Of a DNA stretch of 64,000 bases, positions 1-64,000 are shown in pieces. The stretch is from the NCBI GenBank assembly GCA_937861125.1, contig CALMAY010000038.1, forward strand, positions 27,942-91,941. The letters are read 5' to 3'. This stretch comes from an uncultured bacterium. Lineage in GTDB: Bacteria; Patescibacteriota; Patescibacteriia; Magasanikbacterales; UBA922. Under the pieces are notes generated by a model. The model ran no database searches. It saw only the letters and a list, made by a program, of their open reading frames with translations, and was not told the DNA's origin. Numbering within the stretch: position 1 is the stretch's first letter; every line of letters begins with the position of its first letter. A program made the position numbers and the translations under genes.

Positions 1-384
1 AAAGCGGGAGCAGTGGTCTGTGTTGTAGGAAAAACACCAAAAGAAGAAGGGGACAACAAAGTGTTTGTTGAAAAAGCATTTGTCCTAACACCTGAGTCAG
101 CACCAGCTGTCGCAAGTCAGCTCGCAGTCGGTGGCAATATGCCTGCACCTGCACCAGCCGCAGCACCCGTAGAAGCACGACTCGAAATTGAGATGACTCA
201 AGAGCAAGTATCAATGGCAGCCGAGAAACTCAAAGGCACATTTATGCGCAATCCAGGACGGACTCGTGTCTATATTCGTGTTGGGTCAAATGTGTTGCGC
301 ACAGATATTTTGGTGGAGCCGTCAGAAGCTTTGAAACAAGAAATTGAGAATGTGGTGGGGGTGGGGAGTGTCGGAAATTTTTAA
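1..384 (+). CDS. 3' end of a gene entering from the left edge; tail tentatively resembles the C-terminus of DNA polymerase III alpha (DnaE)
   Basis: Frame 1 is open from nt 1 to TAA at 382-384 (same frame as track ORF 13..384). The pattern ARLEIEM...GRTRVYIRVGSNVLRTDILVEPSEALKQEIENVVG recalls DnaE termini. Judged from memory only. Confidence 0.3.
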   Translation, partial: KAGAVVCVVGKTPKEEGDNKVFVEKAFVLTPESAPAVASQLAVGGNMPAPAPAAAPVEARLEIEMTQEQVSMAAEKLKGTFMRNPGRTRVYIRVGSNVLRTDILVEPSEALKQEIENVVGVGSVGNF

Positions 385-561
385 TTAAATTGGTGAATGT
401 TCTTGCCAACTTTTCAATTCATCAAATATTTTGTCATTAAAAGATTTTGGTTTGAATTTGAAAATAGCATCAGCATTTCTCGTGCAATACTCAAGTTCTT
501 TGGCATTGTTTTGACTTGAATACCATTTGAAACTGTCGATAATATTGGCGTTTTTATCTGT
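385..561 (-). pseudogene. 58-codon protein-like open frame with no ATG, directly downstream of ORF 554..1009 in another frame; possible frameshifted continuation
   Basis: Minus-strand frame reads TDKNANIIDSFKWYSSQNNAKELEYCTRNADAIFKFKPKSFNDKIFDELKSWQEHSPI, with its stop at 385-387 abutting the convergent stop at 382-384. The junction lies at an A5 run (553-557). Confidence 0.3.
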
Positions 562-1009
562 TTAGGTGACGAGTACCCTTCAATTTATTAACGGTGGCAA
601 TATATTCACCCGCTTCTCTAATTAATTCTTCGATGGTATGGATATCTTTTTTGGTAATAGCTTCTCTAATTTTTAAAGCAATTTGGTCTATATAAGTTAC
701 TTCTTCAGGTATTTCATCTAGATTTGTTACTCTACGTGCTATATATTGAAGATCCGATATTTTACGGTCTGGATCTGTTATTGATTCTATATATTTTTGG
801 TTTATGTCTTCAAAGAATTTTCTTACAGTTCTAGGTTGATCTTTTATTGCGTCCCAATATTTTTCCTGCCCTGTACGTTTAAAACGATTTAAGTTATGTT
901 GAATTATGCCATATTCATTTTGGTAATGATATAAGTCGTATAGAGCTTCGTTTATTTTTTCTTGTTTTTCTCGGCTAACTTCTAGTTGTATCGGTCTTTC
1001 TCGTTCCAT
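554..1009 (-). CDS. hypothetical helical protein (orphan) in an AT-rich islet
   Basis: 151-aa ORF from the track with no motif I recognise. Local composition is clearly more AT-rich than its neighbours. Confidence 0.5.
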   Translation of the reverse strand: MERERPIQLEVSREKQEKINEALYDLYHYQNEYGIIQHNLNRFKRTGQEKYWDAIKDQPRTVRKFFEDINQKYIESITDPDRKISDLQYIARRVTNLDEIPEEVTYIDQIALKIREAITKKDIHTIEELIREAGEYIATVNKLKGTRHLNR

Positions 1010-1109
1010 ATAGTTATATTATAAATAATAAATTTTTTTCTGAGTATGGAGTTTCTATGCATGGATTATTACATAATAATCTTTTATTAATCTTTGATTA
1101 ACAATATAC

Positions 1110-2315
1110 TTAGTATTCATAAATATGCCAATTCGGATCCGGTGTAATCGTATCCCATGATGAAAAATCATGTTTCTGTGCATGTGCATAGCCTGCTACT
1201 GCGATCATGGCTGCATTGTCCATCGAGTATTCGCGAGGACAGGTGAGAAACAAAATATCTAATTTCAAATTACTAATTTCTAATGACAACGTTTCACGAA
1301 GTTTTTGGTTAGCACTCACACCACCAGCGAGGATGACAGTCTTTGGGTTATATTGTTTGATTGCTCTGAGTGTTTTTTGGGTGAGGACATCGACGATGGC
1401 GGTTTCAAAACTGGCACAGAAATCTTCTTTGGTTACGCCCACTACGTCATTCTGAGCGGAGCGAGCCTGAGGTGAGCGGAGTCGAAGAATCCCGAGCATT
1501 TGTCGTATGAAGCTGGGATCTTTCGACTTCACTTCACTTCGTTGCGTTTCGCTCAAGATGACGTGATCGCGCAGCCAGTAGAGTGCCGATGTCTTGAGTC
1601 CTGCAAAACTAAAATCATAGTTTGGCTCTTTGAGCATCGGACGTGGAAACGGTATCGCATCTGTGCGTCCAGTTTTTGCGAGTGCAGAAATTTTTGGTCC
1701 ACCAGGATATTCGAGATCAAGGAGTTTGGCGACTTTATCAAAGCACTCTCCGGCTGCATCGTCGCGCGTCTTGCCGATGAGTTCGTAGACACCATGGTCT
1801 TTCATCAGGATGAGTTCGGTATGTCCACCACTGACAATCAAACAGAGCGTTGGAAATTTTAGATTTGTGATTTCAGATTTTAGATTACCTTTTTGTTCGT
1901 TGAGTAATACTGAGTAAATGTGGCCTTCTATGTGGTTTACACGAATAAGCGGAACATTCCATAGATACGAAAGTGTCTTGGCAGTCTCAACACCAACAAG
2001 TAACCCAGTCAAAAGTCCTGGTCCAGCCGTCACCGCAATAGCATCTGGTACAAATGGTGTACTTTTGGCTTCGCACTTTTGGCTTCGAACTTCACCCAAT
2101 ACTTCCTCAATCACCGGCATAATATTCTCCGCATGTTTGCGCCCAGCAAGTTCTGGAACCACGCCACCGTATGCTTTGTGAATATCAATCTGGCTCGCAG
2201 TTTTTTGTGCTACTACTTCCGCTGTGCCATCTGCGTGAAATGCTAACACAGCGGCGCTAGTGTCGTCGCAGGATGATTCGATGCCGAGGATATAGTAGGG
2301 TGCTTTATTGATCAT
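1110..2315 (-). CDS. tsaD: tRNA N6-adenosine threonylcarbamoyltransferase TsaD (Kae1/Gcp family)
   Basis: ILGIESSCDDTSAAV, HIEGHIYS, LIVSGGHTEL, FSFAGLKTSA and AGGVSANQKLRE are TsaD hallmarks. Start trimmed to MINKAPYYILGIESS (ATG 2315-2313), which gives an ATGA overlap with the upstream methyltransferase stop. Confidence 0.9.
   Translation of the reverse strand: MINKAPYYILGIESSCDDTSAAVLAFHADGTAEVVAQKTASQIDIHKAYGGVVPELAGRKHAENIMPVIEEVLGEVRSQKCEAKSTPFVPDAIAVTAGPGLLTGLLVGVETAKTLSYLWNVPLIRVNHIEGHIYSVLLNEQKGNLKSEITNLKFPTLCLIVSGGHTELILMKDHGVYELIGKTRDDAAGECFDKVAKLLDLEYPGGPKISALAKTGRTDAIPFPRPMLKEPNYDFSFAGLKTSALYWLRDHVILSETQRSEVKSKDPSFIRQMLGILRLRSPQARSAQNDVVGVTKEDFCASFETAIVDVLTQKTLRAIKQYNPKTVILAGGVSANQKLRETLSLEISNLKLDILFLTCPREYSMDNAAMIAVAGYAHAQKHDFSSWDTITPDPNWHIYEY
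1444..1563. repeat. 120-bp imperfect palindromic (MITE/REP-like) element inserted in frame in tsaD
   Basis: Left arm is acgtcattctgagcggagcgagcctgaggtgagcggagtcgaagaatcccgagc. The reverse complement of the right arm is acgtcatcttgagcgaaacgcaacgaagtgaagtgaagtcgaaagatcccagc. The 120 nt equal 40 codons. Confidence 0.75.
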
Positions 2316-2821
2316 ATCGTATAGAGATAGAGTGTCGGTTGCTTCTCCCGTTTGATCACCTCTGTTGGTACCCACTGTGGGAGTGGCCAAACATAGGAGA
2401 GTACTATACTGCCAGGTTTGAGCTCTTTTTTCAACTTCTCCATAAGTTTGGGAAACATCTCGGGCATGAGGAAAAAATAGACGTGTGTGGTGTCAGAGAG
2501 ATCGGTGTGCCAGAGATTTTTGTATCTGATCTGTACTCGACTGCGTGCAGGTGAAAACAGTCGTCGTATGTGTGCGATGATGTAGGGGAGGAGAGAGATC
2601 TCTAGTCCTGTGGCACGAGCACCTCGCTCTGCGGCAGCGATAGTGAGTCGTCCGTCACCACAACCGATATCACAAAAGACAGAATCTTTGTTTAGTTTTA
2701 GTGCGTCAATAATTGCTGATACATCATCTTTGCGTGTTGGTACCCATGGCGCGCCCTTGTATCCAGCATAGGCGAAGGTGCCAAAGATAGCGAGGAGGAT
2801 GGTAATGGTAAAAAGTTCCAT
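2312..2821 (-). CDS. class I SAM-dependent methyltransferase with an N-terminal TM helix
   Basis: Motif I DIGCGDGRL followed by an acidic LE; N-terminal hydrophobic segment. Stop overlaps the tsaD start (ATGA). Confidence 0.65.
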   Translation of the reverse strand: MELFTITILLAIFGTFAYAGYKGAPWVPTRKDDVSAIIDALKLNKDSVFCDIGCGDGRLTIAAAERGARATGLEISLLPYIIAHIRRLFSPARSRVQIRYKNLWHTDLSDTTHVYFFLMPEMFPKLMEKLKKELKPGSIVLSYVWPLPQWVPTEVIKREKQPTLYLYTI

Positions 2822-2824
2822 ATA

Positions 2825-3673
2825 TTATCGTTGAAATAGTGACCACATGGTAGAGAGTATCTGCTGCGCAGTGTCTAGTTTGTTTTGACGATGGAGTTCT
2901 GCGGCAAAACGAACACCGCGATAACTCAGTGGTGTTGAGATAATTTCCATGTAGTGTGGGTCATGTGCAAATTCTTTTTTTGCAAAATCCCAACACGCAT
3001 ATGCTTCATCGATATTGTCTGCCTGCCCAACCATCTGGAGTGTGTAGTACACAATGTCATAATATCTAAATGACCAACCACTCCATCCGCTGTCCACAAG
3101 TGTCAGTCTTCCTGTCTGCTTGTCTTTTGCTATATGCCATGGGACGAGATCGTGGTGCTGAAATGCACGAGTATCAAAATGTCGCTTGAGATATGTGTGG
3201 AGCTGTTCTGCTTGTGTCTGAGTGATAAGCGTGTGTTCCAAAAGGTACGTCACATCTGTCTCAAAACGCGGCCAATTGAGCTGACGTCTCTCGTCGCTAT
3301 CATCTCTGATCTCTGTTGGAATATCACTGTAGGGGATGTCTAGACACCATTTCAAAAACGTAAACATTTCCTGTCTGTAACTCTCGAATGCTTGCGCATC
3401 TGCTGCCGTCTGTATGTCCGCTGCGAGCCAGTCATGTGTGGTGCTGATATCGGGGTAGACGAGAGAGGTGCCATCAAATGTAGGCAGGAGAAAATCAAAT
3501 CCCACCTCTTTCCCTTGGGTGTAGTGGTAGAGAAATGTTTGGTTGTGAAACTCGCGGGTGTTTTCTACAATACCTGCCGCTGTCTTGGCGTGTTTTACAA
3601 ATGTCGGTGCGTCACCTGAAAGGTTGCGGAATATATGTATATTGGCTGTTTCTTTGATCGTGTGGTATTCCAT
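2825..3673 (-). CDS. putative phosphotransferase (APH/choline-kinase-like fold), tentative
   Basis: HHDLVPWHI ... LVDSGWSG resembles the HxDxxxxN / DxG catalytic and Mg-binding motifs of the APH family. Otherwise unrecognised. Confidence 0.35.
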   Translation of the reverse strand: MEYHTIKETANIHIFRNLSGDAPTFVKHAKTAAGIVENTREFHNQTFLYHYTQGKEVGFDFLLPTFDGTSLVYPDISTTHDWLAADIQTAADAQAFESYRQEMFTFLKWCLDIPYSDIPTEIRDDSDERRQLNWPRFETDVTYLLEHTLITQTQAEQLHTYLKRHFDTRAFQHHDLVPWHIAKDKQTGRLTLVDSGWSGWSFRYYDIVYYTLQMVGQADNIDEAYACWDFAKKEFAHDPHYMEIISTPLSYRGVRFAAELHRQNKLDTAQQILSTMWSLFQR

Positions 3674-3695
3674 AGGAGGGGGTTACTATAGTCTA

Positions 3696-3733
3696 CATCA
3701 TAACAAAAAAAAGACCTCATGTATATGAGATCT
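3696..3733 (-). terminator. rho-independent terminator after tRNA-Glu
   Basis: Minus strand reads AAAGATCTCAT-atac-ATGAGGTCTTTTTTTT. Confidence 0.6.
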
Positions 3734-3736
3734 TTT

Positions 3737-3811
3737 TGGTAGCGCCAAGGGGAATCGAACCCCTGTTCTCAGGATGAAAACCTAATGTCCTAACCACTAG
3801 ACGATGGCGCC
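3737..3811 (-). tRNA. tRNA-Glu (anticodon UUC), CCA encoded
   Basis: GGCGCCATCGTCTAGTGGTTAGGACATTAGGTTTTCATCCTGAGAACAGGGGTTCGATTCCCCTTGGCGCTACCA folds as a cloverleaf by hand. Anticodon loop is TTTTCAT. Confidence 0.9.
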
Positions 3812-3818
3812 ATGTGCA

Positions 3819-4064
3819 TTATTCAAAAATGCGTCTGTATAATTTTTCTTTTTCACTACTGTTGGTTTTGAGCTGATACTCTCTTTTTCGTGCAAGCGTT
3901 CCTGATACGTATGCTTCGTAGTAGACGAGTTGGTATGGAATTTTTGAACGAATTGATTTGGTTTTACCACTATTGTGTTCCACAAGTCTTTTTCGTAGGT
4001 CTTCAGTGTATCCGATATAGGTGGTTTTGTCTATAGTGGATTGTAAAACGTATGTATAAAACAT
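3819..4064 (-). CDS. small GIY-YIG nuclease-domain protein (81 aa, catalytic domain only)
   Basis: MFYTYVLQS...TTYIGYTEDLRKRLVEHNSG is a GIY-YIG pattern (Y..Y / YIG / R / E-N). Stop lies 7 nt upstream of the tRNA-Glu 5' end. Confidence 0.8.
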   Translation of the reverse strand: MFYTYVLQSTIDKTTYIGYTEDLRKRLVEHNSGKTKSIRSKIPYQLVYYEAYVSGTLARKREYQLKTNSSEKEKLYRRIFE

Positions 4065-4071
4065 AGTCTTG

Positions 4072-4149
4072 TCAAGGATGCCACCCTACGGGTGGTCACC
4101 CGCGAGGGTGAAAAACCTAATGTCCTAACCACTAGACGATGGCGCCATG
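4072..4149 (-). pseudogene. orphan copy of the tRNA-Glu 5' half, with its anticodon loop interrupted by two GC hairpins
   Basis: 4112..4149 is identical to 3777..3814 (38 bp: 3 nt of leader plus tRNA positions 1-35). Hairpins CCACCC-TAC-GGGTGG (4081-4095) and TCACCC-GCGA-GGGTGA (4096-4111) follow. Then CATCCTTGA (4080-4072) resembles the anticodon-stem 3' strand CATCCTGA. Confidence 0.8.
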
Positions 4150-4172
4150 AGTTGAATTGTGAAAACAGTGAC

Positions 4173-4201
4173 AGTATAACTGGTTTTTGGTCGTTCGTCA
4201 A
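4173..4201 (-). promoter_or_regulatory. sigma-70-type promoter TTGACG-N17-TATACT driving remnant, GIY-YIG and tRNA-Glu
   Basis: Minus-strand -35 at 4201-4196, 17-nt spacer, -10 at 4178-4173. Back to back with the rplJ promoter. Confidence 0.6.
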
Positions 4202-4206
4202 CCCCC

Positions 4207-4235
4207 TTGACAGATATAGAGATATCCTGTATTCT
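4207..4235 (+). promoter_or_regulatory. promoter TTGACA-N17-TATTCT for rplJ-rplL
   Basis: -35 at 4207-4212, 17-nt spacer, -10 at 4230-4235. Confidence 0.55.
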
Positions 4236-4241
4236 ATCCTC

Positions 4242-4413
4242 ATAACCACAGACAGTAGCTTCCGCCCAAAGCGGATTAAATACGCTACCGAGGTGAATCT
4301 ACTCTCCCTATACATAGGGGATTTGGTCGAAGATTTATCGTTTTACTGTGGTTTTGCCACGGTTTTTTATTTCCCTGTATTTCAGGCAAATAGACCGTTG
4401 TTAAATACTTTCT
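4242..4413 (+). promoter_or_regulatory. rplJ (L10) leader with a candidate attenuator
   Basis: Terminator-like CUGUGG-UUUUG-CCACGG plus U6 at 4346-4368, about 45 nt before the rplJ start. Upstream ACCACAG (4245-4251) can pair with CUGUGGU as an alternative. Nested helix GUAGC...GCUAC contains CCGC-ccaaa-GCGG. Confidence 0.45.
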
Positions 4414-4938
4414 ATGGCAAAAACACGTGCACAAAAAGAACAAGCAGCAGTGGTGCTCGAACAAACCATGAAAAAAGCCAAAGGCATTGTCTTTGTCAAT
4501 TACCAAGGTTTGACGATTCCACAGACTGATGAGTTGCGTAAAGCATGTCGTGAAAACGACGCGGTGTTTATCGCAAGTAAAAAGACATTGGTGCGTATGG
4601 CACTTGCCAACATTGGCAGTACTGTCGACACCAAATCTTTTGATGGTTCTGTGGCTGTGATTGCAGGTATGAGTGATGAAGTTACTGCGGCTAAAATTGC
4701 AGGTGACTTCGCCAAAAAGAATGACAAACTTGTCTTCTTTGGTGGTGTCCTCGAAGGATCACTTATCGACGCACAGCAGGCAAAAGCACTCGCAGCTCTT
4801 CCAAGTAAGCAACAGCTTCTTGGTCAGCTGGTTGGAACATTGAACGCTCCAGTATCTGGATTTGTCAACGTTCTCGCTGGCAACATCCGTGGATTGGTCA
4901 CAGTCCTCGATGCAGTCAAGAGTCAGAAAGCAGCATAA
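4414..4938 (+). CDS. rplJ: 50S ribosomal protein L10
   Basis: N-terminus MAKTRAQKEQ..VFVNYQGLTIPQTDELRKACRE and position upstream of rplL. Confidence 0.9.
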   Translation: MAKTRAQKEQAAVVLEQTMKKAKGIVFVNYQGLTIPQTDELRKACRENDAVFIASKKTLVRMALANIGSTVDTKSFDGSVAVIAGMSDEVTAAKIAGDFAKKNDKLVFFGGVLEGSLIDAQQAKALAALPSKQQLLGQLVGTLNAPVSGFVNVLAGNIRGLVTVLDAVKSQKAA

Positions 4939-4980
4939 CTTGTTTACTTTTCAAATTATTAACTTGTAATTCAAAAATAT

Positions 4981-5376
4981 ATGTCAGACGTAGTCGTACC
5001 AGAGAAGTTTGCTTCTCTTGTCTCTGAAATCGAAAAGATGTCAGTACTTGATCTCTCAGAGCTCGTAAAAGTGCTTGAAGAGAAATTTGGTGTATCAGCA
5101 GCAGCTCCAGCCATGATGATGGCAGCTCCAGCAGCAGGTGCAGCAGCTCCAGCAGCAGAAGAGAAATCTTCATTTACTGTTGAGCTCACTGAAGCAGGTG
5201 ACAACAAAATCAATGTCATCAAAGCAGTAAAAGAAATCACAGGTCTTGGACTTGCTGATGCAAAAGCTCTCGTTGATGGTGCTCCAAAAGCAGTTAAAGA
5301 AGGCGTAGCAAAAGCAGACGCTGAAGAAATGAAAAAGAAAATCGAAGAAGCAGGTGGTAAAGTCACCTTGAAATAA
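4981..5376 (+). CDS. rplL: 50S ribosomal protein L7/L12
   Basis: Ala-rich hinge followed by [56 protein letters not shown]. Confidence 0.95.
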
Positions 5377-5395
5377 CACGCAGTGTTATTTCAAG
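5367..5395 (+). other. perfect 13-bp hairpin spanning the rplL stop codon
   Basis: CTTGAAATAACAC-gca-GTGTTATTTCAAG with no U tract after it, so function is unclear. Confidence 0.4.
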
Positions 5396-5396
5396 A

Positions 5397-5445
5397 GTGA
5401 TCCTGAGCGAAATCCCGCCGTGGCGGGATGTAGTCGAAGGATCTC
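5397..5445. repeat. half-copy related to the tsaD palindromic element
   Basis: gtgatcctgagcg ... gtcgaaggatctc matches both ends of one tsaD arm (gtcattctgagcg ... gtcgaagaatccc). The centre differs (hairpin ATCCCGCC/GGCGGGAT). Confidence 0.5.
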
Positions 5446-5461
5446 TCATTCTCTAGATAAT

Positions 5462-5492
5462 AAAAACCCTGTACCTATGGTACAGGGTTTTT
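5462..5492. terminator. bidirectional rho-independent terminator
   Basis: AAAAACCCTGTACC-tatg-GTACAGGGTTTTT lies between convergent rplL and the 730-aa gene. Confidence 0.8.
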
Positions 5493-5519
5493 GTATCGTC
5501 ATGAGCCTTGTGAGCATTC

Positions 5520-5540
5520 TAAGCCTCCTGAGCATTTTAA
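5520..5540. repeat. short intergenic motif TAAGCCTCCTGAGCATTTTAA (second copy at 20413..20436)
   Basis: The two copies differ at one position. Local sub-repeats gagcattctaagcc / gagcattttaatcc / ttttaagcc. Confidence 0.5.
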
Positions 5541-5552
5541 TCCTTTTAAGCC

Positions 5553-7745
5553 TTATAATGAAAAAGAGTACACCACATTGGAATCCAAAATGTACACAGT
5601 TTTGTTTTTTTCATCCACACTCATGCCTGTTGGATTTTTCCACTCTGCTGCGGTATATTGTTTGACCAGTTTTCCTGTCTTGTCTAGTACAACAATACGT
5701 TTATTGGTTGGCTCTAAAATGTAGAGATAGTTGACGTCAGTGTAGGTAAATAGTTCTGTTGGATTGCTCAATGCTGGGTCAAGTCCGGTAATAGAAAATG
5801 CTTCTTCAACTCCTGCAACAAATTTTTTGATTTCTCCTGATGCCGTGAGTATATAGACATCACCATCAATAGCAATCGAGACTGCGTCAGCTAGTGTAGA
5901 TCCTTCGCGCTGTGATTGGATCCATGGCGTGCCTTTGTCATAGCCTGTGGCAGTTGGGTTATGTTTATAGATTTGATTATTTTTTGCGTCTAGTATGTAG
6001 GCTCTGCGGTTGTATAGCGCGATGTCATTTGGTGCTGCATCTGTTGTCGGATAGACGATGGTTTTTTGTGAAATGGTTTGGTTGGTTGGATCAAGTGTGC
6101 CGATACTTTGTGCATCTCCGAGGAAAACAATTGTATCATTTTCTTTTGGTGTGTTGGCACGTAAGAGTGGGGGGAGTGAAGAATGATTGCGTGTATCCAC
6201 TGACCCGCCTACTATTGGTAATACATAATGTGTTGAGTCATTGGTACCATATGCAATGAGGGTATTTTGGATACGAGCGAGGCGGGTAGGGGTGGCTGGT
6301 TTTTCTGCTGTACTTGCAATGGTAGCAAGTACAGTAGGGGAAACGATAGTAATATTACGGACTTGATCCAAAAGAATGGCGATAGAATTGAGAAAAGATT
6401 GGCGTGTCTGTCTTTGTTCGTCTGTATCAGTAGGAAGTTCTTTTGCCTTTGTTTGTGCTGTTGTCAGCAAATTGAGCGCACCGCTTCGATCGTTGTATGT
6501 AAACTGTGCTTGTGCTTTTTCATAGGTACTTTGGATGTCACGTATCGAGAGGGTGTATGCTTGTTTTTGTGCTACTTGTTTTTTGTTGGCACTATAGATG
6601 ACTATGCTACTGATAAATATAGTAATAGCGAGTATGGTCCCAATAAGCAGTACTTTACTGATAAGTGGAAGATGGACAAATGATCGTTTTTTCCCCTCAA
6701 TGCTTCTCGTGAGTGTGTGAATAATTTCAGTTCGTCTATTCTTTTGATTTGTAATCAAAAACCAGACGATGACAATAAGTTCTTTGATACCTACCAAGAT
6801 TCGTTCTAATAGCGCCAGCAACATGCTTGAGGCGGTCAAAAGGACGGTACCAATACCACGTAACAAAGAGACGATAAAGGGAACCGTTGTTGTATCTGGT
6901 TCTACTGAGAGTTGTGTGTTTGTTGGTGATATTGGCTGTTGCGGATGAAATGAAAAGAGACTTTTTGCACTTTGAAGCAGTGATGGGTTGAGTGTTTCTG
7001 CTGTGTTGTCCTGTGTTTCTACAAGTTCATTAATAGAGTCTCCTTTTTGTTTGAGATGAGGTGGAATTTTTCCTGTTTTTGGTAAATCGTGTACAGAGAT
7101 AATTTTGGATACAATACCACCAAATGAGATGTCACTACGTAGGTTGGCTAGGACACGCTGGAGATGGGTAGATCCGCTCATTACATCGCGAGCAGTAATA
7201 ATTTTTTGGATTCTATCTTCTGAAAAATAACGCCCAACAGATGGTGTACCAACAAAAAAGTAATCGTGCATGTGTATACTCCCAGAGAGGACAGAAGAAA
7301 ATAGTTGTGTGGGTGTATCATCTGCTTCATTGATAATGGAGAGGTGTTTGTATTCTTGTTTGTGTTGGTAAAATACGTATGCAATCGGAGCGCCGTGATA
7401 CGATAATAAGATAGTACCACCAATCATCACACCTACAACCGCATCTACCGTTCCATCTGAAAGCATGTGGTGACTTTTACGGTTCATCTGTTCAAGGATG
7501 TGTTCAAATAGTATTTCAGGGTTATCAGTATCTTCACTGTAGTATCGGGATTCTATATCATCGATACATTGTTGTAATTCTTCAATTTGTTCTGTGGTTC
7601 CACCCGTAATTTCAATCAATGCAAATAATGAACCTTTTGGTATTTCTGTAGCAGTGGATGGTTCACTAATATGAAGCAAAACATGAGACGTTTTTCGATT
7701 GCGTCCTTCAACAAAAAATTCTTGAATTTGTGGAAACCCAGACAT
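5553..7745 (-). CDS. large membrane protein: N-terminal degenerate PP2C-like domain, TM segments, C-terminal beta-propeller-like (NHL-type) repeats
   Basis: AVVGVMIGGTILLSYHGAPIAYVF resembles the PP2C core strand. Hydrophobic segments at about aa 290-390. C-terminal recurring YILD/YILE...V motifs. Tentative. Confidence 0.35.
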   Translation of the reverse strand: MSGFPQIQEFFVEGRNRKTSHVLLHISEPSTATEIPKGSLFALIEITGGTTEQIEELQQCIDDIESRYYSEDTDNPEILFEHILEQMNRKSHHMLSDGTVDAVVGVMIGGTILLSYHGAPIAYVFYQHKQEYKHLSIINEADDTPTQLFSSVLSGSIHMHDYFFVGTPSVGRYFSEDRIQKIITARDVMSGSTHLQRVLANLRSDISFGGIVSKIISVHDLPKTGKIPPHLKQKGDSINELVETQDNTAETLNPSLLQSAKSLFSFHPQQPISPTNTQLSVEPDTTTVPFIVSLLRGIGTVLLTASSMLLALLERILVGIKELIVIVWFLITNQKNRRTEIIHTLTRSIEGKKRSFVHLPLISKVLLIGTILAITIFISSIVIYSANKKQVAQKQAYTLSIRDIQSTYEKAQAQFTYNDRSGALNLLTTAQTKAKELPTDTDEQRQTRQSFLNSIAILLDQVRNITIVSPTVLATIASTAEKPATPTRLARIQNTLIAYGTNDSTHYVLPIVGGSVDTRNHSSLPPLLRANTPKENDTIVFLGDAQSIGTLDPTNQTISQKTIVYPTTDAAPNDIALYNRRAYILDAKNNQIYKHNPTATGYDKGTPWIQSQREGSTLADAVSIAIDGDVYILTASGEIKKFVAGVEEAFSITGLDPALSNPTELFTYTDVNYLYILEPTNKRIVVLDKTGKLVKQYTAAEWKNPTGMSVDEKNKTVYILDSNVVYSFSL

Positions 7746-7756
7746 AGGGGGTATAG

Positions 7757-7785
7757 TTGCCTTTTTGGATACTTCCTAGTATACT
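7757..7785 (+). promoter_or_regulatory. promoter TTGCCT-N17-TATACT
   Basis: -35 at 7757-7762 and -10 at 7780-7785. The -10 lies within GTATAC-tgcaa-GTATAC. Confidence 0.45.
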
Positions 7786-7814
7786 GCAAGTATACAAAAA
7801 AAACAACCGAATAT

Positions 7815-8417
7815 ATGCTTGAACACTTATTTGGTTCAAAGACTCGCGCAGATATGCTGCGTATTTTCTTTCGTGAACCACAAAAAGCGCTGTACGTACG
7901 TGAATTGACACGACTTTTGGATACACAAATCAATGCGGTTCGTCGCGAAATTGAATCGCTGACGTCGCTGGGTTTGTTGATTGAAAAAGAAGCAGATTTG
8001 ACCGCAGCGCTTGCAGCTGGTGAAGCGGGAGCGGCACTGCGGAAGTATTATGTTGTCAACATGGATCATATTCTTTACAACGAGCTTCGTGCGTTGATTT
8101 TACGTTCTCAAATTGTGGATGAACAGGCGCTGCTGAAAGAGTTGCGAGAAAAAGGGGGTACGATTGATATACTTCTTATTACTGGTGTTTTTACGGGAGA
8201 CAAACATGCACCAGTGGATATGTTGATTGTTGGAGATATCAAGCCACAGCGAGTTGCTAAAAGTATTGAAAATTATGAAGCAAGGTTTGGGTCAAGTATA
8301 CGCTATACGACGATGACAAGACAGGAGTTTGTAGATAGACGTCATATGATGGACAAATTCTTGTTTTCGATTCTTGAGGCAGAACATATTTTTATTGTCA
8401 AAGAACTTGATGTCTAG
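7815..8417 (+). CDS. winged-helix (ArsR-like) transcriptional regulator with a C-terminal extension
   Basis: Start trimmed to MLEHLFGSKTRADMLRIFF..LYVRELTRLLDTQINAVRREIESLTSLGLL, an HTH pattern. The track N-terminal extension overlaps the divergent gene. Confidence 0.55.
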   Translation: MLEHLFGSKTRADMLRIFFREPQKALYVRELTRLLDTQINAVRREIESLTSLGLLIEKEADLTAALAAGEAGAALRKYYVVNMDHILYNELRALILRSQIVDEQALLKELREKGGTIDILLITGVFTGDKHAPVDMLIVGDIKPQRVAKSIENYEARFGSSIRYTTMTRQEFVDRRHMMDKFLFSILEAEHIFIVKELDV

Positions 8418-8422
8418 TATAT

Positions 8423-8800
8423 ATGTATTTGGTCATTGATTGTACCAAAAAAGAACAGATAGCACTCTCACTTGTCTGTTCTGCGATAGACATACGAATA
8501 TACGAACAGAGTGGTCGTCAGGTGGAATTACTTATGGCGATTCATACATTTTTTACACGTGAGCATATTGAGCCTCGTCAGGTATCTGGCGTGTGTGCGC
8601 TGACAGGAGAGGGGAGTTTTACCTCAAGTCGGTTGGCAGTGCTCTGTGGTAATGTATTTCATTTTGTGTACGGTGTCCCCGTTGTTACAATGAATACACA
8701 AACCATTTGCTCGTTTGATGCGTTATGTACGTTGTTTCGAAATGCAACGGGTGGGTATGTAGTAGCGACATATAGCGGTCTTCCAAATATACGTTCATAA
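8423..8800 (+). CDS. TsaB-like protein, short form (N-terminal half only)
   Basis: MYLVIDCT... and GEGSFTSSRLAVLCGNVFHFVYGVPVV resemble the TsaB/YeaZ ILAIDTS and GPGSFTGLRIG motifs. Its 125 aa compare with about 220 aa in typical TsaB. Confidence 0.45.
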   Translation: MYLVIDCTKKEQIALSLVCSAIDIRIYEQSGRQVELLMAIHTFFTREHIEPRQVSGVCALTGEGSFTSSRLAVLCGNVFHFVYGVPVVTMNTQTICSFDALCTLFRNATGGYVVATYSGLPNIRS

Positions 8801-8803
8801 TAT

Positions 8804-10300
8804 ATGATCACTGAGTATCAACGGTATCGTTTGTATGAAATATTGCCAGGTCTTTCTATCTGGGGGTCTCTTGTACTTGCCTTGGTATTGAGTATTGTGC
8901 ATCCGGTAGCAATGATTTATTTCATTTTATTGTTTGATGTCTATTGGGTACTTAAAGTACTCAACTATGTGTTATATCTTACAATTGCGTGGCGTCGTTT
9001 TACTCGAGCAAAAGCAATTGATTGGACTAAAAAAATGCGTGTGAGTGCACCTGGATATGAGACCAAAAAACATGTGGTCTTTTTGACGTTATATAATGAA
9101 GAATGGGGGGTTATTAAAACAGCGATGGATAGTTTGGTTGCAAGTGTCTATGATCCACAGGTATTTACGATTGTGGTGGCTGGGGAAGCAAGAAAAGAAG
9201 AACATTGTCGTATGATCTATGCACAGATATGTGATACCTTTCGAGGTGCATTTGCTGATATTGTACTCACTATGCATCCTGCCAATCTCTCTGATGAAAT
9301 TCCTGGAAAAGGCTCTAATCTGCATTACAGTGAGACACAGATGAAACATTATATCGATGAGAAAGGCTGGTCATATGACGATGTGATTGTGACATTGTTT
9401 GATATTGATACCGTGTGTCACGTATCTTATTTTTCATATTTGACGTATCTGTATTGTACACATCCACGTCCAACGCGGAGTTCGTATCAACCAATTGCGC
9501 TTTATAATAATAATATGTGGGAATCTCCTGCGGTGTTGCGTATTATGGCGTTTGGAACCACATTTTGGACGATGATGTCACTTGCTCGTCAAGATGGTTT
9601 AGTTACCTTTTCTTCGCATTCGATGAGTTTTCGAGCGCTTGTGGATGCGGGATTTCATGAAAAAAGAATCGTCTCCGAAGATTCACGTATTTTTTATCAA
9701 TGTTTTTTGGCGTATAATGGTGACTATGAAGTGACGCCAATGTATTCACCTGTATCTATGGATACGGTTCGTGATGATAGCTGGTGGCAAAGTATCAAAA
9801 ACTTGTATCTTCAACAGCGTCGTTGGGCATGGGGTGTAGAGCATGTGCCTTTCTTACTTTGGGAATTTCGTAAAAAGGGTAGTGCTATTCCATTGTGGAA
9901 AAAGATGAAATATCTCTTTTTGGAATGGGAAGGAAAATGGTCGTGGTGTATCGTTGCGATTCTTATTACTGTTGTCGGACGTCTACCACTGTGGGTTTCT
10001 GGTGAAGAGGTTCGTCAGAGTGCATTGTGGTTTAATGCGCCACATGTGCTGGGTTTTTTGATGTCGTTGTCAATGATGGGTATGTTTCTCTCGGCAATTT
10101 TAAGTTTACCGCTGCTTCCACCACGACCTGCATCACACCCACTTCATAAATATATATTTATGTTATTACAATGGCTTTTGTTACCAATATCAATTTTGTT
10201 TGTCAGTGCTATTCCGGGTATTGATGCTGCGACACATTTGATGCGAGGGAAATATCTCGGATTTAATGTGTCACAAAAAAAACGAGCTATTTCTTCTTAG
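8804..10300 (+). CDS. membrane-embedded family-2 glycosyltransferase (processive type)
   Basis: N- and C-terminal TM helices; VVFLTLYNEE, LFDIDT (DxD-like) and QQRRWAWG (QxxRW). Confidence 0.7.
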   Translation: MITEYQRYRLYEILPGLSIWGSLVLALVLSIVHPVAMIYFILLFDVYWVLKVLNYVLYLTIAWRRFTRAKAIDWTKKMRVSAPGYETKKHVVFLTLYNEEWGVIKTAMDSLVASVYDPQVFTIVVAGEARKEEHCRMIYAQICDTFRGAFADIVLTMHPANLSDEIPGKGSNLHYSETQMKHYIDEKGWSYDDVIVTLFDIDTVCHVSYFSYLTYLYCTHPRPTRSSYQPIALYNNNMWESPAVLRIMAFGTTFWTMMSLARQDGLVTFSSHSMSFRALVDAGFHEKRIVSEDSRIFYQCFLAYNGDYEVTPMYSPVSMDTVRDDSWWQSIKNLYLQQRRWAWGVEHVPFLLWEFRKKGSAIPLWKKMKYLFLEWEGKWSWCIVAILITVVGRLPLWVSGEEVRQSALWFNAPHVLGFLMSLSMMGMFLSAILSLPLLPPRPASHPLHKYIFMLLQWLLLPISILFVSAIPGIDAATHLMRGKYLGFNVSQKKRAISS

Positions 10301-10306
10301 ATTTGT

Positions 10307-11761
10307 ATGAGACACACACGATATATTATTGTTGCAATTATCTGTTTTGTTTTGACACTCGTATCACTGGGTGTATATGGTGCATATACAATGATGCGTC
10401 AATTGACACCAGCAGAAGTGCTCAAAAGTGAGACAGCACGCAACTTTATACGCGATAACCTTCCAGAAGATAAAAAAGTGTTTTTTGATTTACTTCCAGA
10501 CTTATTGGGACTTGAGGCACCAAAGACATATCTTGTTTTATTTCAAAACAATACGGAGTTGCGACCTACTGGTGGATTCATTGGATCATTTGCTGTGATA
10601 CGTGTTTACAAAGGATCATTTGAATTGCTTTCCGTACAGGGGACCGAACAACTTGATTGGCGTACACTCCCGTCTACTGCTCAAAAACCACCCCAACCTA
10701 TTTTGGAGTATCTAGATGTGCCATATTGGTATAGTCGTGATGCAAATTGGTCTCCTGATTTTCGTGTGGCAGTGCCAGATATATTGCGTTTGTATACACA
10801 AGAAGATGGGCCGTATGCGGGTGAAATTGATATGGTGGTGGCAATTACTGCGAGTGTACTTGAAGATGTATTGGCGGATATAGGACCGCTTGAGGTAGAG
10901 GGTCAGACATTTACCGCACAAAATGCGATTGATGTATTGCAGTATGATACGTCATTTGGGTATGCCGATCGTAATATTCCTTGGCAAGATAGAAAACGTA
11001 TGATTGATATATTATCTGCTGAGATTATTCAGCGTATTACGGATGATCCGATTGGGTTGGCGCCAAAGTTGGTATCTACATTAAGTGTTCGTGCGCGTGA
11101 GGGACATGTAGTGCTCTATAGTGTTGATGATGTATTACAGTCTCAATTTGAAGCACAACAAATTGCTGGACGCGTGCTGTCATCAGGTGGTGATGCACTG
11201 ATGTGGGTAGATGCTAATCTAGCTGCACTCAAGACAGATCAAGCAATTAAACGTTCGCTCATATATGCATTACATCAAGACAAGAATTCAAAAGAATGGA
11301 TTGGTACAGCAACAATGCACTATGTACATACAAAAGATTTTGATTGGAAGACGACACGGTATTTGACATACGCACGTGTATTTGTGCCGCAAGGTGCGCA
11401 GATCAAACGAGTCTATACAACACTCAATGGAGGGGAGCAAAAAGACGTAGATATGAAGAAAGTTTCAGGAGGCGTTGAATTGGGAAAACAATGGTTTGGG
11501 TATTATTATTTTTTGGAACCAAAACAGACTGGAACGTTGACATTTGAGTATTCTCTTCCAAAACAGGTGATCACAAAACCGTATACACTTTTTGTTCAAA
11601 AGCAACTTGGTACAGAAGCACATGGTTTGACGCTCGACCTACAATTTGATACAAAGATACAGACAGCAACCCCAGGTGAAACAAAAGATAAGTGGGGGGA
11701 TGCTCGATACCAATATACTACCGATCTTCGGGTAAGTAGGGAGGTACAGGTTGGCTTTTAA
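10307..11761 (+). CDS. DUF4012-type membrane-anchored protein
   Basis: N-terminal TM helix. NNTELRPTGGFIGSFAVIRV matches the signature I recall for DUF4012. Confidence 0.6.
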   Translation: MRHTRYIIVAIICFVLTLVSLGVYGAYTMMRQLTPAEVLKSETARNFIRDNLPEDKKVFFDLLPDLLGLEAPKTYLVLFQNNTELRPTGGFIGSFAVIRVYKGSFELLSVQGTEQLDWRTLPSTAQKPPQPILEYLDVPYWYSRDANWSPDFRVAVPDILRLYTQEDGPYAGEIDMVVAITASVLEDVLADIGPLEVEGQTFTAQNAIDVLQYDTSFGYADRNIPWQDRKRMIDILSAEIIQRITDDPIGLAPKLVSTLSVRAREGHVVLYSVDDVLQSQFEAQQIAGRVLSSGGDALMWVDANLAALKTDQAIKRSLIYALHQDKNSKEWIGTATMHYVHTKDFDWKTTRYLTYARVFVPQGAQIKRVYTTLNGGEQKDVDMKKVSGGVELGKQWFGYYYFLEPKQTGTLTFEYSLPKQVITKPYTLFVQKQLGTEAHGLTLDLQFDTKIQTATPGETKDKWGDARYQYTTDLRVSREVQVGF

Positions 11762-11768
11762 ACTGCAT

Positions 11769-12776
11769 ATGTTAATCAAAAAAGTTGCAATTGATTTGGG
11801 AACCACCAACGTGCTGGTCTATGTACCAAAGCGCGGTATTGTGATCAATGAACCGTCGGTGGTAGCAATTTCTAAAGAAGATAAAAAAGTGTTGGCGGTA
11901 GGTGTTGAGGCAAAGGATATGATTGGTCGTACTCCCGATATGATTATTGCTGAGCGTCCACTCAAAGATGGTGTGATCGCCAACTATCGTACGACTGAGG
12001 CAATGTTGCGGTATTTTATCAACAAAGCACTTGGTGGTGTGCGCCTCTTTCGTCCTGAGGTAATGGTAGCTGTTCCTGGTGGTATTACTAGTACAGAGCG
12101 TCGTGCGGTGATGGAAGCAGCAATGGCTGCGGGTGCACGAGCAGCCTATATTATCAAAGAACCGATTGTGGCGGCGATTGGAGCAGATATTCCGATTGGA
12201 TCTGCGTCGGGAAATATGATTATTGATATTGGTGGTGGTACCGCTGAGATTGCTGTCATTTCACTCGGTGGCATTGTGACAAGTGGATCTGTTCGTATTG
12301 GGGGGACAAGACTTGATGCGTCGATTGGTGAGTATATTCGTCGAAAATATGGTCTAGCAATCGGTGAACGTACGGCTGAAGAAGTAAAGATCAAAGTGGG
12401 TTCAGCTATGTATATGGATAAATCACTGACCATGGAGGTCAAGGGGCGTGATATGATTTCCGGATTACCTCGTACAATGACTATTTCAAGTAATGATATT
12501 ACTGAGGCGCTACAACATGATTTGGAAGGGTTAATTGATGCGATCAAAGACGTGCTCCATCGTACACCACCAGAGCTCTCTGCTGATGTAATGGAAAAGG
12601 GGATTGTGATGAGTGGAGGAAGTAGTCAACTGCGCAATCTTGATGAGCTTGTCTCTCAGGCGACTGGTGTAGCCTGTTATGTGGCGGATGAGCCGCTGCT
12701 CTGTGTGGCCAAAGGGACTGGTATTGCTCTGGAGAATTTGGATAGTTATAAACGTAGTATTTTGGCGACACGTTAG
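11769..12776 (+). CDS. mreB: rod-shape/actin-like protein MreB
   Basis: VAIDLGTTNVLVYV, NEPSVVA, IDIGGGTAEIAVISLGGIV and VMSGGSSQLRNLDELV. ATG 11769 preferred over the TTG at 11751. Confidence 0.9.
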   Translation: MLIKKVAIDLGTTNVLVYVPKRGIVINEPSVVAISKEDKKVLAVGVEAKDMIGRTPDMIIAERPLKDGVIANYRTTEAMLRYFINKALGGVRLFRPEVMVAVPGGITSTERRAVMEAAMAAGARAAYIIKEPIVAAIGADIPIGSASGNMIIDIGGGTAEIAVISLGGIVTSGSVRIGGTRLDASIGEYIRRKYGLAIGERTAEEVKIKVGSAMYMDKSLTMEVKGRDMISGLPRTMTISSNDITEALQHDLEGLIDAIKDVLHRTPPELSADVMEKGIVMSGGSSQLRNLDELVSQATGVACYVADEPLLCVAKGTGIALENLDSYKRSILATR

Positions 12777-12786
12777 AGAGAATCAT

Positions 12787-13908
12787 ATGGTGATTGGTAT
12801 TGCAATGTACACCGCAAACACCATAGAACGTACCGGGGTGGCCTGGTATGTTTTTCATTTGGTAAAACAGCTTGCTTTGTTGTGTCCGTCAGGTGTTACC
12901 TTTCGTTTGTATGTCGATCGTCCGTTGGTCGCCGATTTTTTTCCATTGCCAGATTGTGTAGAAGTAAGAGTACTACGTCATCCTTTGAAATATGCGTGGA
13001 CACATACTCGATTGTCGTACGAATTATGGCGACATCCTGTGGATGTGCTTTTTGTTCCGTCTCATGTTCTTCCATTATTTTGTCGTATACCGATGGTGAT
13101 GACAATTCATGATGTTGCTGCGATGCATTTACCACAAACATATTCTTTTGCACAACGATGGTATACGATTACGAGTGCACGATTTGCGTTGAAGCGAGCC
13201 AAAGCAGTTATTGTGCCATCTCTCGCGACCAAAAAAGATTTAGAACAATTGATACCAGTGAGTACTGCACGTGTTACGATGGTCCCACTCGCTGTCGATA
13301 CCCAGCAACATTGTGTCGCTTCTCCAGAGGCGGTGAAAACAGTGTTGTCTGAATTGAATATTATTGTGCCGTACTTTTTGTTCGTCGGGAGATTAGAGAG
13401 TAAGAAAAATGTTCAAGGGATTTTGCGGGCGTACGAAGTGTTTCGTCGTCTGAACACATCGTGTGTTCAGTTGGTGTTGGTAGGAAAACGTGGTGTGGGG
13501 TATGAGGAGATTGAGCAGCTGTTTCAAAACCATCCATACAAAAATGACATCATTCTCAAAGAGGGTTGGATAGAACAAGAGAAAGTACAAGCGCTCTATA
13601 CTGGTGCGACTGTTTGTGTGTATCCGAGTTTGTACGAAGGGTTTGGACTCAATGTGCTAGAGTCTTTGTCATATGGCGTGCCTGTGATTGTGAGTGATTC
13701 TGGGTCACTGTCTGAGTTGGGTGGTGACTGTGTGGTGCGCGTTTCGGCGTCAGATACTGAAGCGATTGCGCGGGCTATGGCTACTGTATGTACCGATACT
13801 GCATTTCTCGTACATGTAAAGCAAGATGGTCCGGAGTATGTGAAAACGTATATCTGGGAGCGTACCGCAGTAGAAACGTTACAGGTTTTGACGAACGTGG
13901 TAACATAG
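12787..13908 (+). CDS. GT4-family (GT-B) glycosyltransferase
   Basis: Start trimmed to MVIGIAMYT. C-terminal EGFGLNVLESLSYGVPVIVSDSGSLSELGG is the EX7E-type motif. Confidence 0.75.
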   Translation: MVIGIAMYTANTIERTGVAWYVFHLVKQLALLCPSGVTFRLYVDRPLVADFFPLPDCVEVRVLRHPLKYAWTHTRLSYELWRHPVDVLFVPSHVLPLFCRIPMVMTIHDVAAMHLPQTYSFAQRWYTITSARFALKRAKAVIVPSLATKKDLEQLIPVSTARVTMVPLAVDTQQHCVASPEAVKTVLSELNIIVPYFLFVGRLESKKNVQGILRAYEVFRRLNTSCVQLVLVGKRGVGYEEIEQLFQNHPYKNDIILKEGWIEQEKVQALYTGATVCVYPSLYEGFGLNVLESLSYGVPVIVSDSGSLSELGGDCVVRVSASDTEAIARAMATVCTDTAFLVHVKQDGPEYVKTYIWERTAVETLQVLTNVVT

Positions 13909-13914
13909 TGTTGT

Positions 13915-14790
13915 ATGGAACATATTATTGGTAATACACATATTGTTTCTTTGTTTGAGCGTTTGTTACAAAACGGTCAACTTGGTCATGCATATTGTTT
14001 GGTGGGGCCAGCACATATTGGAAAACACACGATAGCATGTGAGGTTGCGGCTCAGTATTTGGGTACGACCTCAGTACAGCTGCGTATGCACCCAGATATG
14101 TTTGAGTTATCCCCCGAAGACAAAGAAAATGGCAAGATAAAAATAGAAGTAGTTCGGAGTTGTAAAGAATTTCTTTCCCATACATCTGTGCATGGACGTG
14201 GATTGGTGGTGCTTATCGATGATGCGCACACATTGACAGATGAAGCGGCCAATGCGTTATTGAAGTCTATTGAAGAGCCACCCAAGAAAACATTGTTTTT
14301 GTTAGTAACTCCATTTGAATCGCTATTGCCACAGACTATCCGTTCTCGATGTCAGATACTTCAGTGTACGACTGTAGGGAGAGAGGAAATAATTCAGGCA
14401 CTTGTCACACGTGGTACATCTTTAGATGACGCACATATGTATGCGTCATGTGCGGATGGGCGTGTTGGTGTTGCGTTTGGGTGTGCAAGCTCTTTTGATG
14501 TGTATACACAGATCAATGGGTGTCGTATACAGAGTGAACGCTTGCGTCATGCACCGTTGTATGAGAAAATACAAGTAGTCCAAGATGTGACTGACGATGA
14601 GATAGTGTCGCTTTCTGAGCGAATTGCCTGCTGGTGTGTGGCAGATATGCAATATGTTCGTACAGAGATAATTCGTACGGGTACAATTGATACGGCGGTG
14701 TTAGACTATGTGTGTGGTTATCCAAAATTATTAGAAACATTGAGAACAAATACAAATAAACAACTTACTCTTGAACAATTTGTTTTTTAG
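13915..14790 (+). CDS. holB: DNA polymerase III delta' subunit
   Basis: GHAYCLVGPAHIGKHT (degenerate P-loop), LIDDAHTLTDEAANALLKSIEEPP and SRCQ. Confidence 0.75.
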   Translation: MEHIIGNTHIVSLFERLLQNGQLGHAYCLVGPAHIGKHTIACEVAAQYLGTTSVQLRMHPDMFELSPEDKENGKIKIEVVRSCKEFLSHTSVHGRGLVVLIDDAHTLTDEAANALLKSIEEPPKKTLFLLVTPFESLLPQTIRSRCQILQCTTVGREEIIQALVTRGTSLDDAHMYASCADGRVGVAFGCASSFDVYTQINGCRIQSERLRHAPLYEKIQVVQDVTDDEIVSLSERIACWCVADMQYVRTEIIRTGTIDTAVLDYVCGYPKLLETLRTNTNKQLTLEQFVF

Positions 14791-14804
14791 CTTTTATATT
14801 GTGT

Positions 14805-15884
14805 ATGCGTCGTTATCTTTTCCTTGCTATCATCTGTGCATTACCACTGTTAGGTGCTGGATGTTTATCTGTTGATAAACAGACCAAGACAACTGGTCCA
14901 GCAGGTATGTTTGTTTCTGCAGATAAAGGGGATAACTGGAAGCAGTCTTCCGCAATGCCCACCCTCAAAGGAGTAACGCAACTTGATGGCGTGAGTGTGT
15001 ATCGTATGTTTGAAGATCCAAGTGATCCAAAAGCACTTTACTGGGCATCTCGAGGTGAGGGATTTTTTTATAGTTATGATGACGGTACGACGTGGCAACA
15101 TGCTAAAGCGCCGTTGAATACTGGGATTGTATACAGTATATCAGTTGATCCGGCAGATACGTGTACGGTGTATGTGACAAATGGTAGTAAGCTATACAAA
15201 ACAACAGATTGTAGTCGTAACTGGACTGAAGTATATCGTGAAGATCGTGATATCGCACGCATTGCAACAGTCTATGTGGATAGAATCAAAAATAATCGTG
15301 TATATTTAGGAAAAGCAAATGGAGAATTGCTTGTTTCAAATGATGGTGGTGCGAGTTGGACAATGTTGAAACAATTTACCAAAAAAGCACGTATTACTCA
15401 TCTCGTGGCTGATTCTGTGGATCCAAAAATATTATATCTTGCCACACTCACTGATGGATTGTATCGATCAGTAGATAGTGGGGAGACGTGGACCCATTTG
15501 ATTGACCCAATTAAAAAGTTTTCAAAAGCAACAAATTTTCGTCGATTGGTCGTACATCCAAAACAACAATCAACCCTCTTTTGGGTTTCTGAATATGGAA
15601 TTCTCAAAACAACAAATGGAGGAGATAGTTGGGAAGGGTTGAAATTAGTTACACCTCCTGGGAGTGTTCCAATCTATGCATTTGGTATGAGTGCTCAAAA
15701 TGAAAAAGAGATGTATTATACGACATTTCAAAATGGCCGTACTACATTTTATAAAACCGATGATGGTGGTCAGTCTTGGAGCACGCGCAAGCTTCCAAGT
15801 GGGCAGATACCTACCTTCTTGCGTGTTCATCCAGAAGATGATAGTATCGTCTTTGTTGGGTTTTCAATTCCACCTAAAAAATAA
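14805..15884 (+). CDS. lipoprotein with BNR/Asp-box beta-propeller repeats (Ycf48-like)
   Basis: Lipobox LLGAGC. Seven SxDxGxTW-like boxes, including SADKGDNW, SYDDGTTW, SNDGGASW, SVDSGETW, TTNGGDSW and TDDGGQSW. Confidence 0.65.
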   Translation: MRRYLFLAIICALPLLGAGCLSVDKQTKTTGPAGMFVSADKGDNWKQSSAMPTLKGVTQLDGVSVYRMFEDPSDPKALYWASRGEGFFYSYDDGTTWQHAKAPLNTGIVYSISVDPADTCTVYVTNGSKLYKTTDCSRNWTEVYREDRDIARIATVYVDRIKNNRVYLGKANGELLVSNDGGASWTMLKQFTKKARITHLVADSVDPKILYLATLTDGLYRSVDSGETWTHLIDPIKKFSKATNFRRLVVHPKQQSTLFWVSEYGILKTTNGGDSWEGLKLVTPPGSVPIYAFGMSAQNEKEMYYTTFQNGRTTFYKTDDGGQSWSTRKLPSGQIPTFLRVHPEDDSIVFVGFSIPPKK

Positions 15885-15899
15885 TGAATTATATATTAT

Positions 15900-16451
15900 A
15901 TGAGCATGTTATCCGTATTTAAAGAACAGATGCAGAACGCTATTGATCATTTAAAAAAAGAGGTTGCGACACTTCGTACCGGTCGTGCTACTCCAGCTAT
16001 TGTTGAGGACGTTTCTATCGAAGCGTATGGTATGCGTCAGCCACTGAAAGCACTAGCTTCTATTAGTATTTTGGATGCAAAAACATTGCAGGTAGAGCCA
16101 TGGGACAAATCACAGATGCAGGCGATTGATTCTGGTATTCGTGCTGGTAACCTTGGGTTTAACCCGGTCAATGATGGAAAGGTGATTCGTATTTCACTTC
16201 CAGACCTTACTGCGGATCGTCGTCAGGAGCTTATTAAAGTACTCAATCGCAAACTAGAAGAAGCACGGGTATCAATTCGTCAGGTACGTGAAGATGCACG
16301 TACAGAGATTGGTAATGCGGTAGATGAGAAGTTGTTGTCTGAGGATGAAAAGTTTAAGCATTTTGATGATATCGAAAAAATGACCAAAGAGTTCAATGAA
16401 ATGACACGAGCAATTGGCGAAGAAAAAGAAAAAGAGATTTTGACTGTGTAA
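15900..16451 (+). CDS. frr: ribosome recycling factor
   Basis: LKKEVATLRTGRATPAIVEDVSIEAYG and PDLTADRRQELIK. Confidence 0.9.
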   Translation: MSMLSVFKEQMQNAIDHLKKEVATLRTGRATPAIVEDVSIEAYGMRQPLKALASISILDAKTLQVEPWDKSQMQAIDSGIRAGNLGFNPVNDGKVIRISLPDLTADRRQELIKVLNRKLEEARVSIRQVREDARTEIGNAVDEKLLSEDEKFKHFDDIEKMTKEFNEMTRAIGEEKEKEILTV

Positions 16452-16455
16452 CGAT

Positions 16456-16902
16456 ATGCGTTGTGTACTGCAAAAAGTTACACGCGCACAGGTAACTGTG
16501 AATCAAAAAACCGTTGGCGACATTGCCCACGGTTTTGTTCTTTTGCTTGGTGTGACGCATACTGATACTCACAAAGATGTTGAGTATTTAGCCGAAAAAA
16601 TATTGAAGTTACGACTGTTTGCTGATCTTGGGAGTGATACGTTTATGGAGAAAAATATTATTGAAGTTGGTGGAAGTATTTTGATAGTGTCACAATTTAC
16701 ACTGTATGGTGATTGTTCGAAAGGGACGCGACCGAGCTTTACAGATGCTGCCAAGCCCGATGTGGCAAAACCACTCTATGAACACTTCGTTTCGTACATG
16801 CGAGAAAAGGTGGTTGAGGTACAGACAGGGGAGTTTGGTGCACACATGGATGTATCGCTGACAAATGATGGGCCTATTACTCTGGTATTAGAATCAAAAT
16901 AA
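16456..16902 (+). CDS. dtd: D-aminoacyl-tRNA deacylase
   Basis: MRCVLQKV..A.V, LLLGVTHTD, ILIVSQFTLYGDCSKGTRPSF and NDGPITL. Confidence 0.9.
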   Translation: MRCVLQKVTRAQVTVNQKTVGDIAHGFVLLLGVTHTDTHKDVEYLAEKILKLRLFADLGSDTFMEKNIIEVGGSILIVSQFTLYGDCSKGTRPSFTDAAKPDVAKPLYEHFVSYMREKVVEVQTGEFGAHMDVSLTNDGPITLVLESK

Positions 16903-16931
16903 AAACACCCCATATATATCGGGGTGTTTTT
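16901..16931. terminator. bidirectional terminator
   Basis: AAAAACACCCC-atatatat-CGGGGTGTTTTT. Confidence 0.75.
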
Positions 16932-16932
16932 A

Positions 16933-17319
16933 TTATAGCAAAGGACTTTTCTCGGACTGCCAGTATTCTCGCAGAGATGCAATTTTTTCATCTCTGATTT
17001 CCATAATCGCCACTTCTTTCATGTGGACGCGAACGTGGTCGGTATTGTTGTCAAACCAGGCTTCCCATTCAGCGATGAGTGTATCCTCTATAGTGTAGTA
17101 GGTGAGAAGTTTGAATTCGATGTTGGATTGTTCTGTACATACCTTGCTATTCCAGTAGGCGGCGATTTCACTATGTCCGCGCATTGGTTCTCTGAGAACA
17201 CGTTCATGGTATGTTCCATCTTCTGTAAAGATGCTCAAGATTTTTGGTGTGTCTTGTGTTGTCCATGCTTCGCTGTATGTGTGAAGAAGTGTTTCTGCTT
17301 GTGTTTGTGTGAGTGACAT
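16933..17319 (-). CDS. SnoaL/NTF2-like fold protein
   Basis: Start trimmed to MSLTQTQAETLLHTYSEAWTTQD... The track N-terminal extension overlaps the upstream gene. Confidence 0.5.
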   Translation of the reverse strand: MSLTQTQAETLLHTYSEAWTTQDTPKILSIFTEDGTYHERVLREPMRGHSEIAAYWNSKVCTEQSNIEFKLLTYYTIEDTLIAEWEAWFDNNTDHVRVHMKEVAIMEIRDEKIASLREYWQSEKSPLL

Positions 17320-17326
17320 AGTATGT

Positions 17327-17926
17327 TTAGGTATTTGTAATAAGTGTTGTTGGTATTTGTCCGCTTTGCTCCAAAAGAAAGTTGTGACGTGCTGCAAAAG
17401 CAGCTCGCGCCTCAGGGAGCACAATTTTTTTATCCCAATCTTTCATTGCCTTTTTAACATTACCCTGCATGAGCTCGGTGAAATGTGTGCCTGGATTTTC
17501 GTACCACCAGAGTGAAAAGAATGGTCCGATTAAATGTGCACAGCCATCTGCGGAGGAGATAATTTTTATTTCAATGGGTGTCGCATCGCTCCAGAGATCT
17601 ATTTTTTTATCCATGATATCGACATACTCTATTGCGCGCTGTGCAAATGATTCATCAAAGCCATATTCTAGTAGTTTTTCTTTTCCCTTTGTGAGTGTTG
17701 TTTCGTATTGATTGGCAAAATCAAGAATCTTGCCATAATCATGAAGCCAGACGAGCGTATGCACGAGGTCGCGATCTGCTGTTGGATATTTATCACAGAG
17801 CTCAAGAGCTATCTTTTCAACAATGTTGAGGTGGTAGGTGATAAACCATTCGTGGTGAATGAAGTCTGGATTTTGTGAGGCTTCAATGACGTGGGCTTTG
17901 AATTGCTCAATATGTTGTGATGCCAT
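17327..17926 (-). CDS. HD-domain phosphohydrolase
   Basis: [11 protein letters not shown] (H...HD) motif. Confidence 0.6.
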
Positions 17927-17935
17927 AGAGTATTG

Positions 17936-18748
17936 TTATAAAAATAAAAGCAAACTTCCGGCCATCAACATCATTCCAGAAATGAGCCCATAAAGAACAA
18001 TGTGGTGTTCACCAAATTCTTCGGCTGCAGGGATAAGTTCGTCGAGTGAAATATATACCATAATTCCTGCAACACCGGCAAAAATAATACCAAACAGACT
18101 TTCACTAAAAATGTTGCGGAGCAAAAAGAATCCAATAGCCGCGCCAACTGGTTCAGAGAGTCCAGACAAAAAAGACCAAGTAAATGCTTGTACTCGGCTT
18201 TTGGTCGCATAGTATATTGGGATAGCGACAGCAATTCCTTCTGGAATATTGTGAATCGCAATAGCGACGGCAATACTGATACCAAGAAATGGATCGGCAA
18301 TAGCTGCCATAAATGTTGCAAGACCTTCTGGAAAATTGTGAATACCAATAGCAATCGCAGAAAACATGCCCATTCGGTAGAGGTGGTGTGTTTTTGGTTT
18401 TGTGGGATGAGTACCAAGTTCGGTAATCGTATTGAGCTCATCAGGGGTATCTGAGATAGGAACGAGTTTATCAATCAATGCTGCAAGTGCAATCCCACCA
18501 AAAAAAGCAAGAGTTGTGTACAGGTATCCAAGTGCATCGCCATGTACTTCGACGAGAGATATACGTGCTTTTTGAAATATTTCAATAAATGAAACATACA
18601 ACATGACCCCAGCAGAGAAACCAAGTGAAAGGGCGAGAAAGCGATGGCTAAATTGTTTTGAGTATATCGCAATAAGACTTCCGATACCCGTAGAGAGACC
18701 AGCAAGTGCTGTAAGTCCAAAGGCAGTAAGAACGGCATGTGTATCCAT
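17936..18748 (-). CDS. zupT: ZIP-family zinc transporter ZupT
   Basis: GIHNFPEGLA and AIAIHNIPEGIAV paired motifs; eight hydrophobic segments. Confidence 0.85.
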   Translation of the reverse strand: MDTHAVLTAFGLTALAGLSTGIGSLIAIYSKQFSHRFLALSLGFSAGVMLYVSFIEIFQKARISLVEVHGDALGYLYTTLAFFGGIALAALIDKLVPISDTPDELNTITELGTHPTKPKTHHLYRMGMFSAIAIGIHNFPEGLATFMAAIADPFLGISIAVAIAIHNIPEGIAVAIPIYYATKSRVQAFTWSFLSGLSEPVGAAIGFFLLRNIFSESLFGIIFAGVAGIMVYISLDELIPAAEEFGEHHIVLYGLISGMMLMAGSLLLFL

Positions 18749-18757
18749 AGTATGTCT

Positions 18758-18786
18758 ATACTACCTGTATGCGAGGAGAAAATCAA
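18758..18786 (-). promoter_or_regulatory. promoter TTGATT-N17-TAGTAT for zupT (near-leaderless)
   Basis: Minus-strand -35 at 18786-18781 and -10 at 18763-18758. The ATG begins at 18748, 9 nt after the -10. Confidence 0.5.
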
Positions 18787-18795
18787 GCCTCTATC

Positions 18796-18824
18796 TTGAC
18801 TTTTTTCGCTACATTGAGTACTAT
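18796..18824 (+). promoter_or_regulatory. promoter TTGACT-N17-TACTAT for the glyQS leader
   Basis: -35 at 18796-18801, 17-nt spacer, -10 at 18819-18824. Confidence 0.6.
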
Positions 18825-18829
18825 GAATG

Positions 18830-18975
18830 TATTCATGATGACGCAGGGTGGCACCTGCCGAGTGAATAGATGTTTCAAGAGTGTCTCGATCTGTATCGAG
18901 AAACTCGGGTGGAACCTCCCTTCGACGCACTTTGTTTGCTCAGGGACCCGAGACAGTTTGTAGCTGTCTTTTTTT
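18830..18975 (+). promoter_or_regulatory. candidate glycine T-box leader with a hairpin-only (ultrashort) Stem I
   Basis: K-turn-like base: UAUUCAU-GAU-GA...GA-GUGAAUA. Helix GCAGG/CCUGC closes loop GUGGCA (GGC+A, 18850-18853). Stem UCUCGAU-cugu-AUCGAGA (18884-18901). CUCGGG-[UGGAACC]-UCCCU...AGGGA-CCCGAG (18904-18952). Hairpin AGACAG-uuuguag-CUGUCU plus U6 (18951-18975). Confidence 0.55.
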
Positions 18976-19005
18976 ATTTGTTTTCTTACGTTATACTTAG
19001 TGTAT

Positions 19006-20403
19006 ATGACAAACACAACACTCGACACAATTGTGTCACTGGCGAAGCGTCGTGGGTTTATCTTTCCGGGGAGTGAGATCTATGGTGGTCTGGCCAACTC
19101 TTGGGATTACGGTCCACTTGGAGTTGAACTCAAAAACAATATCAAAAAACTTTGGTGGCAGACCTTTGTGCGTGAGCGCATGGATATGGTCGGACTTGAT
19201 GCTGCGATCCTCATGAATCCTCGTGTGTGGGAAGCGTCTGGACATGTGGGGTCATTTACTGATCCGTTGGTTGATTGTAAAGAATGCAAACAGCGTTTTC
19301 GTGGTGATAAATTACTCGAAGAAAAATTGTTTGTTGAAGAGGTGGCTGGAATCAAACTCGAGGATGTAAGTCCACGTCTGATGAGCGAATCCGTACCGTG
19401 TCCAGCGTGTGGCAAAGTAAACTGGACCGAAGCAAAACGATTCAACCTCATGTTCAAAACAAAGCAAGGTGTTATTGACGGTGAGGGTGCTGATATCTAT
19501 CTGCGTCCTGAGACTGCACAGGGTATTTTTGTGAATTTCAAAAATGTCTCTCAAACACAGCGTCTGAAATTGCCATTTGGAATCGCACAGATCGGAAAAG
19601 CATTTCGCAATGAAATTACTCCAGGAAACTTTACGTTCCGTACTCGCGAATTTGAACAAATGGAAATTGAGTATTTCTTTGATCCAGAAAACACTGATTG
19701 GAAAGTGGTATATGAAAATTGGAAAAATGATACCTGGCAATTTTTGACCAAGACACTTGGGATTCGTGAAGAAAATCTTCGCTTCCGTGATCACGATCCA
19801 GATGAGTTGTCGCATTATTCTAAAGGTACAGTAGATGTGGAGTACAAATTCCCATGGGGTTGGGGAGAGCTCTGTGCTGCGGCAGCGTATCGCACTGATT
19901 TTGATCTCAAACAGCACATGGAATTTAGTGGTGAGGATTTGCGCTATACTGATCCACAGGATCCTCAGCGTAAATTTATTCCACATGTCATGGAGCCATC
20001 ATTTGGGTGTGATCGTGTGGCGCTTGCAGTACTCCTTGATTCATATCAGGAGGAAGCGGCTCAGGATGAAGATGGAGAAGTGCGTGTGATGCTTGGTCTC
20101 GCGAAACGTGTTGCGCCATATCAAATTGCAGTATTACCTCTTTCAAAAAAAGATGAACTCTCAGGAGTATCTCGTGAGATTGTGCAGACACTGGCAAAGC
20201 AGTTTGCAGTCACATACGATGAAACACAGTCAATCGGAAAACGCTATCGCCGTCAGGATGAGATTGGTACACCGTTTTGTGTGACGATAGATTTTGACAC
20301 ACTCAATGACAATGCTGTAACAGTGCGTGAACGTGATAGTATGAAACAGGAACGTATTGCGATTGCAGAGTTGGTTTCTTATTTACAAAAACAGATCGTA
20401 TAG
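19006..20403 (+). CDS. glyQS: glycine--tRNA ligase (dimeric GlyQS type)
   Basis: [56 protein letters not shown] and a C-terminal anticodon-binding pattern. ATG 19006 preferred over GTG 19000. Confidence 0.9.
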
Positions 20404-20412
20404 TTTGCCGTG

Positions 20413-20436
20413 TAAGCCTCCTAAGCATTTTAAGCC
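20413..20436. repeat. second copy of the TAAGCCTCCTRAGCATTTTAA motif
   Basis: taagcctcctaagcattttaagcc lies in the 52-bp gap between glyQS and the M16 peptidase. Confidence 0.5.
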
Positions 20437-20455
20437 TCTTTAGCTTTCAATACAT

Positions 20456-21715
20456 ATGTTCACTCAGTACACTCTCCCAAACAAAACTCGCGTCATCCTC
20501 ATCCCACAAGAGGGGACAATGTCTTTGACAACACAAGTCATGTTTCCAGTCGGTTCACGTTTTGAAACGGAAAAAATGTCTGGTGTTTCTCACTATATTG
20601 AACACCTCATGTTCAAAGGAACTGAGAAACGAAAAAATACGTTGACACTTACTCGCGAGATTGATCGTCTGGGTGCTGAGTACAATGCATTTACTGGCAA
20701 AGAATATACAGGATATTACATCAAAGCAGATACGTCACATGCACGTACTGCGATTGATATTCTTTCAGACATGTTGTTTCACTCCAAATTTGATCCAAAA
20801 GAAATGGAACGTGAAAAAACAGTGATATGCGAAGAGATCAAGATGTATCGTGACAATCCACTGATGAGTATCGACAATGTGTTTGAGGAAGTCATGTTTG
20901 CTGGCTGTCCAATGGGGCGAGATATTGCAGGGACAGAAAAACATGTGATGAGTTTTGATCGAAATGATGTGCTGGCATATAAAGAAAAATATTACCAGCC
21001 AGATAATATGGTGATTGTCTTGGCAGGAAATATTGATGAAAAAGTTCGTGGTTGGGTAGAACAGTATTTTGGTAATGTGACGTCAACAGGAAAAACGTCT
21101 CATGCTAAAAAAGAAGCAGTGTTTGGAGCAACAGCAAAATCAGACCGAATCAAAGTAGTACAAAAACAGGTAGATCAAACACAGCTCATGCTTGGCTTCC
21201 CAGCATTTAATTACAACGATGATCGTAATCCTGCAGCAGCAGTTTTGCATACTATTTTGGGTGGGTCGATGTGCTCTCGTCTCTTTATCCAAGTTCGTGA
21301 ACGTCGTGGCTTGGCCTATATGGTACGTTCTCGTCGTGAAACCTATAGTGATATTGGCTACAGTTATGTGCGTGCAGGACTTGATCCAAAGAATCTCAAC
21401 AAAGCAATTGCAGTCATCCAAGACGAAATCCAAAAAATCATTGATAAAGGTGTGACACCACAAGAGCTCCGTGATGCCAAGTCACATTCTCGTGGTGCAC
21501 TTGCACTTGCACTTGAGGATTCTAGTTTCCGTGCTAATTGGTTTGCACAGGAAAGTCTCTTTGCAAACAAGATTGAGACGCCACAAGAGGTATCCGCAAA
21601 AATGGATGAAGTCAGTAATGAAGATATCAAAAAAGTAGCCAAGACAATTTTTAAGATGAATCAAATGCGAGTCGCAGTAATTGGGCCAACAGACGAGAAA
21701 GATATTGTATTTTAG
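20456..21715 (+). CDS. M16 (pitrilysin/insulinase) family zinc peptidase
   Basis: HYIEHLMFKGT (HxxEH) with a downstream E. Confidence 0.8.
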   Translation: MFTQYTLPNKTRVILIPQEGTMSLTTQVMFPVGSRFETEKMSGVSHYIEHLMFKGTEKRKNTLTLTREIDRLGAEYNAFTGKEYTGYYIKADTSHARTAIDILSDMLFHSKFDPKEMEREKTVICEEIKMYRDNPLMSIDNVFEEVMFAGCPMGRDIAGTEKHVMSFDRNDVLAYKEKYYQPDNMVIVLAGNIDEKVRGWVEQYFGNVTSTGKTSHAKKEAVFGATAKSDRIKVVQKQVDQTQLMLGFPAFNYNDDRNPAAAVLHTILGGSMCSRLFIQVRERRGLAYMVRSRRETYSDIGYSYVRAGLDPKNLNKAIAVIQDEIQKIIDKGVTPQELRDAKSHSRGALALALEDSSFRANWFAQESLFANKIETPQEVSAKMDEVSNEDIKKVAKTIFKMNQMRVAVIGPTDEKDIVF

Positions 21716-21731
21716 ACTATACATTATTTGT

Positions 21732-22487
21732 ATGAAATATATCTTTGGAAACTGGAAGCTCTATCTCACCGATGAACAATCAGGTGTATTAGCACAGTCA
21801 TTATCAGCACTAACATTCGATACAGAACAATTGCGTGTTGCTGTTTTTCCATCTACTCTTTCTTTTTCTCGTGTCGCTGGTATGTTGAGTGAGGGTGAGA
21901 TTGCTGTGGGTGTGCAAAACGTCGGCTACACACCATTGGGTGCATACACTGGTGAAGTATCTGCACATGTGTTTGCACAGGCGGGTGCCACCTATGCTTT
22001 GGTTGGACACTCAGAACGTCGTCATATCTTTGGTGAAGATACTGAGGCGACAGTCAAAAAGATGCAGGCATGTCTGGATGAGGGAATTACACCTGTACTA
22101 TGTATCGGTGAGACCAAAGAGGATGTAGAAGAAAACAAGATCGAGTATCGTCTGCGCCGTCAGCTGATTCCAGTGTTGGAAGGTGTGAATGGGATCAAAG
22201 AAAAGAACTGGTTGATAGCATACGAGCCAGTCTGGGCGATCTCAACTGGTGGAAATGGAACACCTTGCCCAGCAGTAGACGCATTGGAGCGTCATAATGC
22301 AATTCGTGCAATCTGCACTGAGTTTGGAGTTGACAACGTACCGGTACTCTATGGTGGGAGTGTCAGTGTGGATAATGTAGAGGAGTATGTGACTACACCT
22401 GGTATCGATGGGGTACTTGTTGGTCATGCGAGTGTTGATAGTGCTACATTTACTTCGTTGGTTGAAAAAGTTGGGCAGTTGGTGTAA
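21732..22487 (+). CDS. tpiA: triosephosphate isomerase
   Basis: Start trimmed to MKYIFGNWKLY. Also VGHSERR, IAYEPVWAISTG and YGGSV. Confidence 0.9.
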   Translation: MKYIFGNWKLYLTDEQSGVLAQSLSALTFDTEQLRVAVFPSTLSFSRVAGMLSEGEIAVGVQNVGYTPLGAYTGEVSAHVFAQAGATYALVGHSERRHIFGEDTEATVKKMQACLDEGITPVLCIGETKEDVEENKIEYRLRRQLIPVLEGVNGIKEKNWLIAYEPVWAISTGGNGTPCPAVDALERHNAIRAICTEFGVDNVPVLYGGSVSVDNVEEYVTTPGIDGVLVGHASVDSATFTSLVEKVGQLV

Positions 22488-22499
22488 GATATAAGTCTT

Positions 22500-23390
22500 A
22501 TGAGTTTTATTGGACCTGTCATTTTATTTCTTGTTTCGGCCAGTTTGGTTGGTTTTGTCTTGTCCAAAAAATGGCGTCAGGTGTCATTGCTTAATGTTGA
22601 TTCGATTCCAGAAGTCAAAGAACAGCGCAAGAAAGAGGAAATCTTGGCCAAGCGTATTGAATTACAGGCGCAGTCTCTTCAGGAGAGAATCAAAAAACAA
22701 TTGATACCAGTTGTTGAATCATATCAACAATTTCGTGTGGCAATGCGTAGTTATATCTCTCGCATTGAGAAAGATATGGTTCGTTCAAAGCGAAAAGCTG
22801 CTAAAGCTGCAGCTGCTGCAGTAGATCCTACTGAACTTGCACAGGTTCTTGAGGGTGCACATCGCTTTGCTTCTGCAAAAGAGTGGCAAAAAGCAGAAGA
22901 GGCATATATTGCAATCTTGCGTACATCACCAAAAAATATAGAAGCCTATCGTGGTTTGGCCAAGGTGTACTATGAGCAGGATCAGCTCAAAGAGGCCAAA
23001 GAGACATATCAGTTCGTGCTGCATCTGGAACCGCAAGATGATGGCACTTATGTTATGTTGGGAGACATTGCTATGGAAGAGAAAAAATACGAAGAGGCAG
23101 TAGAAGCATATCAGCAGGCTGTTTTGATCAATCCACAACTTTCTCCTCGTTTTTTCAAGCTTTCTGAAGCGTTTCTTGCGTTAGCTCAGCCACAGACAGC
23201 TCTTGAGGCGATAAAGCAGGCTGTGTCGCTTGAGCCACAAAATCCAAAGTATCTTGACAGTTTGGTAGAAACTGCTATACTATGCCGCGAAGCCGATGTT
23301 GCTACTGAGGCACTGCAACAGCTTCGAATGGTCAACCCAGAAAATCAAAAGTTAGTTCTTTTTAAAGAAAAAATTTCAGCATTAGTATAG
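22500..23390 (+). CDS. membrane-anchored TPR-repeat protein
   Basis: N-terminal TM helix. Repeated A..Y..A....P 34-aa units, for example AYRGLAKVYYEQDQLKEAKETYQFVLHLEPQD. Confidence 0.7.
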   Translation: MSFIGPVILFLVSASLVGFVLSKKWRQVSLLNVDSIPEVKEQRKKEEILAKRIELQAQSLQERIKKQLIPVVESYQQFRVAMRSYISRIEKDMVRSKRKAAKAAAAAVDPTELAQVLEGAHRFASAKEWQKAEEAYIAILRTSPKNIEAYRGLAKVYYEQDQLKEAKETYQFVLHLEPQDDGTYVMLGDIAMEEKKYEEAVEAYQQAVLINPQLSPRFFKLSEAFLALAQPQTALEAIKQAVSLEPQNPKYLDSLVETAILCREADVATEALQQLRMVNPENQKLVLFKEKISALV

Positions 23391-23397
23391 TTTTAAT

Positions 23398-23473
23398 GCC
23401 ATCTTAGCTCAGCTGGTAGAGCAACGGTTTTGTAAACCGTGGGTCGCGAGTTCGATTCTCGCAGATGGCTCCA
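23398..23473 (+). tRNA. tRNA-Thr (anticodon UGU), CCA encoded
   Basis: Acceptor GCCATCT/AGATGGC, anticodon arm ACGGT-TTTGTAA-ACCGT, T arm GCGAG-TTCGATT-CTCGC. Confidence 0.9.
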
Positions 23474-23482
23474 AAGTAAATA

Positions 23483-23565
23483 GGGTCGGTTCTAGAGCGG
23501 TCAAATAGGGCAGACTGTAAATCTGCTGGCGTACGCCTTCGCAGGTTCGAATCCTGCCCGGCCCA
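23483..23565 (+). tRNA. tRNA-Tyr (anticodon GUA), long variable arm, no encoded CCA
   Basis: Acceptor GGGTCGG/CCGGCCC, anticodon arm GCAGA-CTGTAAA-TCTGC, variable arm TGGCGTACGCCTTC, T arm GCAGG-TTCGAAT-CCTGC. Confidence 0.85.
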
Positions 23566-23570
23566 CAAAT

Positions 23571-23603
23571 AAACAACCTTTCATAAGGTTGTTTTGTTTT
23601 TTT
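23571..23603 (+). terminator. terminator after the tRNA pair
   Basis: AAACAACCTT-tcat-AAGGTTGTTT plus a T-rich tail. Confidence 0.75.
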
Positions 23604-23673
23604 ATCTTGTATCTTTTTTTGTTTTGTTCTACACTATAGGGGTGAGGGGATATTATTCATAATATGTGTCTAT

Positions 23674-24015
23674 ATGTGCAAAACAATGTGTAAAGGGAAA
23701 TCATGTATGCTCGCCTGCGCAGCTCAATGGCTGGTGCTTGTAGGAGCGATCAACTGGGGACTTATAGGAGTTGGTTATTTTGTAGGAGGTAGTGATTGGA
23801 ATGTGGTACGTATGATTTTTGGAAGTATTGAGTGGCTTGAGGCATTGGTATATATTGTTGTTGGTGCAAGTGCTGTGGTGGCTATCGTTGGCTGTAAATG
23901 TGGCATGTGCAAAGGCGGCGCATGTGCAGGTAGTGCGTGCTGTAAATCAGCAGAAGGTGAAAAAGAAGAAGAAGGCTGTTGTGGTGGCTCATGTGGCTGT
24001 GAAGAAAAAAAATAA
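23674..24015 (+). CDS. DUF378-like small membrane protein with Cys-rich N- and C-terminal tails
   Basis: Core LVLVGAINWGLIGVGYF...ALVYIVVGASAVVAIVG resembles DUF378. Tails are MCKTMCKGKSCMLAC and CKCGMCKGGACAGSACCKSAEGEKEEEGCCGGSCGCEEKK. Exact start uncertain (ATG at 23674, 23686 or 23707). Confidence 0.55.
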   Translation: MCKTMCKGKSCMLACAAQWLVLVGAINWGLIGVGYFVGGSDWNVVRMIFGSIEWLEALVYIVVGASAVVAIVGCKCGMCKGGACAGSACCKSAEGEKEEEGCCGGSCGCEEKK

Positions 24016-24030
24016 GAGATATTTTAAAGT

Positions 24031-24061
24031 AAAAAACTCGCACAGCTAGTGCGAGTTTTTT
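24031..24061. terminator. bidirectional terminator
   Basis: AAAAACTCGCAC-agcta-GTGCGAGTTTTT. Confidence 0.75.
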
Positions 24062-24062
24062 A

Positions 24063-24512
24063 TTATGAGAGTGCTTGGATATCTTTGAGTACTTCTGTCG
24101 GGTGCTCTTCTGCTTTGACTTTGGTGTAATGTTTAAGAATATTACCTGATTCATCAATGAGAAATGATTCTCGATTGATACCATGAAAAAGTCTTCCGTA
24201 TAAACTTTTTTCTTTCCATACACCGTATGCAGCGACGATAGTTCGGTCTGTATCAGCGAGGAGGGGGAAGTTGAGATGGAATTTCTCTGCAAATTTTTTG
24301 TGTGACGCAACATCATCACAGCTAACACCGATAACCTGCACCCCTTTACCCTGTAGATCATTGAGACTGTCTCTGAATCCGCAGGCTTCTTTGGTGCATC
24401 CAGGTGTGTCGTCCTTTGGGTAGAAGTAGAGCAATACTTTCTTTCCATTGTAGTCACTGAGTGAATGGAGGGTCCCATCTTGGTCTGGGAGGGTAAAATC
24501 AGGGGCTTTCAT
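24063..24512 (-). CDS. bcp: thiol peroxidase / peroxiredoxin Bcp
   Basis: Start trimmed to MKAPDFTLPDQDG. Also VLLYFYPKDDTPGCTKEAC. Confidence 0.85.
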   Translation of the reverse strand: MKAPDFTLPDQDGTLHSLSDYNGKKVLLYFYPKDDTPGCTKEACGFRDSLNDLQGKGVQVIGVSCDDVASHKKFAEKFHLNFPLLADTDRTIVAAYGVWKEKSLYGRLFHGINRESFLIDESGNILKHYTKVKAEEHPTEVLKDIQALS

Positions 24513-24557
24513 AAAGAGGAATGATTGTGTATGATATGGATTGATTGTAACAAACAT

Positions 24558-25418
24558 ATGCCAGAATTACCAGAGGTAGAAACCGTTCGTCGTGATTTAC
24601 AAAAACATATTGTACACAAGACAGTTGACCGTCTAACTTTGGGTAACACAAAAGTGATTCGTCCTACCCATGCGCGATTAAAAAAAGTACTGGTGGGAAA
24701 TAGTATTGCTGACGTACAAAGAGTGGGAAAATTATTGATAGTACAGCTCCGGAGCGGAGATGAGTCTATACTCATACATCTCAAGATGACGGGGCAGTTG
24801 ATCTATCGTGACCAAAAGATGGTGATTGCTGGTGGACATTCGCTATCAGAATCTATCCAATCACTTCCAAATAAACATACTCGTGCGGTGATTCATTTTA
24901 CTGATGGCTCTGAGTTGTTTTTCAATGACATGCGATTGTTTGCCTATCTCGCACTTGCAGATGAGAAAGAATTGATTCGAGTAAAACAGATGTATGGTAT
25001 TGAGCCAGGTACAGTTGCATTTACCAAAGAAGCATTTCAACATATTTTTGTACGACGAACTGCTCCGGTAAAAGCAGTGTTACTCAATCAAACATTGATT
25101 GCAGGGGTGGGAAATATTTATGCAGACGAGGCTTGTTTCCTTGCACATATTCTTCCAATGCGTCGATCCAATACATTGACCAAAAAAGAGATTGATCAGT
25201 TATGGAAGGCGACAGATAAGGTGATTCGGTTGGGGATAGAAAAACGTGGTACCACATTCAACCATTTTGTCGATGGTGATGGAAACAAGGGTGGATTTCT
25301 CCCATTTTTGCGTGTCTATGGCCGAGCAGGAAAACCGTGTAAAAAATGCAAAACACCAATAGTAAAAACATACTCGGCTGGACGTGGGACACACTATTGC
25401 CCACAGTGTCAAAAGTGA
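24558..25418 (+). CDS. mutM: formamidopyrimidine-DNA glycosylase
   Basis: Start trimmed to MPELPEVETVRRDL. C-terminal zinc finger CKKC...CPQCQK. Confidence 0.9.
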   Translation: MPELPEVETVRRDLQKHIVHKTVDRLTLGNTKVIRPTHARLKKVLVGNSIADVQRVGKLLIVQLRSGDESILIHLKMTGQLIYRDQKMVIAGGHSLSESIQSLPNKHTRAVIHFTDGSELFFNDMRLFAYLALADEKELIRVKQMYGIEPGTVAFTKEAFQHIFVRRTAPVKAVLLNQTLIAGVGNIYADEACFLAHILPMRRSNTLTKKEIDQLWKATDKVIRLGIEKRGTTFNHFVDGDGNKGGFLPFLRVYGRAGKPCKKCKTPIVKTYSAGRGTHYCPQCQK

Positions 25419-25429
25419 GAAAGAAGCGG

Positions 25430-25458
25430 TTGACAAAACGACGCATTTTTTGTATACT
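25430..25458 (+). promoter_or_regulatory. promoter TTGACA-N17-TATACT for tRNA-Thr(GGU)
   Basis: -35 at 25430-25435 and -10 at 25453-25458. The tRNA starts 19 nt after the -10. Confidence 0.65.
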
Positions 25459-25476
25459 CTCGTACACAAAATACAT

Positions 25477-25549
25477 GCCGTTGTAGCTCAGTTGGTAGAG
25501 CGTGTCCATGGTAAGGACAAGGTCTCGGGTTCGATCCCCGACAATGGCT
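25477..25549 (+). tRNA. tRNA-Thr (anticodon GGU), no encoded CCA
   Basis: Acceptor GCCGTTG/CAATGGC, anticodon arm TGTCC-ATGGTAA-GGACA, T arm TCGGG-TTCGATC-CCCGA. Confidence 0.9.
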
Positions 25550-25624
25550 CAAGTAAGCCCCGCTCTTCGTATCCGAAAGTGGGGCTTTCACTTATGTCTT
25601 TGAGCGTGCTATACTCTTATCTGT

Positions 25625-26905
25625 ATGTCTTCTCAAAAAGTACAATCACAACCATCATTTTTTACCTCCCTCTCTGTAGGGTGGTTTTTGGCTACACGTG
25701 ATTTGGCTCGGGCGAGTCGTTGGACGACATTGCTTATCATCTCTGTGATGACACTGACTTTTCTCAATCTTGTGGTGGTGTCTGGAATTTTGGTTGGACT
25801 TATCCAGGGGTCGGTTGATGCAAATAAACGACAGTACACGAGTGATATTTTTATCACAGAACCATTGAGCAAGGTGTATATTGAAGATAGTCGGCTGTTG
25901 GCAAGTACTGCTCGGGCGACAGAGGGTGTGATTGGTGTGACTGAACGATATCTCAGTAGTGCCAAAATCGAGGCGAATTATAAACGACAAGTGCAGGCGG
26001 ATGAGACGCGAGATACAGCCAATGCTTCGGTAGCCGGTATTTCTCCTGTGGATGAAGATATCGTGACAGGGCTGTCGTCTGAAATTGCAGAAGGTGAATA
26101 TCTCGAACCAGGTGAGACTGGATCTATTTTGATGGGTGCAGATTTGTTGTATAAATATAATCAAATTACCTCACCTGATATTCAGGTGCTTGATGAAGTT
26201 ACTATTGGTGACACTGTTCGGGTTACTATTGGAGACACAGTCAATGAGTTTGTTGTGAAAGGTATTTTGGATAGCAAACTGAGTGAAATTGACTTGCGTA
26301 TTTTTATGAATGAGGGTGAGTTACGTCAACTGATTAATCGACGTGCGACCAATGCGGATGAGATTGCGATCATGGTGGAGCCTGGCACTGATCTCGTACC
26401 AATTTTGGACACACTGCGGTCACTCTCTGGTCCTGATGGAGCACTCGTTCGTACTGCAGAAGAGGCTCAACCAAAATTCCTTCAGGATATCACTGCAACG
26501 TTTGCTATTTTGGGAAATGCGATTGGGTCTATCGGGTTGGCAGTCGCTTCGATCACTATTTTCATTGTGATTTTTGTCAACGCGATTACACGCCGTCGAT
26601 TTATTGGTATTCTCAAGGGTATCGGTATTACCTCCACTGCGATTCAGTGGTCATATATGTTTCAATCGTTATTTTATGCAGGGGCGGGTATTGCGATTGG
26701 TATGTGTCTCGTGTTTGGAGTACTCAAACCATTTTTTGCCGAGCATCCAATTGATTTCCCGTTCAGTGATGGTATCTTGGTTGCAACAATGGGTGGGACA
26801 CTGCTTCGTGCAGGATTGCTTTTGATTGCGACAGTGATTGCAGGATTTTTACCAGCAAAAATTGTTGTGCGTCAAAACACGCTCGATGCTATTTTGGGGA
26901 GATAA
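25625..26905 (+). CDS. ABC transporter permease (FtsX/MacB-type)
   Basis: N-terminal TM helix, large extracytoplasmic domain and a C-terminal three-TM FtsX-like block. Adjacent to its ATPase. Confidence 0.7.
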   Translation: MSSQKVQSQPSFFTSLSVGWFLATRDLARASRWTTLLIISVMTLTFLNLVVVSGILVGLIQGSVDANKRQYTSDIFITEPLSKVYIEDSRLLASTARATEGVIGVTERYLSSAKIEANYKRQVQADETRDTANASVAGISPVDEDIVTGLSSEIAEGEYLEPGETGSILMGADLLYKYNQITSPDIQVLDEVTIGDTVRVTIGDTVNEFVVKGILDSKLSEIDLRIFMNEGELRQLINRRATNADEIAIMVEPGTDLVPILDTLRSLSGPDGALVRTAEEAQPKFLQDITATFAILGNAIGSIGLAVASITIFIVIFVNAITRRRFIGILKGIGITSTAIQWSYMFQSLFYAGAGIAIGMCLVFGVLKPFFAEHPIDFPFSDGILVATMGGTLLRAGLLLIATVIAGFLPAKIVVRQNTLDAILGR

Positions 26906-26906
26906 T

Positions 26907-27596
26907 ATGAATATTATTGAAGCAAAACAACTGACAAAAGTGTATCATACGGGGGTGCTCGATGTGCATGCGCTCAAGGATGTTTCTTTGTCTATTGCAG
27001 AGGGTGAATTTGTGGCAATCACTGGACGGTCTGGTTCTGGTAAAAGTACACTGCTGTATCAGCTTGGTTTACTCGATCATCCGAGCAGTGGATCTGTACA
27101 GATAGATGGGATTGAGACGATTGGACTCTCTAGTGATCAGCGGACGGTGATGCGTCTTTCTGTGCTTGGATATGTGTTTCAGGATTATGCACTGATTCCA
27201 TCATTGACAGCGTTGGAAAATATTTTGGTACCACTGCTCATGCAGGGTGATGTATATGGTGTCGCGGAGCAAAAAGCCAAAGATGCACTGCAACGAGTGC
27301 GATTACTCGATCGTGCAAACAATTTACCGAGTCAGATGTCTGGTGGACAGCAACAGCGTGTTTCGATTGCGCGTGCGATTGCACATAGTCCAAAGATTGT
27401 CTTTGCAGATGAGCCAACAGCCAATTTGGATTCTGAAACATCTCGAGCAATTTTGGATACATTTTTGGATCTTCATACGCAGGGACAGACGATTGTGATG
27501 GTGACACACGAGCCAGAGTTTGCGGCCCTTGCGCAGCGAGAAATTATTATGTCAGATGGTGTTATTACCAATGTGATTACCCACAAATCATCCTAA
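26907..27596 (+). CDS. ABC transporter ATP-binding protein (MacB/LolD-like)
   Basis: Start trimmed to MNIIEAKQLTKVY. Walker A GRSGSGKST, signature MSGGQQQRVSIARA, Walker B IVFADEPT. Confidence 0.85.
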   Translation: MNIIEAKQLTKVYHTGVLDVHALKDVSLSIAEGEFVAITGRSGSGKSTLLYQLGLLDHPSSGSVQIDGIETIGLSSDQRTVMRLSVLGYVFQDYALIPSLTALENILVPLLMQGDVYGVAEQKAKDALQRVRLLDRANNLPSQMSGGQQQRVSIARAIAHSPKIVFADEPTANLDSETSRAILDTFLDLHTQGQTIVMVTHEPEFAALAQREIIMSDGVITNVITHKSS

Positions 27597-27604
27597 GTAC
27601 TACT

Positions 27605-28462
27605 ATGCCTATCATTGGTGCTCATGTCTCCGCAGCTGGCGGACTTCATAACTGTTTCAAAAACGCTTCAGATATCGGTGCTCAAGCGTTGCAGATTTTT
27701 GTTTCTTCACCGCGTGCATTTCAGGTCAAGGTGCCAACAGAAGAGATTGTCTCACAATTCAAACAAGCACAAAAAGAGACAAAGCTTGGTCCCGTCTTTG
27801 CACATGCAGCGTATTTGGTTAATCTCGCATCAGCGGATAAAAAAACACAAAACGCTGGGATACAAAGTTTGGTGGCACATCTCTCAATTTGCGAAACACT
27901 TGGGATTGTTGGGCTTGTTTTTCATCTGGGGTCCATTGCTAAAGGTGGAACAAAAGAAGAGGGAATTGCACGTACCGCAGAAGCAATGAACAAGGTACTT
28001 CAAAAAGTACCAGGGAAAAGTTTTTTGATTATGGAAAATTCCTCTGGTGGGGGAGGTAAGCTCGGGAATACACCAGAAGAAATCGGTGAGATGTTTCGTC
28101 TCGCCAACAATTCGCGTATTAAAGTGTGTCTGGATACTGCACATGCGTTTGCGGCGAACGAACTCGGTGAGAGTGTGACGGACAAAACAGTGGATTCGTT
28201 TGTCTCTCGTTGTGACACATCATTTGGGTGGGAGAATGTCGTCTGTATTCACTTCAATGATTCCAAAGTCGCTGCCGGAACATTTACTGATCGTCATGAA
28301 AACATTGGCGAGGGGTTGATTGGGACCAAAGGGTTAAAAGCAATTGCGTTGCATCCAAAAATGAAGAATCTTCCGCTTGTGATGGAGGTGCCTGGATTTG
28401 GAGACGATGGGTCAGATATGGAAAATATACAACGATTGAAAAACATATGTGGAATCAAATAA
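27605..28462 (+). CDS. nfo: endonuclease IV
   Basis: IGAHVS, AHAAYLVNLAS, VFHLGS, MENSSGGG, CLDTAHAFAA and HFNDSK...DRHENIGEG. Confidence 0.85.
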   Translation: MPIIGAHVSAAGGLHNCFKNASDIGAQALQIFVSSPRAFQVKVPTEEIVSQFKQAQKETKLGPVFAHAAYLVNLASADKKTQNAGIQSLVAHLSICETLGIVGLVFHLGSIAKGGTKEEGIARTAEAMNKVLQKVPGKSFLIMENSSGGGGKLGNTPEEIGEMFRLANNSRIKVCLDTAHAFAANELGESVTDKTVDSFVSRCDTSFGWENVVCIHFNDSKVAAGTFTDRHENIGEGLIGTKGLKAIALHPKMKNLPLVMEVPGFGDDGSDMENIQRLKNICGIK

Positions 28463-28890
28463 TACGTACAGTACAAATTTGTTCGTTCATGGTAGGAGTA
28501 TATCTGATAGGGTTGTATTTTACATATATTTATCCTGCGTTTGAGTTGTTTGTTTGGATGAGTCCGCTTATGCATACGTTGGGTGGGCTTGCTACTGCAT
28601 TTACTCTTGATCAGTTCTATCGTCAATGTAGTGTTAGGTGGAAGGTGCGTATTGAACCGGTGGGCGTGTATATGGTGTACCTCATTGCAATGACGGTCTG
28701 TGTGGGGGTGGTGTGGGAGATACATGAGTATCTTCATGATGTGCTCTTTGCTAGTGTTTGGCAACCGGGTATAGGAGATACACTTCTTGATTTGGTGATG
28801 GATACGGTTGGGGCAGTCCTGTATGTACTCTTTTTCTTGACAATAGAGCCTAAAAAGATACAAAAAACAAAAGGGAGAGGTAGGGCTTGA
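28447..28890 (+). CDS. hypothetical 4-TM membrane protein
   Basis: Track ORF with four hydrophobic segments; overlaps the nfo end by 16 nt. No motif recognised. Confidence 0.45.
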   Translation: MWNQIIRTVQICSFMVGVYLIGLYFTYIYPAFELFVWMSPLMHTLGGLATAFTLDQFYRQCSVRWKVRIEPVGVYMVYLIAMTVCVGVVWEIHEYLHDVLFASVWQPGIGDTLLDLVMDTVGAVLYVLFFLTIEPKKIQKTKGRGRA

Positions 28891-28915
28891 CAGATAGAGC
28901 TGTTTTTGCTATACT
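28887..28915 (+). promoter_or_regulatory. promoter TTGACA-N17-TATACT for rpmG and tRNA-Trp
   Basis: -35 at 28887-28892 and -10 at 28910-28915. Confidence 0.65.
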
Positions 28916-28969
28916 AAGGCACATATTGATTTGATTTTCTCTGTTTAGCTTTTTAATTTTTCCACGTGT

Positions 28970-29125
28970 ATGTCACAAGATAACATGATCAAAATGGAGT
29001 GTACGACTTGCAAAATGCCTCGTTATTTCTCCACAAAAAACAAGAAAAAACTCCGCAATCGTCTCGAGCTCAGTAAATACTGCAAAGTCTGCAAAGCGCA
29101 CGTCTTGCACAAAGAGACAAAGTAA
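28970..29125 (+). CDS. rpmG: 50S ribosomal protein L33 (51 aa; below the ORF-track cutoff)
   Basis: Hand translation: [51 protein letters not shown]. It has the CxxC...CxxC and LEL.KYC pattern. Confidence 0.85.
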
Positions 29126-29133
29126 GTTACAAT

Positions 29134-29155
29134 AAAATCCCCGAAAGGGGATTTT
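29134..29155 (+). other. hairpin between rpmG and tRNA-Trp (possible partial terminator or processing signal)
   Basis: AAAATCCCC-gaaa-GGGGATTTT. Confidence 0.4.
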
Positions 29156-29184
29156 GAATATGGGCTCGTACTGAGCTCGTCGAA

Positions 29185-29258
29185 GGGCGCTTCGTATAAT
29201 GGTAGTACTACGGTCTCCAAAACCGTATGCGTAGGTTCGATTCCTACAGCGCCTGCCA
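29185..29258 (+). tRNA. tRNA-Trp (anticodon CCA), CCA encoded
   Basis: Acceptor GGGCGCT/AGCGCCT, anticodon arm ACGGT-CTCCAAA-ACCGT, T arm GTAGG-TTCGATT-CCTAC. Confidence 0.85.
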
Positions 29259-29263
29259 AAAAC

Positions 29264-29291
29264 AAAAAAGTAGCTTAGTTGCTACTTTTTT
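29264..29291 (+). terminator. terminator after tRNA-Trp
   Basis: AAAAAAGTAGC-ttagtt-GCTACTTTTTT. Confidence 0.75.
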
Positions 29292-29461
29292 GTTTTTTTG
29301 TCTGAGTATTTGTTGTGGTAGTATAAGTTATTTTTATTCTGTGGTAGGAGGATGTGTACGGACATGATTTTTGGTATATTGGATATAAAATAAGATGAAT
29401 GTAAAACTCTGTATATTTGTATAGGGTTTTTGCTACATGCACAATAAAAAGATAGGATAAG

Positions 29462-29470
29462 TTATCCACA
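29462..29470 (+). promoter_or_regulatory. perfect DnaA-box consensus TTATCCACA
   Basis: Exact 9-mer within GGATAA-G-TTATCC, about 90 bp upstream of the giant ORF. Confidence 0.4.
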
Positions 29471-29559
29471 AAAACATATTGTAAAGTATAAAACTGTGTT
29501 ATACTTCTACAGATAAATAATTTTATTATCCATCTTTGTTTTTAAGATAGCAGTTTTTT

Positions 29560-32500
29560 ATGTACACACCATTTTCTTGGTTGACTGGAGTAAACCCGAG
29601 ACATATTTTGCGCAGTACACTTGTTGTCCTGTCTTTTTTTATTGTGACAGGCGCAGTGTTGTATGCATATCAGCAGGTATTTGCCTTTTCTGGATCAGGA
29701 TCTGGTACTGCGGAAGATCCGTATATTATCATGACCTGTGAACAGCTCGCAGAAGTTGATAATGATTTAGCAGCACACTATCGTTTGGGTGATTATATTG
29801 GGTGTGGTGCTGAAAATTTTCCACTTGCTCGTGTGATGGATGGATCTGATTTGGACGCTGGGTTTGGCGGGTTTACTGGTGTGTTTGATGGAGATGGGTA
29901 TACAATTAGTTATCAAAAAAATGTACCAGCAGAAATCGATGACCAAAATTACCTCGGGTTGTTTGGGTATCTTAATGGTGCAACAATTAGAGATCTACAT
30001 ATTGTAGCTGGGTGGGAACAGGGACCTGGAGGTACTGATGTGTTGTATGGGGGAAGTTTTGTGGGTTCTCTGGCTGGAAAAGCAGTCAATACGCTGATTA
30101 TTAATGTAAGCGCATCAAATAACATCCAGAGTGCAAATACTACTGGAGGGTTGGTCGGACAGATGAACAACTCTCGTATTGTTGGAGGCTCATTTGAAGG
30201 AAGTATTGATGCCACATCACAAAGTGGTGGGTTGGTTGGTGAGGTATCTGGAAATTATGAGGGTGATTTGCCTGCTATAGAACAGTCATACACATTTGGT
30301 TCTTTTACGGCTGGGTGGGGTGTTGGTAATGTTGGAGGATTAGTTGGGTATATGACGACAGCAGAGATACTCAATTCGTATTCACAGATGGATGTAAATG
30401 CATATAACAATGTTGGTGGTTTGGTCGGAAATGCGATTGGGTCTAGTATTGTAAATGCGTATGCGTCAGGGAGTGTAACTGGAAATAACACTGTCGGTGG
30501 TTTGGTTGGAAGAGTATTTTCAAGTGGTTCGAGTATAGAAAATGCATTTGCAGCTGGTATCATTACTGGGTCTAGTTATATTGGAGGTGTGGTTGGTGGT
30601 GTAGGGGATTTTGGAGGTGATAATCCATCTTTTCTTTCTACGACAAACACGTACTGGGATGCAACGATGACTGGTATGAGTGAATGTAGTGGTTTAGCAG
30701 AAGAAACATGGGCTGGGTGTACGATGATTACACCTGGAGATCCGACGACATATTGGAAATTGGGTGGTGTTGAGCCGATGTTAACTTGGAATACTACAGA
30801 CATTTGGAATCTTGATTCCATGTCTAACTATCCTTGGTTATTTGCTTATACTGAACCTACATTTGCTAGTGGTACTGGTGTTGAAGGTGATCCATATGTT
30901 ATTACAAATTGCACACAACTTCAGTTGATGAACACGGTGCTGGATGCACATTTTGTGTTGGGAAGTGATATCGATTGTTTGGAGACAGAAGGGTGGAATG
31001 AAAATACAGCTGAGTGGGTAGATGGGGTGGTGGATGGAGAGTTGATTCCTGATAGTTACAATGATATTCCTGGTGTATATGGGGCAGTATCAAACAATGG
31101 ATACTATGGTTTTGAGCCAATTGGGTCCGACGGAGATCCGTTTACTGGCGTGTTTGATGGAGATGGATATACGATTAATGATTTGTGGATATTTCGAAAA
31201 GAACAAGATAATGTTGGTTTATTTGGCTATACTGCTGGCGCAACAATTGAAGATTTTGATTTAGTTGCAGCAGACATTGTTGGCGAGTCAAATGTGGGTG
31301 GCGTTGTAGGTACCATGGAAGATACGTCGATTTCTGATGTGACTATATTCGATAGTCATGTGCGAGCATATTTGAGTTATTACGGCGGAGGAATTGCCGG
31401 TATTATGATGGAAAATACTGGAACAAGCACTATCTCATATGTGACTATGTCTGGTGGTGGGGTGCATGGAAGTGGAAATATTATTGGTGGTTTGATTGGT
31501 AAAATGTATGATGGTATTCTCACATATGCTAATTCTTCTGCATCGGTGGATGGTGGATTTAGTATCGGTGGTGCGATTGGAGAAATGTCTACTGGTTCAG
31601 TGTCGTATGTTGATATAACGGGGTCAGTTCATTCAGATCGTACTGAAGGTGAATTTATTGCAAAATCTGGTGAAAATACAGGTGGATTTGTTGGATATAT
31701 GTATGAAGGGACTATCACTAGTTCTACTGCGAGCGGTGATGTGGAGTGTGAGGGTGGAAAGTGTGGTGGATTTATCGGATATGCTGCGAGTGGAAACGCG
31801 CTCATTACAAACTCTTCTGCCTCAGGTGATGTGACTGTTGTTGATGGGTTTTCACCGTCATACATTGGCGGATTTGCTGGGTATGTGGAAAACAGTGGAT
31901 ATAATTGGGAGGATCCGTATGTATATGGCGTTGAATGGGTAAATCTGTCTGCTGCTGGTTCTGTCTTTGCAACCTCTTCTGATTCTGTAGGTGGTTTTGC
32001 TGGGCGTGTCTACGGATATGATCTTTCTTCTGTATCTTCGACAGGTGGTGTGGTAATAGGTGATAGTTATGTCGGTGGTTTTGTTGGTGAGATATTTAAC
32101 TCCTCTGTGTCGTCGAGCACTGCTTCTTCTACTGTTACAGGTATGGATAACTATATTGGTGGCTTTGCTGGTTATTCAGGTTGTCAGAGTCGGTTTACTC
32201 GGTCACAAGCTTTTGGAGATGTGTTTGGTGCTGCTGCGGTAGGTGGTTTTTCTGGCGCAGATGGATGTGAGGGGTATGGATCGACGTTTACAGAGGTGTA
32301 TACAACAGGTGATGTGGTTGCGTCTGTAGTTGCAGCTGGAGGTTTGATCGGAGAAGCATATTTAACTACAGTAGAGCGCTCGTATGCGTTGGGAAATGTT
32401 ACTGCGACAGGAGATAATGTGGGTGGATTGATTGGACAAATGATTGGGTATGATGGGTATGAACATTCGTCTGTGACAGATTCATACGCTCGAGGGAATG

Positions 32501-34527
32501 TTGAATCAACCTCAGGGGTTCAGGTCGGTGGTTTGGTTGGGTATATTGGTGCATATACTGATATGGTCAATGTGTATGCGACAGGTGTCGCATCTGGTAC
32601 GACTGCTGTTGGAGGTCTTTATGGCGGTGGAGACGTTTCCACTGCAGCATTTTGGGATATTGAGACATCTGGTCTTTCTGCGGGGTGTGGATATGGATGT
32701 GACGACACTGCTGTAGGGACAAGCACTGAGCGTATGAAGACACAATCGATGTATACAGATGCTGGCTGGGATTTTGAAACAGTGTGGACATTTGAGGGGG
32801 CAAACATAGTAAATGATGGGTACCCAATTTTACAATTTCAAACAGTAGGAGAAGATACTGAAACATTGACTCCTGAATTACTTTCACCGGAGGATGGTTC
32901 TTCTCACGATGTAGATGCAGAGATGGATATCACTTTTGTGCTTCCTGAGACACCGTTGTCAAATAGTATTACTATTGCATTCTTACCAGAAGTGGGTGAT
33001 CCAATAGTGCTACAGTTGCGTGATGCTGCGCCTGAGGTGGAAAACACCTTTACGATTATACCAAATCAGAATCTTTCTTTGGTTGAAGAGGTGCTTTCTG
33101 CTTCGACAAGCACTATTCCAACTGGTACATATACAATATTACTCGCATACCAAGATGTATTTGGAAACCCTGTTGCTACTGATAGTGTTTCAGAAGTGTT
33201 ATTATACGAATTTCCTGAGTTAGTTATGGGTGAGACAACTGGTATCGGACAGACACAGGCGACGTTGAATGCAAGTGTTGTCGATGGTTCTGTGGAATTG
33301 TTTAGTGAGTATGCATTGTATGGATTTATCGTGAGTGAAAATTCAGATCCAACAGTTGAAAATGCGGTTGCAATACCTGGTCCTGTCGTTATCGAAGAGT
33401 TGGGTTCATATGAATGGATTTTTGGGGATGACGATGGTGAGGTGCTTGAGTGTGGTACGACGTACTATGTGCGTGCACTCGGAGTGTTGATGTATGGTGA
33501 AACTCTCTTGACGAGTGAAAATGTAGATTCGTTTACAACACTTGATTGTGATGAAGAAGAAGGAGAAGAAGAGCCACGTCCTCGTTCTGGTGGTGGGTCT
33601 TCTGTCTCTATTTCTCGTCCTCGTCCAACAGACAACACGACAGCAACTACTGGGGCACTCGTTATCAATAATGGTGATGAGACTACAACAAGTAGAACTG
33701 TTTCTTTGAAAATTAATGCAACAAATGCAGTAGAGATGGCAATCAGTAATAGTCCGCTATTTAGCGATAGTACGTATATCCCATTTACTTCTTCTGCAAA
33801 GCATACACTTAGTGCTGGTGAGGGGCAAAAAACAGTGTATGTAAAGCTTCGTTCTGCTACCGGTGGTACTCTTCTGGTTTTAGATTCGATTCAGTTGTCT
33901 AATGTGGTGAATAAAAAACCATCTGACATTGTTCCTTTAGTACTAACCACCCCAATCCCACAAAACGGCCTCCAATGCACTACTAACCTTGTTCTCACTA
34001 CTCCAGTCAAACTCGGAGCCCCCAACAATCCAAACGACGTCAAACTCCTCGAGCAGTTCCTCAATACCTATGAAGGCACTAACCTCCCAGTCAATGGAAT
34101 ATATGAAACAGCAGACTTCAACGCAGTAGTGAAGTGGCAAGAGAAATATGCCTCTGACATCCTCACTCCATGGGGACTCACCAAAGGCTCAGGATATGTC
34201 TACACCACATCTTTGAAAAAAATCAAAGAGATCCACGAAAAGAACTGTGCAACAGCAGGAACGACACCAGTGCAACCAACCACACCAGTATCAGCAAGTT
34301 GTCTCAACACACAAACAACCCTGACACAAGGTATGACAGGAGCACTCGTTACCACCGCACAAACACTCCTCCAAAAACTCAACTACTTCACTGTCACACC
34401 AACCGGCTTCTTTGGCCCAGTCACCACCGCCTCAGTCAAAGCCTTCCAAAGTGCAAACGGCATTGACCCTGTCGGCTACATCGGACCAGCAACCAGAGCC
34501 AAGCTTAATGAGTTGGGGTGTCGGTAG
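29560..34527 (+). CDS. giant (1655 aa) cell-surface protein: signal anchor, tens of GLUG-type repeats, Ig-like spacer region, two C-terminal peptidoglycan-binding domains
   Basis: N-terminal TM helix. Two modules GxG(T)xxDPY.I..C.QL.......AH..LG.DI.C. Recurring N.GGLVG...S.I.N.YA.G.V motifs ending in YWD/FWDIETSG. C-terminus GMTGALVTTAQTLLQKL..G.FGP.T...VKAFQ..NGI.P.G..GP.T is PG_binding_1-like. Confidence 0.75.
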   Translation: MYTPFSWLTGVNPRHILRSTLVVLSFFIVTGAVLYAYQQVFAFSGSGSGTAEDPYIIMTCEQLAEVDNDLAAHYRLGDYIGCGAENFPLARVMDGSDLDAGFGGFTGVFDGDGYTISYQKNVPAEIDDQNYLGLFGYLNGATIRDLHIVAGWEQGPGGTDVLYGGSFVGSLAGKAVNTLIINVSASNNIQSANTTGGLVGQMNNSRIVGGSFEGSIDATSQSGGLVGEVSGNYEGDLPAIEQSYTFGSFTAGWGVGNVGGLVGYMTTAEILNSYSQMDVNAYNNVGGLVGNAIGSSIVNAYASGSVTGNNTVGGLVGRVFSSGSSIENAFAAGIITGSSYIGGVVGGVGDFGGDNPSFLSTTNTYWDATMTGMSECSGLAEETWAGCTMITPGDPTTYWKLGGVEPMLTWNTTDIWNLDSMSNYPWLFAYTEPTFASGTGVEGDPYVITNCTQLQLMNTVLDAHFVLGSDIDCLETEGWNENTAEWVDGVVDGELIPDSYNDIPGVYGAVSNNGYYGFEPIGSDGDPFTGVFDGDGYTINDLWIFRKEQDNVGLFGYTAGATIEDFDLVAADIVGESNVGGVVGTMEDTSISDVTIFDSHVRAYLSYYGGGIAGIMMENTGTSTISYVTMSGGGVHGSGNIIGGLIGKMYDGILTYANSSASVDGGFSIGGAIGEMSTGSVSYVDITGSVHSDRTEGEFIAKSGENTGGFVGYMYEGTITSSTASGDVECEGGKCGGFIGYAASGNALITNSSASGDVTVVDGFSPSYIGGFAGYVENSGYNWEDPYVYGVEWVNLSAAGSVFATSSDSVGGFAGRVYGYDLSSVSSTGGVVIGDSYVGGFVGEIFNSSVSSSTASSTVTGMDNYIGGFAGYSGCQSRFTRSQAFGDVFGAAAVGGFSGADGCEGYGSTFTEVYTTGDVVASVVAAGGLIGEAYLTTVERSYALGNVTATGDNVGGLIGQMIGYDGYEHSSVTDSYARGNVESTSGVQVGGLVGYIGAYTDMVNVYATGVASGTTAVGGLYGGGDVSTAAFWDIETSGLSAGCGYGCDDTAVGTSTERMKTQSMYTDAGWDFETVWTFEGANIVNDGYPILQFQTVGEDTETLTPELLSPEDGSSHDVDAEMDITFVLPETPLSNSITIAFLPEVGDPIVLQLRDAAPEVENTFTIIPNQNLSLVEEVLSASTSTIPTGTYTILLAYQDVFGNPVATDSVSEVLLYEFPELVMGETTGIGQTQATLNASVVDGSVELFSEYALYGFIVSENSDPTVENAVAIPGPVVIEELGSYEWIFGDDDGEVLECGTTYYVRALGVLMYGETLLTSENVDSFTTLDCDEEEGEEEPRPRSGGGSSVSISRPRPTDNTTATTGALVINNGDETTTSRTVSLKINATNAVEMAISNSPLFSDSTYIPFTSSAKHTLSAGEGQKTVYVKLRSATGGTLLVLDSIQLSNVVNKKPSDIVPLVLTTPIPQNGLQCTTNLVLTTPVKLGAPNNPNDVKLLEQFLNTYEGTNLPVNGIYETADFNAVVKWQEKYASDILTPWGLTKGSGYVYTTSLKKIKEIHEKNCATAGTTPVQPTTPVSASCLNTQTTLTQGMTGALVTTAQTLLQKLNYFTVTPTGFFGPVTTASVKAFQSANGIDPVGYIGPATRAKLNELGCR

Positions 34528-34547
34528 AAATGTTTTTGATAAAATAC

Positions 34548-34573
34548 AAAAACAGCCTTGAAAAGCTGTTTTT
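34548..34573. terminator. bidirectional terminator
   Basis: AAAAACAGC-cttgaaaa-GCTGTTTTT lies between convergent genes. Confidence 0.75.
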
Positions 34574-34580
34574 GTTTTTA

Positions 34581-36377
34581 TTATATACGTCCATATTTTG
34601 CTTCCAAATCACCGAGCTTTTCTTGCACTCCAAACCATTGTGACTCTTTTTCTTTGAGGAGGAGCTCTACTATCTGGAGTTGCTTTGTTTTTTCAATTGA
34701 GTACTTACCGGGATGTTTGAGAAACCATTTATGAATACTATGTTGTTCTTTTTCTAGGTCAGCAACTTCTTCTTCAATATCACGTAACAACTTTTTCTGT
34801 TCTTTAATCTCCTCCTTGAGTCGTGGGCGTTCATCATCTGATGCGAGAGCTGGAATTGTTTTTTCTGGAATAGCTGGTCGTCGATTGCGACCGATGATAT
34901 CACCGAGGTGATAGACATACTCCTCGTATGAGTGGTGATAGCGTTTTACAGATCCATCATTTACCTCAATGATACCTGTGGCTATTTTTTCTACAAAGGC
35001 ACGATTGTGACTGATGAGTAATATGGTACGATTGGTTTCGTGAAGTGCTTGGGCGAGCGACTCTACTGTTTCAAAATCAAGATGGTTGGTCGGTTCATCC
35101 AGTAGTAGAACCTGATCTTTTCCAAGCATTAACCCAGCGAGACACAGGCGTGCTCTCTCACCTCCACTAAGTACTGACAAGGGTTTTTCGATGTCTCCTG
35201 CACGGAACAAAAAATTTCCAGCAATTTCAAGTACATCTTGTGTGCTTCGATGAATACTTCCGGCTCGTTCGAGATATCCAAGGACTGTATCAAACGGATT
35301 GAGCTGATCAGTCATGTGCTGAGCATAGTAGCCAATAGAAACAGTTGGGTGCCATGTGGCGGTGCCAGAGAGTGGGAGGAGGTCTTTGGCGAGTGTACGT
35401 AGGAGTGTTGTTTTGCCTTGTCCGTTGTCTCCGACAATGGCGACATGTTCACCGCGGTGGATTTCAAACGTGATATCACTTGCCACAGGTGACTCTTTGG
35501 TATATCCCATACTGAGTTCTTCTGTTCGCAGTACAATTCCTTTTTTATTTTCACAATTTGGGACGTGTATACGGGTGGTGTGTAGTGGTGCTTCGATTTC
35601 AATTGTTTTGAGTTTTTCAAGATATTTCATCTTTGATTGTGCTTGTGTTGCTTTGCTTGCTTTGGCACGGAAACGGTCGATAAATTCTTGGACATGAGCA
35701 CGTTCTTTCTCAACTTTTTTATTATATTTTTTTTGCATTTCAAGTTGCGCTTTTTTGTATTCTAGATATGCATCAATTTGTCCGGGGTATGAATACGCTC
35801 TACCACGCTCAATATCAAGTGTCTCGGTACAGACATCACGCAAGAATGCGCGATCGTGTGAGATGAGGAGAAAGCTGCCAGTGTATTGTTTCAAAAAATC
35901 TCCTAAAAGCAAGATAGTAGAGAGGTCGAGAAAGTTTGTTGGCTCGTCGAGTAAGAGGACGTTGGGATCTTGGAGCAGCATGCCAACAAGTTTGATACGC
36001 ATACGATACCCCCCAGAGAGGTTTTTGAGTTGGGAGTTGAGATGTGTTTCGTTCAGTTCAAATTTATGTGCGAGTTTGGCCGCCTGCCATGATTCTTTTT
36101 TAGATGTGCGTATTAGATAGGAGAGGGCTGTTTCACTCAGATCCATGTCGTCGTGCTGTGCGATGTGTCCGAGTCGAGCACTGTTGTGAAGTTGTACTGT
36201 CCCGCTATCAGCTTCTTCTTGTCCGAGAATGATGCGAAAGAGGGTTGATTTTCCTGCACCATTTCTCCCGATTACACCGATTTTCTGACGTTCAGAGACG
36301 GTAAAGGTCGCTCCCATGAGGATAGGGCGTTCGCCATAGCTTTTTTGAATGTCATTGACGGCGAGAAGAAGTGCCAT
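34581..36377 (-). CDS. ABC-F family ATPase (two ABC domains, no TM)
   Basis: Start trimmed to MALLLAVNDIQKSYG. Walker A GRNGAGKST and GDNGQGKTT; signatures LSGGYRMR and LSGGERAR; C-terminal coiled coil. Confidence 0.85.
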   Translation of the reverse strand: MALLLAVNDIQKSYGERPILMGATFTVSERQKIGVIGRNGAGKSTLFRIILGQEEADSGTVQLHNSARLGHIAQHDDMDLSETALSYLIRTSKKESWQAAKLAHKFELNETHLNSQLKNLSGGYRMRIKLVGMLLQDPNVLLLDEPTNFLDLSTILLLGDFLKQYTGSFLLISHDRAFLRDVCTETLDIERGRAYSYPGQIDAYLEYKKAQLEMQKKYNKKVEKERAHVQEFIDRFRAKASKATQAQSKMKYLEKLKTIEIEAPLHTTRIHVPNCENKKGIVLRTEELSMGYTKESPVASDITFEIHRGEHVAIVGDNGQGKTTLLRTLAKDLLPLSGTATWHPTVSIGYYAQHMTDQLNPFDTVLGYLERAGSIHRSTQDVLEIAGNFLFRAGDIEKPLSVLSGGERARLCLAGLMLGKDQVLLLDEPTNHLDFETVESLAQALHETNRTILLISHNRAFVEKIATGIIEVNDGSVKRYHHSYEEYVYHLGDIIGRNRRPAIPEKTIPALASDDERPRLKEEIKEQKKLLRDIEEEVADLEKEQHSIHKWFLKHPGKYSIEKTKQLQIVELLLKEKESQWFGVQEKLGDLEAKYGRI

Positions 36378-36426
36378 ATTTTTGCCTATATTAACAGAAA
36401 AAGAGTGTTTCGTAAAGATTACTATG

Positions 36427-36435
36427 TTATCCACA
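36427..36435 (+). promoter_or_regulatory. perfect DnaA-box consensus TTATCCACA
   Basis: Exact 9-mer in the divergent intergenic region between the ABC-F gene and the 36504 ORF. Confidence 0.4.
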
Positions 36436-36503
36436 GGGGGGTACGAAGAGCTGGTTTTGTGTGGTATACTATATACATATTTATTTATCTATATTTTTTA
36501 TAT

Positions 36504-36941
36504 ATGAAACAGTTTGCATGTTTATTCTTGCTTGGCGGTGTATTGTTAGCTTCACCTGCACTTGCGGTTGATGAAACATCGTCCTCTACAACACCAGTAA
36601 CTGAAACAGCATCTGGTTTGGAATGTATTCAAGATGCAATTGAAACAAGAGATACTGCACTTATTGATGCATTGAGTTCATATCACGCTGCTGCAAAAAC
36701 AGCATTAGAGACACGTATCGCTGAATTAAAATCTGCGTGGGAGCAACCAAAAGGGACATATCGTAAAGCTGATATTAAAGATGTGTGGACTGAGTATCGA
36801 ATAGATCTTCGAAATGCACGAAAAGAGTTTAAATTAGATAAAAAAGTAGCGTGGGATGTATTTAAAAAGGCTAAAGCTGCATGTAAGGGTGTGCAGGTTT
36901 CGGATGATACTGGCAATTCAGCCGCAGATACAACATTATAA
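36504..36941 (+). CDS. secreted helical protein, hypothetical
   Basis: Start trimmed to MKQFACLFLLGGVLLASPALA (signal peptide). No motif recognised. Confidence 0.5.
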   Translation: MKQFACLFLLGGVLLASPALAVDETSSSTTPVTETASGLECIQDAIETRDTALIDALSSYHAAAKTALETRIAELKSAWEQPKGTYRKADIKDVWTEYRIDLRNARKEFKLDKKVAWDVFKKAKAACKGVQVSDDTGNSAADTTL

Positions 36942-37023
36942 TATTTGTACTAAAAGACATCCCTGTAATTCTGGGATGTCTTTTAATTTTATGGTATACT
37001 ATCTGTACTATTGTCCATGTATT

Positions 37024-38379
37024 ATGTCACAAAAAAAAGCATATATTGTTGCAGTCGATATGGGGTACGGTCATCAGCGTGCTGTTCATCCGTTGTTTGA
37101 CATCTCTCGTGCTCCAAAAGGATGGGATCATGATTCTGCGATGATTATCTGTGCAAATAAATATCCAGGTATACCTGAGATTGATTTTAAACGATGGAAT
37201 GGAAGCCAGGGGGTGTATGAATTGATTTCACGCATGAAACGTCTGCCAATTGTTGGTGATTGGATTTTTGGTGCTATGGATTATTTTCAGCGGATTGAGG
37301 TGTTTTATCCCAAACGTGATCTGAGTAAGCCAACTATACAGTTGAGTCAGATTTATAACATGATCAAAAAAGGGTGGGGAAGACACTTGATTGATGAGCT
37401 GAATCGTGACCCACTTCCACTTATTACCTCTTTTTTTATCCCAGCATTTTTTGCGGAAGAGCATGGGTACAAGGGTGAGATATATTGTCTGTGTACCGAT
37501 ACGGATGTTTCTCGTGCTTGGGCACCGCTGCATCCGCAAAAGAGTCGTATCACTTATTTAGCTCCAAATAAGCGTGTTCGAGAACGTCTCAAGCTTTATG
37601 GTGTACGTCCAGAAAAGATTTTTATTACAGGCTTTCCGTTGCCAAAAGAAAATATTGGTTCACCTGATACTGTTAAAACACTCAAGACATCACTTGGGTG
37701 CCGTATAGGCAATCTCGATCCACATGGTCGGTACCAAAAGAAATACCAGCAAATGCTTCAGTTTTACCTTGGTTCGCCATTTTGTGATTTGCGGGCCAAG
37801 CATCCGTTTACTATTACCTTTGCAGTAGGAGGTGCGGGGGCACAGCGAGAAGTGGGAATCGAGATTTTGCAAAGTTTGCGGACGCACATTGATGCTGGTG
37901 CTGTGAGGCTTAATCTTGTTGCCGGATCTCGCGCTGATGTGTTTAGTTTTTATGAAGCAGAAATTAAACGTTTGGGCTTGGATCATCGTCATGATCAAAC
38001 AGTTCGTATTATTTATGATGAAGATAAGTTCCGTTATTTTCAAAAATTTGATGAAGCATTACTCACCACAGACGTGCTGTGGACCAAACCAAGTGAATTG
38101 TCATTTTACGCTGGGCTAGGACTTCCGATCATTATTGCCCCAACGATCGGTTCTCAAGAAGAGTATAATAAAGCTTGGTTACACGCAATTGGTGCTGGGT
38201 TTGAGCAAAACGATTCACGATATACTCATGAGTGGTTATTTGATTGGCTAGAGAGCGGTTGGCTCGCAGAGGCTGCGATGAGTGGATTTTTACATGCACC
38301 GAGAAATGGGGCGTATCATATTGCGGATATTGTACTCAACGGCAAGAAGAGTGAAATTGAAGATGTGCATTTGTTGTAG
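37024..38379 (+). CDS. putative GT-B glycosyltransferase (MGDG-synthase/UgtP/MurG-like N-terminus), tentative
   Basis: Start trimmed to MSQKKAYIVAVDMGYGHQRA (G.GH motif). The remainder is unrecognised. Confidence 0.35.
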   Translation: MSQKKAYIVAVDMGYGHQRAVHPLFDISRAPKGWDHDSAMIICANKYPGIPEIDFKRWNGSQGVYELISRMKRLPIVGDWIFGAMDYFQRIEVFYPKRDLSKPTIQLSQIYNMIKKGWGRHLIDELNRDPLPLITSFFIPAFFAEEHGYKGEIYCLCTDTDVSRAWAPLHPQKSRITYLAPNKRVRERLKLYGVRPEKIFITGFPLPKENIGSPDTVKTLKTSLGCRIGNLDPHGRYQKKYQQMLQFYLGSPFCDLRAKHPFTITFAVGGAGAQREVGIEILQSLRTHIDAGAVRLNLVAGSRADVFSFYEAEIKRLGLDHRHDQTVRIIYDEDKFRYFQKFDEALLTTDVLWTKPSELSFYAGLGLPIIIAPTIGSQEEYNKAWLHAIGAGFEQNDSRYTHEWLFDWLESGWLAEAAMSGFLHAPRNGAYHIADIVLNGKKSEIEDVHLL

Positions 38380-38381
38380 AT

Positions 38382-39131
38382 ATGACTTCTTTCGCACTTA
38401 TTCCATTTGCATTTCTCTCTGGTATCCTCATGTTTTTGGCACCTTGTTCATTACCACTTGTTCCAGGGTATTTGGCATTTTTGTCTGGCAATACTGATTT
38501 GCGTATGTGGAATGAACGGACTGTTCGATGGCGGATGGTGCGTCAAGCATGTTTTGTCTCGCTTGGATTTGGTGGTGTATTTATTTTTTTGGGTGTTTTG
38601 TTTGGGCTTGGTGGTGTCGTATTATTGCCATATCGAGAGGTGCTGAGTCGCGTTGGTGGTGTACTAATTATGTTGTTTGGTCTTGCACTGCTGGGAGTGT
38701 TTTCTCTGCCATCATTTTCTTTTGTTTCACGTCTAGTTGCATACAAACAGATACATCCAAACACACCAGGTGCTGCTATATTATTTGGAGGTATTTTGGC
38801 GCTCGGATGGTCGCCATGTGTCGGGCCTATTTTGGGGACTATTTTGTTGCTGGCTGCATCTAGCGCAACGGTTGTTTCTGGCGGCTTCCTTTTGGCTGTT
38901 TTTTCTCTTGGGTTTAGTGTGCCGTTTATTCTCACTGCATTTGGCGCTGGGCATATATCACAATGGTTACAGAGATTCAGCAGTGTACAGAGGGTGCTTA
39001 CGGTTATCGGTGGCATGAGTTTGATCGTCATGGGGTATCTCATGGCTACGAACATGATGGGAGTGTGGAATGGTTTTTTTTATGGATTGTTTGATTTTAT
39101 GTCGTACGATTCATTATTACGTTTTTATTAG
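38382..39131 (+). CDS. ccdA: cytochrome c biogenesis/thiol-disulfide electron transporter CcdA (DsbD-core family)
   Basis: FLAPCSLPLVPGYLAFLSG and GWSPCVGPILGTIL paired Cys motifs; six TM helices. Confidence 0.75.
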   Translation: MTSFALIPFAFLSGILMFLAPCSLPLVPGYLAFLSGNTDLRMWNERTVRWRMVRQACFVSLGFGGVFIFLGVLFGLGGVVLLPYREVLSRVGGVLIMLFGLALLGVFSLPSFSFVSRLVAYKQIHPNTPGAAILFGGILALGWSPCVGPILGTILLLAASSATVVSGGFLLAVFSLGFSVPFILTAFGAGHISQWLQRFSSVQRVLTVIGGMSLIVMGYLMATNMMGVWNGFFYGLFDFMSYDSLLRFY

Positions 39132-39134
39132 TCT

Positions 39135-40070
39135 ATGCATTGGTTTCTTCTTTCATTGGTTGGATATGTCTGTCTTGCGCTTGTCTTTATTCTCGATAAG
39201 CTTATCTTGACCAAGTCGGTCGAGAAGCCAGTGGTCTATACATTTTACTCAACCATTTTCTTGGCGGTTGTATTATGTGCACTACCGTTTGGTGGAGAAT
39301 TATTACATACACCATTTGATTGGGGGGTTGCAACGCTCTCTGGTCTTGGGTTTGGGTTTGGGTTGTGGGCGATGTTTCTCGCGCTGCATTATGGAGAGAC
39401 GAGTCATATTTCTCCGTTCATTGGTGCGATGGTGACTGTCTCTACCTTTGTACTCTCTGCATTGTGGCTCGGAGAATCGCTCACTGATGTCCAAAAAATT
39501 GGTGTAGTGATTTTAGTGTTTGCTTCACTTCTGCTCTCATTTGAAAAAAGTAAACAACACAGTGGATTCCATGTTGGATTTTTGTGGGCGATACTTGCTG
39601 GCGTCTGTTTTGGTATCTCTCATGTAGCAGCCAAATATATCTATGACCTCTATCCGTTTTTGACTGGTTTTATCTGGACACGTGCGACGATTGCCCTAGT
39701 GGGTGTCATTACATTGTTTGTCCCAAGTGTCTGGAAGTCTTTGTTTGGTAAAAAGACAGCTGTGAGTAAAAAAGTAAGTGTTGAAAGTCAAAAAACATTT
39801 GGTCATCGCCATGCATTTGCAATCGTCTTAAGCAATAAGGTGTTGGGTGTTTTGGGCGTAGTGCTCATTCAAGCTGCTATCTCTTCTGGGAGCGTGACAC
39901 TTGTCAATGCATTGAGCGGTATGCAGTATGTATTGATGTTTGTACTTGTCTTTATCTCTAGTAAAATAAGTCCGCAAGTATTTAAAGAATATTTTACAAA
40001 ACGTGAAATCATTGTTCAGACAATTGCTATTTTGCTCGTTTGCCTTGGCTCTGTATGTTTCGTTCTCTAG
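39135..40070 (+). CDS. EamA/DMT-family transporter
   Basis: About 10 hydrophobic segments in two halves. Weak recognition. Confidence 0.5.
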   Translation: MHWFLLSLVGYVCLALVFILDKLILTKSVEKPVVYTFYSTIFLAVVLCALPFGGELLHTPFDWGVATLSGLGFGFGLWAMFLALHYGETSHISPFIGAMVTVSTFVLSALWLGESLTDVQKIGVVILVFASLLLSFEKSKQHSGFHVGFLWAILAGVCFGISHVAAKYIYDLYPFLTGFIWTRATIALVGVITLFVPSVWKSLFGKKTAVSKKVSVESQKTFGHRHAFAIVLSNKVLGVLGVVLIQAAISSGSVTLVNALSGMQYVLMFVLVFISSKISPQVFKEYFTKREIIVQTIAILLVCLGSVCFVL

Positions 40071-41065
40071 TTCGTCATATTTTTCATTTTATACTTTTTT
40101 TTGTTGGTACTATTAGTATTGTATATGGTATTTCTTGGTTGTTGTCACAAAAAAATTTTCAGCCAGAGTATGGTATCAGCTTCAATCATGAGCATGCATT
40201 ACATCTGGAACTTGATTGGAAATTGGTATATGGAGATATCCTCACTGACTTGCAGCCAAAATATATTCGTCTTGCGGCTATGTGGGATGAGGTAGAACCT
40301 CAAAAAGGAGAATGGTTTTTTGAACATGTTGATTTTATGCTTGATGCAGCAGCGGCAAACAATACCAAAGTATTGCTGGTGGTAGGGCAAAAAGCACCAC
40401 GGTGGCCAGAATGTCACATTCCACAGTGGGCTGAAGACGTATCTGTTCATGATAGGCGTGAGCAGGTGATGTCATATGTGAGTACTGTGGTAGAGCGATA
40501 CAAGGATCATCCTGCGCTTGAATATTGGCAGATAGAAAATGAGCCGTACATTCCGTTTACTTTTGGAGAGTGTGCAGCATTTGATCAAACTATCGTCGAA
40601 GCAGAGGTTTCGTTGGTCAAACAAATTGATCCGAATCATCCTGTGGTACTCACAGACAGTGGTGAAATGTCTATATGGTATCCAGCTGCTGTTGGCGGAG
40701 ATGTATTTGGGACGACACTTTATCGTATTGTACGTACTCCATCTGGGCGTATTTGGAATTATGATTGGATGCCACCAGGATTTTATCGTCTCAAGTCTGA
40801 GTTGTTTGGGCTATCACCTGAGACTTTTTTTGTTGCCGAATTGCAGGCTGAGCCATGGTTTACGGGAGATGGACCAAACGGTACTTCACTTGAAAGCCAG
40901 CAGGAGACAATGACTCCAGAACGTATGGCCCAACATATCGCATATGCGGACCATGTAGGTGCGTCTCGGGTGTATTTGTGGGGAGCAGAGTGGTGGTACT
41001 GGATGAGGGAGAGACACAATAATAGTTCGTTTTGGGATATAGCCAGAGATATATTGACAAGATAA
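40055..41065 (+). CDS. membrane-anchored clan GH-A glycoside hydrolase-like protein
   Basis: N-terminal TM helix. YWQIENEP (NEP acid/base motif) and FVAELQAEPW (candidate nucleophile Glu). Start uncertain (40040 or 40055). Confidence 0.4.
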   Translation: MFRSLVRHIFHFILFFVGTISIVYGISWLLSQKNFQPEYGISFNHEHALHLELDWKLVYGDILTDLQPKYIRLAAMWDEVEPQKGEWFFEHVDFMLDAAAANNTKVLLVVGQKAPRWPECHIPQWAEDVSVHDRREQVMSYVSTVVERYKDHPALEYWQIENEPYIPFTFGECAAFDQTIVEAEVSLVKQIDPNHPVVLTDSGEMSIWYPAAVGGDVFGTTLYRIVRTPSGRIWNYDWMPPGFYRLKSELFGLSPETFFVAELQAEPWFTGDGPNGTSLESQQETMTPERMAQHIAYADHVGASRVYLWGAEWWYWMRERHNNSSFWDIARDILTR

Positions 41066-41082
41066 AAAAAATGGGATACACT
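41054..41082 (+). promoter_or_regulatory. promoter TTGACA-N17-TACACT for tRNA-Val
   Basis: -35 at 41054-41059 (inside the end of the preceding CDS) and -10 at 41077-41082. Confidence 0.55.
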
Positions 41083-41095
41083 ATTCCCATTCGAT

Positions 41096-41169
41096 GCGCG
41101 CCTAGCTCAGTTGGTTAGAGCATCTCGTTTACACCGAGAGGGTCAGGGGTTCGAATCCCTTGGCGCGCA
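41096..41169 (+). tRNA. tRNA-Val (anticodon UAC), no encoded CCA
   Basis: Acceptor GCGCGCC/GGCGCGC, anticodon arm TCTCG-TTTACAC-CGAGA, T arm AGGGG-TTCGAAT-CCCTT. Confidence 0.9.
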
Positions 41170-41174
41170 CAGGT

Positions 41175-41203
41175 AAACACACTCATCTTTGGTGAGTGTG
41201 TTT
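41175..41203 (+). terminator. terminator after tRNA-Val
   Basis: AAACACACTCA-tctttgg-TGAGTGTGTTT. Confidence 0.7.
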
Positions 41204-41226
41204 ATATTGTGGTATAATATTTGTAT

Positions 41227-42303
41227 ATGAATACAAATATTCCACTCGCTACACATCACGGTATTTTTCGTCAGCAAATTTCATTATTTCAAGCAGTGGC
41301 TTTGATTGTCTCTGGTACTGTTGGTGCTGGAATTTTGGGTATTCCATATGCCATCGCACAGGTAGGTTGGTTGCCTGGGTTTTTTAGTATTGTACTTATT
41401 GGGTTGTTGATGATGGGGGTCAATTTATTGATTGCACGTATTGTGATTGGTACAAATCAACAGCTTCATTTTGTCGGGTTGGCAAATAGATATTTAGGTG
41501 CTGTGGGGAAGTATTTGATGTCTGTTATTATGTACGGTATGTTGTTTGGTATTTTGGTTGTCTATATTTTGGGAGTTGGTGAATCGTTAGCTGCATTGTT
41601 TGGTTGGGATCCTCGACTGTGGAGTACAGTATTCTTTTTACTTGGTGCGATCTGTATTTTGTTTGGTCTACGCACGATCAAATCTGTTGAGTTTTTTCTC
41701 AGTCTTGGTATTTTGTGTGTTGTGCTTATTATCTCTGCGACACTTGTTCCAAGTATTGAGACAACTCATTTTGGATTTGTTTCTCTTCATAATGTGTTGG
41801 TACCATATGGTGTGCTGTTATTTGCATTTCATGGAGCAACGAGTCTACCTGAGGTATATAGTCTTGTACAAAACAAAGAAAAGTTTTTTATAGAAGCAGT
41901 AAAGGTTTCATCGGTGATTGTGATTGCTATTTATGCGTTGTTTACTTTTGTGGTACTTGGTGTCACTGGTCCATATACGACAGAGATTGCCACAGTCGGT
42001 CTGGGACAAGCAATCGGTCCTGTCATGCTGGTACTGGGAAATATTTTTGCAGTACTCGCGATGGGGACGAGTTATTTGGTTGCTGGACTTGCATTGCGTG
42101 ACTCATTGACATGGGATATGAACATGTCTCGACCGCTGGCAACCGCAGCGGTGACGTGTATTCCGTATTTGATCTTTTTATTTTTTGCAACCAGTTTTGT
42201 TGGGATGATTGATTTGGTTGGTGGGGTGTTTATGACGTCTGAGATTGTACTTTTGTTGATTATCTATGTGGTGGCGAAGAGGAGAGGGGATGTACATGGA
42301 TAA
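41227..42303 (+). CDS. amino-acid permease (aromatic amino acid/AAAP-like family)
   Basis: SLFQAVALIVSGTVGAGILGIPYAIAQ; about 11 TM helices. Confidence 0.6.
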   Translation: MNTNIPLATHHGIFRQQISLFQAVALIVSGTVGAGILGIPYAIAQVGWLPGFFSIVLIGLLMMGVNLLIARIVIGTNQQLHFVGLANRYLGAVGKYLMSVIMYGMLFGILVVYILGVGESLAALFGWDPRLWSTVFFLLGAICILFGLRTIKSVEFFLSLGILCVVLIISATLVPSIETTHFGFVSLHNVLVPYGVLLFAFHGATSLPEVYSLVQNKEKFFIEAVKVSSVIVIAIYALFTFVVLGVTGPYTTEIATVGLGQAIGPVMLVLGNIFAVLAMGTSYLVAGLALRDSLTWDMNMSRPLATAAVTCIPYLIFLFFATSFVGMIDLVGGVFMTSEIVLLLIIYVVAKRRGDVHG

Positions 42304-42363
42304 AATTGTCTATATTAAAAAGCCGCTTGAATAAAGCGCTTTTTTTTGTTAGTATAGCCATAT

Positions 42364-43161
42364 ATGACTTTTATCCAAGCAATCGTCCTTGGTCTAGTTC
42401 AGGGGCTCACAGAATTTCTTCCAGTATCTAGCTCTGGGCATCTTATTTTTTTTCCGTACCTATTTGGTTGGACCGATCAAGGGGTACTATTTGATTTGAT
42501 ACTGCACATGGGGACACTTGGTGCCGTTGTATTGTTTTATCGTCATAAACTACTCTCGTTGGCTCAAGCAGCTTTTTCATGTCAAAAAGAAAACGAGTCA
42601 GAACGTCGATTGGCTTGGTATATCGCTCTGTCGGTGTTTCCAGCAGGGATTGCAGGCTATTTGATTGAGACCAATGATCGATCTGCAACTATTGTTGGTA
42701 TTTCGCTTATTGTTTGGGGTGTCGTACTGTATGTGGCTGATCGGTATGCACAGCGACGTGCTCGTACAGTAGTGCCAACTGAATTAACACATGTATCTTG
42801 GAAGGATATTGCGACGATGAGTATTGCACAAGCGGTGGCATTGATTCCAGGTACAAGTCGATCGGGGATTACGATGAGTGCTGGATTGTTTCGTGGTTTG
42901 TCCAAAACAGCTGTAGCAGATATTTCATTTCTCATGAGTGTGCCAGTACTTACGATTGCTGGTGCTGTTAAAATTTTTGAGGCAGTGTCACTGGGAACAG
43001 TTGATATACCTATCATGATGCTTGTGACTGGTTTTTTGACATCGTTTACTTCTGGCATGTTTGCGATTTCGTTTTTGTTGAAAATTATTAAAAAGTTTGA
43101 TTTTACACCGTTTGTGGTGTATAGAATTGTTGTGGGGATTTTGATTTTGTGGTTACTGTAG
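42364..43161 (+). CDS. uppP: undecaprenyl-diphosphate phosphatase
   Basis: QGLTEFLPVSSSGHL and PGTSRSGITMSAG. Confidence 0.9.
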   Translation: MTFIQAIVLGLVQGLTEFLPVSSSGHLIFFPYLFGWTDQGVLFDLILHMGTLGAVVLFYRHKLLSLAQAAFSCQKENESERRLAWYIALSVFPAGIAGYLIETNDRSATIVGISLIVWGVVLYVADRYAQRRARTVVPTELTHVSWKDIATMSIAQAVALIPGTSRSGITMSAGLFRGLSKTAVADISFLMSVPVLTIAGAVKIFEAVSLGTVDIPIMMLVTGFLTSFTSGMFAISFLLKIIKKFDFTPFVVYRIVVGILILWLL

Positions 43162-43165
43162 TCGT

Positions 43166-44689
43166 ATGACAGAAAAAGAATTATTTCCAATCATCGCAAC
43201 TCTTGCCGAAAAACTTGATGTAGAAGTATACGCTGTTGGTGGTCATGTGCGTGATCGCTTGCTTGGTATTGAACAAAAAACAGTTGTGGTAGAAGAAAAC
43301 AGAATTATAGCGGCGCAAAAAAAAGATATTATCGAAGGTGGAGATGATGTAGTAGTTGAGACAATTATCAAAAAGCGTGATATTGATTTTGTGGTTGTAC
43401 CTGGAAAGACTGATATTGGTGGTGTTGCGTTTGCGACTGCATTTGATGAGGTGATGGAGCAGTCAGGAAGTTTGGTATTGTTTGAACAATTTAATACCGC
43501 ACGCTATGTATTTGACGATATTGAGATAGAATTTGCTGGTGCACGTAAAGAAGCCTATGACCCATCATCGCGCAAACCGATTGTGGTGAGTGGAACACTC
43601 CTCGAAGATCTGGCTCGACGTGATTTTACCGTCAATGCAATGGCGCAACGTGTGACGAATGATGGTCTTGGTGAGATAGTTGACCCATATGACGGACAGA
43701 AAGATTTAGCAGAAAAAATACTTCGTACACCGCTAGATCCAATGGAAACATTTTCAGAGGATCCACTGCGTATTATGCGTGCAGCGCGCTTTGCTGCACA
43801 ACTCAATTTTAGTATTGAAGCTGCAACGCTCAAGGCGATGTATGATGTGCGTGAACGTCTCTCTATTATCTCAGCTGAGCGTATTGCTGAAGAGTTTTTC
43901 AAATTACTTGGTACAACACAGCCATCCGTCGGGCTTTGGATTCTGTATCAGACACACATCTTTGATCAATTCTTGCCTGAAGTGCCAGCACTGAGCGGAG
44001 TAGAGGAGATCGGTGGTCAGGGACACAAGGACAATCTGACACATACATTCAAAGTGGTGGACAATCTTGCGACACGAACAAACAAACCACTGTTGCGTTA
44101 CGCAGGGCTGATGCATGATATTGGCAAGCCTGAGACCAAGAGTTTTATCAAAGGTCGTGGGTGGGCGTTTGATATGCACGAGCATGTTGGTAAGCGGATT
44201 GTTCATGAAGTTGCTAAACGTTTGAAGATGAGCATCGCGGATACACGCTATGTTGCAAAACTCGTTCGCTGGCATCAACAGCCGATTGCATTGATGGATG
44301 CGACAATTACCGACAGTGCTGTACGGCGTTTGGTTGTCTCACTTGGTGACGAGATTGACGATCTTTTGAAGTTATGTCGCAGCGATATTACCACTGGTAA
44401 TCCAAACAAGCTCGAGAAGCGCTTGAAAAATTACGATGTTCTCGAAAAGAAAATTATTGAAGTGATAGAAAAAGACAAGCTTCGTGCCTTTCAGTCTCCA
44501 CTTCGTGGTGAAGAAATTATGCAGCTCTCAGGACTCAAACCTGGCCCAACGATTGGAAAAATCAAAGAGGCGATTGAGGAGGCGATTCTAGAAGGTGAGA
44601 TTCCAAATGAGTATGAGGCGGCCAAAGCGTATTATGAGAAAATTAAAGATACATATTTGAAAGATGTGAATGATTGGGAAAAAGAATAA
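43166..44689 (+). CDS. cca: CCA-adding enzyme / tRNA nucleotidyltransferase with HD domain
   Basis: YAVGGHVRDRLLG...DIDF, RRDFTVNAMA, DPLRIMRAARFAAQL and HDIGKP. About 30 aa are inserted between GG.VRD and DID. Confidence 0.8.
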   Translation: MTEKELFPIIATLAEKLDVEVYAVGGHVRDRLLGIEQKTVVVEENRIIAAQKKDIIEGGDDVVVETIIKKRDIDFVVVPGKTDIGGVAFATAFDEVMEQSGSLVLFEQFNTARYVFDDIEIEFAGARKEAYDPSSRKPIVVSGTLLEDLARRDFTVNAMAQRVTNDGLGEIVDPYDGQKDLAEKILRTPLDPMETFSEDPLRIMRAARFAAQLNFSIEAATLKAMYDVRERLSIISAERIAEEFFKLLGTTQPSVGLWILYQTHIFDQFLPEVPALSGVEEIGGQGHKDNLTHTFKVVDNLATRTNKPLLRYAGLMHDIGKPETKSFIKGRGWAFDMHEHVGKRIVHEVAKRLKMSIADTRYVAKLVRWHQQPIALMDATITDSAVRRLVVSLGDEIDDLLKLCRSDITTGNPNKLEKRLKNYDVLEKKIIEVIEKDKLRAFQSPLRGEEIMQLSGLKPGPTIGKIKEAIEEAILEGEIPNEYEAAKAYYEKIKDTYLKDVNDWEKE

Positions 44690-44730
44690 GAATAAGATTA
44701 TCAAACAGTATTATCATATCAAATCTTAAT

Positions 44731-44752
44731 TTTTAATCTCAATCTTAGTCTT
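44731..44752. repeat. intergenic motif TTTTAATCTCAATCTTAGTCTT (AATCTN hexamer run)
   Basis: 17/17 identical to 48087..48103; 21/22 over the longer span. Confidence 0.6.
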
Positions 44753-44769
44753 ATTTTTCACATTGCGTC

Positions 44770-44798
44770 TTGCTTCTCACATCAAAATACGCTACACT
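44770..44798 (+). promoter_or_regulatory. promoter TTGCTT-N17-TACACT for yidC
   Basis: -35 at 44770-44775 and -10 at 44793-44798. Confidence 0.5.
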
Positions 44799-44808
44799 AT
44801 ACCTATAT

Positions 44809-45561
44809 ATGCTCGAAACATTTTGGTACACCTTTCTCTACCAACCTACATTTAATGCCTTGATCTGGCTCTATAATCATGGTACCAATGAAAATCTTGG
44901 TGTGGCGATTATTTTGTTAACGTGCATCCTCCGTGTTGGACTACTTCCGTTTAGTGTATTTGAGATTTTTGCAAGAAAAAGAAATGAAACATTGGCTGCT
45001 GAGATTGCAGCGATTCAAAAATCATACAAAAATGATCCCATCATGATGAAAGAGGAAGTGCGACGACATCTGCGTAAAAAACATATCACTCCATGGGCTC
45101 GATTTGTGGTACTTGGGGTCCAGTTGTTGGTACTGTTTCTTTTGTATCAAGTATTTATGCAGGGGGTATCCGGAGAAAGAGTACTTGCTACATTGTACCC
45201 GTTTGTTTCTGTTCCCGGAACGATTAATACAGTCTTTTTTGGATATGATATTGCACAGCGGTATAGTGTATTTTGGCCCGGTCTTATCTTTGCTTGGTTG
45301 TTTACGGAAATTTATTGGGGGTATCACAAAAACAAACAGATTAAAGCCGATGCGTCTGATGTTACGTATCTCTTTTTATTTCCGTTTTTTGTCTTTTTCT
45401 TGCTATACCTCCTTCCGATTGTAAAATCATTATTTGTACTGACATCTATGGTATTTTCATTTGTAACATATCCAGTATTGGAGGCTTGTATTGGATTGTT
45501 TCAAAAAAAGCCAGGAGATGCACATGCAGCGGGCCATGGACATGGTGAAAAACATCACTAA
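44809..45561 (+). CDS. yidC: membrane protein insertase YidC/Oxa1 (short form), His-rich tail
   Basis: Start trimmed to MLETFWY. Also NLGVAIILLTCILRVGLLPFS, a KY..D...M.EE pattern and C-terminus GDAHAAGHGHGEKHH. Confidence 0.75.
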   Translation: MLETFWYTFLYQPTFNALIWLYNHGTNENLGVAIILLTCILRVGLLPFSVFEIFARKRNETLAAEIAAIQKSYKNDPIMMKEEVRRHLRKKHITPWARFVVLGVQLLVLFLLYQVFMQGVSGERVLATLYPFVSVPGTINTVFFGYDIAQRYSVFWPGLIFAWLFTEIYWGYHKNKQIKADASDVTYLFLFPFFVFFLLYLLPIVKSLFVLTSMVFSFVTYPVLEACIGLFQKKPGDAHAAGHGHGEKHH

Positions 45562-45597
45562 TTTTGCTCTATGTAGAAAAAAAGTGTATTTTTGCTC

Positions 45598-45626
45598 TTG
45601 CAAAAAGAGTAAAAATATGTTATGCT
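45598..45626 (+). promoter_or_regulatory. promoter TTGCAA-N17-TATGCT
   Basis: -35 at 45598-45603 and -10 at 45621-45626. Confidence 0.45.
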
Positions 45627-45650
45627 ATCTATCGTATTTAATCCACTTTT

Positions 45651-46244
45651 ATGTCTGATGATTCTATTGATAAGCTGATGTACTCCTTTGTAATGGACGA
45701 CGTCCTCAAAGGTTTTTTTATCAAAGTGCCACCAGGATACGTGGCATGTGTCTACGATCTTGGTCGTGGCGTGCTCAAAAAAGTGCATACTCCAGGACTT
45801 CACTTCAAGATTCCTTTCTGGCAGAAAGCCAAACTTTTTAATACTCAGACGCTTGAATACGGTATTTCTCGCAATTTTACTCTTACTAACGAACGTGCGA
45901 TGGGTGATATTCCAATCGCGGCGGTGACTCAGGATGGCAAGCGTATCGGTGTAGAGGGAACGATTTTACTTCGTTTGGATGTACATCAGATCCCATCTAT
46001 TTGGCAGACTGTCGGTGAGGATTTTGTCGCCAAGATTATCCGTCCTACGGTTCGCAGTCGCATTCGTATGGTTGCTAGCCGCTTTGATATGCAGGAGATG
46101 ATCGGTGCCAAGCGTGATGCAGTGGAGACTGAACTCAAGAATGAGCTGGAACGTATCTTCTACTCTCGTGGTATTTATGTTGAGAATGTGCTCTTGAGTG
46201 AGATCGGTGACATTTCTGAGTACAAGCATACGGCTGGAGAGTAA
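45651..46244 (+). CDS. SPFH/band-7 (prohibitin-like) domain protein
   Basis: GLHFKIPFWQKAKLFNTQTLEY and a typical SPFH core. Confidence 0.7.
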   Translation: MSDDSIDKLMYSFVMDDVLKGFFIKVPPGYVACVYDLGRGVLKKVHTPGLHFKIPFWQKAKLFNTQTLEYGISRNFTLTNERAMGDIPIAAVTQDGKRIGVEGTILLRLDVHQIPSIWQTVGEDFVAKIIRPTVRSRIRMVASRFDMQEMIGAKRDAVETELKNELERIFYSRGIYVENVLLSEIGDISEYKHTAGE

Positions 46245-46283
46245 CGGAGTTTGCGAAGTTGGCTGAGTTTTCTAAGTTGAGAT

Positions 46284-46307
46284 CCCTCGTGAATGCGAGG
46301 GGTTTTT
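46284..46307 (+). terminator. terminator
   Basis: CCCTCG-tgaatg-CGAGGG followed by GTTTTTG. Confidence 0.55.
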
Positions 46308-46309
46308 GT

Positions 46310-46318
46310 TGTGGATAA
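46310..46318 (-). promoter_or_regulatory. perfect DnaA box (TGTGGATAA, the reverse complement of TTATCCACA)
   Basis: Exact 9-mer located 5 bp upstream of the hrcA -35. Confidence 0.4.
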
Positions 46319-46323
46319 CCCCC

Positions 46324-46352
46324 TTGACTTCCTCTTTTATCACTCGTATAAT
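46324..46352 (+). promoter_or_regulatory. promoter TTGACT-N17-TATAAT for hrcA
   Basis: -35 at 46324-46329 and -10 at 46347-46352. Confidence 0.7.
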
Positions 46353-46363
46353 ATGAGTGCTAA
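46337..46363 (+). promoter_or_regulatory. CIRCE operator (HrcA binding site)
   Basis: TTATCACTC-gtataatat-GAGTGCTAA compared with the consensus TTAGCACTC-N9-GAGTGCTAA gives 17/18. It overlaps the -10 and ends 1 nt before the hrcA ATG. Confidence 0.8.
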
Positions 46364-46364
46364 T

Positions 46365-47057
46365 ATGACTATATCAGAACGACAACAACATATTTTACGC
46401 CTCGTGATTGAGGAGTTTATTGCTACTGCTGAGCCGGTTGGGTCTCAGTCTTTGACTGACAATAAAGACCTCGATGTTTCAGCTGCGACGATTCGCAATG
46501 AGCTTCGTGATCTCGAGGATCTAGGCTTTTTGACTCATCCACACACGAGTGCTGGACGTATGCCGACAGAGCAGGGATATCGATACTATGTCGATACACT
46601 TATGAAGCCAAAGGCGCCGAGCAGTGGGGAAGTTGAGGCGATAGCGAGATGCGTGGCGCAGTGTAGCGATGTTGAGCAGGCACAAAAGCAGGTGGCACAG
46701 TATATCGCCACATCACTCCAAGACGCAGTGATTATCGTGCGAGGTCGTGAACGGCTGTACTATACTGGACTTTCGGCGCTCTTTACTCAGCGTGAGTTTC
46801 AAGACTACAGTTATACTATCTCGGTTTCACAGATATTTGATCATTTTGAACAAAACCTTGATCAGATGTATGACTGTATCACTAGTGTGGGTCCACAGAC
46901 CTGTATCGGGAGTCAAAACCCACTTGGGAGTACGACGAGTCTGGTGGGGACGCGGATGGGGGAGAATGATCTGTTTCTCATCTTTGGTCCACTCCGACTC
47001 GATTATGCGCGAGCGGTCGGAACTATTAACTATTTAACACAAGTGCTTTCTCAATAA
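46365..47057 (+). CDS. hrcA: heat-inducible transcription repressor HrcA
   Basis: Start trimmed to MTISERQQHILRLVIEEFIATAEPVGSQSL. The track N-terminal extension would read through the promoter and CIRCE. Confidence 0.85.
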   Translation: MTISERQQHILRLVIEEFIATAEPVGSQSLTDNKDLDVSAATIRNELRDLEDLGFLTHPHTSAGRMPTEQGYRYYVDTLMKPKAPSSGEVEAIARCVAQCSDVEQAQKQVAQYIATSLQDAVIIVRGRERLYYTGLSALFTQREFQDYSYTISVSQIFDHFEQNLDQMYDCITSVGPQTCIGSQNPLGSTTSLVGTRMGENDLFLIFGPLRLDYARAVGTINYLTQVLSQ

Positions 47058-47072
47058 TGTTTTTTATACAAT

Positions 47073-47609
47073 ATGTCTGATGAACAAACACAACAACCTC
47101 TTGATGAGCAGTTGGATCAAGATGGTGTACAGCAATCAGAGGTGCAAGAAGAAATAATGTCAAAACCAACAGAAGAAAATATTGACTACAAAGACAAGTG
47201 GCTCCGTGCGCAGGCGGACTATAGTAATCTGGTCAAAGAAACCAATGCACGTCGAGCTGAGTGGGTCGCATACAGTGAAGCACAGATTCTCGAAGAGTTT
47301 CTTCCTGTATATGATAATTTTTGCAAAGCCTTTGCGCATGAGATAAAAAACGGTGAAAAAGATTTTGAGAGTTGGAAAAAAGGAATTGAGTACATCATGC
47401 AGCAATTTTGGACAGTGCTCAAAAATCACAATATAGAGAAAATTGAGACAAGCGGAAAACAATTTGATCCAAATATGCACGAGGCAGTGGGTCAAGAGAG
47501 TGTAGAGGGGAAACAGGAAGGTGATATTATTCGTGAGGTTGATCCTGGATATAGTATGAGAGGAAAGGTGATCAAGGTGGCGAAGGTGATTACAAATACT
47601 ACACATTAA
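47073..47609 (+). CDS. grpE: nucleotide exchange factor GrpE
   Basis: WLRAQADYSNLVKE, LPVYDNF and FDPNMHEAV. Confidence 0.9.
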   Translation: MSDEQTQQPLDEQLDQDGVQQSEVQEEIMSKPTEENIDYKDKWLRAQADYSNLVKETNARRAEWVAYSEAQILEEFLPVYDNFCKAFAHEIKNGEKDFESWKKGIEYIMQQFWTVLKNHNIEKIETSGKQFDPNMHEAVGQESVEGKQEGDIIREVDPGYSMRGKVIKVAKVITNTTH

Positions 47610-47611
47610 TT

Positions 47612-48082
47612 ATGTTAACTTCTAATTATATGAATATGGCCGAAAGAGGAATTATACATGAGTTTCCCCGTTCTGAGTCTCAGTCTTTTGAGGATTTACA
47701 GTTGTCACTTATTATTGAGGCTACAGATAATGCCCGTGCAAACAATCCAGCATATTCGTATAAGGACAGTATTCGTCAATTGGTTGATGAAGGAAAAATT
47801 GTACGTGCTGATCTTGAAAGGCTTGCTGAAGAGATAGATAAAAAAATAAAAGACCACTCATATTTTGATGATTTATCTGGTGAACAGTTAGAAGCTGTAG
47901 AAGCTGTACGAGATTATCTTGATACTGCAGTATTTGGAACGGGTTCTCTTGGTAAAGAGTTAGATCGCGATGCAGATCCAGGAATAGAGATAATTGGTAG
48001 GCCTGCAGCTACACGTAATAATAGTGACACGGAGCTAGAAATAGATGAGGATCTCGGGCTTGGTGTCAAAGATGCTGCATAA
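47612..48082 (+). CDS. acidic hypothetical protein embedded in the chaperone cluster
   Basis: Track ORF starts 2 nt after the grpE stop. No motif recognised. Lower GC than its neighbours. Confidence 0.45.
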   Translation: MLTSNYMNMAERGIIHEFPRSESQSFEDLQLSLIIEATDNARANNPAYSYKDSIRQLVDEGKIVRADLERLAEEIDKKIKDHSYFDDLSGEQLEAVEAVRDYLDTAVFGTGSLGKELDRDADPGIEIIGRPAATRNNSDTELEIDEDLGLGVKDAA

Positions 48083-48086
48083 AATT

Positions 48087-48108
48087 TTTTAATCTCAATC
48101 TTAATCTT
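48087..48108. repeat. second copy of the TTTTAATCTCAATCTTA motif
   Basis: See 44731..44752. It ends 8 nt before the hsp20 ATG. A related TAATCTTTTATT occurs at 1077..1088. Confidence 0.6.
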
Positions 48109-48116
48109 TTATTCAT

Positions 48117-48560
48117 ATGTCACTCATTCGTTTCTCCCCAATGTGGGACCCATTCTCAGAGATGGAAGAGGTGATGAATCGCCTCCCAGCAACAGTCGGT
48201 CAAAACAGCATGCAGGCATTTGTGCCAGCGGTCAATGTCTATGAGACCAAAGAGGCTGTGGTGGTTGAGTCAGCGCTCGCGGGGATTGACCCAAACAATG
48301 TCGAAGTCAGTGTTGAAAACGGACTCTTGAGTATCTCAGGAGATACAAAAAAAGAACACGAAGTAGAAGAAAAAAACTACTATCGTAAAGAAGTTCGTAG
48401 TGGTAGTTTCCGCCGTCAGATTCCACTTCCTACTGCAGTGGATGAAGAAAAAGTAGAAGCAGTGTTTGAAGATGGAATGCTCAAAATTACTTGTCCAAAA
48501 GTGTCTGTGGTTGAACCAAAAAAGATTAGTGTGAAGGTGGTGAAGAAAGAGAAGAAATAA
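48117..48560 (+). CDS. Hsp20/alpha-crystallin small heat-shock protein
   Basis: P.V.V.E......V....PG........V......L.I.G pattern, SFRRQIPLP and GMLKI. Confidence 0.85.
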   Translation: MSLIRFSPMWDPFSEMEEVMNRLPATVGQNSMQAFVPAVNVYETKEAVVVESALAGIDPNNVEVSVENGLLSISGDTKKEHEVEEKNYYRKEVRSGSFRRQIPLPTAVDEEKVEAVFEDGMLKITCPKVSVVEPKKISVKVVKKEKK

Positions 48561-48568
48561 AATAACGT

Positions 48569-49048
48569 ATGACTATTCGTCCATATCAAGAACAAGATAA
48601 ATCTAGAATTGTACAATTGTTTCAGGATTTTCAGACATATCTTGCTAATTTGGATCCGATGGGGTTAATTCAGGTGGATCCGCGGTATGGATCATTGAAA
48701 GTACAAGAGTTGATAACACAATTGAACGAAGAGAATATATTTCTTGTCGCTCAAGAAGATAGTATCGTAATAGGATGTGTTCTTGTTTCTATATATACGA
48801 CAAATGATATTGAAAAAATCGAATGGTCTGTAGAAAAGTATGGTGAAATAAAGGAGTTGTTTGTGGACGTGGAGTATCGTGCAAAAGGAGTTGGAAAAAA
48901 ACTCGTTGAGGCAGCGGAACAATATGTAAAAGAAAAAGGATGTGGTGCGATGTTTATCGAAGTATTCTTGCCAAATACATCAGCAAAACAGTTTTACGAA
49001 AAGCTTGGTTATGAAGATAGAAGTGTAGAAATGATGAAATTACTTTAA
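48569..49048 (+). CDS. GNAT-family N-acetyltransferase
   Basis: ELFVDVEYRAKGVGKKLVEAAEQYVKEKG is the R/Q-x-x-G-x-G/A acetyl-CoA motif. Confidence 0.75.
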   Translation: MTIRPYQEQDKSRIVQLFQDFQTYLANLDPMGLIQVDPRYGSLKVQELITQLNEENIFLVAQEDSIVIGCVLVSIYTTNDIEKIEWSVEKYGEIKELFVDVEYRAKGVGKKLVEAAEQYVKEKGCGAMFIEVFLPNTSAKQFYEKLGYEDRSVEMMKLL

Positions 49049-49082
49049 AAATTAGTATTTACTAATTACAAATTATTAATAT

Positions 49083-51017
49083 ATGCCAAAAGTATTAGGA
49101 ATTGACCTCGGAACAACAAACAGTTGTATGGCCATCATCGAGGGTGGTCAGCCAAAAGTCCTCGAAAACAAAGAAGGAGATCGTACAACACCAAGTATGA
49201 TTGCACAGAGTAAGACAGGTGAACGATTGGTCGGAAAACTCGCCAAACGTCAGGCAGTGACTAATCCAAAAAACACGCTTTACTCAGTCAAACGTCTCAT
49301 CGGTCGCCGTAGTGGTGACAAAGAGGTGACATACGTCAAGGAACATGCGCCATACGAAGTGGTCGCAGACGGTGATCGCGTCAAAGTCAAACTCGGTGAT
49401 GAGGCCAAGACTGCACCAGAAATTTCAGCCATGGTGTTGCAGAAACTCAAAGCTGATGCAGAAGAACGTTTGGGTGAAAAAATTACTCAGGCTGTTATTA
49501 CTGTGCCAGCGTACTTTGACGACTCACAGCGTCAGGCAACCAAAGATGCAGGTGCAATTGCAGGGCTCGAAGTGCTTCGTATTATCAACGAGCCAACTGC
49601 TGCAGCCTTTGCTTACGGATTTGACAAAACTGGTGAGCAAAAGATTTTGGTCTATGATCTAGGTGGTGGTACATTTGATGTCTCAGTGCTTGAAATCTCA
49701 CATGACAAAGAAACGAACCAATCAACGGTAGAAGTACTCGCCACAAATGGTGATACACACCTCGGAGGAGATGACTTTGATAAAGTCTTGATTCAATATA
49801 TCCTCGATACATTCAAAAAAGATGAAGGAGTAGATCTCAGTAAAGACCCACTCTCACTTCAGCGCATCAAAGAAGCTGCTGAGAAGGCAAAAATTGAGCT
49901 CTCAACAGCACAGGAAACTGAAATCAACGAACCATTTATCACATCAACTGCGGACGGTCCAAAACATCTCAACATCAAACTCTCTCGTGCAAAACTCGAA
50001 GAGTTGGTGATGGATTTGGTGGACAAGACGATGGTGCCAGTGAAAAAAGCACTTGAGGACTCAGGAGTAGACAAGGGTGCGATTAACGAAATCGTGATGG
50101 TCGGTGGTATGACTCGCATGCCACTCGTGCTCAAAAAAGTAGAAGAGTTCTTTGGTAAAAAACCAAACGTCAGTGTGAACCCAGATGAGGTGGTGGCAAT
50201 TGGTGCTGCAATTCAGGCTGGACAGCTCCAGGGTGATCTTGGTAAAGAAATTCTCTTGCTTGATGTCACACCACTTTCATTTGGTATTGAAACTATGGGT
50301 GGAGTATGTACCAAGATTATCGAGCGAAATACCACAATCCCAACAAGTAAATCACAAGTGTTTAGTACAGCAGCAGACAATCAGCCAAGTGTCGAGATCA
50401 AGGTGCTCCAGGGTGAGCGTCAGATGGCTGCGGACAACAAGATGCTTGGGGTATTTCACCTCGATGGTATCCCTATGGCGCCACGTGGCGTGCCACAGAT
50501 TGAAGTGACCTTTGATATCGATGCCAACGGTATTCTCAATGTAAAAGCAAAGGATAAAGGCACAAACAAAGAACAATCAATCCGTATCGAAGCATCATCA
50601 GGTCTCAGTAAAGAAGAGATTGAGCGTATGAAAAAAGATGCAGAGATGCATGCAGATGAGGACAAGAAAAAAGGTGAGCTGGTAGAAGCACGAAATATCG
50701 CTGACACGATGATCTATACATCTGAAAAAATGATGAAAGATATCGCTGAGAAAAACATTGCTATTACTGATGATGAGAAAAAAGCGGTCGAGGATGCTAT
50801 CACAAAGCTCAAAGAAGTGAAAGATAAAGATGATCTCGAAGCGATCAAGGCTGCGAGTGAGGTGCTCAGTAAAGCTGGCCAAGCAGTCGGACAAAAAATG
50901 TACGCTGCGGAGCAGGGAGCAAAGGGCGGTGATCAGGGTTCAGGAAATCAACCAAACGGTGACTCAAAAAATGAAGGTCCTGTTGAAGGGGAAGTGGTGG
51001 ATGATAAAAAAGAATAA
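49083..51017 (+). CDS. dnaK: chaperone DnaK (Hsp70)
   Basis: [27 protein letters not shown] and a full-length Hsp70 pattern. Confidence 0.97.
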
Positions 51018-51035
51018 TAGTTTTCTCTACTTCAG

Positions 51036-51061
51036 CCTGTCTAAAGGAAACTTTGGACAGG
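51036..51061 (+). other. 11-bp hairpin with GAAA tetraloop after dnaK
   Basis: CCTGTCTAAAG-gaaa-CTTTGGACAGG with no U tract. Confidence 0.45.
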
Positions 51062-51101
51062 TGATTGTGAAGAGAATTAATTCTTGGTATACTAGTGTTA
51101 T

Positions 51102-51293
51102 ATGCGTGAACATTTTCATCTCTACAAACGAAATCATCGCCGTACTATTCTTGCTACTGGGATGTTTTTCTTATATTTCTTAACAATTGGTGTTGCTGGG
51201 TGGCTCGGTATGGACCCAAATGGGATTTGGATTATTGGCGGGTTGTTTGTGATTGTAACGTTGGTGATGGAGGCAATGTTTGAACACTATTAA
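51102..51293 (+). CDS. small 2-TM protein between dnaK and dnaJ
   Basis: 63-aa track ORF with two hydrophobic helices. An extended -10, TGgTATACT, lies at 51085-51093, only 8 nt before the ATG. Confidence 0.4.
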   Translation: MREHFHLYKRNHRRTILATGMFFLYFLTIGVAGWLGMDPNGIWIIGGLFVIVTLVMEAMFEHY

Positions 51294-51319
51294 TAGGTGC
51301 GGCGTTGTATTGATTCTTT

Positions 51320-52411
51320 ATGTCTAAAGACTATTACAAAATTCTTGGTGTTGAAAAAAATGCTTCAGCAGATGAGATAAAGAAATCCTTTCGTAAGCTC
51401 GCACATCAATATCATCCAGATAAACAAGGTGGTGATGAGACAAAATTCAAGGAGATCAACGAAGCATACCAAGTATTGAGCGATACAGACAAGCGTCAAA
51501 AATACGATCAGTTTGGCTCTGATTTTGAACAGCAGGGCGGTTTTGGTGGTGGTGCTGGGTGGGATGATTTTATGCGTGCGGCTCGCGGTGGCGGCGGATC
51601 TGGATTTAATTTTAACTTCGGTGGGGACATAGGGGATATTTTTGGTGATTTTTTTGGTGGTGGATCTCGTGGTGGCCGTCAAAAGCGTGGAAACGACATA
51701 CAAGTTGATGTAGAACTTTCATTTTCTGAGGCGGCATTTGGTATTGAGCGTGAGATACAGTTGACCAAAAATAATGCTTGTGATGTTTGTGAAGGAAGTG
51801 GAGCTGAACCCGGAGCAGGATTTGAGAATTGTGCTACGTGTGGTGGCCGAGGACAGACAGTACAGGTACAGCGAACTATTTTGGGTGCGATGCAGGTGGC
51901 TGTACAGTGTACTGATTGTCAGGGACAAGGAAAGCGACCAAAAAAGAAATGTAAGCATTGTGGTGGCGATGGAGTAGTACGCAGTGATACAAAACTTACT
52001 GTCAAAATTCCTGGTGGTATCGATGATGGTCAATCTATTCGTCTCTCTGGAAAAGGGGAGAGTATTGGTGCAAATGGGCAGGCTGGAGATCTCTATATCG
52101 TGGTGCATGTGAAATCGGACAAGCGATTTGAGCGTGATGGATTTGACGTCTATACCGAAACTCGGATACCATACCCACTGGCAGTGCTCGGTGGTGAGAC
52201 AGATGTGGAGACGCTCGATGGTACAAAGACGATCAAGATTCCAGAGGGAACACAGTCACACACACAGATTCGTCTGAGAGGCTATGGCACCAAGACGGTC
52301 AATCGTGAAGACCGAGGAGATCTGTTTGTCAAAGTGATTGTGGATGTGCCAAAAAAAATAAGTAAACAAGCAAAAAAATTACTTGATGAATTACGTCAGG
52401 AATTATCTTAA
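51320..52411 (+). CDS. dnaJ: co-chaperone DnaJ
   Basis: J domain with HPD (QYHPDK), G/F-rich linker and four CxxCxGxG zinc motifs. Confidence 0.95.
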   Translation: MSKDYYKILGVEKNASADEIKKSFRKLAHQYHPDKQGGDETKFKEINEAYQVLSDTDKRQKYDQFGSDFEQQGGFGGGAGWDDFMRAARGGGGSGFNFNFGGDIGDIFGDFFGGGSRGGRQKRGNDIQVDVELSFSEAAFGIEREIQLTKNNACDVCEGSGAEPGAGFENCATCGGRGQTVQVQRTILGAMQVAVQCTDCQGQGKRPKKKCKHCGGDGVVRSDTKLTVKIPGGIDDGQSIRLSGKGESIGANGQAGDLYIVVHVKSDKRFERDGFDVYTETRIPYPLAVLGGETDVETLDGTKTIKIPEGTQSHTQIRLRGYGTKTVNREDRGDLFVKVIVDVPKKISKQAKKLLDELRQELS

Positions 52412-52417
52412 AACACT

Positions 52418-52918
52418 ATGTGGTTTCCGCTTCCAGTAGGAAATACGACTATTCTCGTTGGGTTTGCGGTGTTATTGTTCCTTCATTTTTTGTTTGTCAG
52501 TAAATCGCGGTTGTTTATCGATATGGTGGCGGTATACGCAGCACTGTTGTTACTCTGGGTGTTGCCGTTGTTTGTTTCGTCTATTGCTACACTCTTTAGT
52601 ACACAACCATTCGCTCGTATTTTTTCCTTTTTTGCGATAGTCGCACTACTTCATATTGTGCTTTGGCATAGTAATTTGCGTGAGCCATCCACGCTTATTC
52701 GTCCATTTATGTTTGCGACGTCAGTGGTGTATCGGGTGAGTGTCGTTGGGCTGTTTGTTACCACTCTTGTCTATCTTTTGCCCGAAGCGTTTCGTGGAGT
52801 GATTTCTGGTTGGGTGGGGTTCATGTTCGCAAGTTATGCTGGCTTACTCATCTGGTTGTTACTGCCAGCGCTTCTAGCCTTTACCTATCGATTTCACGCC
52901 AAAAATGGCTGGTTCTAG
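52418..52918 (+). CDS. hypothetical 5-TM membrane protein
   Basis: Track ORF, hydrophobic throughout, starts 6 nt after dnaJ. Confidence 0.45.
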   Translation: MWFPLPVGNTTILVGFAVLLFLHFLFVSKSRLFIDMVAVYAALLLLWVLPLFVSSIATLFSTQPFARIFSFFAIVALLHIVLWHSNLREPSTLIRPFMFATSVVYRVSVVGLFVTTLVYLLPEAFRGVISGWVGFMFASYAGLLIWLLLPALLAFTYRFHAKNGWF

Positions 52919-52940
52919 TCCTCTCTTCAAGTATTATCTC

Positions 52941-52967
52941 AACACCCTGTAACAAACAGGGTGTTTT
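52941..52967 (+). terminator. terminator closing the chaperone block
   Basis: AACACCCTGT-aacaa-ACAGGGTGTTTT. Confidence 0.65.
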
Positions 52968-53020
52968 GACGTATAATACAGCATAAGACACTCAATGCAT
53001 TGCACTTCTTATCCCTACAT

Positions 53021-53569
53021 ATGATTCACACAAATACAGTACCGGCCCAAGACGCTTTGTTTCTCTCTTGGTATGACAGCTATGCGGCTGACATCTATCG
53101 GTACGTTATCCTTCGTATTGGCGTCAAAGAGGTGGCGGAGGACATTGTTAGCGAGATCTTTCTCTCAGCCTGGAAACATCGAGCACGGTACAATTCAGGC
53201 AAGGCAAGTGCGAAAACTTGGTTATTTACTATTGCCAAGAATGCGCTGATTGATCACTATCGCAAAACGAAACCACAGTCAGAGCTGTTTGAAAACATCA
53301 AAGACGGTACTGATTTGATGGAGACGATACACTGGAATCTGCTCTCAGATGAGATACAAGTAGCATTACAAAAATTAACTAAAGAACAACGTGAGATAGT
53401 AGAACTACGTGTGTGGCATGGATTTTCTCACGCAGAGATTGCTCAGCTTGTATCCAAAGATGAACGAGCGGTACGTGTGATGTTTCATCGATCTCTACAG
53501 TCGCTCAAAAAACATATTTCCCCACAGTCATATTTATCATTTCTCTTTTTCCCATTTTTATTTTCTTAA
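53021..53569 (+). CDS. ECF-type sigma-70 family factor
   Basis: Start trimmed to MIHTNT. Region 2 is DIVSEIFLSAWKH...WLFTIAKNALIDHYR; region 4 is REIVELRVWHGFSHAEIAQLV. Confidence 0.75.
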   Translation: MIHTNTVPAQDALFLSWYDSYAADIYRYVILRIGVKEVAEDIVSEIFLSAWKHRARYNSGKASAKTWLFTIAKNALIDHYRKTKPQSELFENIKDGTDLMETIHWNLLSDEIQVALQKLTKEQREIVELRVWHGFSHAEIAQLVSKDERAVRVMFHRSLQSLKKHISPQSYLSFLFFPFLFS

Positions 53570-53570
53570 T

Positions 53571-55127
53571 ATGAACAAACTTGATATTCAAAATATTGTC
53601 GAGGATATCCTTCGACTGGACCCGACACTCGTGTCCAAAAAAGCAGAACTAGAAAAACTTATTACTGCAATGCTTGCGCAAAAACCAAATATTACTGTAG
53701 ATGATGCATTCCTCTCACGTCTGCGCAGTCGTCTGGTGGATCAGATCGAAGAATCTCAGTCAAAATCATTTTCATTTGGTCAATTATTTGTCTCACATAA
53801 ACTGGTATTTGCTGGAGCACTTGGGTGTTTGACTGTGGGGATTGTGTCGGCGTCATTATTGTACTCGCCAACACAACATATAAGAATTGCGTCAGTGAAT
53901 GGATTTGGATCGTTGGTAACATCTCCTGCTACAGGAGAAACAGTCACAGCATTATCTGCTAGTGCGCCCACCTCTTTTTCTGCGAGTGACACGAGTGTTG
54001 GGATGGTGGCGCCAGCAGTATCTCGAGCACAATCAGGTGGGGGAGCGGATAATGCCTCAAAAATGATGATATATCCACCAATTGATGGTGAATATGGTCA
54101 GTATTCCTTTGTGTTGCGCGGTGACGTTGCTGTTCCGCCAGAACAAATGGATGTCTATGGGTATCTGCTATCAAATGAGGTAAATCGTATTGTTGATAAG
54201 GCAATGTCAGGATTGTGGGGTGTTGTGTTTACTGAGCGGAGTGTTGATGTGCGAGGACAGAGTTTGGGTGGAACTATCTCAGTTGATTCCGGTTCATATA
54301 TAGTGTCTGTGGATGCACAACGGGGTGTTTTGTATCTTTCACGATTTGAACCGTACACACCTACCGACATTCAATGTTTTCGTGCGCCTTGTGGTGTATA
54401 CCAACCACTTGAAAAGAAAGATATACCAGCAGACGATACTATCATCGGTTGGGCACAATCTTTTGTTGATGAGTTAGGTATTGATGTGTCATCTTTTGGA
54501 GAACCAAAACTTATTCCTCCAGTAATGTATATGATTATGAATGAATCTGGTACATCTGTAGAATCATTTGGAGAGATGGTTGATGTTATATATCCGCTTG
54601 TATTGGATGACATTATGACAGTAGATTCTTCTGGTGTTTCAAATGTTGGCTTGCGTATTTCTATTAATCTTCGTACACAACAGGTACAAAGTATTTCTGA
54701 ATTACCATTAGGTGACCTCGGTTCTTCTACATATACTCTTGTTACTGATGTTGAACGTATTACACAGGTAGCAGAATTGGGTGGGCAGTATGGTATGTGG
54801 GGTATTAAAACAAAAGAGGCAATTGGATTGGGTGCACCAACACTTGTATATACCTCAATTTGGAAACAAGATAAAAATATACCTGAAGGACGTTCATTGT
54901 TGGTACCAGCGTATCGTTTTGATATTGTATACCCAGATGAAATTCGTGATACGCAATTTATGCAGCAGGCGATTGTTATTCCGTTAGAAAAAGAACTGTT
55001 TGAGCAAGCGGAACGTGATGCGCTCAGTCGTCACAATCAAGGTGAGTATCCGGTCCCGATGCCATTTATCAAGACAATGGAAGCTGGGAGTACTGGTGCT
55101 GAAATACTCGTCGATCCTGCTCAATAA
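53571..55127 (+). CDS. candidate anti-sigma factor: short cytoplasmic N-terminus, one TM helix, large extracytoplasmic domain
   Basis: Starts 1 nt after the sigma-factor stop. Single TM helix LVFAGALGCLTVGIVSASLL. No catalytic motif recognised. Confidence 0.4.
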   Translation: MNKLDIQNIVEDILRLDPTLVSKKAELEKLITAMLAQKPNITVDDAFLSRLRSRLVDQIEESQSKSFSFGQLFVSHKLVFAGALGCLTVGIVSASLLYSPTQHIRIASVNGFGSLVTSPATGETVTALSASAPTSFSASDTSVGMVAPAVSRAQSGGGADNASKMMIYPPIDGEYGQYSFVLRGDVAVPPEQMDVYGYLLSNEVNRIVDKAMSGLWGVVFTERSVDVRGQSLGGTISVDSGSYIVSVDAQRGVLYLSRFEPYTPTDIQCFRAPCGVYQPLEKKDIPADDTIIGWAQSFVDELGIDVSSFGEPKLIPPVMYMIMNESGTSVESFGEMVDVIYPLVLDDIMTVDSSGVSNVGLRISINLRTQQVQSISELPLGDLGSSTYTLVTDVERITQVAELGGQYGMWGIKTKEAIGLGAPTLVYTSIWKQDKNIPEGRSLLVPAYRFDIVYPDEIRDTQFMQQAIVIPLEKELFEQAERDALSRHNQGEYPVPMPFIKTMEAGSTGAEILVDPAQ

Positions 55128-55146
55128 CCTACACCATGTCGTGGAT

Positions 55147-55176
55147 AAAAAACCCGCTTATGTAAGCGGGTTTTTT
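55147..55176. terminator. bidirectional terminator
   Basis: AAAAAACCCGCTTA-tg-TAAGCGGGTTTTTT. It overlaps the last codons of the minus-strand CDS. Confidence 0.7.
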
Positions 55177-55853
55177 GTATTTTGATGTTCTTGTATTTGT
55201 TTGTGTTCCATGTCCATTTGCCAGAGTTCTTTGCTGGTTTTGGATATGACAATGAGTATGCCGATAAGTGAAAAAACAAGGAGATAAGGGAGACTAAATG
55301 CGAGATGTGTTTTGCCAAAGAAAATAAGAAGTGTATTGATCATGATAAATAGCAGGCGAATCTCTGTCGGACCAATACCGAGATAGGTAATTTGAAATCT
55401 ATTTGTGGCAGCAAAACTTAAATAAGAGTTGATCATAAAGCCACTAAAAATAGCGAGGACAAATAACATAAGGATGTTAAACGATGGTGGGAGGATGAGT
55501 GTGTATCCAATGATGATTGCACAGAGAAAAAAGTAATCAAGGAGATGATCCATGTAGTATCCCCACTTGACCAGTCCAGTGTTGCGAGATCTTCCTACTG
55601 CTCCGTCAAGTGAGTCAGTGAGCCACTGTAAAAAGATACAAAAAGAAACGAGCCAGAGCCAGTTGATATTGGTATTAGCAAAATAACTTGCAACGATAAT
55701 GCCGAGTGACCAGACGATAGTGGAGTAGGTGAGTTGAGACGTGCTGATCCAGAGTGGTACTTTTGGTACCGCAAAACGGATGAATGCTTGTTCTGGTTTG
55801 TGGAGTATAGATGTACCAAATTTTTTGTCTCCAGCGAACGGTTGTGTGGACAT
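55158..55853 (-). CDS. CDP-alcohol phosphatidyltransferase family protein
   Basis: DSLDGAVGRSRNTGLVKWGYYMDHLLD fits D-G-x2-A-R-x8-G-x3-D-x3-D. ATG 55853 preferred over TTG 55868. Confidence 0.7.
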   Translation of the reverse strand: MSTQPFAGDKKFGTSILHKPEQAFIRFAVPKVPLWISTSQLTYSTIVWSLGIIVASYFANTNINWLWLVSFCIFLQWLTDSLDGAVGRSRNTGLVKWGYYMDHLLDYFFLCAIIIGYTLILPPSFNILMLFVLAIFSGFMINSYLSFAATNRFQITYLGIGPTEIRLLFIMINTLLIFFGKTHLAFSLPYLLVFSLIGILIVISKTSKELWQMDMEHKQIQEHQNTKNPLT

Positions 55854-55854
55854 A

Positions 55855-56259
55855 CTATTGTTGATCAAGAACTTTATTTACCTCAGCATCGGCTTCTTTG
55901 TTGAGCTCACGAGGGATATGTTGGAGAGAGTAGCTTTTGGGGAATGTTTGGAGGAGTTTGTATACCTCTAGTACGAGTGGTTGGAGGCTTGGTTCTTTTA
56001 CCTTCCATCGACCCGATACTTGTTCAATGACGAGTTTACTATCTGCTTTACAGATGATTTTTTCTGCGCCCAACTCTTTGGCTTTTTTGAGTCCTGAGAT
56101 GAGCGCACTATATTCAGCAAAGTTGTTGGTTTGTTCGCCGAGATATTCGCCATAGTTCGCGATTGTTTCATTCGTTTCGTTTTTAATAACAATGCCGGTG
56201 GCGGCTGGACCTGGGTTACCACGGGCACCGCCGTCGGTGTAGAGGGTAAATGTGGACAT
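55855..56259 (-). CDS. rnhA: ribonuclease HI
   Basis: Start trimmed to MSTFTLYTDGGARGNPGPAATGIVI. Also NNFAEYSALI and a late D (NKEADAEVN). Confidence 0.8.
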   Translation of the reverse strand: MSTFTLYTDGGARGNPGPAATGIVIKNETNETIANYGEYLGEQTNNFAEYSALISGLKKAKELGAEKIICKADSKLVIEQVSGRWKVKEPSLQPLVLEVYKLLQTFPKSYSLQHIPRELNKEADAEVNKVLDQQ

Positions 56260-56260
56260 A

Positions 56261-58039
56261 TTATTCGTGTTTGCGTAAATCAACAATAGTGAGCTGTAAC
56301 TCCCGATTTCCATTCCACTCATTGATGTCTACCTCAAAGACAAGATCAACTAAATCGCCACTCCCGACCTGTTTGGTCCAATCAATTGAATCAGGATTTT
56401 TGTCACTACCACAGAGTCCCCAGCCAATTGTTTTGTGAATCTTTGGGGAGTTGTGTTTGACCATCATGGAGAGATGATGTGAGCCGTTGCCGACACATTT
56501 CATGGTGTGGACTGTCACACCTCTGGCCAAGTATTTTGGTTTCTCGTTACATTGTCCAAACGGTTTGAATTTATCAAGTACGTCGTAGAGATCCCAATTG
56601 ACGTCAGTGAGTGAGAGTTCTGCGTCGATCATGAGGGTTGGTTCTACTGAGATACCTTCTGTTTTTTTGTAGTAGGCTTCGATAAAGGCTTTTTTCATCT
56701 CTTCATATTTTTCTTCGCTCGCCAGAGTAAATCCACACGCCTGAGGATGTCCACCAAATTTGAGGAAGTACTGTGGCATTTCTTGGAGCGTGGCGATCAT
56801 GTTGAAGATATCGATACTGCGTCCAGAGCCGACGATAAAACCGTCGTTGTGTGTGAGCGCAAAAACTGGTTTTTGATATTTTTCTTTGAGTTTGCTCGCG
56901 ATGAGTCCGACGATACCAGCGGACCATGAGTATCCTTTGACAAAAAGTACTGGTGCGTCTTTTTGGTCTTTTTCTACTTGCTCACAGGCTTCTTTGACGT
57001 ACTGTTCTGTCAATTTTTGACGATCAATGTTGTTATTGTTGAGTTCAAATGCAAGATCAGTTGCCTCAATCGGACTCTTAGTAAAGAGGAGATTGTAGGC
57101 AACGTTTGCGTGATTCATGCGACCAGCCGCATTGAGGCGTGGTGCGATTTGAAAGCTGATCGTCGTCGTATCAAATTCTTTTTTCTTACTCCCATCATCA
57201 GCAATGAGTTTTGCTTCTGCGAGTAGTTTTTGTAATCCGACATGACGTGTCTTGTTGAGTACGAGTAAGCCGTATTTGGTGAGGGTACGACTCTCGCCAA
57301 GTAGCGGAACCATGTCAGATACACTCGCAATTGCAACGAGATCAATCAACCATTTTTCAAATGTATCGTGTGTTTCGCCATTTGGGAGTGTACTGTGTGT
57401 TTCTTTGTGTTTTTTGAACATCCCTTGCAGGAGTTTGAAAGCAACGCCCGCGCCACAGAGTCCGTCATCTGGATATGTTTCTCCTTCGCGTTTGGGGTGG
57501 ATGATGGCGACTGCTGGTGGGAGGGTTGCAGGAAGTGCATGGTGATCTGTAACGATCACATCAACACCAAGCGTGTTTGCTAAGGTAATTTCCTCGACAT
57601 TACTGACACCACAGTCGCACGTGATGATGAGTTTTGTTCCTTCGTTTGCGAGAAGTTGAACATTTTTTTTGTTGAGTCCGTATCCATCTGTTTCACGGTG
57701 AGGGAGAAAGACAGATGCATTGGTATGTCCGAGTGCATAAAGCATCTCCATCAAAATTGTCGCAGCGCAGACACCATCTGCATCGTAGTCACCGTGAATG
57801 GTGATTTTTTCATTTTGTTCGATGGCGCGATTGATTCGGTCAATCGCTTTTTGCATGTCCAAAAAGAGATATGGGTCAAAGATATCTTGGGTGTAATCAG
57901 GATTGAGAAACTCATCAATTTTTTCTGCATCAGTTACACCGCGGTGGTACAACAAATTCGCCACAATTGGTGGAAGTTCTGGGTGTTGCTCCAGAAATGA
58001 TTGTGGGGGTGTTTCACGGACGATCCATTTTTTTTGCAT
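56261..58039 (-). CDS. recJ: single-stranded-DNA-specific exonuclease RecJ
   Basis: IHGDYDADGVCA, DHH (VTDHH) and GGHPQACG motifs. Confidence 0.9.
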   Translation of the reverse strand: MQKKWIVRETPPQSFLEQHPELPPIVANLLYHRGVTDAEKIDEFLNPDYTQDIFDPYLFLDMQKAIDRINRAIEQNEKITIHGDYDADGVCAATILMEMLYALGHTNASVFLPHRETDGYGLNKKNVQLLANEGTKLIITCDCGVSNVEEITLANTLGVDVIVTDHHALPATLPPAVAIIHPKREGETYPDDGLCGAGVAFKLLQGMFKKHKETHSTLPNGETHDTFEKWLIDLVAIASVSDMVPLLGESRTLTKYGLLVLNKTRHVGLQKLLAEAKLIADDGSKKKEFDTTTISFQIAPRLNAAGRMNHANVAYNLLFTKSPIEATDLAFELNNNNIDRQKLTEQYVKEACEQVEKDQKDAPVLFVKGYSWSAGIVGLIASKLKEKYQKPVFALTHNDGFIVGSGRSIDIFNMIATLQEMPQYFLKFGGHPQACGFTLASEEKYEEMKKAFIEAYYKKTEGISVEPTLMIDAELSLTDVNWDLYDVLDKFKPFGQCNEKPKYLARGVTVHTMKCVGNGSHHLSMMVKHNSPKIHKTIGWGLCGSDKNPDSIDWTKQVGSGDLVDLVFEVDINEWNGNRELQLTIVDLRKHE

Positions 58040-58047
58040 ACACGCTA

Positions 58048-59832
58048 TTATCGTTTCAATACAGCTAAATATGCCTCTGTTGGGATTTCTACTTTTCCAC
58101 GACCCAACTCTTTCATTTTCTTCTTTCCTTTCTTTTGTTTGTCGAGCAATTTATTCTTTCGTGTCACATCTCCACCGTATAATTTCGCGATCACATCTTT
58201 ACGAAGCGCTGAGAGACGTTCACCTGCAATAACTTTACCACCGATTGCTGCTTGAATCTTGAGTTCAAACTGTTGGCGAGGCATGCTCTCTTTGAGAGAT
58301 TCGACAATTTTTTTGCCCACTGTATGTGCGTCGTCACGCCAGACGAGACAGGCGAGTGCTTCCTCGACTTCTTCGGCAATCATAATATCGAGCTTCACCA
58401 CGTCGGTCTTGCGATATTCTTTGAACTCGTAGTTGAGTGAGGCGTACCCACTCGTCACAGTCTTGAGTTTGTCGTAGAAATCAGTAATTAAAGAGGCGAG
58501 TGGAATCTCATATCGTAAAATGGCGCGTTTACCAGCGCCCATACTGAGATATTCGGTTGTTTGGTAGTTTCCTTTTCGTTCTGCTACGAGTGACATGACA
58601 TTACCGATGTAGTCTTCTGGAGTAATAATTTCAGCGACCATCCACGGCTCTTCGATGCGTTCTATTTTTTGTACCTCTGGGAGATCTTGTGGACTTTTGA
58701 TGATGAGATCAGTTCCGTTGGTTTGAAAAATATGGTAGGCAACAGAGGGGATAGTAGCGACAATATCAATATCAAATTCACGACGTAAGCGTTCCTGGAA
58801 AATATCGAGATGTAACATACCAAGGAATCCGCAGCGGAATCCAAAACCAAGCGCCTGTGAGTGTTCTGGCTCATATTGCAATGCTGAGTCAGAAAGCTTT
58901 AGCTTATCAATAGCATCTCGCATCGCATTGTAGTTGTCTCCCTCGTTTGGAAAGATACCAGCGAACACCATCGGACGGACTTCTTTATATCCATCGAGTG
59001 CGTGTGGACTTGGTGTTTTTTGGAGCGTAATTGTATCACCGACACGAACATTTCCCAGTTCTTTGAGTCCCGTAACGACGTACCCAATATGTCCGTCAGT
59101 TAGCTCTGCTTCAGAAACAAGTTTGGGTGTGTAGCGTCCCACTTCTAGTATTTCGGCAGTAGCACCAGTACGCATAAAAAGGATTTTGTCAGCTTTTTTG
59201 AGCGTGCCACCTTTCATGCGGACTGAAGCAATCACACCGCGATAATCATCGTAGAACGAATCAAAGATGAGGCCTTGGACATTTTCTACTCCTTCACTTG
59301 GTGCTGGTACGCGAGCAATGATGGCATCCAGAAGCTCTGGTACACCCTGTCCAGTTTTGCCAGATGTGTGCAAGATGTCTTTTGGGTCGCATCCGAGCAA
59401 GTGAACAATTTCTGCAGTTGTTTTTTCGAGATCTGAATTTGGTAGGTCAATTTTATTGAGTACAGGAATAATTGTCAGTCCCTGATCAATCGCAAGATAG
59501 AGGTTGGCAATGGTTTGTGCCTGTACACCCTGTGTTGAGTCAACGAGTAAAATAGCACCCTCTACCGCAGCCAAAGAGCGAGAGACTTCGTAGGTAAAGT
59601 CCACGTGGCCGGGGGTATCGATGAGGTTCAGTGCAAAACCTTTGTATTGCATACGGGCCGGCTGGAGTTTGATCGTAATACCTCTCTCTTTTTCGAGCTC
59701 CATGGTATCGAGCATCTGGTCCTGCATGTTGCGCTTATCAATGGTGCCGGTAATCTCAAGAAACCGATCCGCGAGGGTCGATTTGCCATGATCGATATGT
59801 GCTATGATACAAAAATTTCTTATGTTATTCAT
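58048..59832 (-). CDS. lepA: elongation factor 4 (LepA)
   Basis: IRNFCIIAHIDHGKSTLADR, LIDTPGHVDF, NKIDL and the LepA-specific C-terminus. Confidence 0.95.
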   Translation of the reverse strand: MNNIRNFCIIAHIDHGKSTLADRFLEITGTIDKRNMQDQMLDTMELEKERGITIKLQPARMQYKGFALNLIDTPGHVDFTYEVSRSLAAVEGAILLVDSTQGVQAQTIANLYLAIDQGLTIIPVLNKIDLPNSDLEKTTAEIVHLLGCDPKDILHTSGKTGQGVPELLDAIIARVPAPSEGVENVQGLIFDSFYDDYRGVIASVRMKGGTLKKADKILFMRTGATAEILEVGRYTPKLVSEAELTDGHIGYVVTGLKELGNVRVGDTITLQKTPSPHALDGYKEVRPMVFAGIFPNEGDNYNAMRDAIDKLKLSDSALQYEPEHSQALGFGFRCGFLGMLHLDIFQERLRREFDIDIVATIPSVAYHIFQTNGTDLIIKSPQDLPEVQKIERIEEPWMVAEIITPEDYIGNVMSLVAERKGNYQTTEYLSMGAGKRAILRYEIPLASLITDFYDKLKTVTSGYASLNYEFKEYRKTDVVKLDIMIAEEVEEALACLVWRDDAHTVGKKIVESLKESMPRQQFELKIQAAIGGKVIAGERLSALRKDVIAKLYGGDVTRKNKLLDKQKKGKKKMKELGRGKVEIPTEAYLAVLKR

Positions 59833-59994
59833 ATTATGGGCGATGCCTGTCCGCCTTGGGCGGAATACAGAAATTGCGGATGTTGTTCATATGTAGAAAT
59901 GCTTGACAAAAATCATTGGTTGTGTTATTTTTTGCTTTAAACAGGAAAAGTGCCATAATAGATTTTCGCGGGTCTTGAAGTGGTCTTTCCTGTT

Positions 59995-60066
59995 AGCGAG
60001 GTAGCTCAGTGGTAGAGCCCCGGGTTCATAACCCAGATGTCGCAGGTTCGATCCCTGCCCTCGCAA
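59995..60066 (+). tRNA. initiator tRNA-fMet (anticodon CAU), no encoded CCA
   Basis: Anticodon loop TTCATAA is closed by three consecutive G-C pairs (GGG/CCC). Position 1:72 is mismatched (A-A). T arm GCAGG-TTCGATC-CCTGC. Confidence 0.8.
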
Positions 60067-60070
60067 TTTT

Positions 60071-60112
60071 GACCCACCCCGACATCGTCGTGCGGTGGGT
60101 CTCTCTTTTTTT
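60071..60112. terminator. bidirectional terminator
   Basis: GACCCACC...GGTGGGTC followed by TCTCTTTTTTT. Confidence 0.65.
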
Positions 60113-61724
60113 ATAGACTATTTTCACTATCTACCAGTTCCATAATAACTGGTTTTTTTGTAAAGAATTTTCGTTGAATTTGTGCTTTGATAATACGTAT
60201 TTCATCAACTCGAAATAGGTAGAGGATACCTACATAGCAAAGTAGCCCTATTGTGGCAGTAATAGCTCCTTGAGTCAAGATGCCAAAGCCTGTGTCCATG
60301 TTCACTAGTAGACTAACTGGTGCCTTGAGGGATTGGATCATGAAGGCCATCACAATACTCCCTCCAGTTACCACAGACAAGAAACGAAGTAATGGTAGGG
60401 TTTTGAGGTCGTGTTGACGGTGGGTGAGGAAAAGAAAGAGAAGTGAAACCTGGACTATAGACGAGATGGAGATAGATAGTGCAAGTCCTGGAATGCCCAT
60501 GTATGGTTTGAGTATGTATCCAAGTCCAATAGCAATGAGTACTCCAAACATCGCGATAAGGGATGGGGTTTTGGTATCTTTTTTTGCAAAAAAGCCACGG
60601 GTAAGGAGTGGGATAAGACACTGTGCAAAAAGAGATAGTGCAAAAAATCCTAGGGTGTTGCCTGTGATAATAGTGTCTGTCCAGTCAAATGCACCGCTGC
60701 CAAGTAGTACACGAACAATTTGCATGCGTAGAAGTAGAAATATAATTGCAAGAGGGACAATACAGATCAAAATAGTTCGTAGTGTTTGCAAGATATGTGT
60801 CATAAATACCTCTTCTTTGCGTGATTGTGCGGCAGTGGACAGTGTTGGAAATGCAGCAATAGCAAAACTAATTCCAATGAGACCGATTGGAAATGATTGA
60901 ATATTGTTGGCAAAGGTAAACATCGAGACACCACCAGCTGTGAGGGTGGAGGCAAATCCAACCATGATAATCGTTTGTATCTGACTACTACCGAGAGAAA
61001 AGATGCGTGGGATGGATGCGGTGCACATGTGGGAGAACTCTCTGACGTCATATCCACGCACAATTGGTTTGTAACCAATATAGATGAGTGACGGGAGTTG
61101 GATGAGGAGATGGAGCGCAGCACCAATGATCACCCCATATGCAAGTGCGATGGGGCCATACGTTGGAACAAGAAAGAGTGCCCCTATGATAATACCAAGG
61201 TTGTAGAGAATTGGTGAGAGAGAGGTAACGAAAAAAAGTTTTTGTGACTGGAGAGCTCCGCTCACTACACTACTGATACCCATGATAAGTGGTGAGAATA
61301 ACATGATGCGTGTCATGAGAATACTCAAGGTTTGTGCTTCTGGTGTGAGTCCTGGTGCGAGCAGTGGTATCAATGTTGGTGTACACAGCATAAGACCAGA
61401 TATTCCAACAAATATGGTGATACCACATACTATCAGTGTAGCGTTAAAAAACTTCCACCCATTATCTGTATTTTCGTCTCTTTGGGAAATAAAAGATGGG
61501 ATAAAGCTGGCAGAGAGTGCGCCAACAATCAAGAGTGTGTAAATAAAATCAGGAATGAGAAAGGCGCTATAGTAGGCGTCAAGTGTTGGCCCGGCACCAA
61601 AGAGGTGTGCTAAAAGTCTATCACGGAGTAATCCAATAAGACGACTCAAAAATGACGCTGCACCAATAAAGAGGGCGGCATGTGTAATGGTGTCTAGTGG
61701 TTTTGAAAAAATATTTCGGATCAT
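60111..61724 (-). CDS. murJ: lipid II flippase MurJ
   Basis: SRLIGLLRDRLLAHLFGAGPTLDAYYSAF...; about 14 TM helices. Confidence 0.85.
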   Translation of the reverse strand: MIRNIFSKPLDTITHAALFIGAASFLSRLIGLLRDRLLAHLFGAGPTLDAYYSAFLIPDFIYTLLIVGALSASFIPSFISQRDENTDNGWKFFNATLIVCGITIFVGISGLMLCTPTLIPLLAPGLTPEAQTLSILMTRIMLFSPLIMGISSVVSGALQSQKLFFVTSLSPILYNLGIIIGALFLVPTYGPIALAYGVIIGAALHLLIQLPSLIYIGYKPIVRGYDVREFSHMCTASIPRIFSLGSSQIQTIIMVGFASTLTAGGVSMFTFANNIQSFPIGLIGISFAIAAFPTLSTAAQSRKEEVFMTHILQTLRTILICIVPLAIIFLLLRMQIVRVLLGSGAFDWTDTIITGNTLGFFALSLFAQCLIPLLTRGFFAKKDTKTPSLIAMFGVLIAIGLGYILKPYMGIPGLALSISISSIVQVSLLFLFLTHRQHDLKTLPLLRFLSVVTGGSIVMAFMIQSLKAPVSLLVNMDTGFGILTQGAITATIGLLCYVGILYLFRVDEIRIIKAQIQRKFFTKKPVIMELVDSENSL

Positions 61725-61738
61725 GCACTATCTATATA

Positions 61739-62662
61739 CTAAAGCCATTTTTTTCGTCTCATGTACATGATAAACAACATAGTCAGTATGCCGAGAAGTC
61801 CAAACATTGACCAGACAATTATCGGGTGATTGGCATATGGTAGATGAACAAGGTTCATGCCATAGATACTACTCAGTAGGGTAAACGGCATGAGTCCCAC
61901 AGAGATAAAGGTCAAGAAACTGATCACCTGTGTGGTACGTTGATTGGTCACTGATTCGAGGGTAACATGAAGTCCCTCAATCGTGTCACGAAATGATTCG
62001 AGTATAGACCATTGTTTGTTGAGGAAGTCTGTCAGGTCATCAAAGTATACACCTAGTGATTCATCCAAAAAGGTACGATGTGTATGAGAGAGTGATGAAA
62101 TAAGATAGCGCTGCGGATCGATAACACGGCGGAATTTGAGGATGTCACGTCGATACATGGCAATTTCTTTGATCAATGAAATATCTGGACTATCTTGAAA
62201 AATTTCTTCTTCGGCTTCAGAGAGTCGTTTACCGAGTTCACTGAGAATTGGTTGGGTGGTATGGAGTACTGATTCGATGATGTTGTATACCAAAAAACCA
62301 GATGATCCGCTCATCCACTCATTTCGCACGTCGTCTGTTTTCATGCAACGATAAAAAATGTTTTTCATTACTGATGTACGTTCTGGTTCAATTGTGATGA
62401 CGTAGTCATCACCAAAGAAAATGTACACCTCTTGTCTGGTGATAGATTTTTTTCCATCTTTCCACTGTGGAAATTGGAGCACCAAAAAAAGATAGTCTTT
62501 GTATGTATCCAACTTTGGTACTTGGCTACCACCAGTCTGTACGTCTTCGATATCTAACGGGTGAAAGCGATGATTTTTTTCTAAAAACGCAATGGTCTCC
62601 TCGTCAGTTGAATCAATATATGTCCAGGTGAGATTTTTTTCTTTGATTTTTTTCATTGACAT
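61739..62662 (-). CDS. corA: magnesium/cobalt transporter CorA
   Basis: YGMN motif (SIYGMNLVHLP) before the last TM helix; two C-terminal TM helices. Confidence 0.85.
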   Translation of the reverse strand: MSMKKIKEKNLTWTYIDSTDEETIAFLEKNHRFHPLDIEDVQTGGSQVPKLDTYKDYLFLVLQFPQWKDGKKSITRQEVYIFFGDDYVITIEPERTSVMKNIFYRCMKTDDVRNEWMSGSSGFLVYNIIESVLHTTQPILSELGKRLSEAEEEIFQDSPDISLIKEIAMYRRDILKFRRVIDPQRYLISSLSHTHRTFLDESLGVYFDDLTDFLNKQWSILESFRDTIEGLHVTLESVTNQRTTQVISFLTFISVGLMPFTLLSSIYGMNLVHLPYANHPIIVWSMFGLLGILTMLFIMYMRRKKWL

Positions 62663-62684
62663 AAGACAGGCGTATTAAAAAATT

Positions 62685-63371
62685 CTAAGGAAGTTCGGTA
62701 ATATTGAGTTCCAAAATGACTTCGTCTGTACCACGATCAGTTGGGGATGGATCAATAATGCGGAGTGTTCCGTTGATTGGCTCACTTGTGTGGGTAAAAG
62801 TAATTTCTTCGGAATACTGTGGAGTGACTGGTGTGGTGGTGACGATAAATCCTGTTTTTGTTAATTCGTCAGTGTAGTATTCCTTGATAAATGAAGGTCT
62901 AGCGGAGAGATGTGTCCAGTGGATAGTAAAGGTGCTGTTGTTGGCAAAAAGAGGTTTGTTGATAATTTGTTTGAAGCGATCTGTACCACTGAGATTGCGT
63001 GTGTCTGAGAGAATTTGATAGTTGCTCGGGAGATATTGTTCAACCATGAGGTACAGTGGTGTGATAATGACTTTTGGGACGTAGGCGAGACGTTCGAGCG
63101 TATTACCTTTTTCCTGTGCTGAGAGGTAGGTGATACCCTCGATGTTCTCCTTGTCATACATTGGGATAAGGTTACTGGGGAATGAATCAGGAAGTGTCTT
63201 GAACTCTTTGAGACTTGGTACAGCCAAAAGACGTACCAAAAGCAAAAAGGCGATACAGATAAGAAAGAGGCATCCGCACCCTCCAAAACAACTTCGTTTG
63301 AGGCATGATCGGTTTTTTCCGAGGGTCTGGATGGTTGGTTCTTGGATTTCAATTGTTTCGCGTTTTGGCAT
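62685..63371 (-). CDS. hypothetical membrane-anchored extracytoplasmic protein
   Basis: Track ORF. Cys-rich juxtamembrane segment CLKRSCFGGCGCLFLIC followed by a TM helix. No motif recognised. Confidence 0.45.
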   Translation of the reverse strand: MPKRETIEIQEPTIQTLGKNRSCLKRSCFGGCGCLFLICIAFLLLVRLLAVPSLKEFKTLPDSFPSNLIPMYDKENIEGITYLSAQEKGNTLERLAYVPKVIITPLYLMVEQYLPSNYQILSDTRNLSGTDRFKQIINKPLFANNSTFTIHWTHLSARPSFIKEYYTDELTKTGFIVTTTPVTPQYSEEITFTHTSEPINGTLRIIDPSPTDRGTDEVILELNITELP

Positions 63372-63630
63372 AGGGATATGTGTGATAGTATATCACGATT
63401 GAGGTGTTTAGTCCACTCGTTTGTGTGTCTAGATGACTTTTAAAGATACAAATTATTTTGCCACAGCATTATCCAGTCTCGCGACGGAAAAGATACAAGG
63501 ATACAAACAAATTAAAAATATCGACTGATGCAATGTATTGGAATTTTTAATTTGGTTATTGTTTGCATCTTGTGTCCTTTTTCTTTTTTCTTTTCTTTTG
63601 TATACTAGATATATTCTAAATATAACGTCT

Positions 63631-64000
63631 ATGAAACTCCATTTCTGCGGTGCCAATAAAGAAGTTACCGGTTCATGCCACCTCCTAGAAGTTGCGGGAA
63701 AAAAGTTGTTGATTGACTGTGGGATGTATCAGGGAAGTGATTATGCTGAAGGAAAAAACTTTGAAGATTTTCCATTTGATGTTCGTAGTGTTGATGCAGT
63801 GCTTGTTACGCACGCCCACCTCGACCACATCGGGCGTCTGCCAAAGTTGTTTACTGATGGATATCACGGACCTGTGTATGCGACCCATGCGACGTGCGAT
63901 ATCATTCCACTTGAGCTCGATGATGCGTATCAGATTATGGCGTACAATCATCGTAAGTTTCAGTATCCAATGCTCTACAGAGAAGAGGATATTGCAAAAC
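63631..64000 (+). CDS. 5' part of an MBL-fold (beta-CASP/RNase J-like) metallo-hydrolase, running off the right edge
   Basis: Hand translation: MKLHFCGANKEVTGSCHLLEVAGKKLLIDCGMYQG...VDAVLVTHAHLDHIGRLP (HxHxDH). Absent from the track because no stop falls in the window. Confidence 0.7.
   Translation, partial: MKLHFCGANKEVTGSCHLLEVAGKKLLIDCGMYQGSDYAEGKNFEDFPFDVRSVDAVLVTHAHLDHIGRLPKLFTDGYHGPVYATHATCDIIPLELDDAYQIMAYNHRKFQYPMLYREEDIAK

Follow-up and report, generated by a model that had tools for sequence, protein, structure and literature searches.

A 1655-residue GLUG-repeat protein with a peptidoglycan-binding C-terminus as a candidate wall-anchored surface display protein of a Magasanikbacteria-like bacterium

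To our knowledge, partner recognition by CPR/Patescibacteria is largely unexplained outside Saccharibacteria. In Saccharibacteria, the factors implicated are type IV pili and a small number of adhesins. The 64-kb stretch of DNA analyzed here (64,000 nucleotides, the window) contains one very large gene, raising the question of whether its product could act in such recognition and how it would be exported, held at the surface and presented. An initial annotation, made from the DNA letters, described a GLUG-repeat surface protein with a cell-wall-binding C-terminus and proposed it as a candidate host-attachment adhesin of a small-genome, possibly episymbiotic bacterium. The description of the organism agrees with DnaK, whose top named matches (75–79% identity) all belong to Candidatus Magasanikbacteria, Nomurabacteria or the 'Patescibacteria group'. 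DnaK places the organism within the Patescibacteria (CPR), close to Magasanikbacteria. Genes for MurJ and UppP lie in the same window, and we count them as evidence of a wall of its own.

The gene is intact. Its 4968-nt frame is uninterrupted, and with 730 amino acids for the runner-up ORF it is the largest gene in the window, as first described. An identical protein (P0001) occurs on 11 contigs, and the DNA is 100% identical over 15–25 kb in three ENA assemblies (L001–L003). The source samples correspond to ENA assemblies ERZ724532, ERZ724549 and ERZ724552. The neighbors are housekeeping genes, namely FtsX/ABC, an Nfo-type endonuclease, rpmG, tRNA-Trp, ABC-F and a DsbD-like gene. The hairpin that follows tRNA-Trp, for which none of 200 shuffles folded equally stably, likely ends the rpmG/tRNA-Trp unit as an intrinsic terminator, insulating the big gene from upstream transcription. 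A second hairpin is shared with the ABC-F gene downstream. The strong flanking terminators and the AT-rich leader of about 270 bp that had been claimed are therefore both present (Table 1). The final ~100 nt of the leader are kept in a syntenic relative, L005 (29460–29984, 74% identical by blastn). Rfam found no riboswitch or known RNA family in the leader and nothing else except the tRNA, and a promoter scan of the leader gave no sigma-70 site matching at least 9/12. There is no clear Shine-Dalgarno sequence. Within the window the protein has no paralogue and is single-copy. The repeats have a periodicity of 81/84 nt (27–28 aa) and are old and diverged at the DNA level, hence not collapse-prone. 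Neither recent repeat expansion nor slippage-prone tracts were found in the gene. A contingency locus was rejected, as the gene offers only this diverged periodicity and a short run of GAA triplets in the linker (33553–33572).

Table 1. Features of the 1655-aa gene, its product and its immediate surroundings (nucleotide positions in the window)
Feature	Position	Strand	Residues	Details
tRNA-Trp	29185-29258			directly 5' of the upstream hairpin
Hairpin followed by U run, likely intrinsic terminator	29258..29297	+		directly after tRNA-Trp; dG -20.3 kcal/mol, z -5.73
AT-rich leader, 269 nt	29291..29559	+		GC 0.264 vs 0.436 for the gene
Complete ORF	29560..34527	+	1655 aa + stop	ATG start; no internal stop; identical protein P0001
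Probable Sec signal peptide	29560..29685	+	1-42	n-region with R14, R18; hydrophobic aa 19-37; VFA↓FSG
GLUG module 1	29686..30864	+	43-435	head, ~8 coils, ending YWDATMTG, C-terminal cap
GLUG module 2	30865..32859	+	436-1100	head, ~16 coils, ending FWDIETSG, GWDF..W..GYP cap
Stalk domain 1, beta-sandwich (Ig-like)	32869..33207	+	1104-1216	pLDDT 85-90
Stalk domain 2, beta-sandwich (FN3-like)	33217..33537	+	1220-1326	pLDDT 55-75
Linker, acidic / Pro-Arg / Gly-Ser, modelled as disordered	33550..33645	+	1331-1362	DEEEGEEEPRPRSGGGSSVSISRPRP...; pLDDT <50
Big_13-like beta-sandwich	33646..33897	+	1363-1446	pLDDT 92-97
PGB-A, divergent PG_binding_1-type helical domain	33976..34257	+	1473-1566	pLDDT 84-95
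PGB-B, canonical PG_binding_1	34300..34524	+	1581-1655	PF01471; bracketed by C1581/C1654; pLDDT 91-97
Bidirectional terminator hairpin common to the gene and ABC-F	34537..34583	both		dG -18 kcal/mol, z -6.75; terminator scan
ABC-F gene	34581-36434	-		convergent with the 1655-aa gene

Hydropathy gives a single hydrophobic stretch at the N-terminus of the protein. It had been called a membrane or signal anchor. The hydrophobic segment stands, but with its VFA↓FSG-type junction it looks like a cleavable signal peptide rather than an anchor. P0002, P0004, P0029 and P0065 also have an xFA↓F(S/A)G junction in front of their first GLUG head (AFA↓FSG, IFA↓FSG and THA↓FAG, against VFA↓FSG here). By the -3/-1 rule, the signal peptide is probably cleaved.

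The predicted mature protein begins with two modules, each opening with a G-x-G-[TV]-x-x-DPY-[IV]-I-x-x-C-x-QL head (aa 45–63 and 437–455) and continuing as a run of GGxxG repeats, just as had been described. The two heads align with each other, along with the repeats downstream of each. Strict GG[LFVIA]xG motifs number 22, seven in module 1 and 15 in module 2, a count that omits GGFTG at aa 103 as part of the module 1 head. Pfam Glug (PF07581) matches 11 stretches, with five recorded for module 1, and at 92.7 bits (E 5.7e-27) lies far over its cut-off of 20.5. The module 1 head carries a C60/C82 pair. In the head of module 2, the C451/C473 pair is invariant, and there is an insert of the form WNxN..EW..LIPDxY..NNGYxGFxPIG. 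A conservation profile divides module 2 into aa 436–770, conserved within a subfamily and including invariant polar residues (in VRAYL, VHGSG, SAxVDGG and KxG), and the variable aa 772–1030. Instead of a variable face for binding, the conserved part could mark a conserved site, enzymatic or otherwise.

AlphaFold models the repeat solenoid as right-handed beta-helices, with aa 43–1100 forming an all-beta solenoid (pLDDT 79.9, pTM 0.63). The pLDDT is ~90 in module 2; in module 1, where the alignment depth was only 2, it is mostly 80–90 at aa 43–372, and confidence is low at aa 381–433. The best Foldseek matches of the beta-helix are 3n6z (E 3.9e-5) and the IgA1 proteases 7uvk, 6xja and 6xjb, all at probability 1.0. 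Weaker fold matches (E 2e-3 to 0.3) include PL6 alginate lyases, AlgG, pectate lyases and phage tailspikes/depolymerases. The GLUG modules are thus predicted to have the fold of 3n6z and the IgA1 protease N-terminal domain. GLUG itself is annotated as 'unknown function' (PMC9723798), and the literature on it is next to nil.

Between the beta-helices and the C-terminus, the model places three sandwiches (aa 1104–1446), followed by two helical domains. The region first described as non-repetitive and beta-rich is indeed beta-rich, but is modelled as two beta-sandwich domains. The first matches no Pfam family and is common to P0004 (53%) and P0121 (43%), while missing in P0002. The second includes a C1298/C1330 pair and is shared only with P0121 (44%). 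The acidic/Pro-Arg linker is present as annotated and has similar counterparts in P0121, P0122 and P0002. The 'Ig-like module' that follows is a sandwich and can be refined further. Its motif, INNG..T..R.V.L...A.NA.EM.ISN...F....GEG.KTVYVK, is of the domain type found in P0123, a protein with a Pfam Big_13 (PF19077) match and 11 tandem copies of the unit; for aa 1363–1446 itself, Pfam returned nothing beyond a weak CARDB match. As a string, the sandwiches resemble tandem Ig/FN3 strings such as those of the adhesins SiiE and GhpA.

The initial annotation ended the protein with two peptidoglycan-binding-type domains. The second, PGB-B, is clear: PF01471 matches aa 1594–1649 with 58.9 bits, where 23 is the threshold (E 5.7e-16), and the domain also matches PDB 4lpq and 5tv7 and the wall-binding regions of PHROG endolysins. 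PGB-A alone falls under the Pfam threshold (E 0.04–0.07) and is backed by other evidence. It aligns with PGB-B in hhalign (89%, E 2.2e-6), its PDB profile matches are 5tv7 (1e-5) together with endolysin and SleB peptidoglycan-binding domains, its model is confidently helical, and all nine members of its family match PF01471 (best 8.8e-6). A conserved PWG..G.GYVY insert distinguishes the domain, which is bracketed by the conserved C1473/C1563, and C98 is invariant in the family alignment. These results support PGB-A as a divergent PG_binding_1 domain with predicted peptidoglycan binding. Overall, the initial observation of one intact 1655-aa ORF with Pfam-supported GLUG and PG_binding_1 is confirmed. 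The protein has 18 cysteines, for which spacing suggests nine pairings; C451/C473, C1473/C1563 and C1581/C1654 are conserved across homologues in alignments.

Many proteins whose heads are unrelated to one another end, at their extreme C-terminus, in the PGB-A and PGB-B cassette. The heads are LamG/Big_5 in P0121, NHL-type in P0124 and NosD in P0252, P0255 and P0122; that of P0335 is, by eye, repetitive and NHL-like above the same cassette. Proteins P0121–P0125 came from a word-indexed search in which the last 621 aa served as query (11 matches). In P0125, as judged by eye, PGB-A is N-terminal to a hydrophobic segment close to the end of the protein, as expected for binding to the cell's own wall. 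Surface anchors are also found among the top 120 GLUG homologues: about 20 have T9SS tails, five TPS/ESPR, three dockerin, two SLH (P0005 and P0074) and two PGF-CTERM, with PG_binding_1 also represented.

The syntenic relative shows which parts of the protein are kept. L005, whose flanking proteins are 87–94% identical, has an intact homologue (P0002) in the same slot. There the signal peptide is 86%, PGB-A 93% and PGB-B 87% identical; PGB-A is 91–93% identical to P0002 and P0004 taken together. The GLUG heads of P0002 are only 51% (module 1) and 47% (module 2) identical, not above the level of unrelated family members (42–49%), in a comparison that covers this one syntenic relative and the fragments P0252 and P0122. 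L005 has a different middle region in its place, and the slot there has two genes. P0002 and the fragment P0252 contain inserted NosD/Beta_helix (PbH1) repeats. JGI metagenome contigs scanned with the neighboring ABC-F protein yielded only distant ABC-F genes (24–33%), so the slot comparison consists of L005 and the fragments P0122 and P0252. GTDB species genomes scanned with the protein gave no close relative, only a Pirellulales GLUG protein of 27% identity.

How does this architecture compare with known systems? It shares with GLUG proteins, including BACOVA_03286 (3n6z, on which the predicted helix superposes), multiple GLUG motifs and a common grammar: a GxGTxxDPYxIxxxxxL head, FTGxFDGxGxTI, 27–28-aa GGLVG coils, [FY]WD..T.G and a GWDF..W..YP cap. 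It differs in having two tandem modules combined with a PG_binding_1 pair as its anchor, and the WNxN..EW..LIPDxY..NNGYxGF head insert and specific invariant coils mark module 2 as a member of a subfamily. The closest functionally studied relative is the N-terminal beta-helix (~781–1070) of the M26 IgA1 metalloproteases (ZmpA/IgA1P of S. pneumoniae and G. haemolysans; 6xja, 6xjb, 7uvk). In these enzymes the beta-helix contacts the Fab of the substrate and gates the active site (PMC7695701), which sets a precedent for a ligand-binding role of the fold. However, the resemblance is confined to the binding module, as our protein is without the middle and C-terminal catalytic domains, HExxH, G5 and LPXTG. 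Membership in M26 is not supported by Peptidase_M26_N (13.8 bits against 27.7) or NCBIfam ZmpA (25 bits against 3000). An M26 protease was rejected, since Pfam gave neither Peptidase_M26_C nor any other peptidase match and the sequence has no HExxH.

The C-terminal three-helix PG_binding_1 fold is the same as in SleB, the L,D-transpeptidase 4lpq, 5tv7 and phage endolysins. In contrast to those wall hydrolases, no hydrolase is attached here, and the two-domain, cysteine-bracketed anchor ends large multi-domain proteins. A phage origin was rejected, given the housekeeping neighbors, PHROG matches confined to the peptidoglycan-binding tail and only weak tailspike/depolymerase fold matches. Type V beta-helix adhesins (Ag43, Hbp, TibA, Fap2, TpsA/FHA) have a similarly long right-handed beta-helix, with weak fold matches, but in our protein neither Pfam nor NCBIfam finds a beta-barrel translocator, a TPS or an ESPR domain; the organism is of the monoderm type, and the predicted anchor is peptidoglycan-binding. 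Neither an LPXTG sorting signal (no LP.T[GAN] motif; the C-terminus is a peptidoglycan-binding domain ending in NELGCR) nor an SLH match (PF00395, Pfam) was found in the protein. By description, it can be likened to the giant proteins of Absconditicoccaceae, the peptidoglycan-binding and Ig-like proteins of Paceibacteria and the Southlakia adhesins (PMC13059738, PMC10936435, PMC10633639). As excerpted, these reports describe proteins with more than 1500 aa, an export signal and Ig/FN3-type domains, and in Paceibacteria peptidoglycan-binding domains; the excerpts list FN3, Ca-stabilized adhesin repeats, concanavalin A, integrin and PKD, whereas GLUG heads are unlisted in them. It is plausible that we are dealing with a known kind of attachment protein.

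Taken together, we consider it on balance probable that the product of the gene is a modular protein displayed at the cell surface, anchored in the wall of a monoderm (Gram-positive-type) CPR bacterium, with heads that bind an external ligand. The protein would be exported by Sec and cut by signal peptidase after VFA42, and its nine cysteine pairs would be oxidized outside the cell. The peptidoglycan-binding pair would then hold it non-covalently on the cell's own peptidoglycan, while the sandwiches and linker form a stalk pushing the two beta-helices outwards; from ~24 coils and three sandwich domains, the length would be an estimated 25–35 nm. The beta-helices, which are the most diversified parts of the protein, would bind the external ligand. 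A polymer or protein on the surface of another cell is the most likely target, and the outcome would be attachment or recognition of a partner. This anchor cassette is reused beneath many different heads, and at this slot heads and middle appear to have been exchanged between close relatives with the signal peptide and anchor kept. Surface display agrees with the lineage-appropriate anchors of homologues, the paired cysteines and the far greater divergence of the heads than of the anchor. The architecture first proposed is therefore upheld by Pfam, models and profile comparison (export signal, two GLUG modules, beta-rich middle, linker, Ig-like module and peptidoglycan-binding pair). The 'candidate host-attachment adhesin' is a plausible and reasonable hypothesis rather than a finding, since the sole characterized GLUG-type beta-helix, that of IgA1 protease, binds a protein substrate within an enzyme. 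Two reports propose large CPR surface proteins and combinations of peptidoglycan-binding and Ig-like domains as host-attachment factors (PMC13059738, PMC10936435), and a third describes adhesins as essential for the epibiotic growth of Southlakia (PMC10633639).

Other explanations were weighed. The protein may instead be a surface enzyme in which one or both beta-helices have a catalytic groove, like those of pectate or alginate lyases, tailspike depolymerases or C5-epimerases, that degrades or modifies a polysaccharide or protein of a partner cell or the environment, with the anchor retaining it. The lyase, AlgG and tailspike/depolymerase matches would suit this, as would the invariant R, H, S, D and K of aa 436–770, which occupy similar offsets from GGxxG on successive repeats (R602 -8, H636 -7, D664 -6, K702 -6; positions hand-derived). 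The NosD/PbH1 repeats of P0002 and P0252 are of a class common in carbohydrate-active proteins, and PG_binding_1 is typical of wall hydrolases and endolysins. We nonetheless find an enzyme improbable. Pfam, NCBIfam and PHROGs found no catalytic family, the M26_N score and missing HExxH agree with this, the lyase matches are fold-level only (8–12% identity, low probability), and the beta-helix of the closest solved relatives binds and gates without being catalytic (PMC7695701). Quite unlikely is a reversed topology, in which an uncleaved signal anchor sits in the cell's own membrane, the peptidoglycan-binding pair is a distal tip on host peptidoglycan, and the beta-helices and sandwiches are a variable shaft. 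Against it stand the canonical V-x-A↓F site just before the first head, kept in homologues whose signal peptides otherwise differ, the position of PGB-A in P0125, and the constant extreme C-terminal location of the cassette under varied heads, the usual pattern of a self-wall anchor. These outweigh the long n-region of 18 aa ahead of the hydrophobic core and the proposal that peptidoglycan-binding domains of highly expressed Paceibacteria proteins serve host attachment (PMC10936435). Conserved ends with a variable middle are compatible with either topology.

The divergence of the heads could also have another cause. If the protein were an abundant structural or protective layer, a coat or decoy, head diversity would reflect escape from phages or predators and not ligand choice. 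Strong head divergence and cassette replacement on a 90% identical genomic background fit this, as do the SLH anchors of the close GLUG relatives P0005 and P0074, which are typical of S-layer-associated proteins, and a gene that is its own transcription unit between strong terminators. However, no self-assembly or lattice features were identified, the gene is single-copy in the window, and a beta-helix on a stalk is a layout typical of reach-out binding proteins, so that we give a coat or decoy a low probability. Finally, a repeat-rich metagenome gene whose leader is without a clear Shine-Dalgarno sequence or sigma-70 promoter might be an assembly chimera of repeats or an unexpressed pseudogene. 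This is extremely unlikely, given the 4968-nt open frame, the diverged repeats, the identical DNA in three assemblies and protein on 11 contigs, the confident folding of the domains in models and the intact homologue at the slot of the relative.

An extension of the display reading concerns the slot itself. We tentatively raise the possibility, doubtful as a whole, that cassettes are exchanged with high frequency at the tRNA-Trp/ABC-F slot, a hot spot that would determine which partner or host this Magasanikbacteria-like lineage recognizes. Recombination among tandem paralogues and further genes bearing the anchor would swap middles (Ig/FN3 or NosD/MAM) and GLUG-head alleles of ancient, deep divergence, with the signal peptide and cysteine-bracketed peptidoglycan anchor retained. 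The first coils of module 2, with their invariant R-H-S-D-K ladder, would then contain the conserved functional site of an uncharacterized GLUG subfamily.

For a wall-anchored display protein, the signal peptide and anchor are at genome-background identity and the heads have diverged to the level seen between unrelated organisms, so the heads should determine specificity. In itself, the protein is unexceptional within the GLUG surface proteins, a very large family that is poorly characterized. The gene is nevertheless a well-bounded candidate for partner attachment in a Magasanikbacteria-like lineage, with an export signal, two heads, a stalk and an anchor, and its reusable anchor cassette could help to find the other displayed surface proteins of the organism.

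The giant gene (window 29560-34527, plus strand) is a single ORF of 1655 codons with an ATG start and no internal stops. As the initial annotation had it, this is the largest ORF in the 64-kb window, where the runner-up encodes 730 aa. The AT-rich leader and strong flanking terminators described there are also present: the leader is 269 nt at 26% GC ahead of a gene of 44% GC, the upstream hairpin with its U run closes rpmG/tRNA-Trp, and the downstream bidirectional hairpin is common to the convergent ABC-F gene. With a hairpin on either side, the gene stands alone as its own transcription unit. A promoter-like site close to consensus (TTGACA, 17 nt, TG-TATACT; 11/12 matches) lies upstream of rpmG and tRNA-Trp (window 28887-29258); rpmG itself, encoding L33, has 51 codons, under the 60-aa listing threshold. 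That the gene is an artefact of assembly is unlikely, because the protein occurs on 11 contigs with every residue alike, and three ENA assemblies (ERZ724532, ERZ724549, and ERZ724552) match the window at 100% identity across 15-25 kb. Its repeats are old at the DNA level, where the only pattern is an 81/84-nt periodicity (63-88% identity) and tandem arrays are absent.

The two modules proposed earlier, each a GxGTxxDPY-type head followed by GGLVG-type repeats, follow one common grammar. Each opens with GxG[TV]xxDPY[IV]IxxCxQL, a Cys pair, and FTGVFDGDGYTI, continues with coils of 27-28 aa centered on GG[LFI][VIA]G (seven strict motifs in module 1, 15 in module 2), and closes with [YF]WDxxxxG and a W-rich cap. 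The GLUG assignment held, with Pfam Glug matching 11 stretches at E 5.7e-27. From an alignment of 13 rows, AlphaFold modeled aa 43-1100 as the suspected repeat solenoid, all-beta, with pLDDT 79.9 and pTM 0.63. In comparisons that also covered a viral library, the best solved matches were 3n6z (E 3.9e-5) and the N-terminal beta-helix of IgA1 metalloproteases (7uvk, 6xja, 6xjb, 7jgj), with probability 1.0 throughout; generic right-handed beta-helices (PL6 lyases, AlgG, Fap2, Hbp, Ag43, tailspikes) matched more weakly. Within module 2, aa 602-702 (window 31363-31665) hold polar residues that are invariant across 13 homologues of 42-52% identity, namely R602 (VRAYL), H636 and S638 (VHGSG), D664 (SAxVDGG), and K702 (KxG). 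They fall on four consecutive coils at a near-equal offset from the GGxxG motif and could form a stacked putative functional site.

Features of the giant protein (aa) and of its flanks (window nt), with identity to P0002, a GLUG/PG-binding protein of the syntenic relative
Feature	Position	Characteristics	Identity to P0002
Export signal	aa 1-42	sole hydrophobic stretch aa 19-37, then VFA/FSG	86% (signal peptide)
GLUG module 1	aa 43-435	motif grammar, Pfam Glug, AlphaFold model	51%
GLUG module 2	aa 436-1100	motif grammar, Pfam Glug, AlphaFold model	47%
Beta-sandwich 1	aa 1104-1216	pLDDT 85-90	
Beta-sandwich 2	aa 1220-1326	pLDDT 55-75	
Acidic/Pro-Arg/Gly-Ser linker	aa 1331-1362	disordered, pLDDT below 50	
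Beta-sandwich 3	aa 1363-1446	Big_13-like, pLDDT 92-97	59%
PGB-A	aa 1473-1566	helical domain, pLDDT 84-95	93%
PGB-B	aa 1581-1655	canonical PG_binding_1	87%
rpmG (L33)	28970-29125	small gene upstream of giant gene	
tRNA-Trp	29185-29258	upstream of giant gene	
Hairpin + U run	29258-29297	closes rpmG/tRNA-Trp; dG -20.3 kcal/mol, z -5.7	
Bidirectional hairpin	34537-34583	downstream, common to convergent ABC-F gene; dG -18, z -6.75	

What had been described as a non-repetitive beta-rich region, a linker, and an Ig-like module was modeled accordingly as sandwiches 1 and 2, a disordered stretch, and sandwich 3. The INNG...GEGxKTVYVK signature of sandwich 3 is the unit present in 11 tandem copies in P0123, where Pfam assigns Big_13. 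Taken as a string, the three sandwiches resemble tandem Ig/FN3 proteins, the adhesins SiiE and GhpA among them, a likeness that is generic. Both C-terminal domains had been called peptidoglycan-binding; the second stood directly, while PGB-A alone falls under Pfam's threshold. We nevertheless identify PGB-A as a divergent PG_binding_1, because its family profile aligns with PGB-B (89% probability, E 2.2e-6) and also finds PG-binding regions in 5tv7 (E 1e-5), in an endolysin, and in SleB, and because each of the nine family members has some match to PF01471 (at best E 8.8e-6). It carries a conserved PWGxxxGxGYVY insert.

This anchor cassette occurs widely. Searching 1.84 billion representatives with aa 1466-1655 by phmmer gave 16,671 matches at E <= 1e-3, 215 of them at E <= 1e-30. 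Proteins of ~200-6588 aa have the complete PGB-A+PGB-B unit as their very C-terminus beneath heads that are unrelated to one another, including LamG/Big_5, NHL-type (P0124 by Pfam, P0335 by eye), and NosD; P0121, from another genome and a different locus, shares the entire 560-aa stalk and anchor. GLUG heads elsewhere carry, among the best 120 matches, ~20 T9SS tails, 15 PG_binding_1 (query counted), and five TPS/ESPR, and more rarely dockerin (three), SLH (two), and PGF-CTERM (two). One GLUG homologue, P0019, has BNR/Sortilin domains and PG_binding_1 within one chain.

The N-terminus was at first read as a membrane or signal anchor. Its hydrophobic stretch is there, but it more likely belongs to a Sec signal peptide that is cleaved off than to an anchor, judging by the junction, which recurs at the same place in homologues (AFA/FSG, IFA/FSG, THA/FAG). 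The 18 cysteines make nine sequence-local pairs. C451/C473 is invariant within the module-2 subfamily, and conservation was also seen for C1473/C1563 and C1581/C1654, which bracket PGB-A and PGB-B. Given these local and partly conserved pairs, the pattern fits an extracytoplasmic, probably disulfide-stapled protein. Downstream by 4 kb (window 38382-39131), the chromosome encodes a DsbD_TM/CcdA-like thiol-disulfide transporter, an arrangement also found in the syntenic relative; its nearness to a gene rich in cysteine pairs may be coincidence.

The syntenic relative is one JGI contig (sample 3300079086, Ga0654431_0000035, loci L005 and L006), whose Fpg, FtsX, ABC, Nfo, ABC-F, DUF6938, DsbD-like, EamA, GH, and amino-acid permease are 87-94% identical to those of the window. 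Between tRNA-Trp and the ABC-F gene (L005 5906-17716 vs window 29270-34527), the relative has two GLUG/PG-binding genes in tandem, separated by 36 nt and encoding P0004 (1352 aa) and P0002 (2571 aa), whereas the window has one. P0002 has the same N-terminus and two-module order; beyond module 2 it has ~1100 aa of NosD/Beta_helix/MAM type where the giant protein carries two sandwiches. Sandwich 1 has counterparts in P0004 (53%) and P0121 (43%), sandwich 2 only in P0121 (44%). The ~80% background DNA identity breaks off past the signal peptide and the start of head 1 (29460-29984, 74%) and restarts at 33994, the start of PGB-A. Because the heads are no closer to the relative's (47-51%) than to family members on unrelated contigs (42-49%), those of the two genomes are best seen as different old cassettes and not as diverged orthologues. 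Exchange of the middle region appears recent relative to anchor divergence, since the fragment P0252 pairs a NosD/MAM-type middle with an anchor that has 95% identity to that of the window. As annotated, P0002 starts with 47 extra aa whose alignment falls in the non-coding leader of the window, making the methionine of MYTPFAW the probable true start. Just upstream of the slot, a DUF2238 membrane protein (window 28447-28890) is 59% identical to the relative's, compared with 87-94% for other neighbors, which may be spill-over of divergence from the slot or a replaced gene. After the permease, the relative encodes a ~1600-aa protein (L005 25780-27716) with transglutaminase-core, LGFP, and EndoU-nuclease (toxin-like) domains, where the window from 42364 on has BacA/UppP and the CCA-adding enzyme; this is a second large-secreted-protein difference between the two.

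The window is housekeeping chromosome, encoding TsaD, GlyRS, M16 peptidase, TIM, Fpg, FtsX/ABC, a Nfo-type endonuclease, DsbD-like, EamA, CCA-adding enzyme, YidC, HrcA, DnaK/DnaJ, RecJ, LepA, MurJ, and CorA. The guess of a small-genome CPR source is supported by DnaK, whose nearest relatives are 91-96% identical and whose named matches at 75-79% are all Candidatus Magasanikbacteria, save one Nomurabacteria and one 'Patescibacteria group'. The MurJ and UppP genes show that this bacterium makes peptidoglycan. Another likely surface protein, of BNR/Sortilin-Vps10 type with a lipoprotein-like N-terminal signal (LLGAGC), is encoded at 14799-15884. Pfam at E <= 1e-5 gave no family for ORFs 5553-7745 (-), 8804-10300 (+), and 53571-55127 (+), of 730, 498, and 518 aa; several membrane spans are predicted in the first two and one in the third.

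The evidence best supports a display protein that is exported by Sec and anchored in the wall. The C-terminal pair would fix it to the murein of its own cell, the sandwiches and flexible linker would serve as a stalk, and both beta-helices would be the exposed, exchangeable business end. We infer that the heads bind to a ligand carried by another cell, since the IgA1-protease beta-helix, the fold's only studied relative, touches its substrate's Fab (PMC7695701), the anchor is conserved while heads diversify, and host attachment has been proposed for large CPR surface proteins (PMC13059738, PMC10936435, PMC10633639). The invariant polar residues of the module-2 subfamily (aa 436-770) and the beta-helix enzymes among the weak fold matches would also suit a surface enzyme, a less likely reading; sequence and profile searches of the protein found no catalytic family, HExxH, or LPXTG. 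Less likely, too, are a reversed topology, with the PG-binding end as a tip that holds a host wall, and a protective coat or decoy.

GLUG proteins form a very large family (1782 matches among 8000 candidates scored), described as of 'unknown function... may have a role in adhesion' (PMC9723798). Anchors of the PG_binding_1 type are also common, and CPR genomes are already recognized for encoding large surface proteins. Assignment to M26 proteases, LPXTG proteins, SLH proteins, or type V adhesins was rejected because the defining features of each class were looked for and are absent. Modestly new are the reusable two-domain anchor with each domain bracketed by a cysteine pair, the module-2 subfamily, whose first coils are conserved, and the signs of cassette exchange at one fixed chromosomal slot. 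The giant protein itself is a new member of this familiar class of surface protein.

Follow-up and report, generated by a model that had tools for sequence, protein, structure and literature searches.

Why does a single open reading frame change its codon usage abruptly near its 3′ end? This question is raised by a giant surface-protein gene (nt 29560-34527, + strand; 1655 aa) in a 64,000-nt stretch of DNA from an uncultured bacterium, which was analyzed at its full length and is referred to here as the window. A preliminary description had interpreted the last ~575 bp of the gene as a module recently grafted from a donor genome that differs in codon bias. In the following, W designates the giant gene or its protein, and L- and P-numbers designate contigs and proteins of its relatives.

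Layout of the giant gene

The protein contains GLUG repeats (PF07581; 92.7 bits, Pfam cut-off 20.5) and a C-terminal PG_binding_1 domain, and 1829 GLUG-type homologues were recorded for it. The GLUG-repeat N-terminal body (aa 1-1094; nt 29560-32841, + strand) represents a divergent allele of gene2 of the relatives. It was collinear with aa 48-1139 of L005 gene2 at 49.6% identity, and aa 350-1103 of W shared 54% identity with the upstream ORF of L010 (L010 2-2683; aa 1-752). Third positions in this body had values typical of + strand genes (GC3 skew ~+0.4). The middle segment (aa 1099-1340; nt 32854-33579, + strand) was common to proteins of the P0147 (L012) type according to blastp mapping, in which W 1099-1654 matched P0147 363-934 with 52.6% identity. 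Its place is taken by a ~1100-aa beta-helix/MAM region in L005 gene2 and L010, whose alignments to W picked up again no earlier than aa 1341-1353 of W.

The next part, a pre-junction domain (aa 1341-1459; nt 33580-33936, + strand), shared 56% aa identity with its counterpart in L005 gene2 and could be aligned with L010 and P0147 too; a weak CARDB-like match (E=0.038) was its sole hit. Third positions of this domain were still G/T-rich, and the 150 codons preceding the switch had a GC3 skew of +0.26. Behind a junction at nt 33937-33954 (+ strand), where the composition and codon change point coincides with the onset of high identity to L010, lies a C/A-rich C-terminal cassette of 195 codons (nt 33940-34524, + strand), a putative anchor. 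It is followed by a bidirectional intrinsic-terminator hairpin (nt 34546-34575; inverted repeat I1), terminator-like on both strands, which stands between the giant gene and a convergent ABC-F ATPase gene (nt 34581-36434, - strand; two ABC_tran domains and ABC_tran_Xtn), the conserved downstream flank, which was inherited together with the cassette.

Composition and codon usage switch at the same codon

The abrupt compositional switch was confirmed, and the base counts given for it earlier proved exact (22 C and 8 G at nt 33961-34020 and 21 C and 9 G at nt 34321-34380, in comparison to 14 G and 8 C at nt 30361-30420). At nt 33937-33940, the + strand GC skew flipped from ~+0.4 to -0.4 and the AT skew from -0.1 to +0.4, with synonymous usage changing at the same codon. 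For nt 33940-34515 as a whole, the GC skew was -0.32 and the AT skew +0.30, against +0.31 and -0.12 for nt 29560-33939; in 200-nt windows, the GC skew dropped from values of +0.3 to +0.5 down to -0.2 to -0.43. A scan of the 64 kb in 1269 windows of 576 nt (mean GC skew +0.153, sd 0.107, minimum -0.33) placed the 12 lowest values in windows that all overlapped the cassette segment, the most negative stretch of the 64 kb. In the upstream part, the GC3 skew was +0.40, the AT3 skew -0.32 and GC3 0.29; the corresponding values in the cassette were -0.60, +0.39 and 0.49, with a C3 of 0.39. The change point was assigned to codon 1460 (nt 33940) by a synonymous-only log-likelihood ratio and to nt 33937 by a third-base change-point test.

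Such a switch could be an artefact, arising either as a by-product of T/P/N/Q-rich content or from a chimeric metagenome assembly that joined two organisms at ~33940. The module does contain much Thr, Pro, Gln and Asn, its boundary is very sharp, and the window appears to derive from a metagenome, its giant gene being known from metagenome assembly contigs only. When the amino-acid sequence of the cassette was kept and its synonymous codons were redrawn 3000 times according to the usage of + strand genes, the GC3 skew was +0.29 ± 0.11 and C3 was 0.12 ± 0.02, and none of the 3000 runs reached the observed -0.60 and 0.39. The skew therefore did not return to normal once the amino-acid composition was corrected for, and this simulation together with the synonymous-only statistics excluded composition as the cause. 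As for the assembly, the same protein and DNA of the giant gene were present, identical, on 11 contigs from several assemblies: the 1261 nt spanning the junction (nt 33440-34700) recurred without a mismatch in L001 and L002, and L003 carried the complete gene in identical form. Homologous junctions were furthermore found in independent contigs. In L010 and L005, the cassette continues the reading frame of homologous pre-junction domains and is followed by the same ABC-F gene, and the P0147 protein has the same 'TTPIPxNGLQCTT' junction. On these contig comparisons, an assembly chimera was rejected, and an artefact of either kind is extremely improbable.

The cassette follows the codon dialect of opposite-strand genes

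Codon usage in the window was found to depend on the strand. The GC3 skew ranged from +0.1 to +0.6 in + strand genes and from -0.1 to -0.54 in - strand genes, and a codon log-likelihood ratio separated the two classes cleanly. The statement that every other gene of the window has more G than C on its coding strand failed for 16 of the 17 - strand genes, whose coding-strand skew was -0.01 to -0.30. The GC3 skew of the - strand gene for AhpC was as low as -0.53 here and reached -0.71 in L005.

The cassette matches the native - strand dialect best, in an extreme form. Its fit was -1.50 bits per codon under the - gene model, in comparison to -1.70 under uniform usage and -1.85 under the + model, so that the best fit came from the genome's own dialect, which does not support the proposed donor genome of another codon bias. 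The sign of its skew was opposite to that of both flanks, and its codon usage was that of the genes which this genome encodes on the opposite strand. Host-specific codon choices (CCA, CTC and TCA/AGT) were retained, and the preference for CCA over CCC and for TCA/AGT over TCC/AGC follows the host pattern, not a generic C-rich dialect. Simulation with - gene usage gave a GC3 skew of -0.34 ± 0.10 and a C3 of 0.26 ± 0.03, both exceeded by the cassette with -0.60 and 0.39 (p ~0.003 or lower). The AT3 skew, C3 and log-likelihood ratio of the cassette lay just past the most extreme real 195-codon window of the - strand genes.

This extremity is what would be expected of a foreign graft, that is, of a module from an organism with a preference for C-ending codons that is not yet ameliorated. 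C3, AT3 skew and log-likelihood ratio fall outside both strand classes of the 64-kb sample, GC3 is 0.49 against 0.29-0.47 in host genes, and the module is promiscuous, being joined to many protein bodies. However, the host - strand model was 0.2 bits per codon better than uniform usage, and the choices of CCA and of TCA/AGT were host-like.

A recombination junction bordering a resident cassette

The history of the junction was followed in syntenic relatives. W and L010 shared 93.2% nt identity from nt 33955 through the ABC-F gene to the end of the L010 contig, and upstream of ~33954 their similarity was weak (~54% at the protein level). Within the similar part, dS between W and L010 was 0.297 for the cassette and 0.279 for ABC-F, and the 53-nt intergenic region including the terminator was 100% identical. 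In L005, a more distant syntenic locus with flanks 80-86% identical to the window, the cassette was found at the same site; the slot contains two giant genes there, both with the cassette, and one in W. Cassette aa identities to the copies in L010, L004, L005 gene1, L005 gene2 and L011 were 85-95%. W does not have the SQPDIAIP linker that is common to the four other copies of alignment A2, and it rejoins them at ~33954. Because the cassette is collinear with ABC-F in L010 at equal dS and is also present in L005, it is the resident part, and what diverged as an allele is the N-terminal body. From these alignments it is very likely that the switch is a recombination breakpoint and the cassette an old resident piece, with the latest exchange affecting the part upstream of nt ~33954. 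The preliminary description was thus right in seeing a discrete module with its own history, whose 5′ edge is supported as a genuine recombination junction; a recent graft at this site was not supported.

For a foreign origin, these comparisons are unfavorable as well, since the same site is occupied in the sister and in the more distant syntenic genome with a divergence equal to that of the flanks. Without exception, the nearest homologues of the cassette formed the C-terminal ends of surface proteins in related uncultivated (metagenome) bacteria, and none of the viral contigs encoded a relative, which led us to reject a phage origin. Neither mobility genes nor flanking repeats were found around the cassette. 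Overall, a foreign graft is improbable.

Other mobile arrangements were considered within the window. No second cassette copy or donor was found in the 64 kb, where no part of the segment exceeding 20 nt was repeated. A DGR or donor-cassette template was rejected, there being no template repeat in the 64 kb and the cassette being highly conserved, not variable. An invertible or shufflon-type cassette was likewise rejected, as bounding inverted repeats were absent and the terminator and the ABC-F gene lie downstream; inverted repeats near the cassette were the terminator hairpin and otherwise short imperfect pairs (12-19 nt, 74-92% complementary).

Domain structure of the cassette

An AlphaFold model of the cassette (mean pLDDT 88.6) comprised two three-helix units. 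The second is a canonical PG_binding_1 domain (PF01471; aa 1594-1649; nt 34339-34506, + strand), which exceeded the Pfam gathering threshold of 23 bits with scores of 58.9 for the full-length protein and 65.4 for the isolated cassette, with helices predicted at cassette residues 135-146, 160-172 and 183-193. For the first unit (nt 33994-34257, + strand), helices were predicted at cassette residues 31-45, 57-74 and 89-106 with pLDDT above 90. Its PG_binding_1 score of 14.6 bits (E=0.038) is under the cut-off of 23, and this divergent unit is therefore named PG_binding_1-like and not a family member; it is conserved on its own in many surface proteins. The two units are joined by a Thr/Pro-rich linker (nt 34258-34338, + strand) with low pLDDT at cassette residues 108-115, the length of which differs between cassette copies. 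Foldseek matched the PG-binding domains of CtpB, the SleB N-terminal domain, 1lbu and phiKZ gp144 (probability 1.00; rmsd 0.6-3.0 Å over 70-78 columns), with an output that does not distinguish which of the two units was aligned.

The model and these matches indicate that the cassette consists of two putative peptidoglycan-binding three-helix domains, and the earlier view that the segment is real coding DNA for such domains was upheld by the above-threshold PF01471 match and the fold model. The same module closes proteins with unlike bodies, including GLUG, Big_5, beta-helix/MAM, LamG and PA14 types. The cassette is a putative non-covalent cell-wall tether of a hypervariable giant surface protein. 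In six copies, no conserved antisense or alternative-frame ORF was present in the cassette, all other frames containing variable stops, which ruled out an overlapping gene as the cause of its composition.

The C/A shift is confined to one clade

Scans of metagenomes and genomes with the module yielded three loci alone, which were distant, and the nearest named contigs belonged to Candidatus Peribacteria and Paceibacteria MAGs. Long module-bearing proteins were missed by a word-indexed protein search and recovered by an exhaustive search. The C/A shift was confined to a single clade (W, L010, L004, L011, L005 gene1, L005 gene2, L012 and L013), where it was shared in varying degree by six close and two more distant copies. 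It was absent from L014, L016 and L017 (55-61% identity) and from L006 (~40%), which matched their own genomic backgrounds, so that a bias intrinsic to the domain family was rejected. In L005 gene2, the cassette (86% aa identity) had nearly lost the bias (GC3 skew -0.03). L008 also carries a module-bearing gene, but its same-strand neighbours were C-rich as well, and it was withdrawn as evidence of deep persistence. Like the restriction to one clade, this case speaks for a historical and not a functional signal. Module copies of a single genome, those of L005 gene1 and gene2, clustered together, indicating exchange among paralogues. An NJ tree suggested that the C/A-rich clade nests inside the host lineage's own modules.

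Synonymous changes after the W/L010 split were counted as 15 from C/A to G/T and 3 in the reverse direction, a ratio that is suggestive and not decisive because the ABC-F control revealed a polarisation artefact of ~2:1 toward common-to-rare changes. Private synonymous changes of L005 gene2 were 18 toward G/T and 1 toward C/A, and the corresponding counts were 2 and 6 in W (older changes) and 4 and 3 in L004. Synonymous conservation of the cassette was not above that of the flanking genes. Between W and L005, flanking genes retained ~25-45% of their synonymous identity, and dS between L010 and L005 was 1.3-1.6. On a back-of-envelope decay estimate, a passive relic older than the L010/L005 split is expected to have lost most of its bias. 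The bias was still strong in W and L010 and nearly erased in L005 gene2, their positional orthologue. Its retention in W and L010 against this estimate calls for an extra assumption, namely that the W/L010 lineage received it anew at a later time or that it is maintained in some form.

Maintenance would mean that selection or a local mutational regime actively preserves the C/A-rich, G/U-poor composition. The candidates are an unstructured or Rho-loading 3′ mRNA, a DNA recombination anchor, and a preference for codons with Watson-Crick pairing to G34/U34 tRNAs. To varying extents, the bias occurs in eight copies whose gene and genome surroundings differ, and it persists in W, L010 and L004 despite the turnover of most synonymous sites. 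Simple neutral decay from a W/L005 ancestor cannot, by estimate, yield a GC3 skew of -0.59, and the private changes of W and L004 lack a skew toward G/T. DnaK, moreover, shows translational selection toward C- and A-ending codons in this genome. In contrast, modules at 40-61% identity and that of L005 gene2 function without the bias, between W and L010 the cassette has the same dS as the gene next to it, its copies have not retained more synonymous identity than the flanks have, and the recent changes ran 15:3 away from C/A. The absence of a conserved antisense or alternative-frame ORF speaks against maintenance as well. The same mRNA encodes an N-terminal body that was already resident when L010 and L005 split and is not C-rich, and neither are highly conserved + strand housekeeping genes; expression level or protein conservation therefore cannot explain the pattern. 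The C3 of the cassette is ~2x that of DnaK, and the cassette uses TTC, GAC, GGC, ACC and GCC, which DnaK avoids. Translational selection was rejected on these grounds. Mutation from convergent transcription with ABC-F was rejected too, as L004 and L005 gene1 are C-rich despite co-directional downstream genes. Active maintenance, through these candidates or otherwise, is unlikely. It is a long shot that a maintained nucleotide property travels with the cassette and aids the swapping or expression of giant surface-protein bodies in these uncultivated bacteria.

A possible origin on the other replication strand

We instead favor a history in which a surface-protein slot would have a constant 3′ side, made up of the cassette and its downstream flank, the upstream body being swapped through homologous recombination. 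The switch at nt 33937-33954 would then be the border between a divergent N-terminal allele and the constant part. The host replichore is under strong strand-specific mutation pressure that makes the + strand rich in G and T, and the cassette DNA may descend from a copy equilibrated on the other replication strand. The presumed donor would be an inverted-orientation paralogue or allele, possibly a well-expressed one, copied onto the ends of leading-strand surface-protein genes via recombination or gene conversion, and the copies would now be drifting back to G/T at different speeds. Speaking against this history are the lack of an opposite-strand donor copy in the 64-kb window, a bias stronger than in the average - strand gene and the retention of that bias in W and L010. 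An opposite-strand origin of the cassette DNA has a little less than an even chance of being correct; for the explanation as a whole, which combines the constant cassette, the breakpoint, the wall tether and this origin, we see the chances as evenly balanced.

The locus suggests that a codon-usage break within a gene can place a recombination breakpoint to ~20 bases. It also advises caution, as such a break need not mean foreign DNA where mutation bias is strand-specific: the odd part may be an old resident that uses the dialect of opposite-strand genes, and the seemingly normal part may be the most recently exchanged. The slot described here in an uncultivated lineage, with its hypervariable giant surface protein and a constant, putative double peptidoglycan-binding anchor, may be of use in annotating such proteins and in studying how these bacteria vary their surfaces.

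Comparison with known systems

Strand-specific codon usage under strong replication skew has been described in Borrelia burgdorferi, Chlamydia muridarum and Lawsonia intracellularis (PMC2671203, PMC2089121; review PMC3269016). A related case is the atypical skew of DNA after a change of strand. As in these bacteria, the window contains two codon classes by strand, with G/T and C/A third positions, and the cassette belongs to the opposite class. However, the discordant unit is 585 bp within one ORF here and neither an entire gene nor an inverted block, and unlike strand-switched blocks it has normal-sign DNA on both sides and is somewhat more extreme than the sampled opposite-strand genes. The model of Lawrence and Ochman, which PMC2671203 also mentions, reportedly describes the amelioration of laterally acquired DNA. 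The graded loss of atypical composition across the copies, with changes of 18:1 in L005 gene2, is similar to such amelioration, whereas the likely donor would be the other strand of the same lineage and not another species. W and L010 also differ from L005 gene2 far more in degree than a simple amelioration clock would allow.

In polymorphic toxin and related systems, C-terminal modules are exchanged with cassettes by recombination (PMC3482391). The giant protein resembles these in its length, its modular build and the sharp recombination junction near its C-terminus. The polarity is reversed, with a constant C-terminal module and a variable N-terminal body, and a toxin domain, an immunity gene and a downstream orphan cassette are all absent here. 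Further parallels come from constant anchors with exchangeable bodies. S-layer/cell-wall-protein cassette switching in Clostridioides difficile combines a constant wall-anchoring end with an exchangeable body, and mosaic choline-binding or LysM/SLH-anchored proteins likewise have a constant anchor and a variable body. Unlike in C. difficile-type loci, the putative anchor here consists of C-terminal tandem PG_binding_1-type bundles on GLUG/beta-helix giants, and no expression or silent-copy system was seen. Like those loci, the slot has conserved flanks and an anchoring module around a hypervariable body, and identity to the sister falls from 93% nt to ~54% aa exactly at the module boundary.

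A synonymous switch within the giant gene

The giant open reading frame at 29560-34527 (+ strand, 1655 aa) changes composition abruptly at the start of its last 195 codons. The + strand of 33940-34515 had a GC skew of -0.32 and an AT skew of +0.30, compared with +0.31 and -0.12 in the 4.4 kb of the frame that come before it, and in 200-nt windows the skew dropped at the junction from +0.3 to +0.5 down to -0.2 to -0.43 inside ~100 nt. With the 64 kb divided into 1269 windows, each 576 nt long, GC skew averaged +0.153 (sd 0.107), and the twelve most negative windows all overlapped this segment. The switch is located at synonymous sites: upstream and in the segment, respectively, GC3 skew was +0.40 and -0.60, AT3 skew was -0.32 and +0.39, and GC3 was 0.29 and 0.49. 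The cumulative peak of a log-likelihood ratio based on relative synonymous codon frequencies only placed the change point at codon 1460 (nt 33940), and a third-base test placed it at nt 33937. The abrupt switch near 33940 noticed in the preliminary description, whose three base counts by eye were all exact on recount, is thus real and highly significant. When the segment's own protein sequence was kept and synonymous codons were redrawn from + strand gene usage, the GC3 skew was +0.29 ± 0.11 (observed, -0.60) and C3 was 0.12 ± 0.02 (observed, 0.39). The observed values were never approached, so amino-acid content was ruled out as the cause, and after this correction the segment still lay far outside + strand gene usage.

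The segment follows opposite-strand codon usage

Across 1-64000 the + strand was G>C and mostly T>A irrespective of gene orientation, with no change in skew sign and a monotonically climbing cumulative skew. On their own coding strand, + strand genes had GC3 skews of +0.1 to +0.6 and - strand genes of -0.1 to -0.54, and a codon log-likelihood ratio split the two classes cleanly (+0.16 ± 0.07 vs -0.18 ± 0.06). Strand-specific codon usage is known in Lawsonia, Chlamydia and similar genomes (PMC2671203, PMC2089121); the window shares two strand-based codon classes with this Borrelia/Chlamydia/Lawsonia type, here in an uncultivated bacterium. Contrary to the claim that all other genes are G>C when read on the coding strand, 16 of the 17 - strand genes were C>G, with skews down to -0.30, and the segment therefore resembles an opposite-strand gene sitting on the + strand.

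Of the codon models compared, the one built from - strand genes of the window fitted the segment best (-1.50 log2-likelihood per codon), followed by AhpC (- strand, from the window and the syntenic contig L005; -1.53), DnaK (+ strand; -1.63), uniform synonymous usage (-1.70) and + strand genes (-1.85). Host idiosyncrasies were retained, namely Leu CTC, Pro CCA over CCC, and Ser TCA/AGT over TCC/AGC. The segment exceeded an average - strand gene, for which simulation gave a GC3 skew of -0.34 ± 0.10 and C3 of 0.26 ± 0.03, and its AT3 skew, C3 and log-likelihood ratio slightly surpassed those of any real 195-codon window from the - strand genes. The best reading of this composition is an incompletely ameliorated form of the codon dialect that the lineage itself uses on the opposite strand.

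In DnaK (49083-51017), the GC3 skew was 0.00 and the AT3 skew +0.07, compared with about +0.34 and -0.15 in other + strand genes; this suggests that translational selection in this genome prefers codons ending in C or A, the ones that form Watson-Crick pairs with G34/U34 tRNAs. Such selection, with its pull in the same direction, was weighed as the source of the segment's bias and rejected: module C3 was about twice that of DnaK, the module used TTC, GAC, GGC, ACC and GCC, which DnaK avoids, and the N-terminal body, carried on the same mRNA and long resident in L005 and in the sister contig L010, was not C-rich. The presumably well-expressed - strand gene AhpC had third positions among the most C-rich (GC3 skew -0.53 in the window, -0.71 in L005). 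Two overlapping frames were listed at 23882-24557 (-); of these, AhpC/peroxiredoxin at 24063-24557 is the genuine gene, and the 23882-24478 frame had a non-coding-like first-position composition.

The switch marks a recombination junction

The exact giant protein occurred on 11 contigs from several assemblies. The giant-gene DNA was identical in the three contigs examined (L001, L002 and L003), and the junction region 33440-34700 was matched exactly in L001 and L002; L003 ends shortly past the gene. L010, a Logan contig from a sister genome, matched the window at 93.2% identity over a stretch that begins at 33955, spans the terminator and the ATPase gene ABC-F (34581-36434, - strand) and runs to the contig end, with no comparable DNA-level similarity upstream of 33955. 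A bidirectional intrinsic-terminator hairpin (34546-34575) separates the convergent giant gene and ABC-F, and the 53-nt spacer holding it was 100% identical between the window and L010, while flanking synonymous sites differed by ~25%. L005, a 127-kb JGI contig, covers the corresponding syntenic locus in a related genome, with flanks 80-86% identical to the window and gene order kept; two giant genes (1352 and 2571 aa) occupy its slot, and both end in the cassette.

At the protein level, residues 1-1094 of the window's giant protein were collinear with L005 gene2 (49.6%) and residues 350-1103 with the upstream frame of L010 (54%). The window protein lacks the ~1100-aa beta-helix/MAM region of L005 gene2 and L010 and has instead a ~240-aa segment common to P0147, a related surface protein on L012, with realignment from residue ~1341. 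In a five-way alignment, it departs from the SQPDIAIP linker common to the others and aligns with them again from about nt 33954. The switch thus falls, within ~20 nt, at the point where a highly divergent allele of the surface-protein body gives way to a conserved block of cassette, terminator and ABC-F. It marks where recombination joined the parts of a mosaic, hypervariable surface-protein gene, whose C-terminal double peptidoglycan-binding anchor is the conserved, resident cassette. Between the window and L010, dS in the cassette (0.297) was close to that in ABC-F (0.279). The graft proposed earlier is real, but its sense is reversed: at this locus it was the normal-looking upstream part that was exchanged most recently.

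The hypervariable slot lies between DUF2238 (with tRNA-Trp at 29185-29258) and ABC-F, at 28890-34580 in the window, 9520-21858 in L005 and 1-6575 in L010, and is occupied by one 1655-aa gene, two giant genes and a beta-helix/MAM type, respectively. Its flanks were 80-93% identical, and the bodies either could not be aligned or shared ~50% protein identity.

Convergent-transcription effects fail as an explanation because the genes downstream of L004 (a gene1-type fragment) and L005 gene1 are co-directional, and a diversity-generating retroelement (DGR), shufflon or inversion fails because no repeat or partner was found in the 64 kb. A phage origin was unsupported. What is seen here is a clear-cut instance of processes already known, namely mutation bias that differs by strand, amelioration and the exchange of surface-protein cassettes, and not a new kind of element.

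Persistence of the bias across cassette copies

In an exhaustive profile search, many otherwise unrelated giant proteins proved to end in the double module. Compared with the upstream part of its own gene, module GC3 skew was -0.59 in the window (upstream, +0.39), -0.55 in L010 (+0.26), -0.34 in L013 (-0.06), -0.29 in L005 gene1 (+0.18), -0.27 in L011 (+0.03), -0.15 in L012 (+0.03) and -0.03 in L005 gene2 (+0.12). The value for L004 was -0.52; this copy has no long in-frame upstream part, and its upstream Big_5 region had an overall GC skew of +0.2 to +0.36. More distant modules gave +0.37 in L016 (60% aa identity; same-strand neighbours +0.14 to +0.36, own upstream +0.01), +0.04 in L014 (61%; neighbours -0.11 to +0.17, own upstream -0.06), -0.14 in L017 (55%; own upstream -0.11) and +0.38 in L006 (40%; own upstream -0.06), the last a shift toward G, in the opposite direction. 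L008 carries a module-bearing gene on a C-rich strand and was dropped as an anomaly because its same-strand neighbours are C-rich too. In a neighbour-joining tree all shifted copies formed one clade, within which the two L005 copies paired together, pointing to exchange between paralogues.

The bias could be a fading relic undergoing amelioration. It is dispensable, being absent from L005 gene2 at 86% protein identity and from more distant modules. Private synonymous changes of L005 gene2 numbered 18 CA->GT vs 1 GT->CA, and polarised changes after the split of the window and L010 ran 15 vs 3 with CA->GT in the majority; however, an ABC-F control indicated that outgroup polarisation by itself gives ~2:1 toward common-to-rare changes, and older private changes of the window copy ran in the wrong direction (2 vs 6). 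Cassette dS equalled that of the neighbouring gene, synonymous identity beyond composition was 0.12-0.40 among copies (0.20-0.25 for the window against others) and 0.24-0.46 in flanking genes, and no overlapping frame was conserved in the cassette. Against a simple relic, flanking genes of the window and L005 kept just ~25-45% of synonymous identity, with dS of 1.3-1.6 between L010 and L005. By a rough estimate, about half of the synonymous sites were redrawn per lineage, and no ancestor would leave the window at -0.59; L005 gene2, the positional orthologue, was nearly fully ameliorated. These opposing points call for either late re-introduction or some form of maintenance. Under re-introduction, C/A-rich cassette DNA would have re-entered the window/L010 lineage after the L005 split, via conversion from an other-strand copy. 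Since all direct tests for constraint on the cassette were negative, re-introduction is favoured over maintenance, but not proven. The persistence of the bias in the window, L010 and L004, against its erasure in L005 gene2, is the sole part that could lead somewhere unexpected.

In L004, a stop at 600-620 parts Big_5 from the linker and cassette in the same frame ('GNDMT*EFSFSFTT'); sequencing error, pseudogene status or a truly split gene could account for it. Module frames of the distant relatives L008 (4652-4948) and L007 (890-1177) have in-frame stops at conserved positions, for instance 'WGLKK*TGYVY' where homologues have Gly, which suggests candidate UGA-as-Gly lineages (code 25) or else pseudogenes.

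Domains encoded by the cassette

The view that the segment encodes peptidoglycan-binding domains held at the level of domain type, the binding role being predicted. Pfam assigned PG_binding_1 confidently to residues 1594-1649, and the first half of the cassette scored 14.6 bits for the same model, under threshold. An AlphaFold model (23 homologues; mean pLDDT 88.6) comprised two three-helix units with a disordered Thr/Pro linker between them, and its Foldseek matches were peptidoglycan-binding domains of CtpB, SleB, the 1lbu DD-peptidase and phage endolysins. The cassette is thus a putative non-covalent cell-wall anchor. Since no Pfam model scored above threshold for the first three-helix unit (33964-34260; 'LEQFLNTYE...VNGIY...WQEKY...GTGYVY'), it may deserve a separate family definition. 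By itself, this unit also ends Ig-like surface proteins, and it is found fused to a sortase as well (P0006, P0008, P0010, P0012 and P0014).
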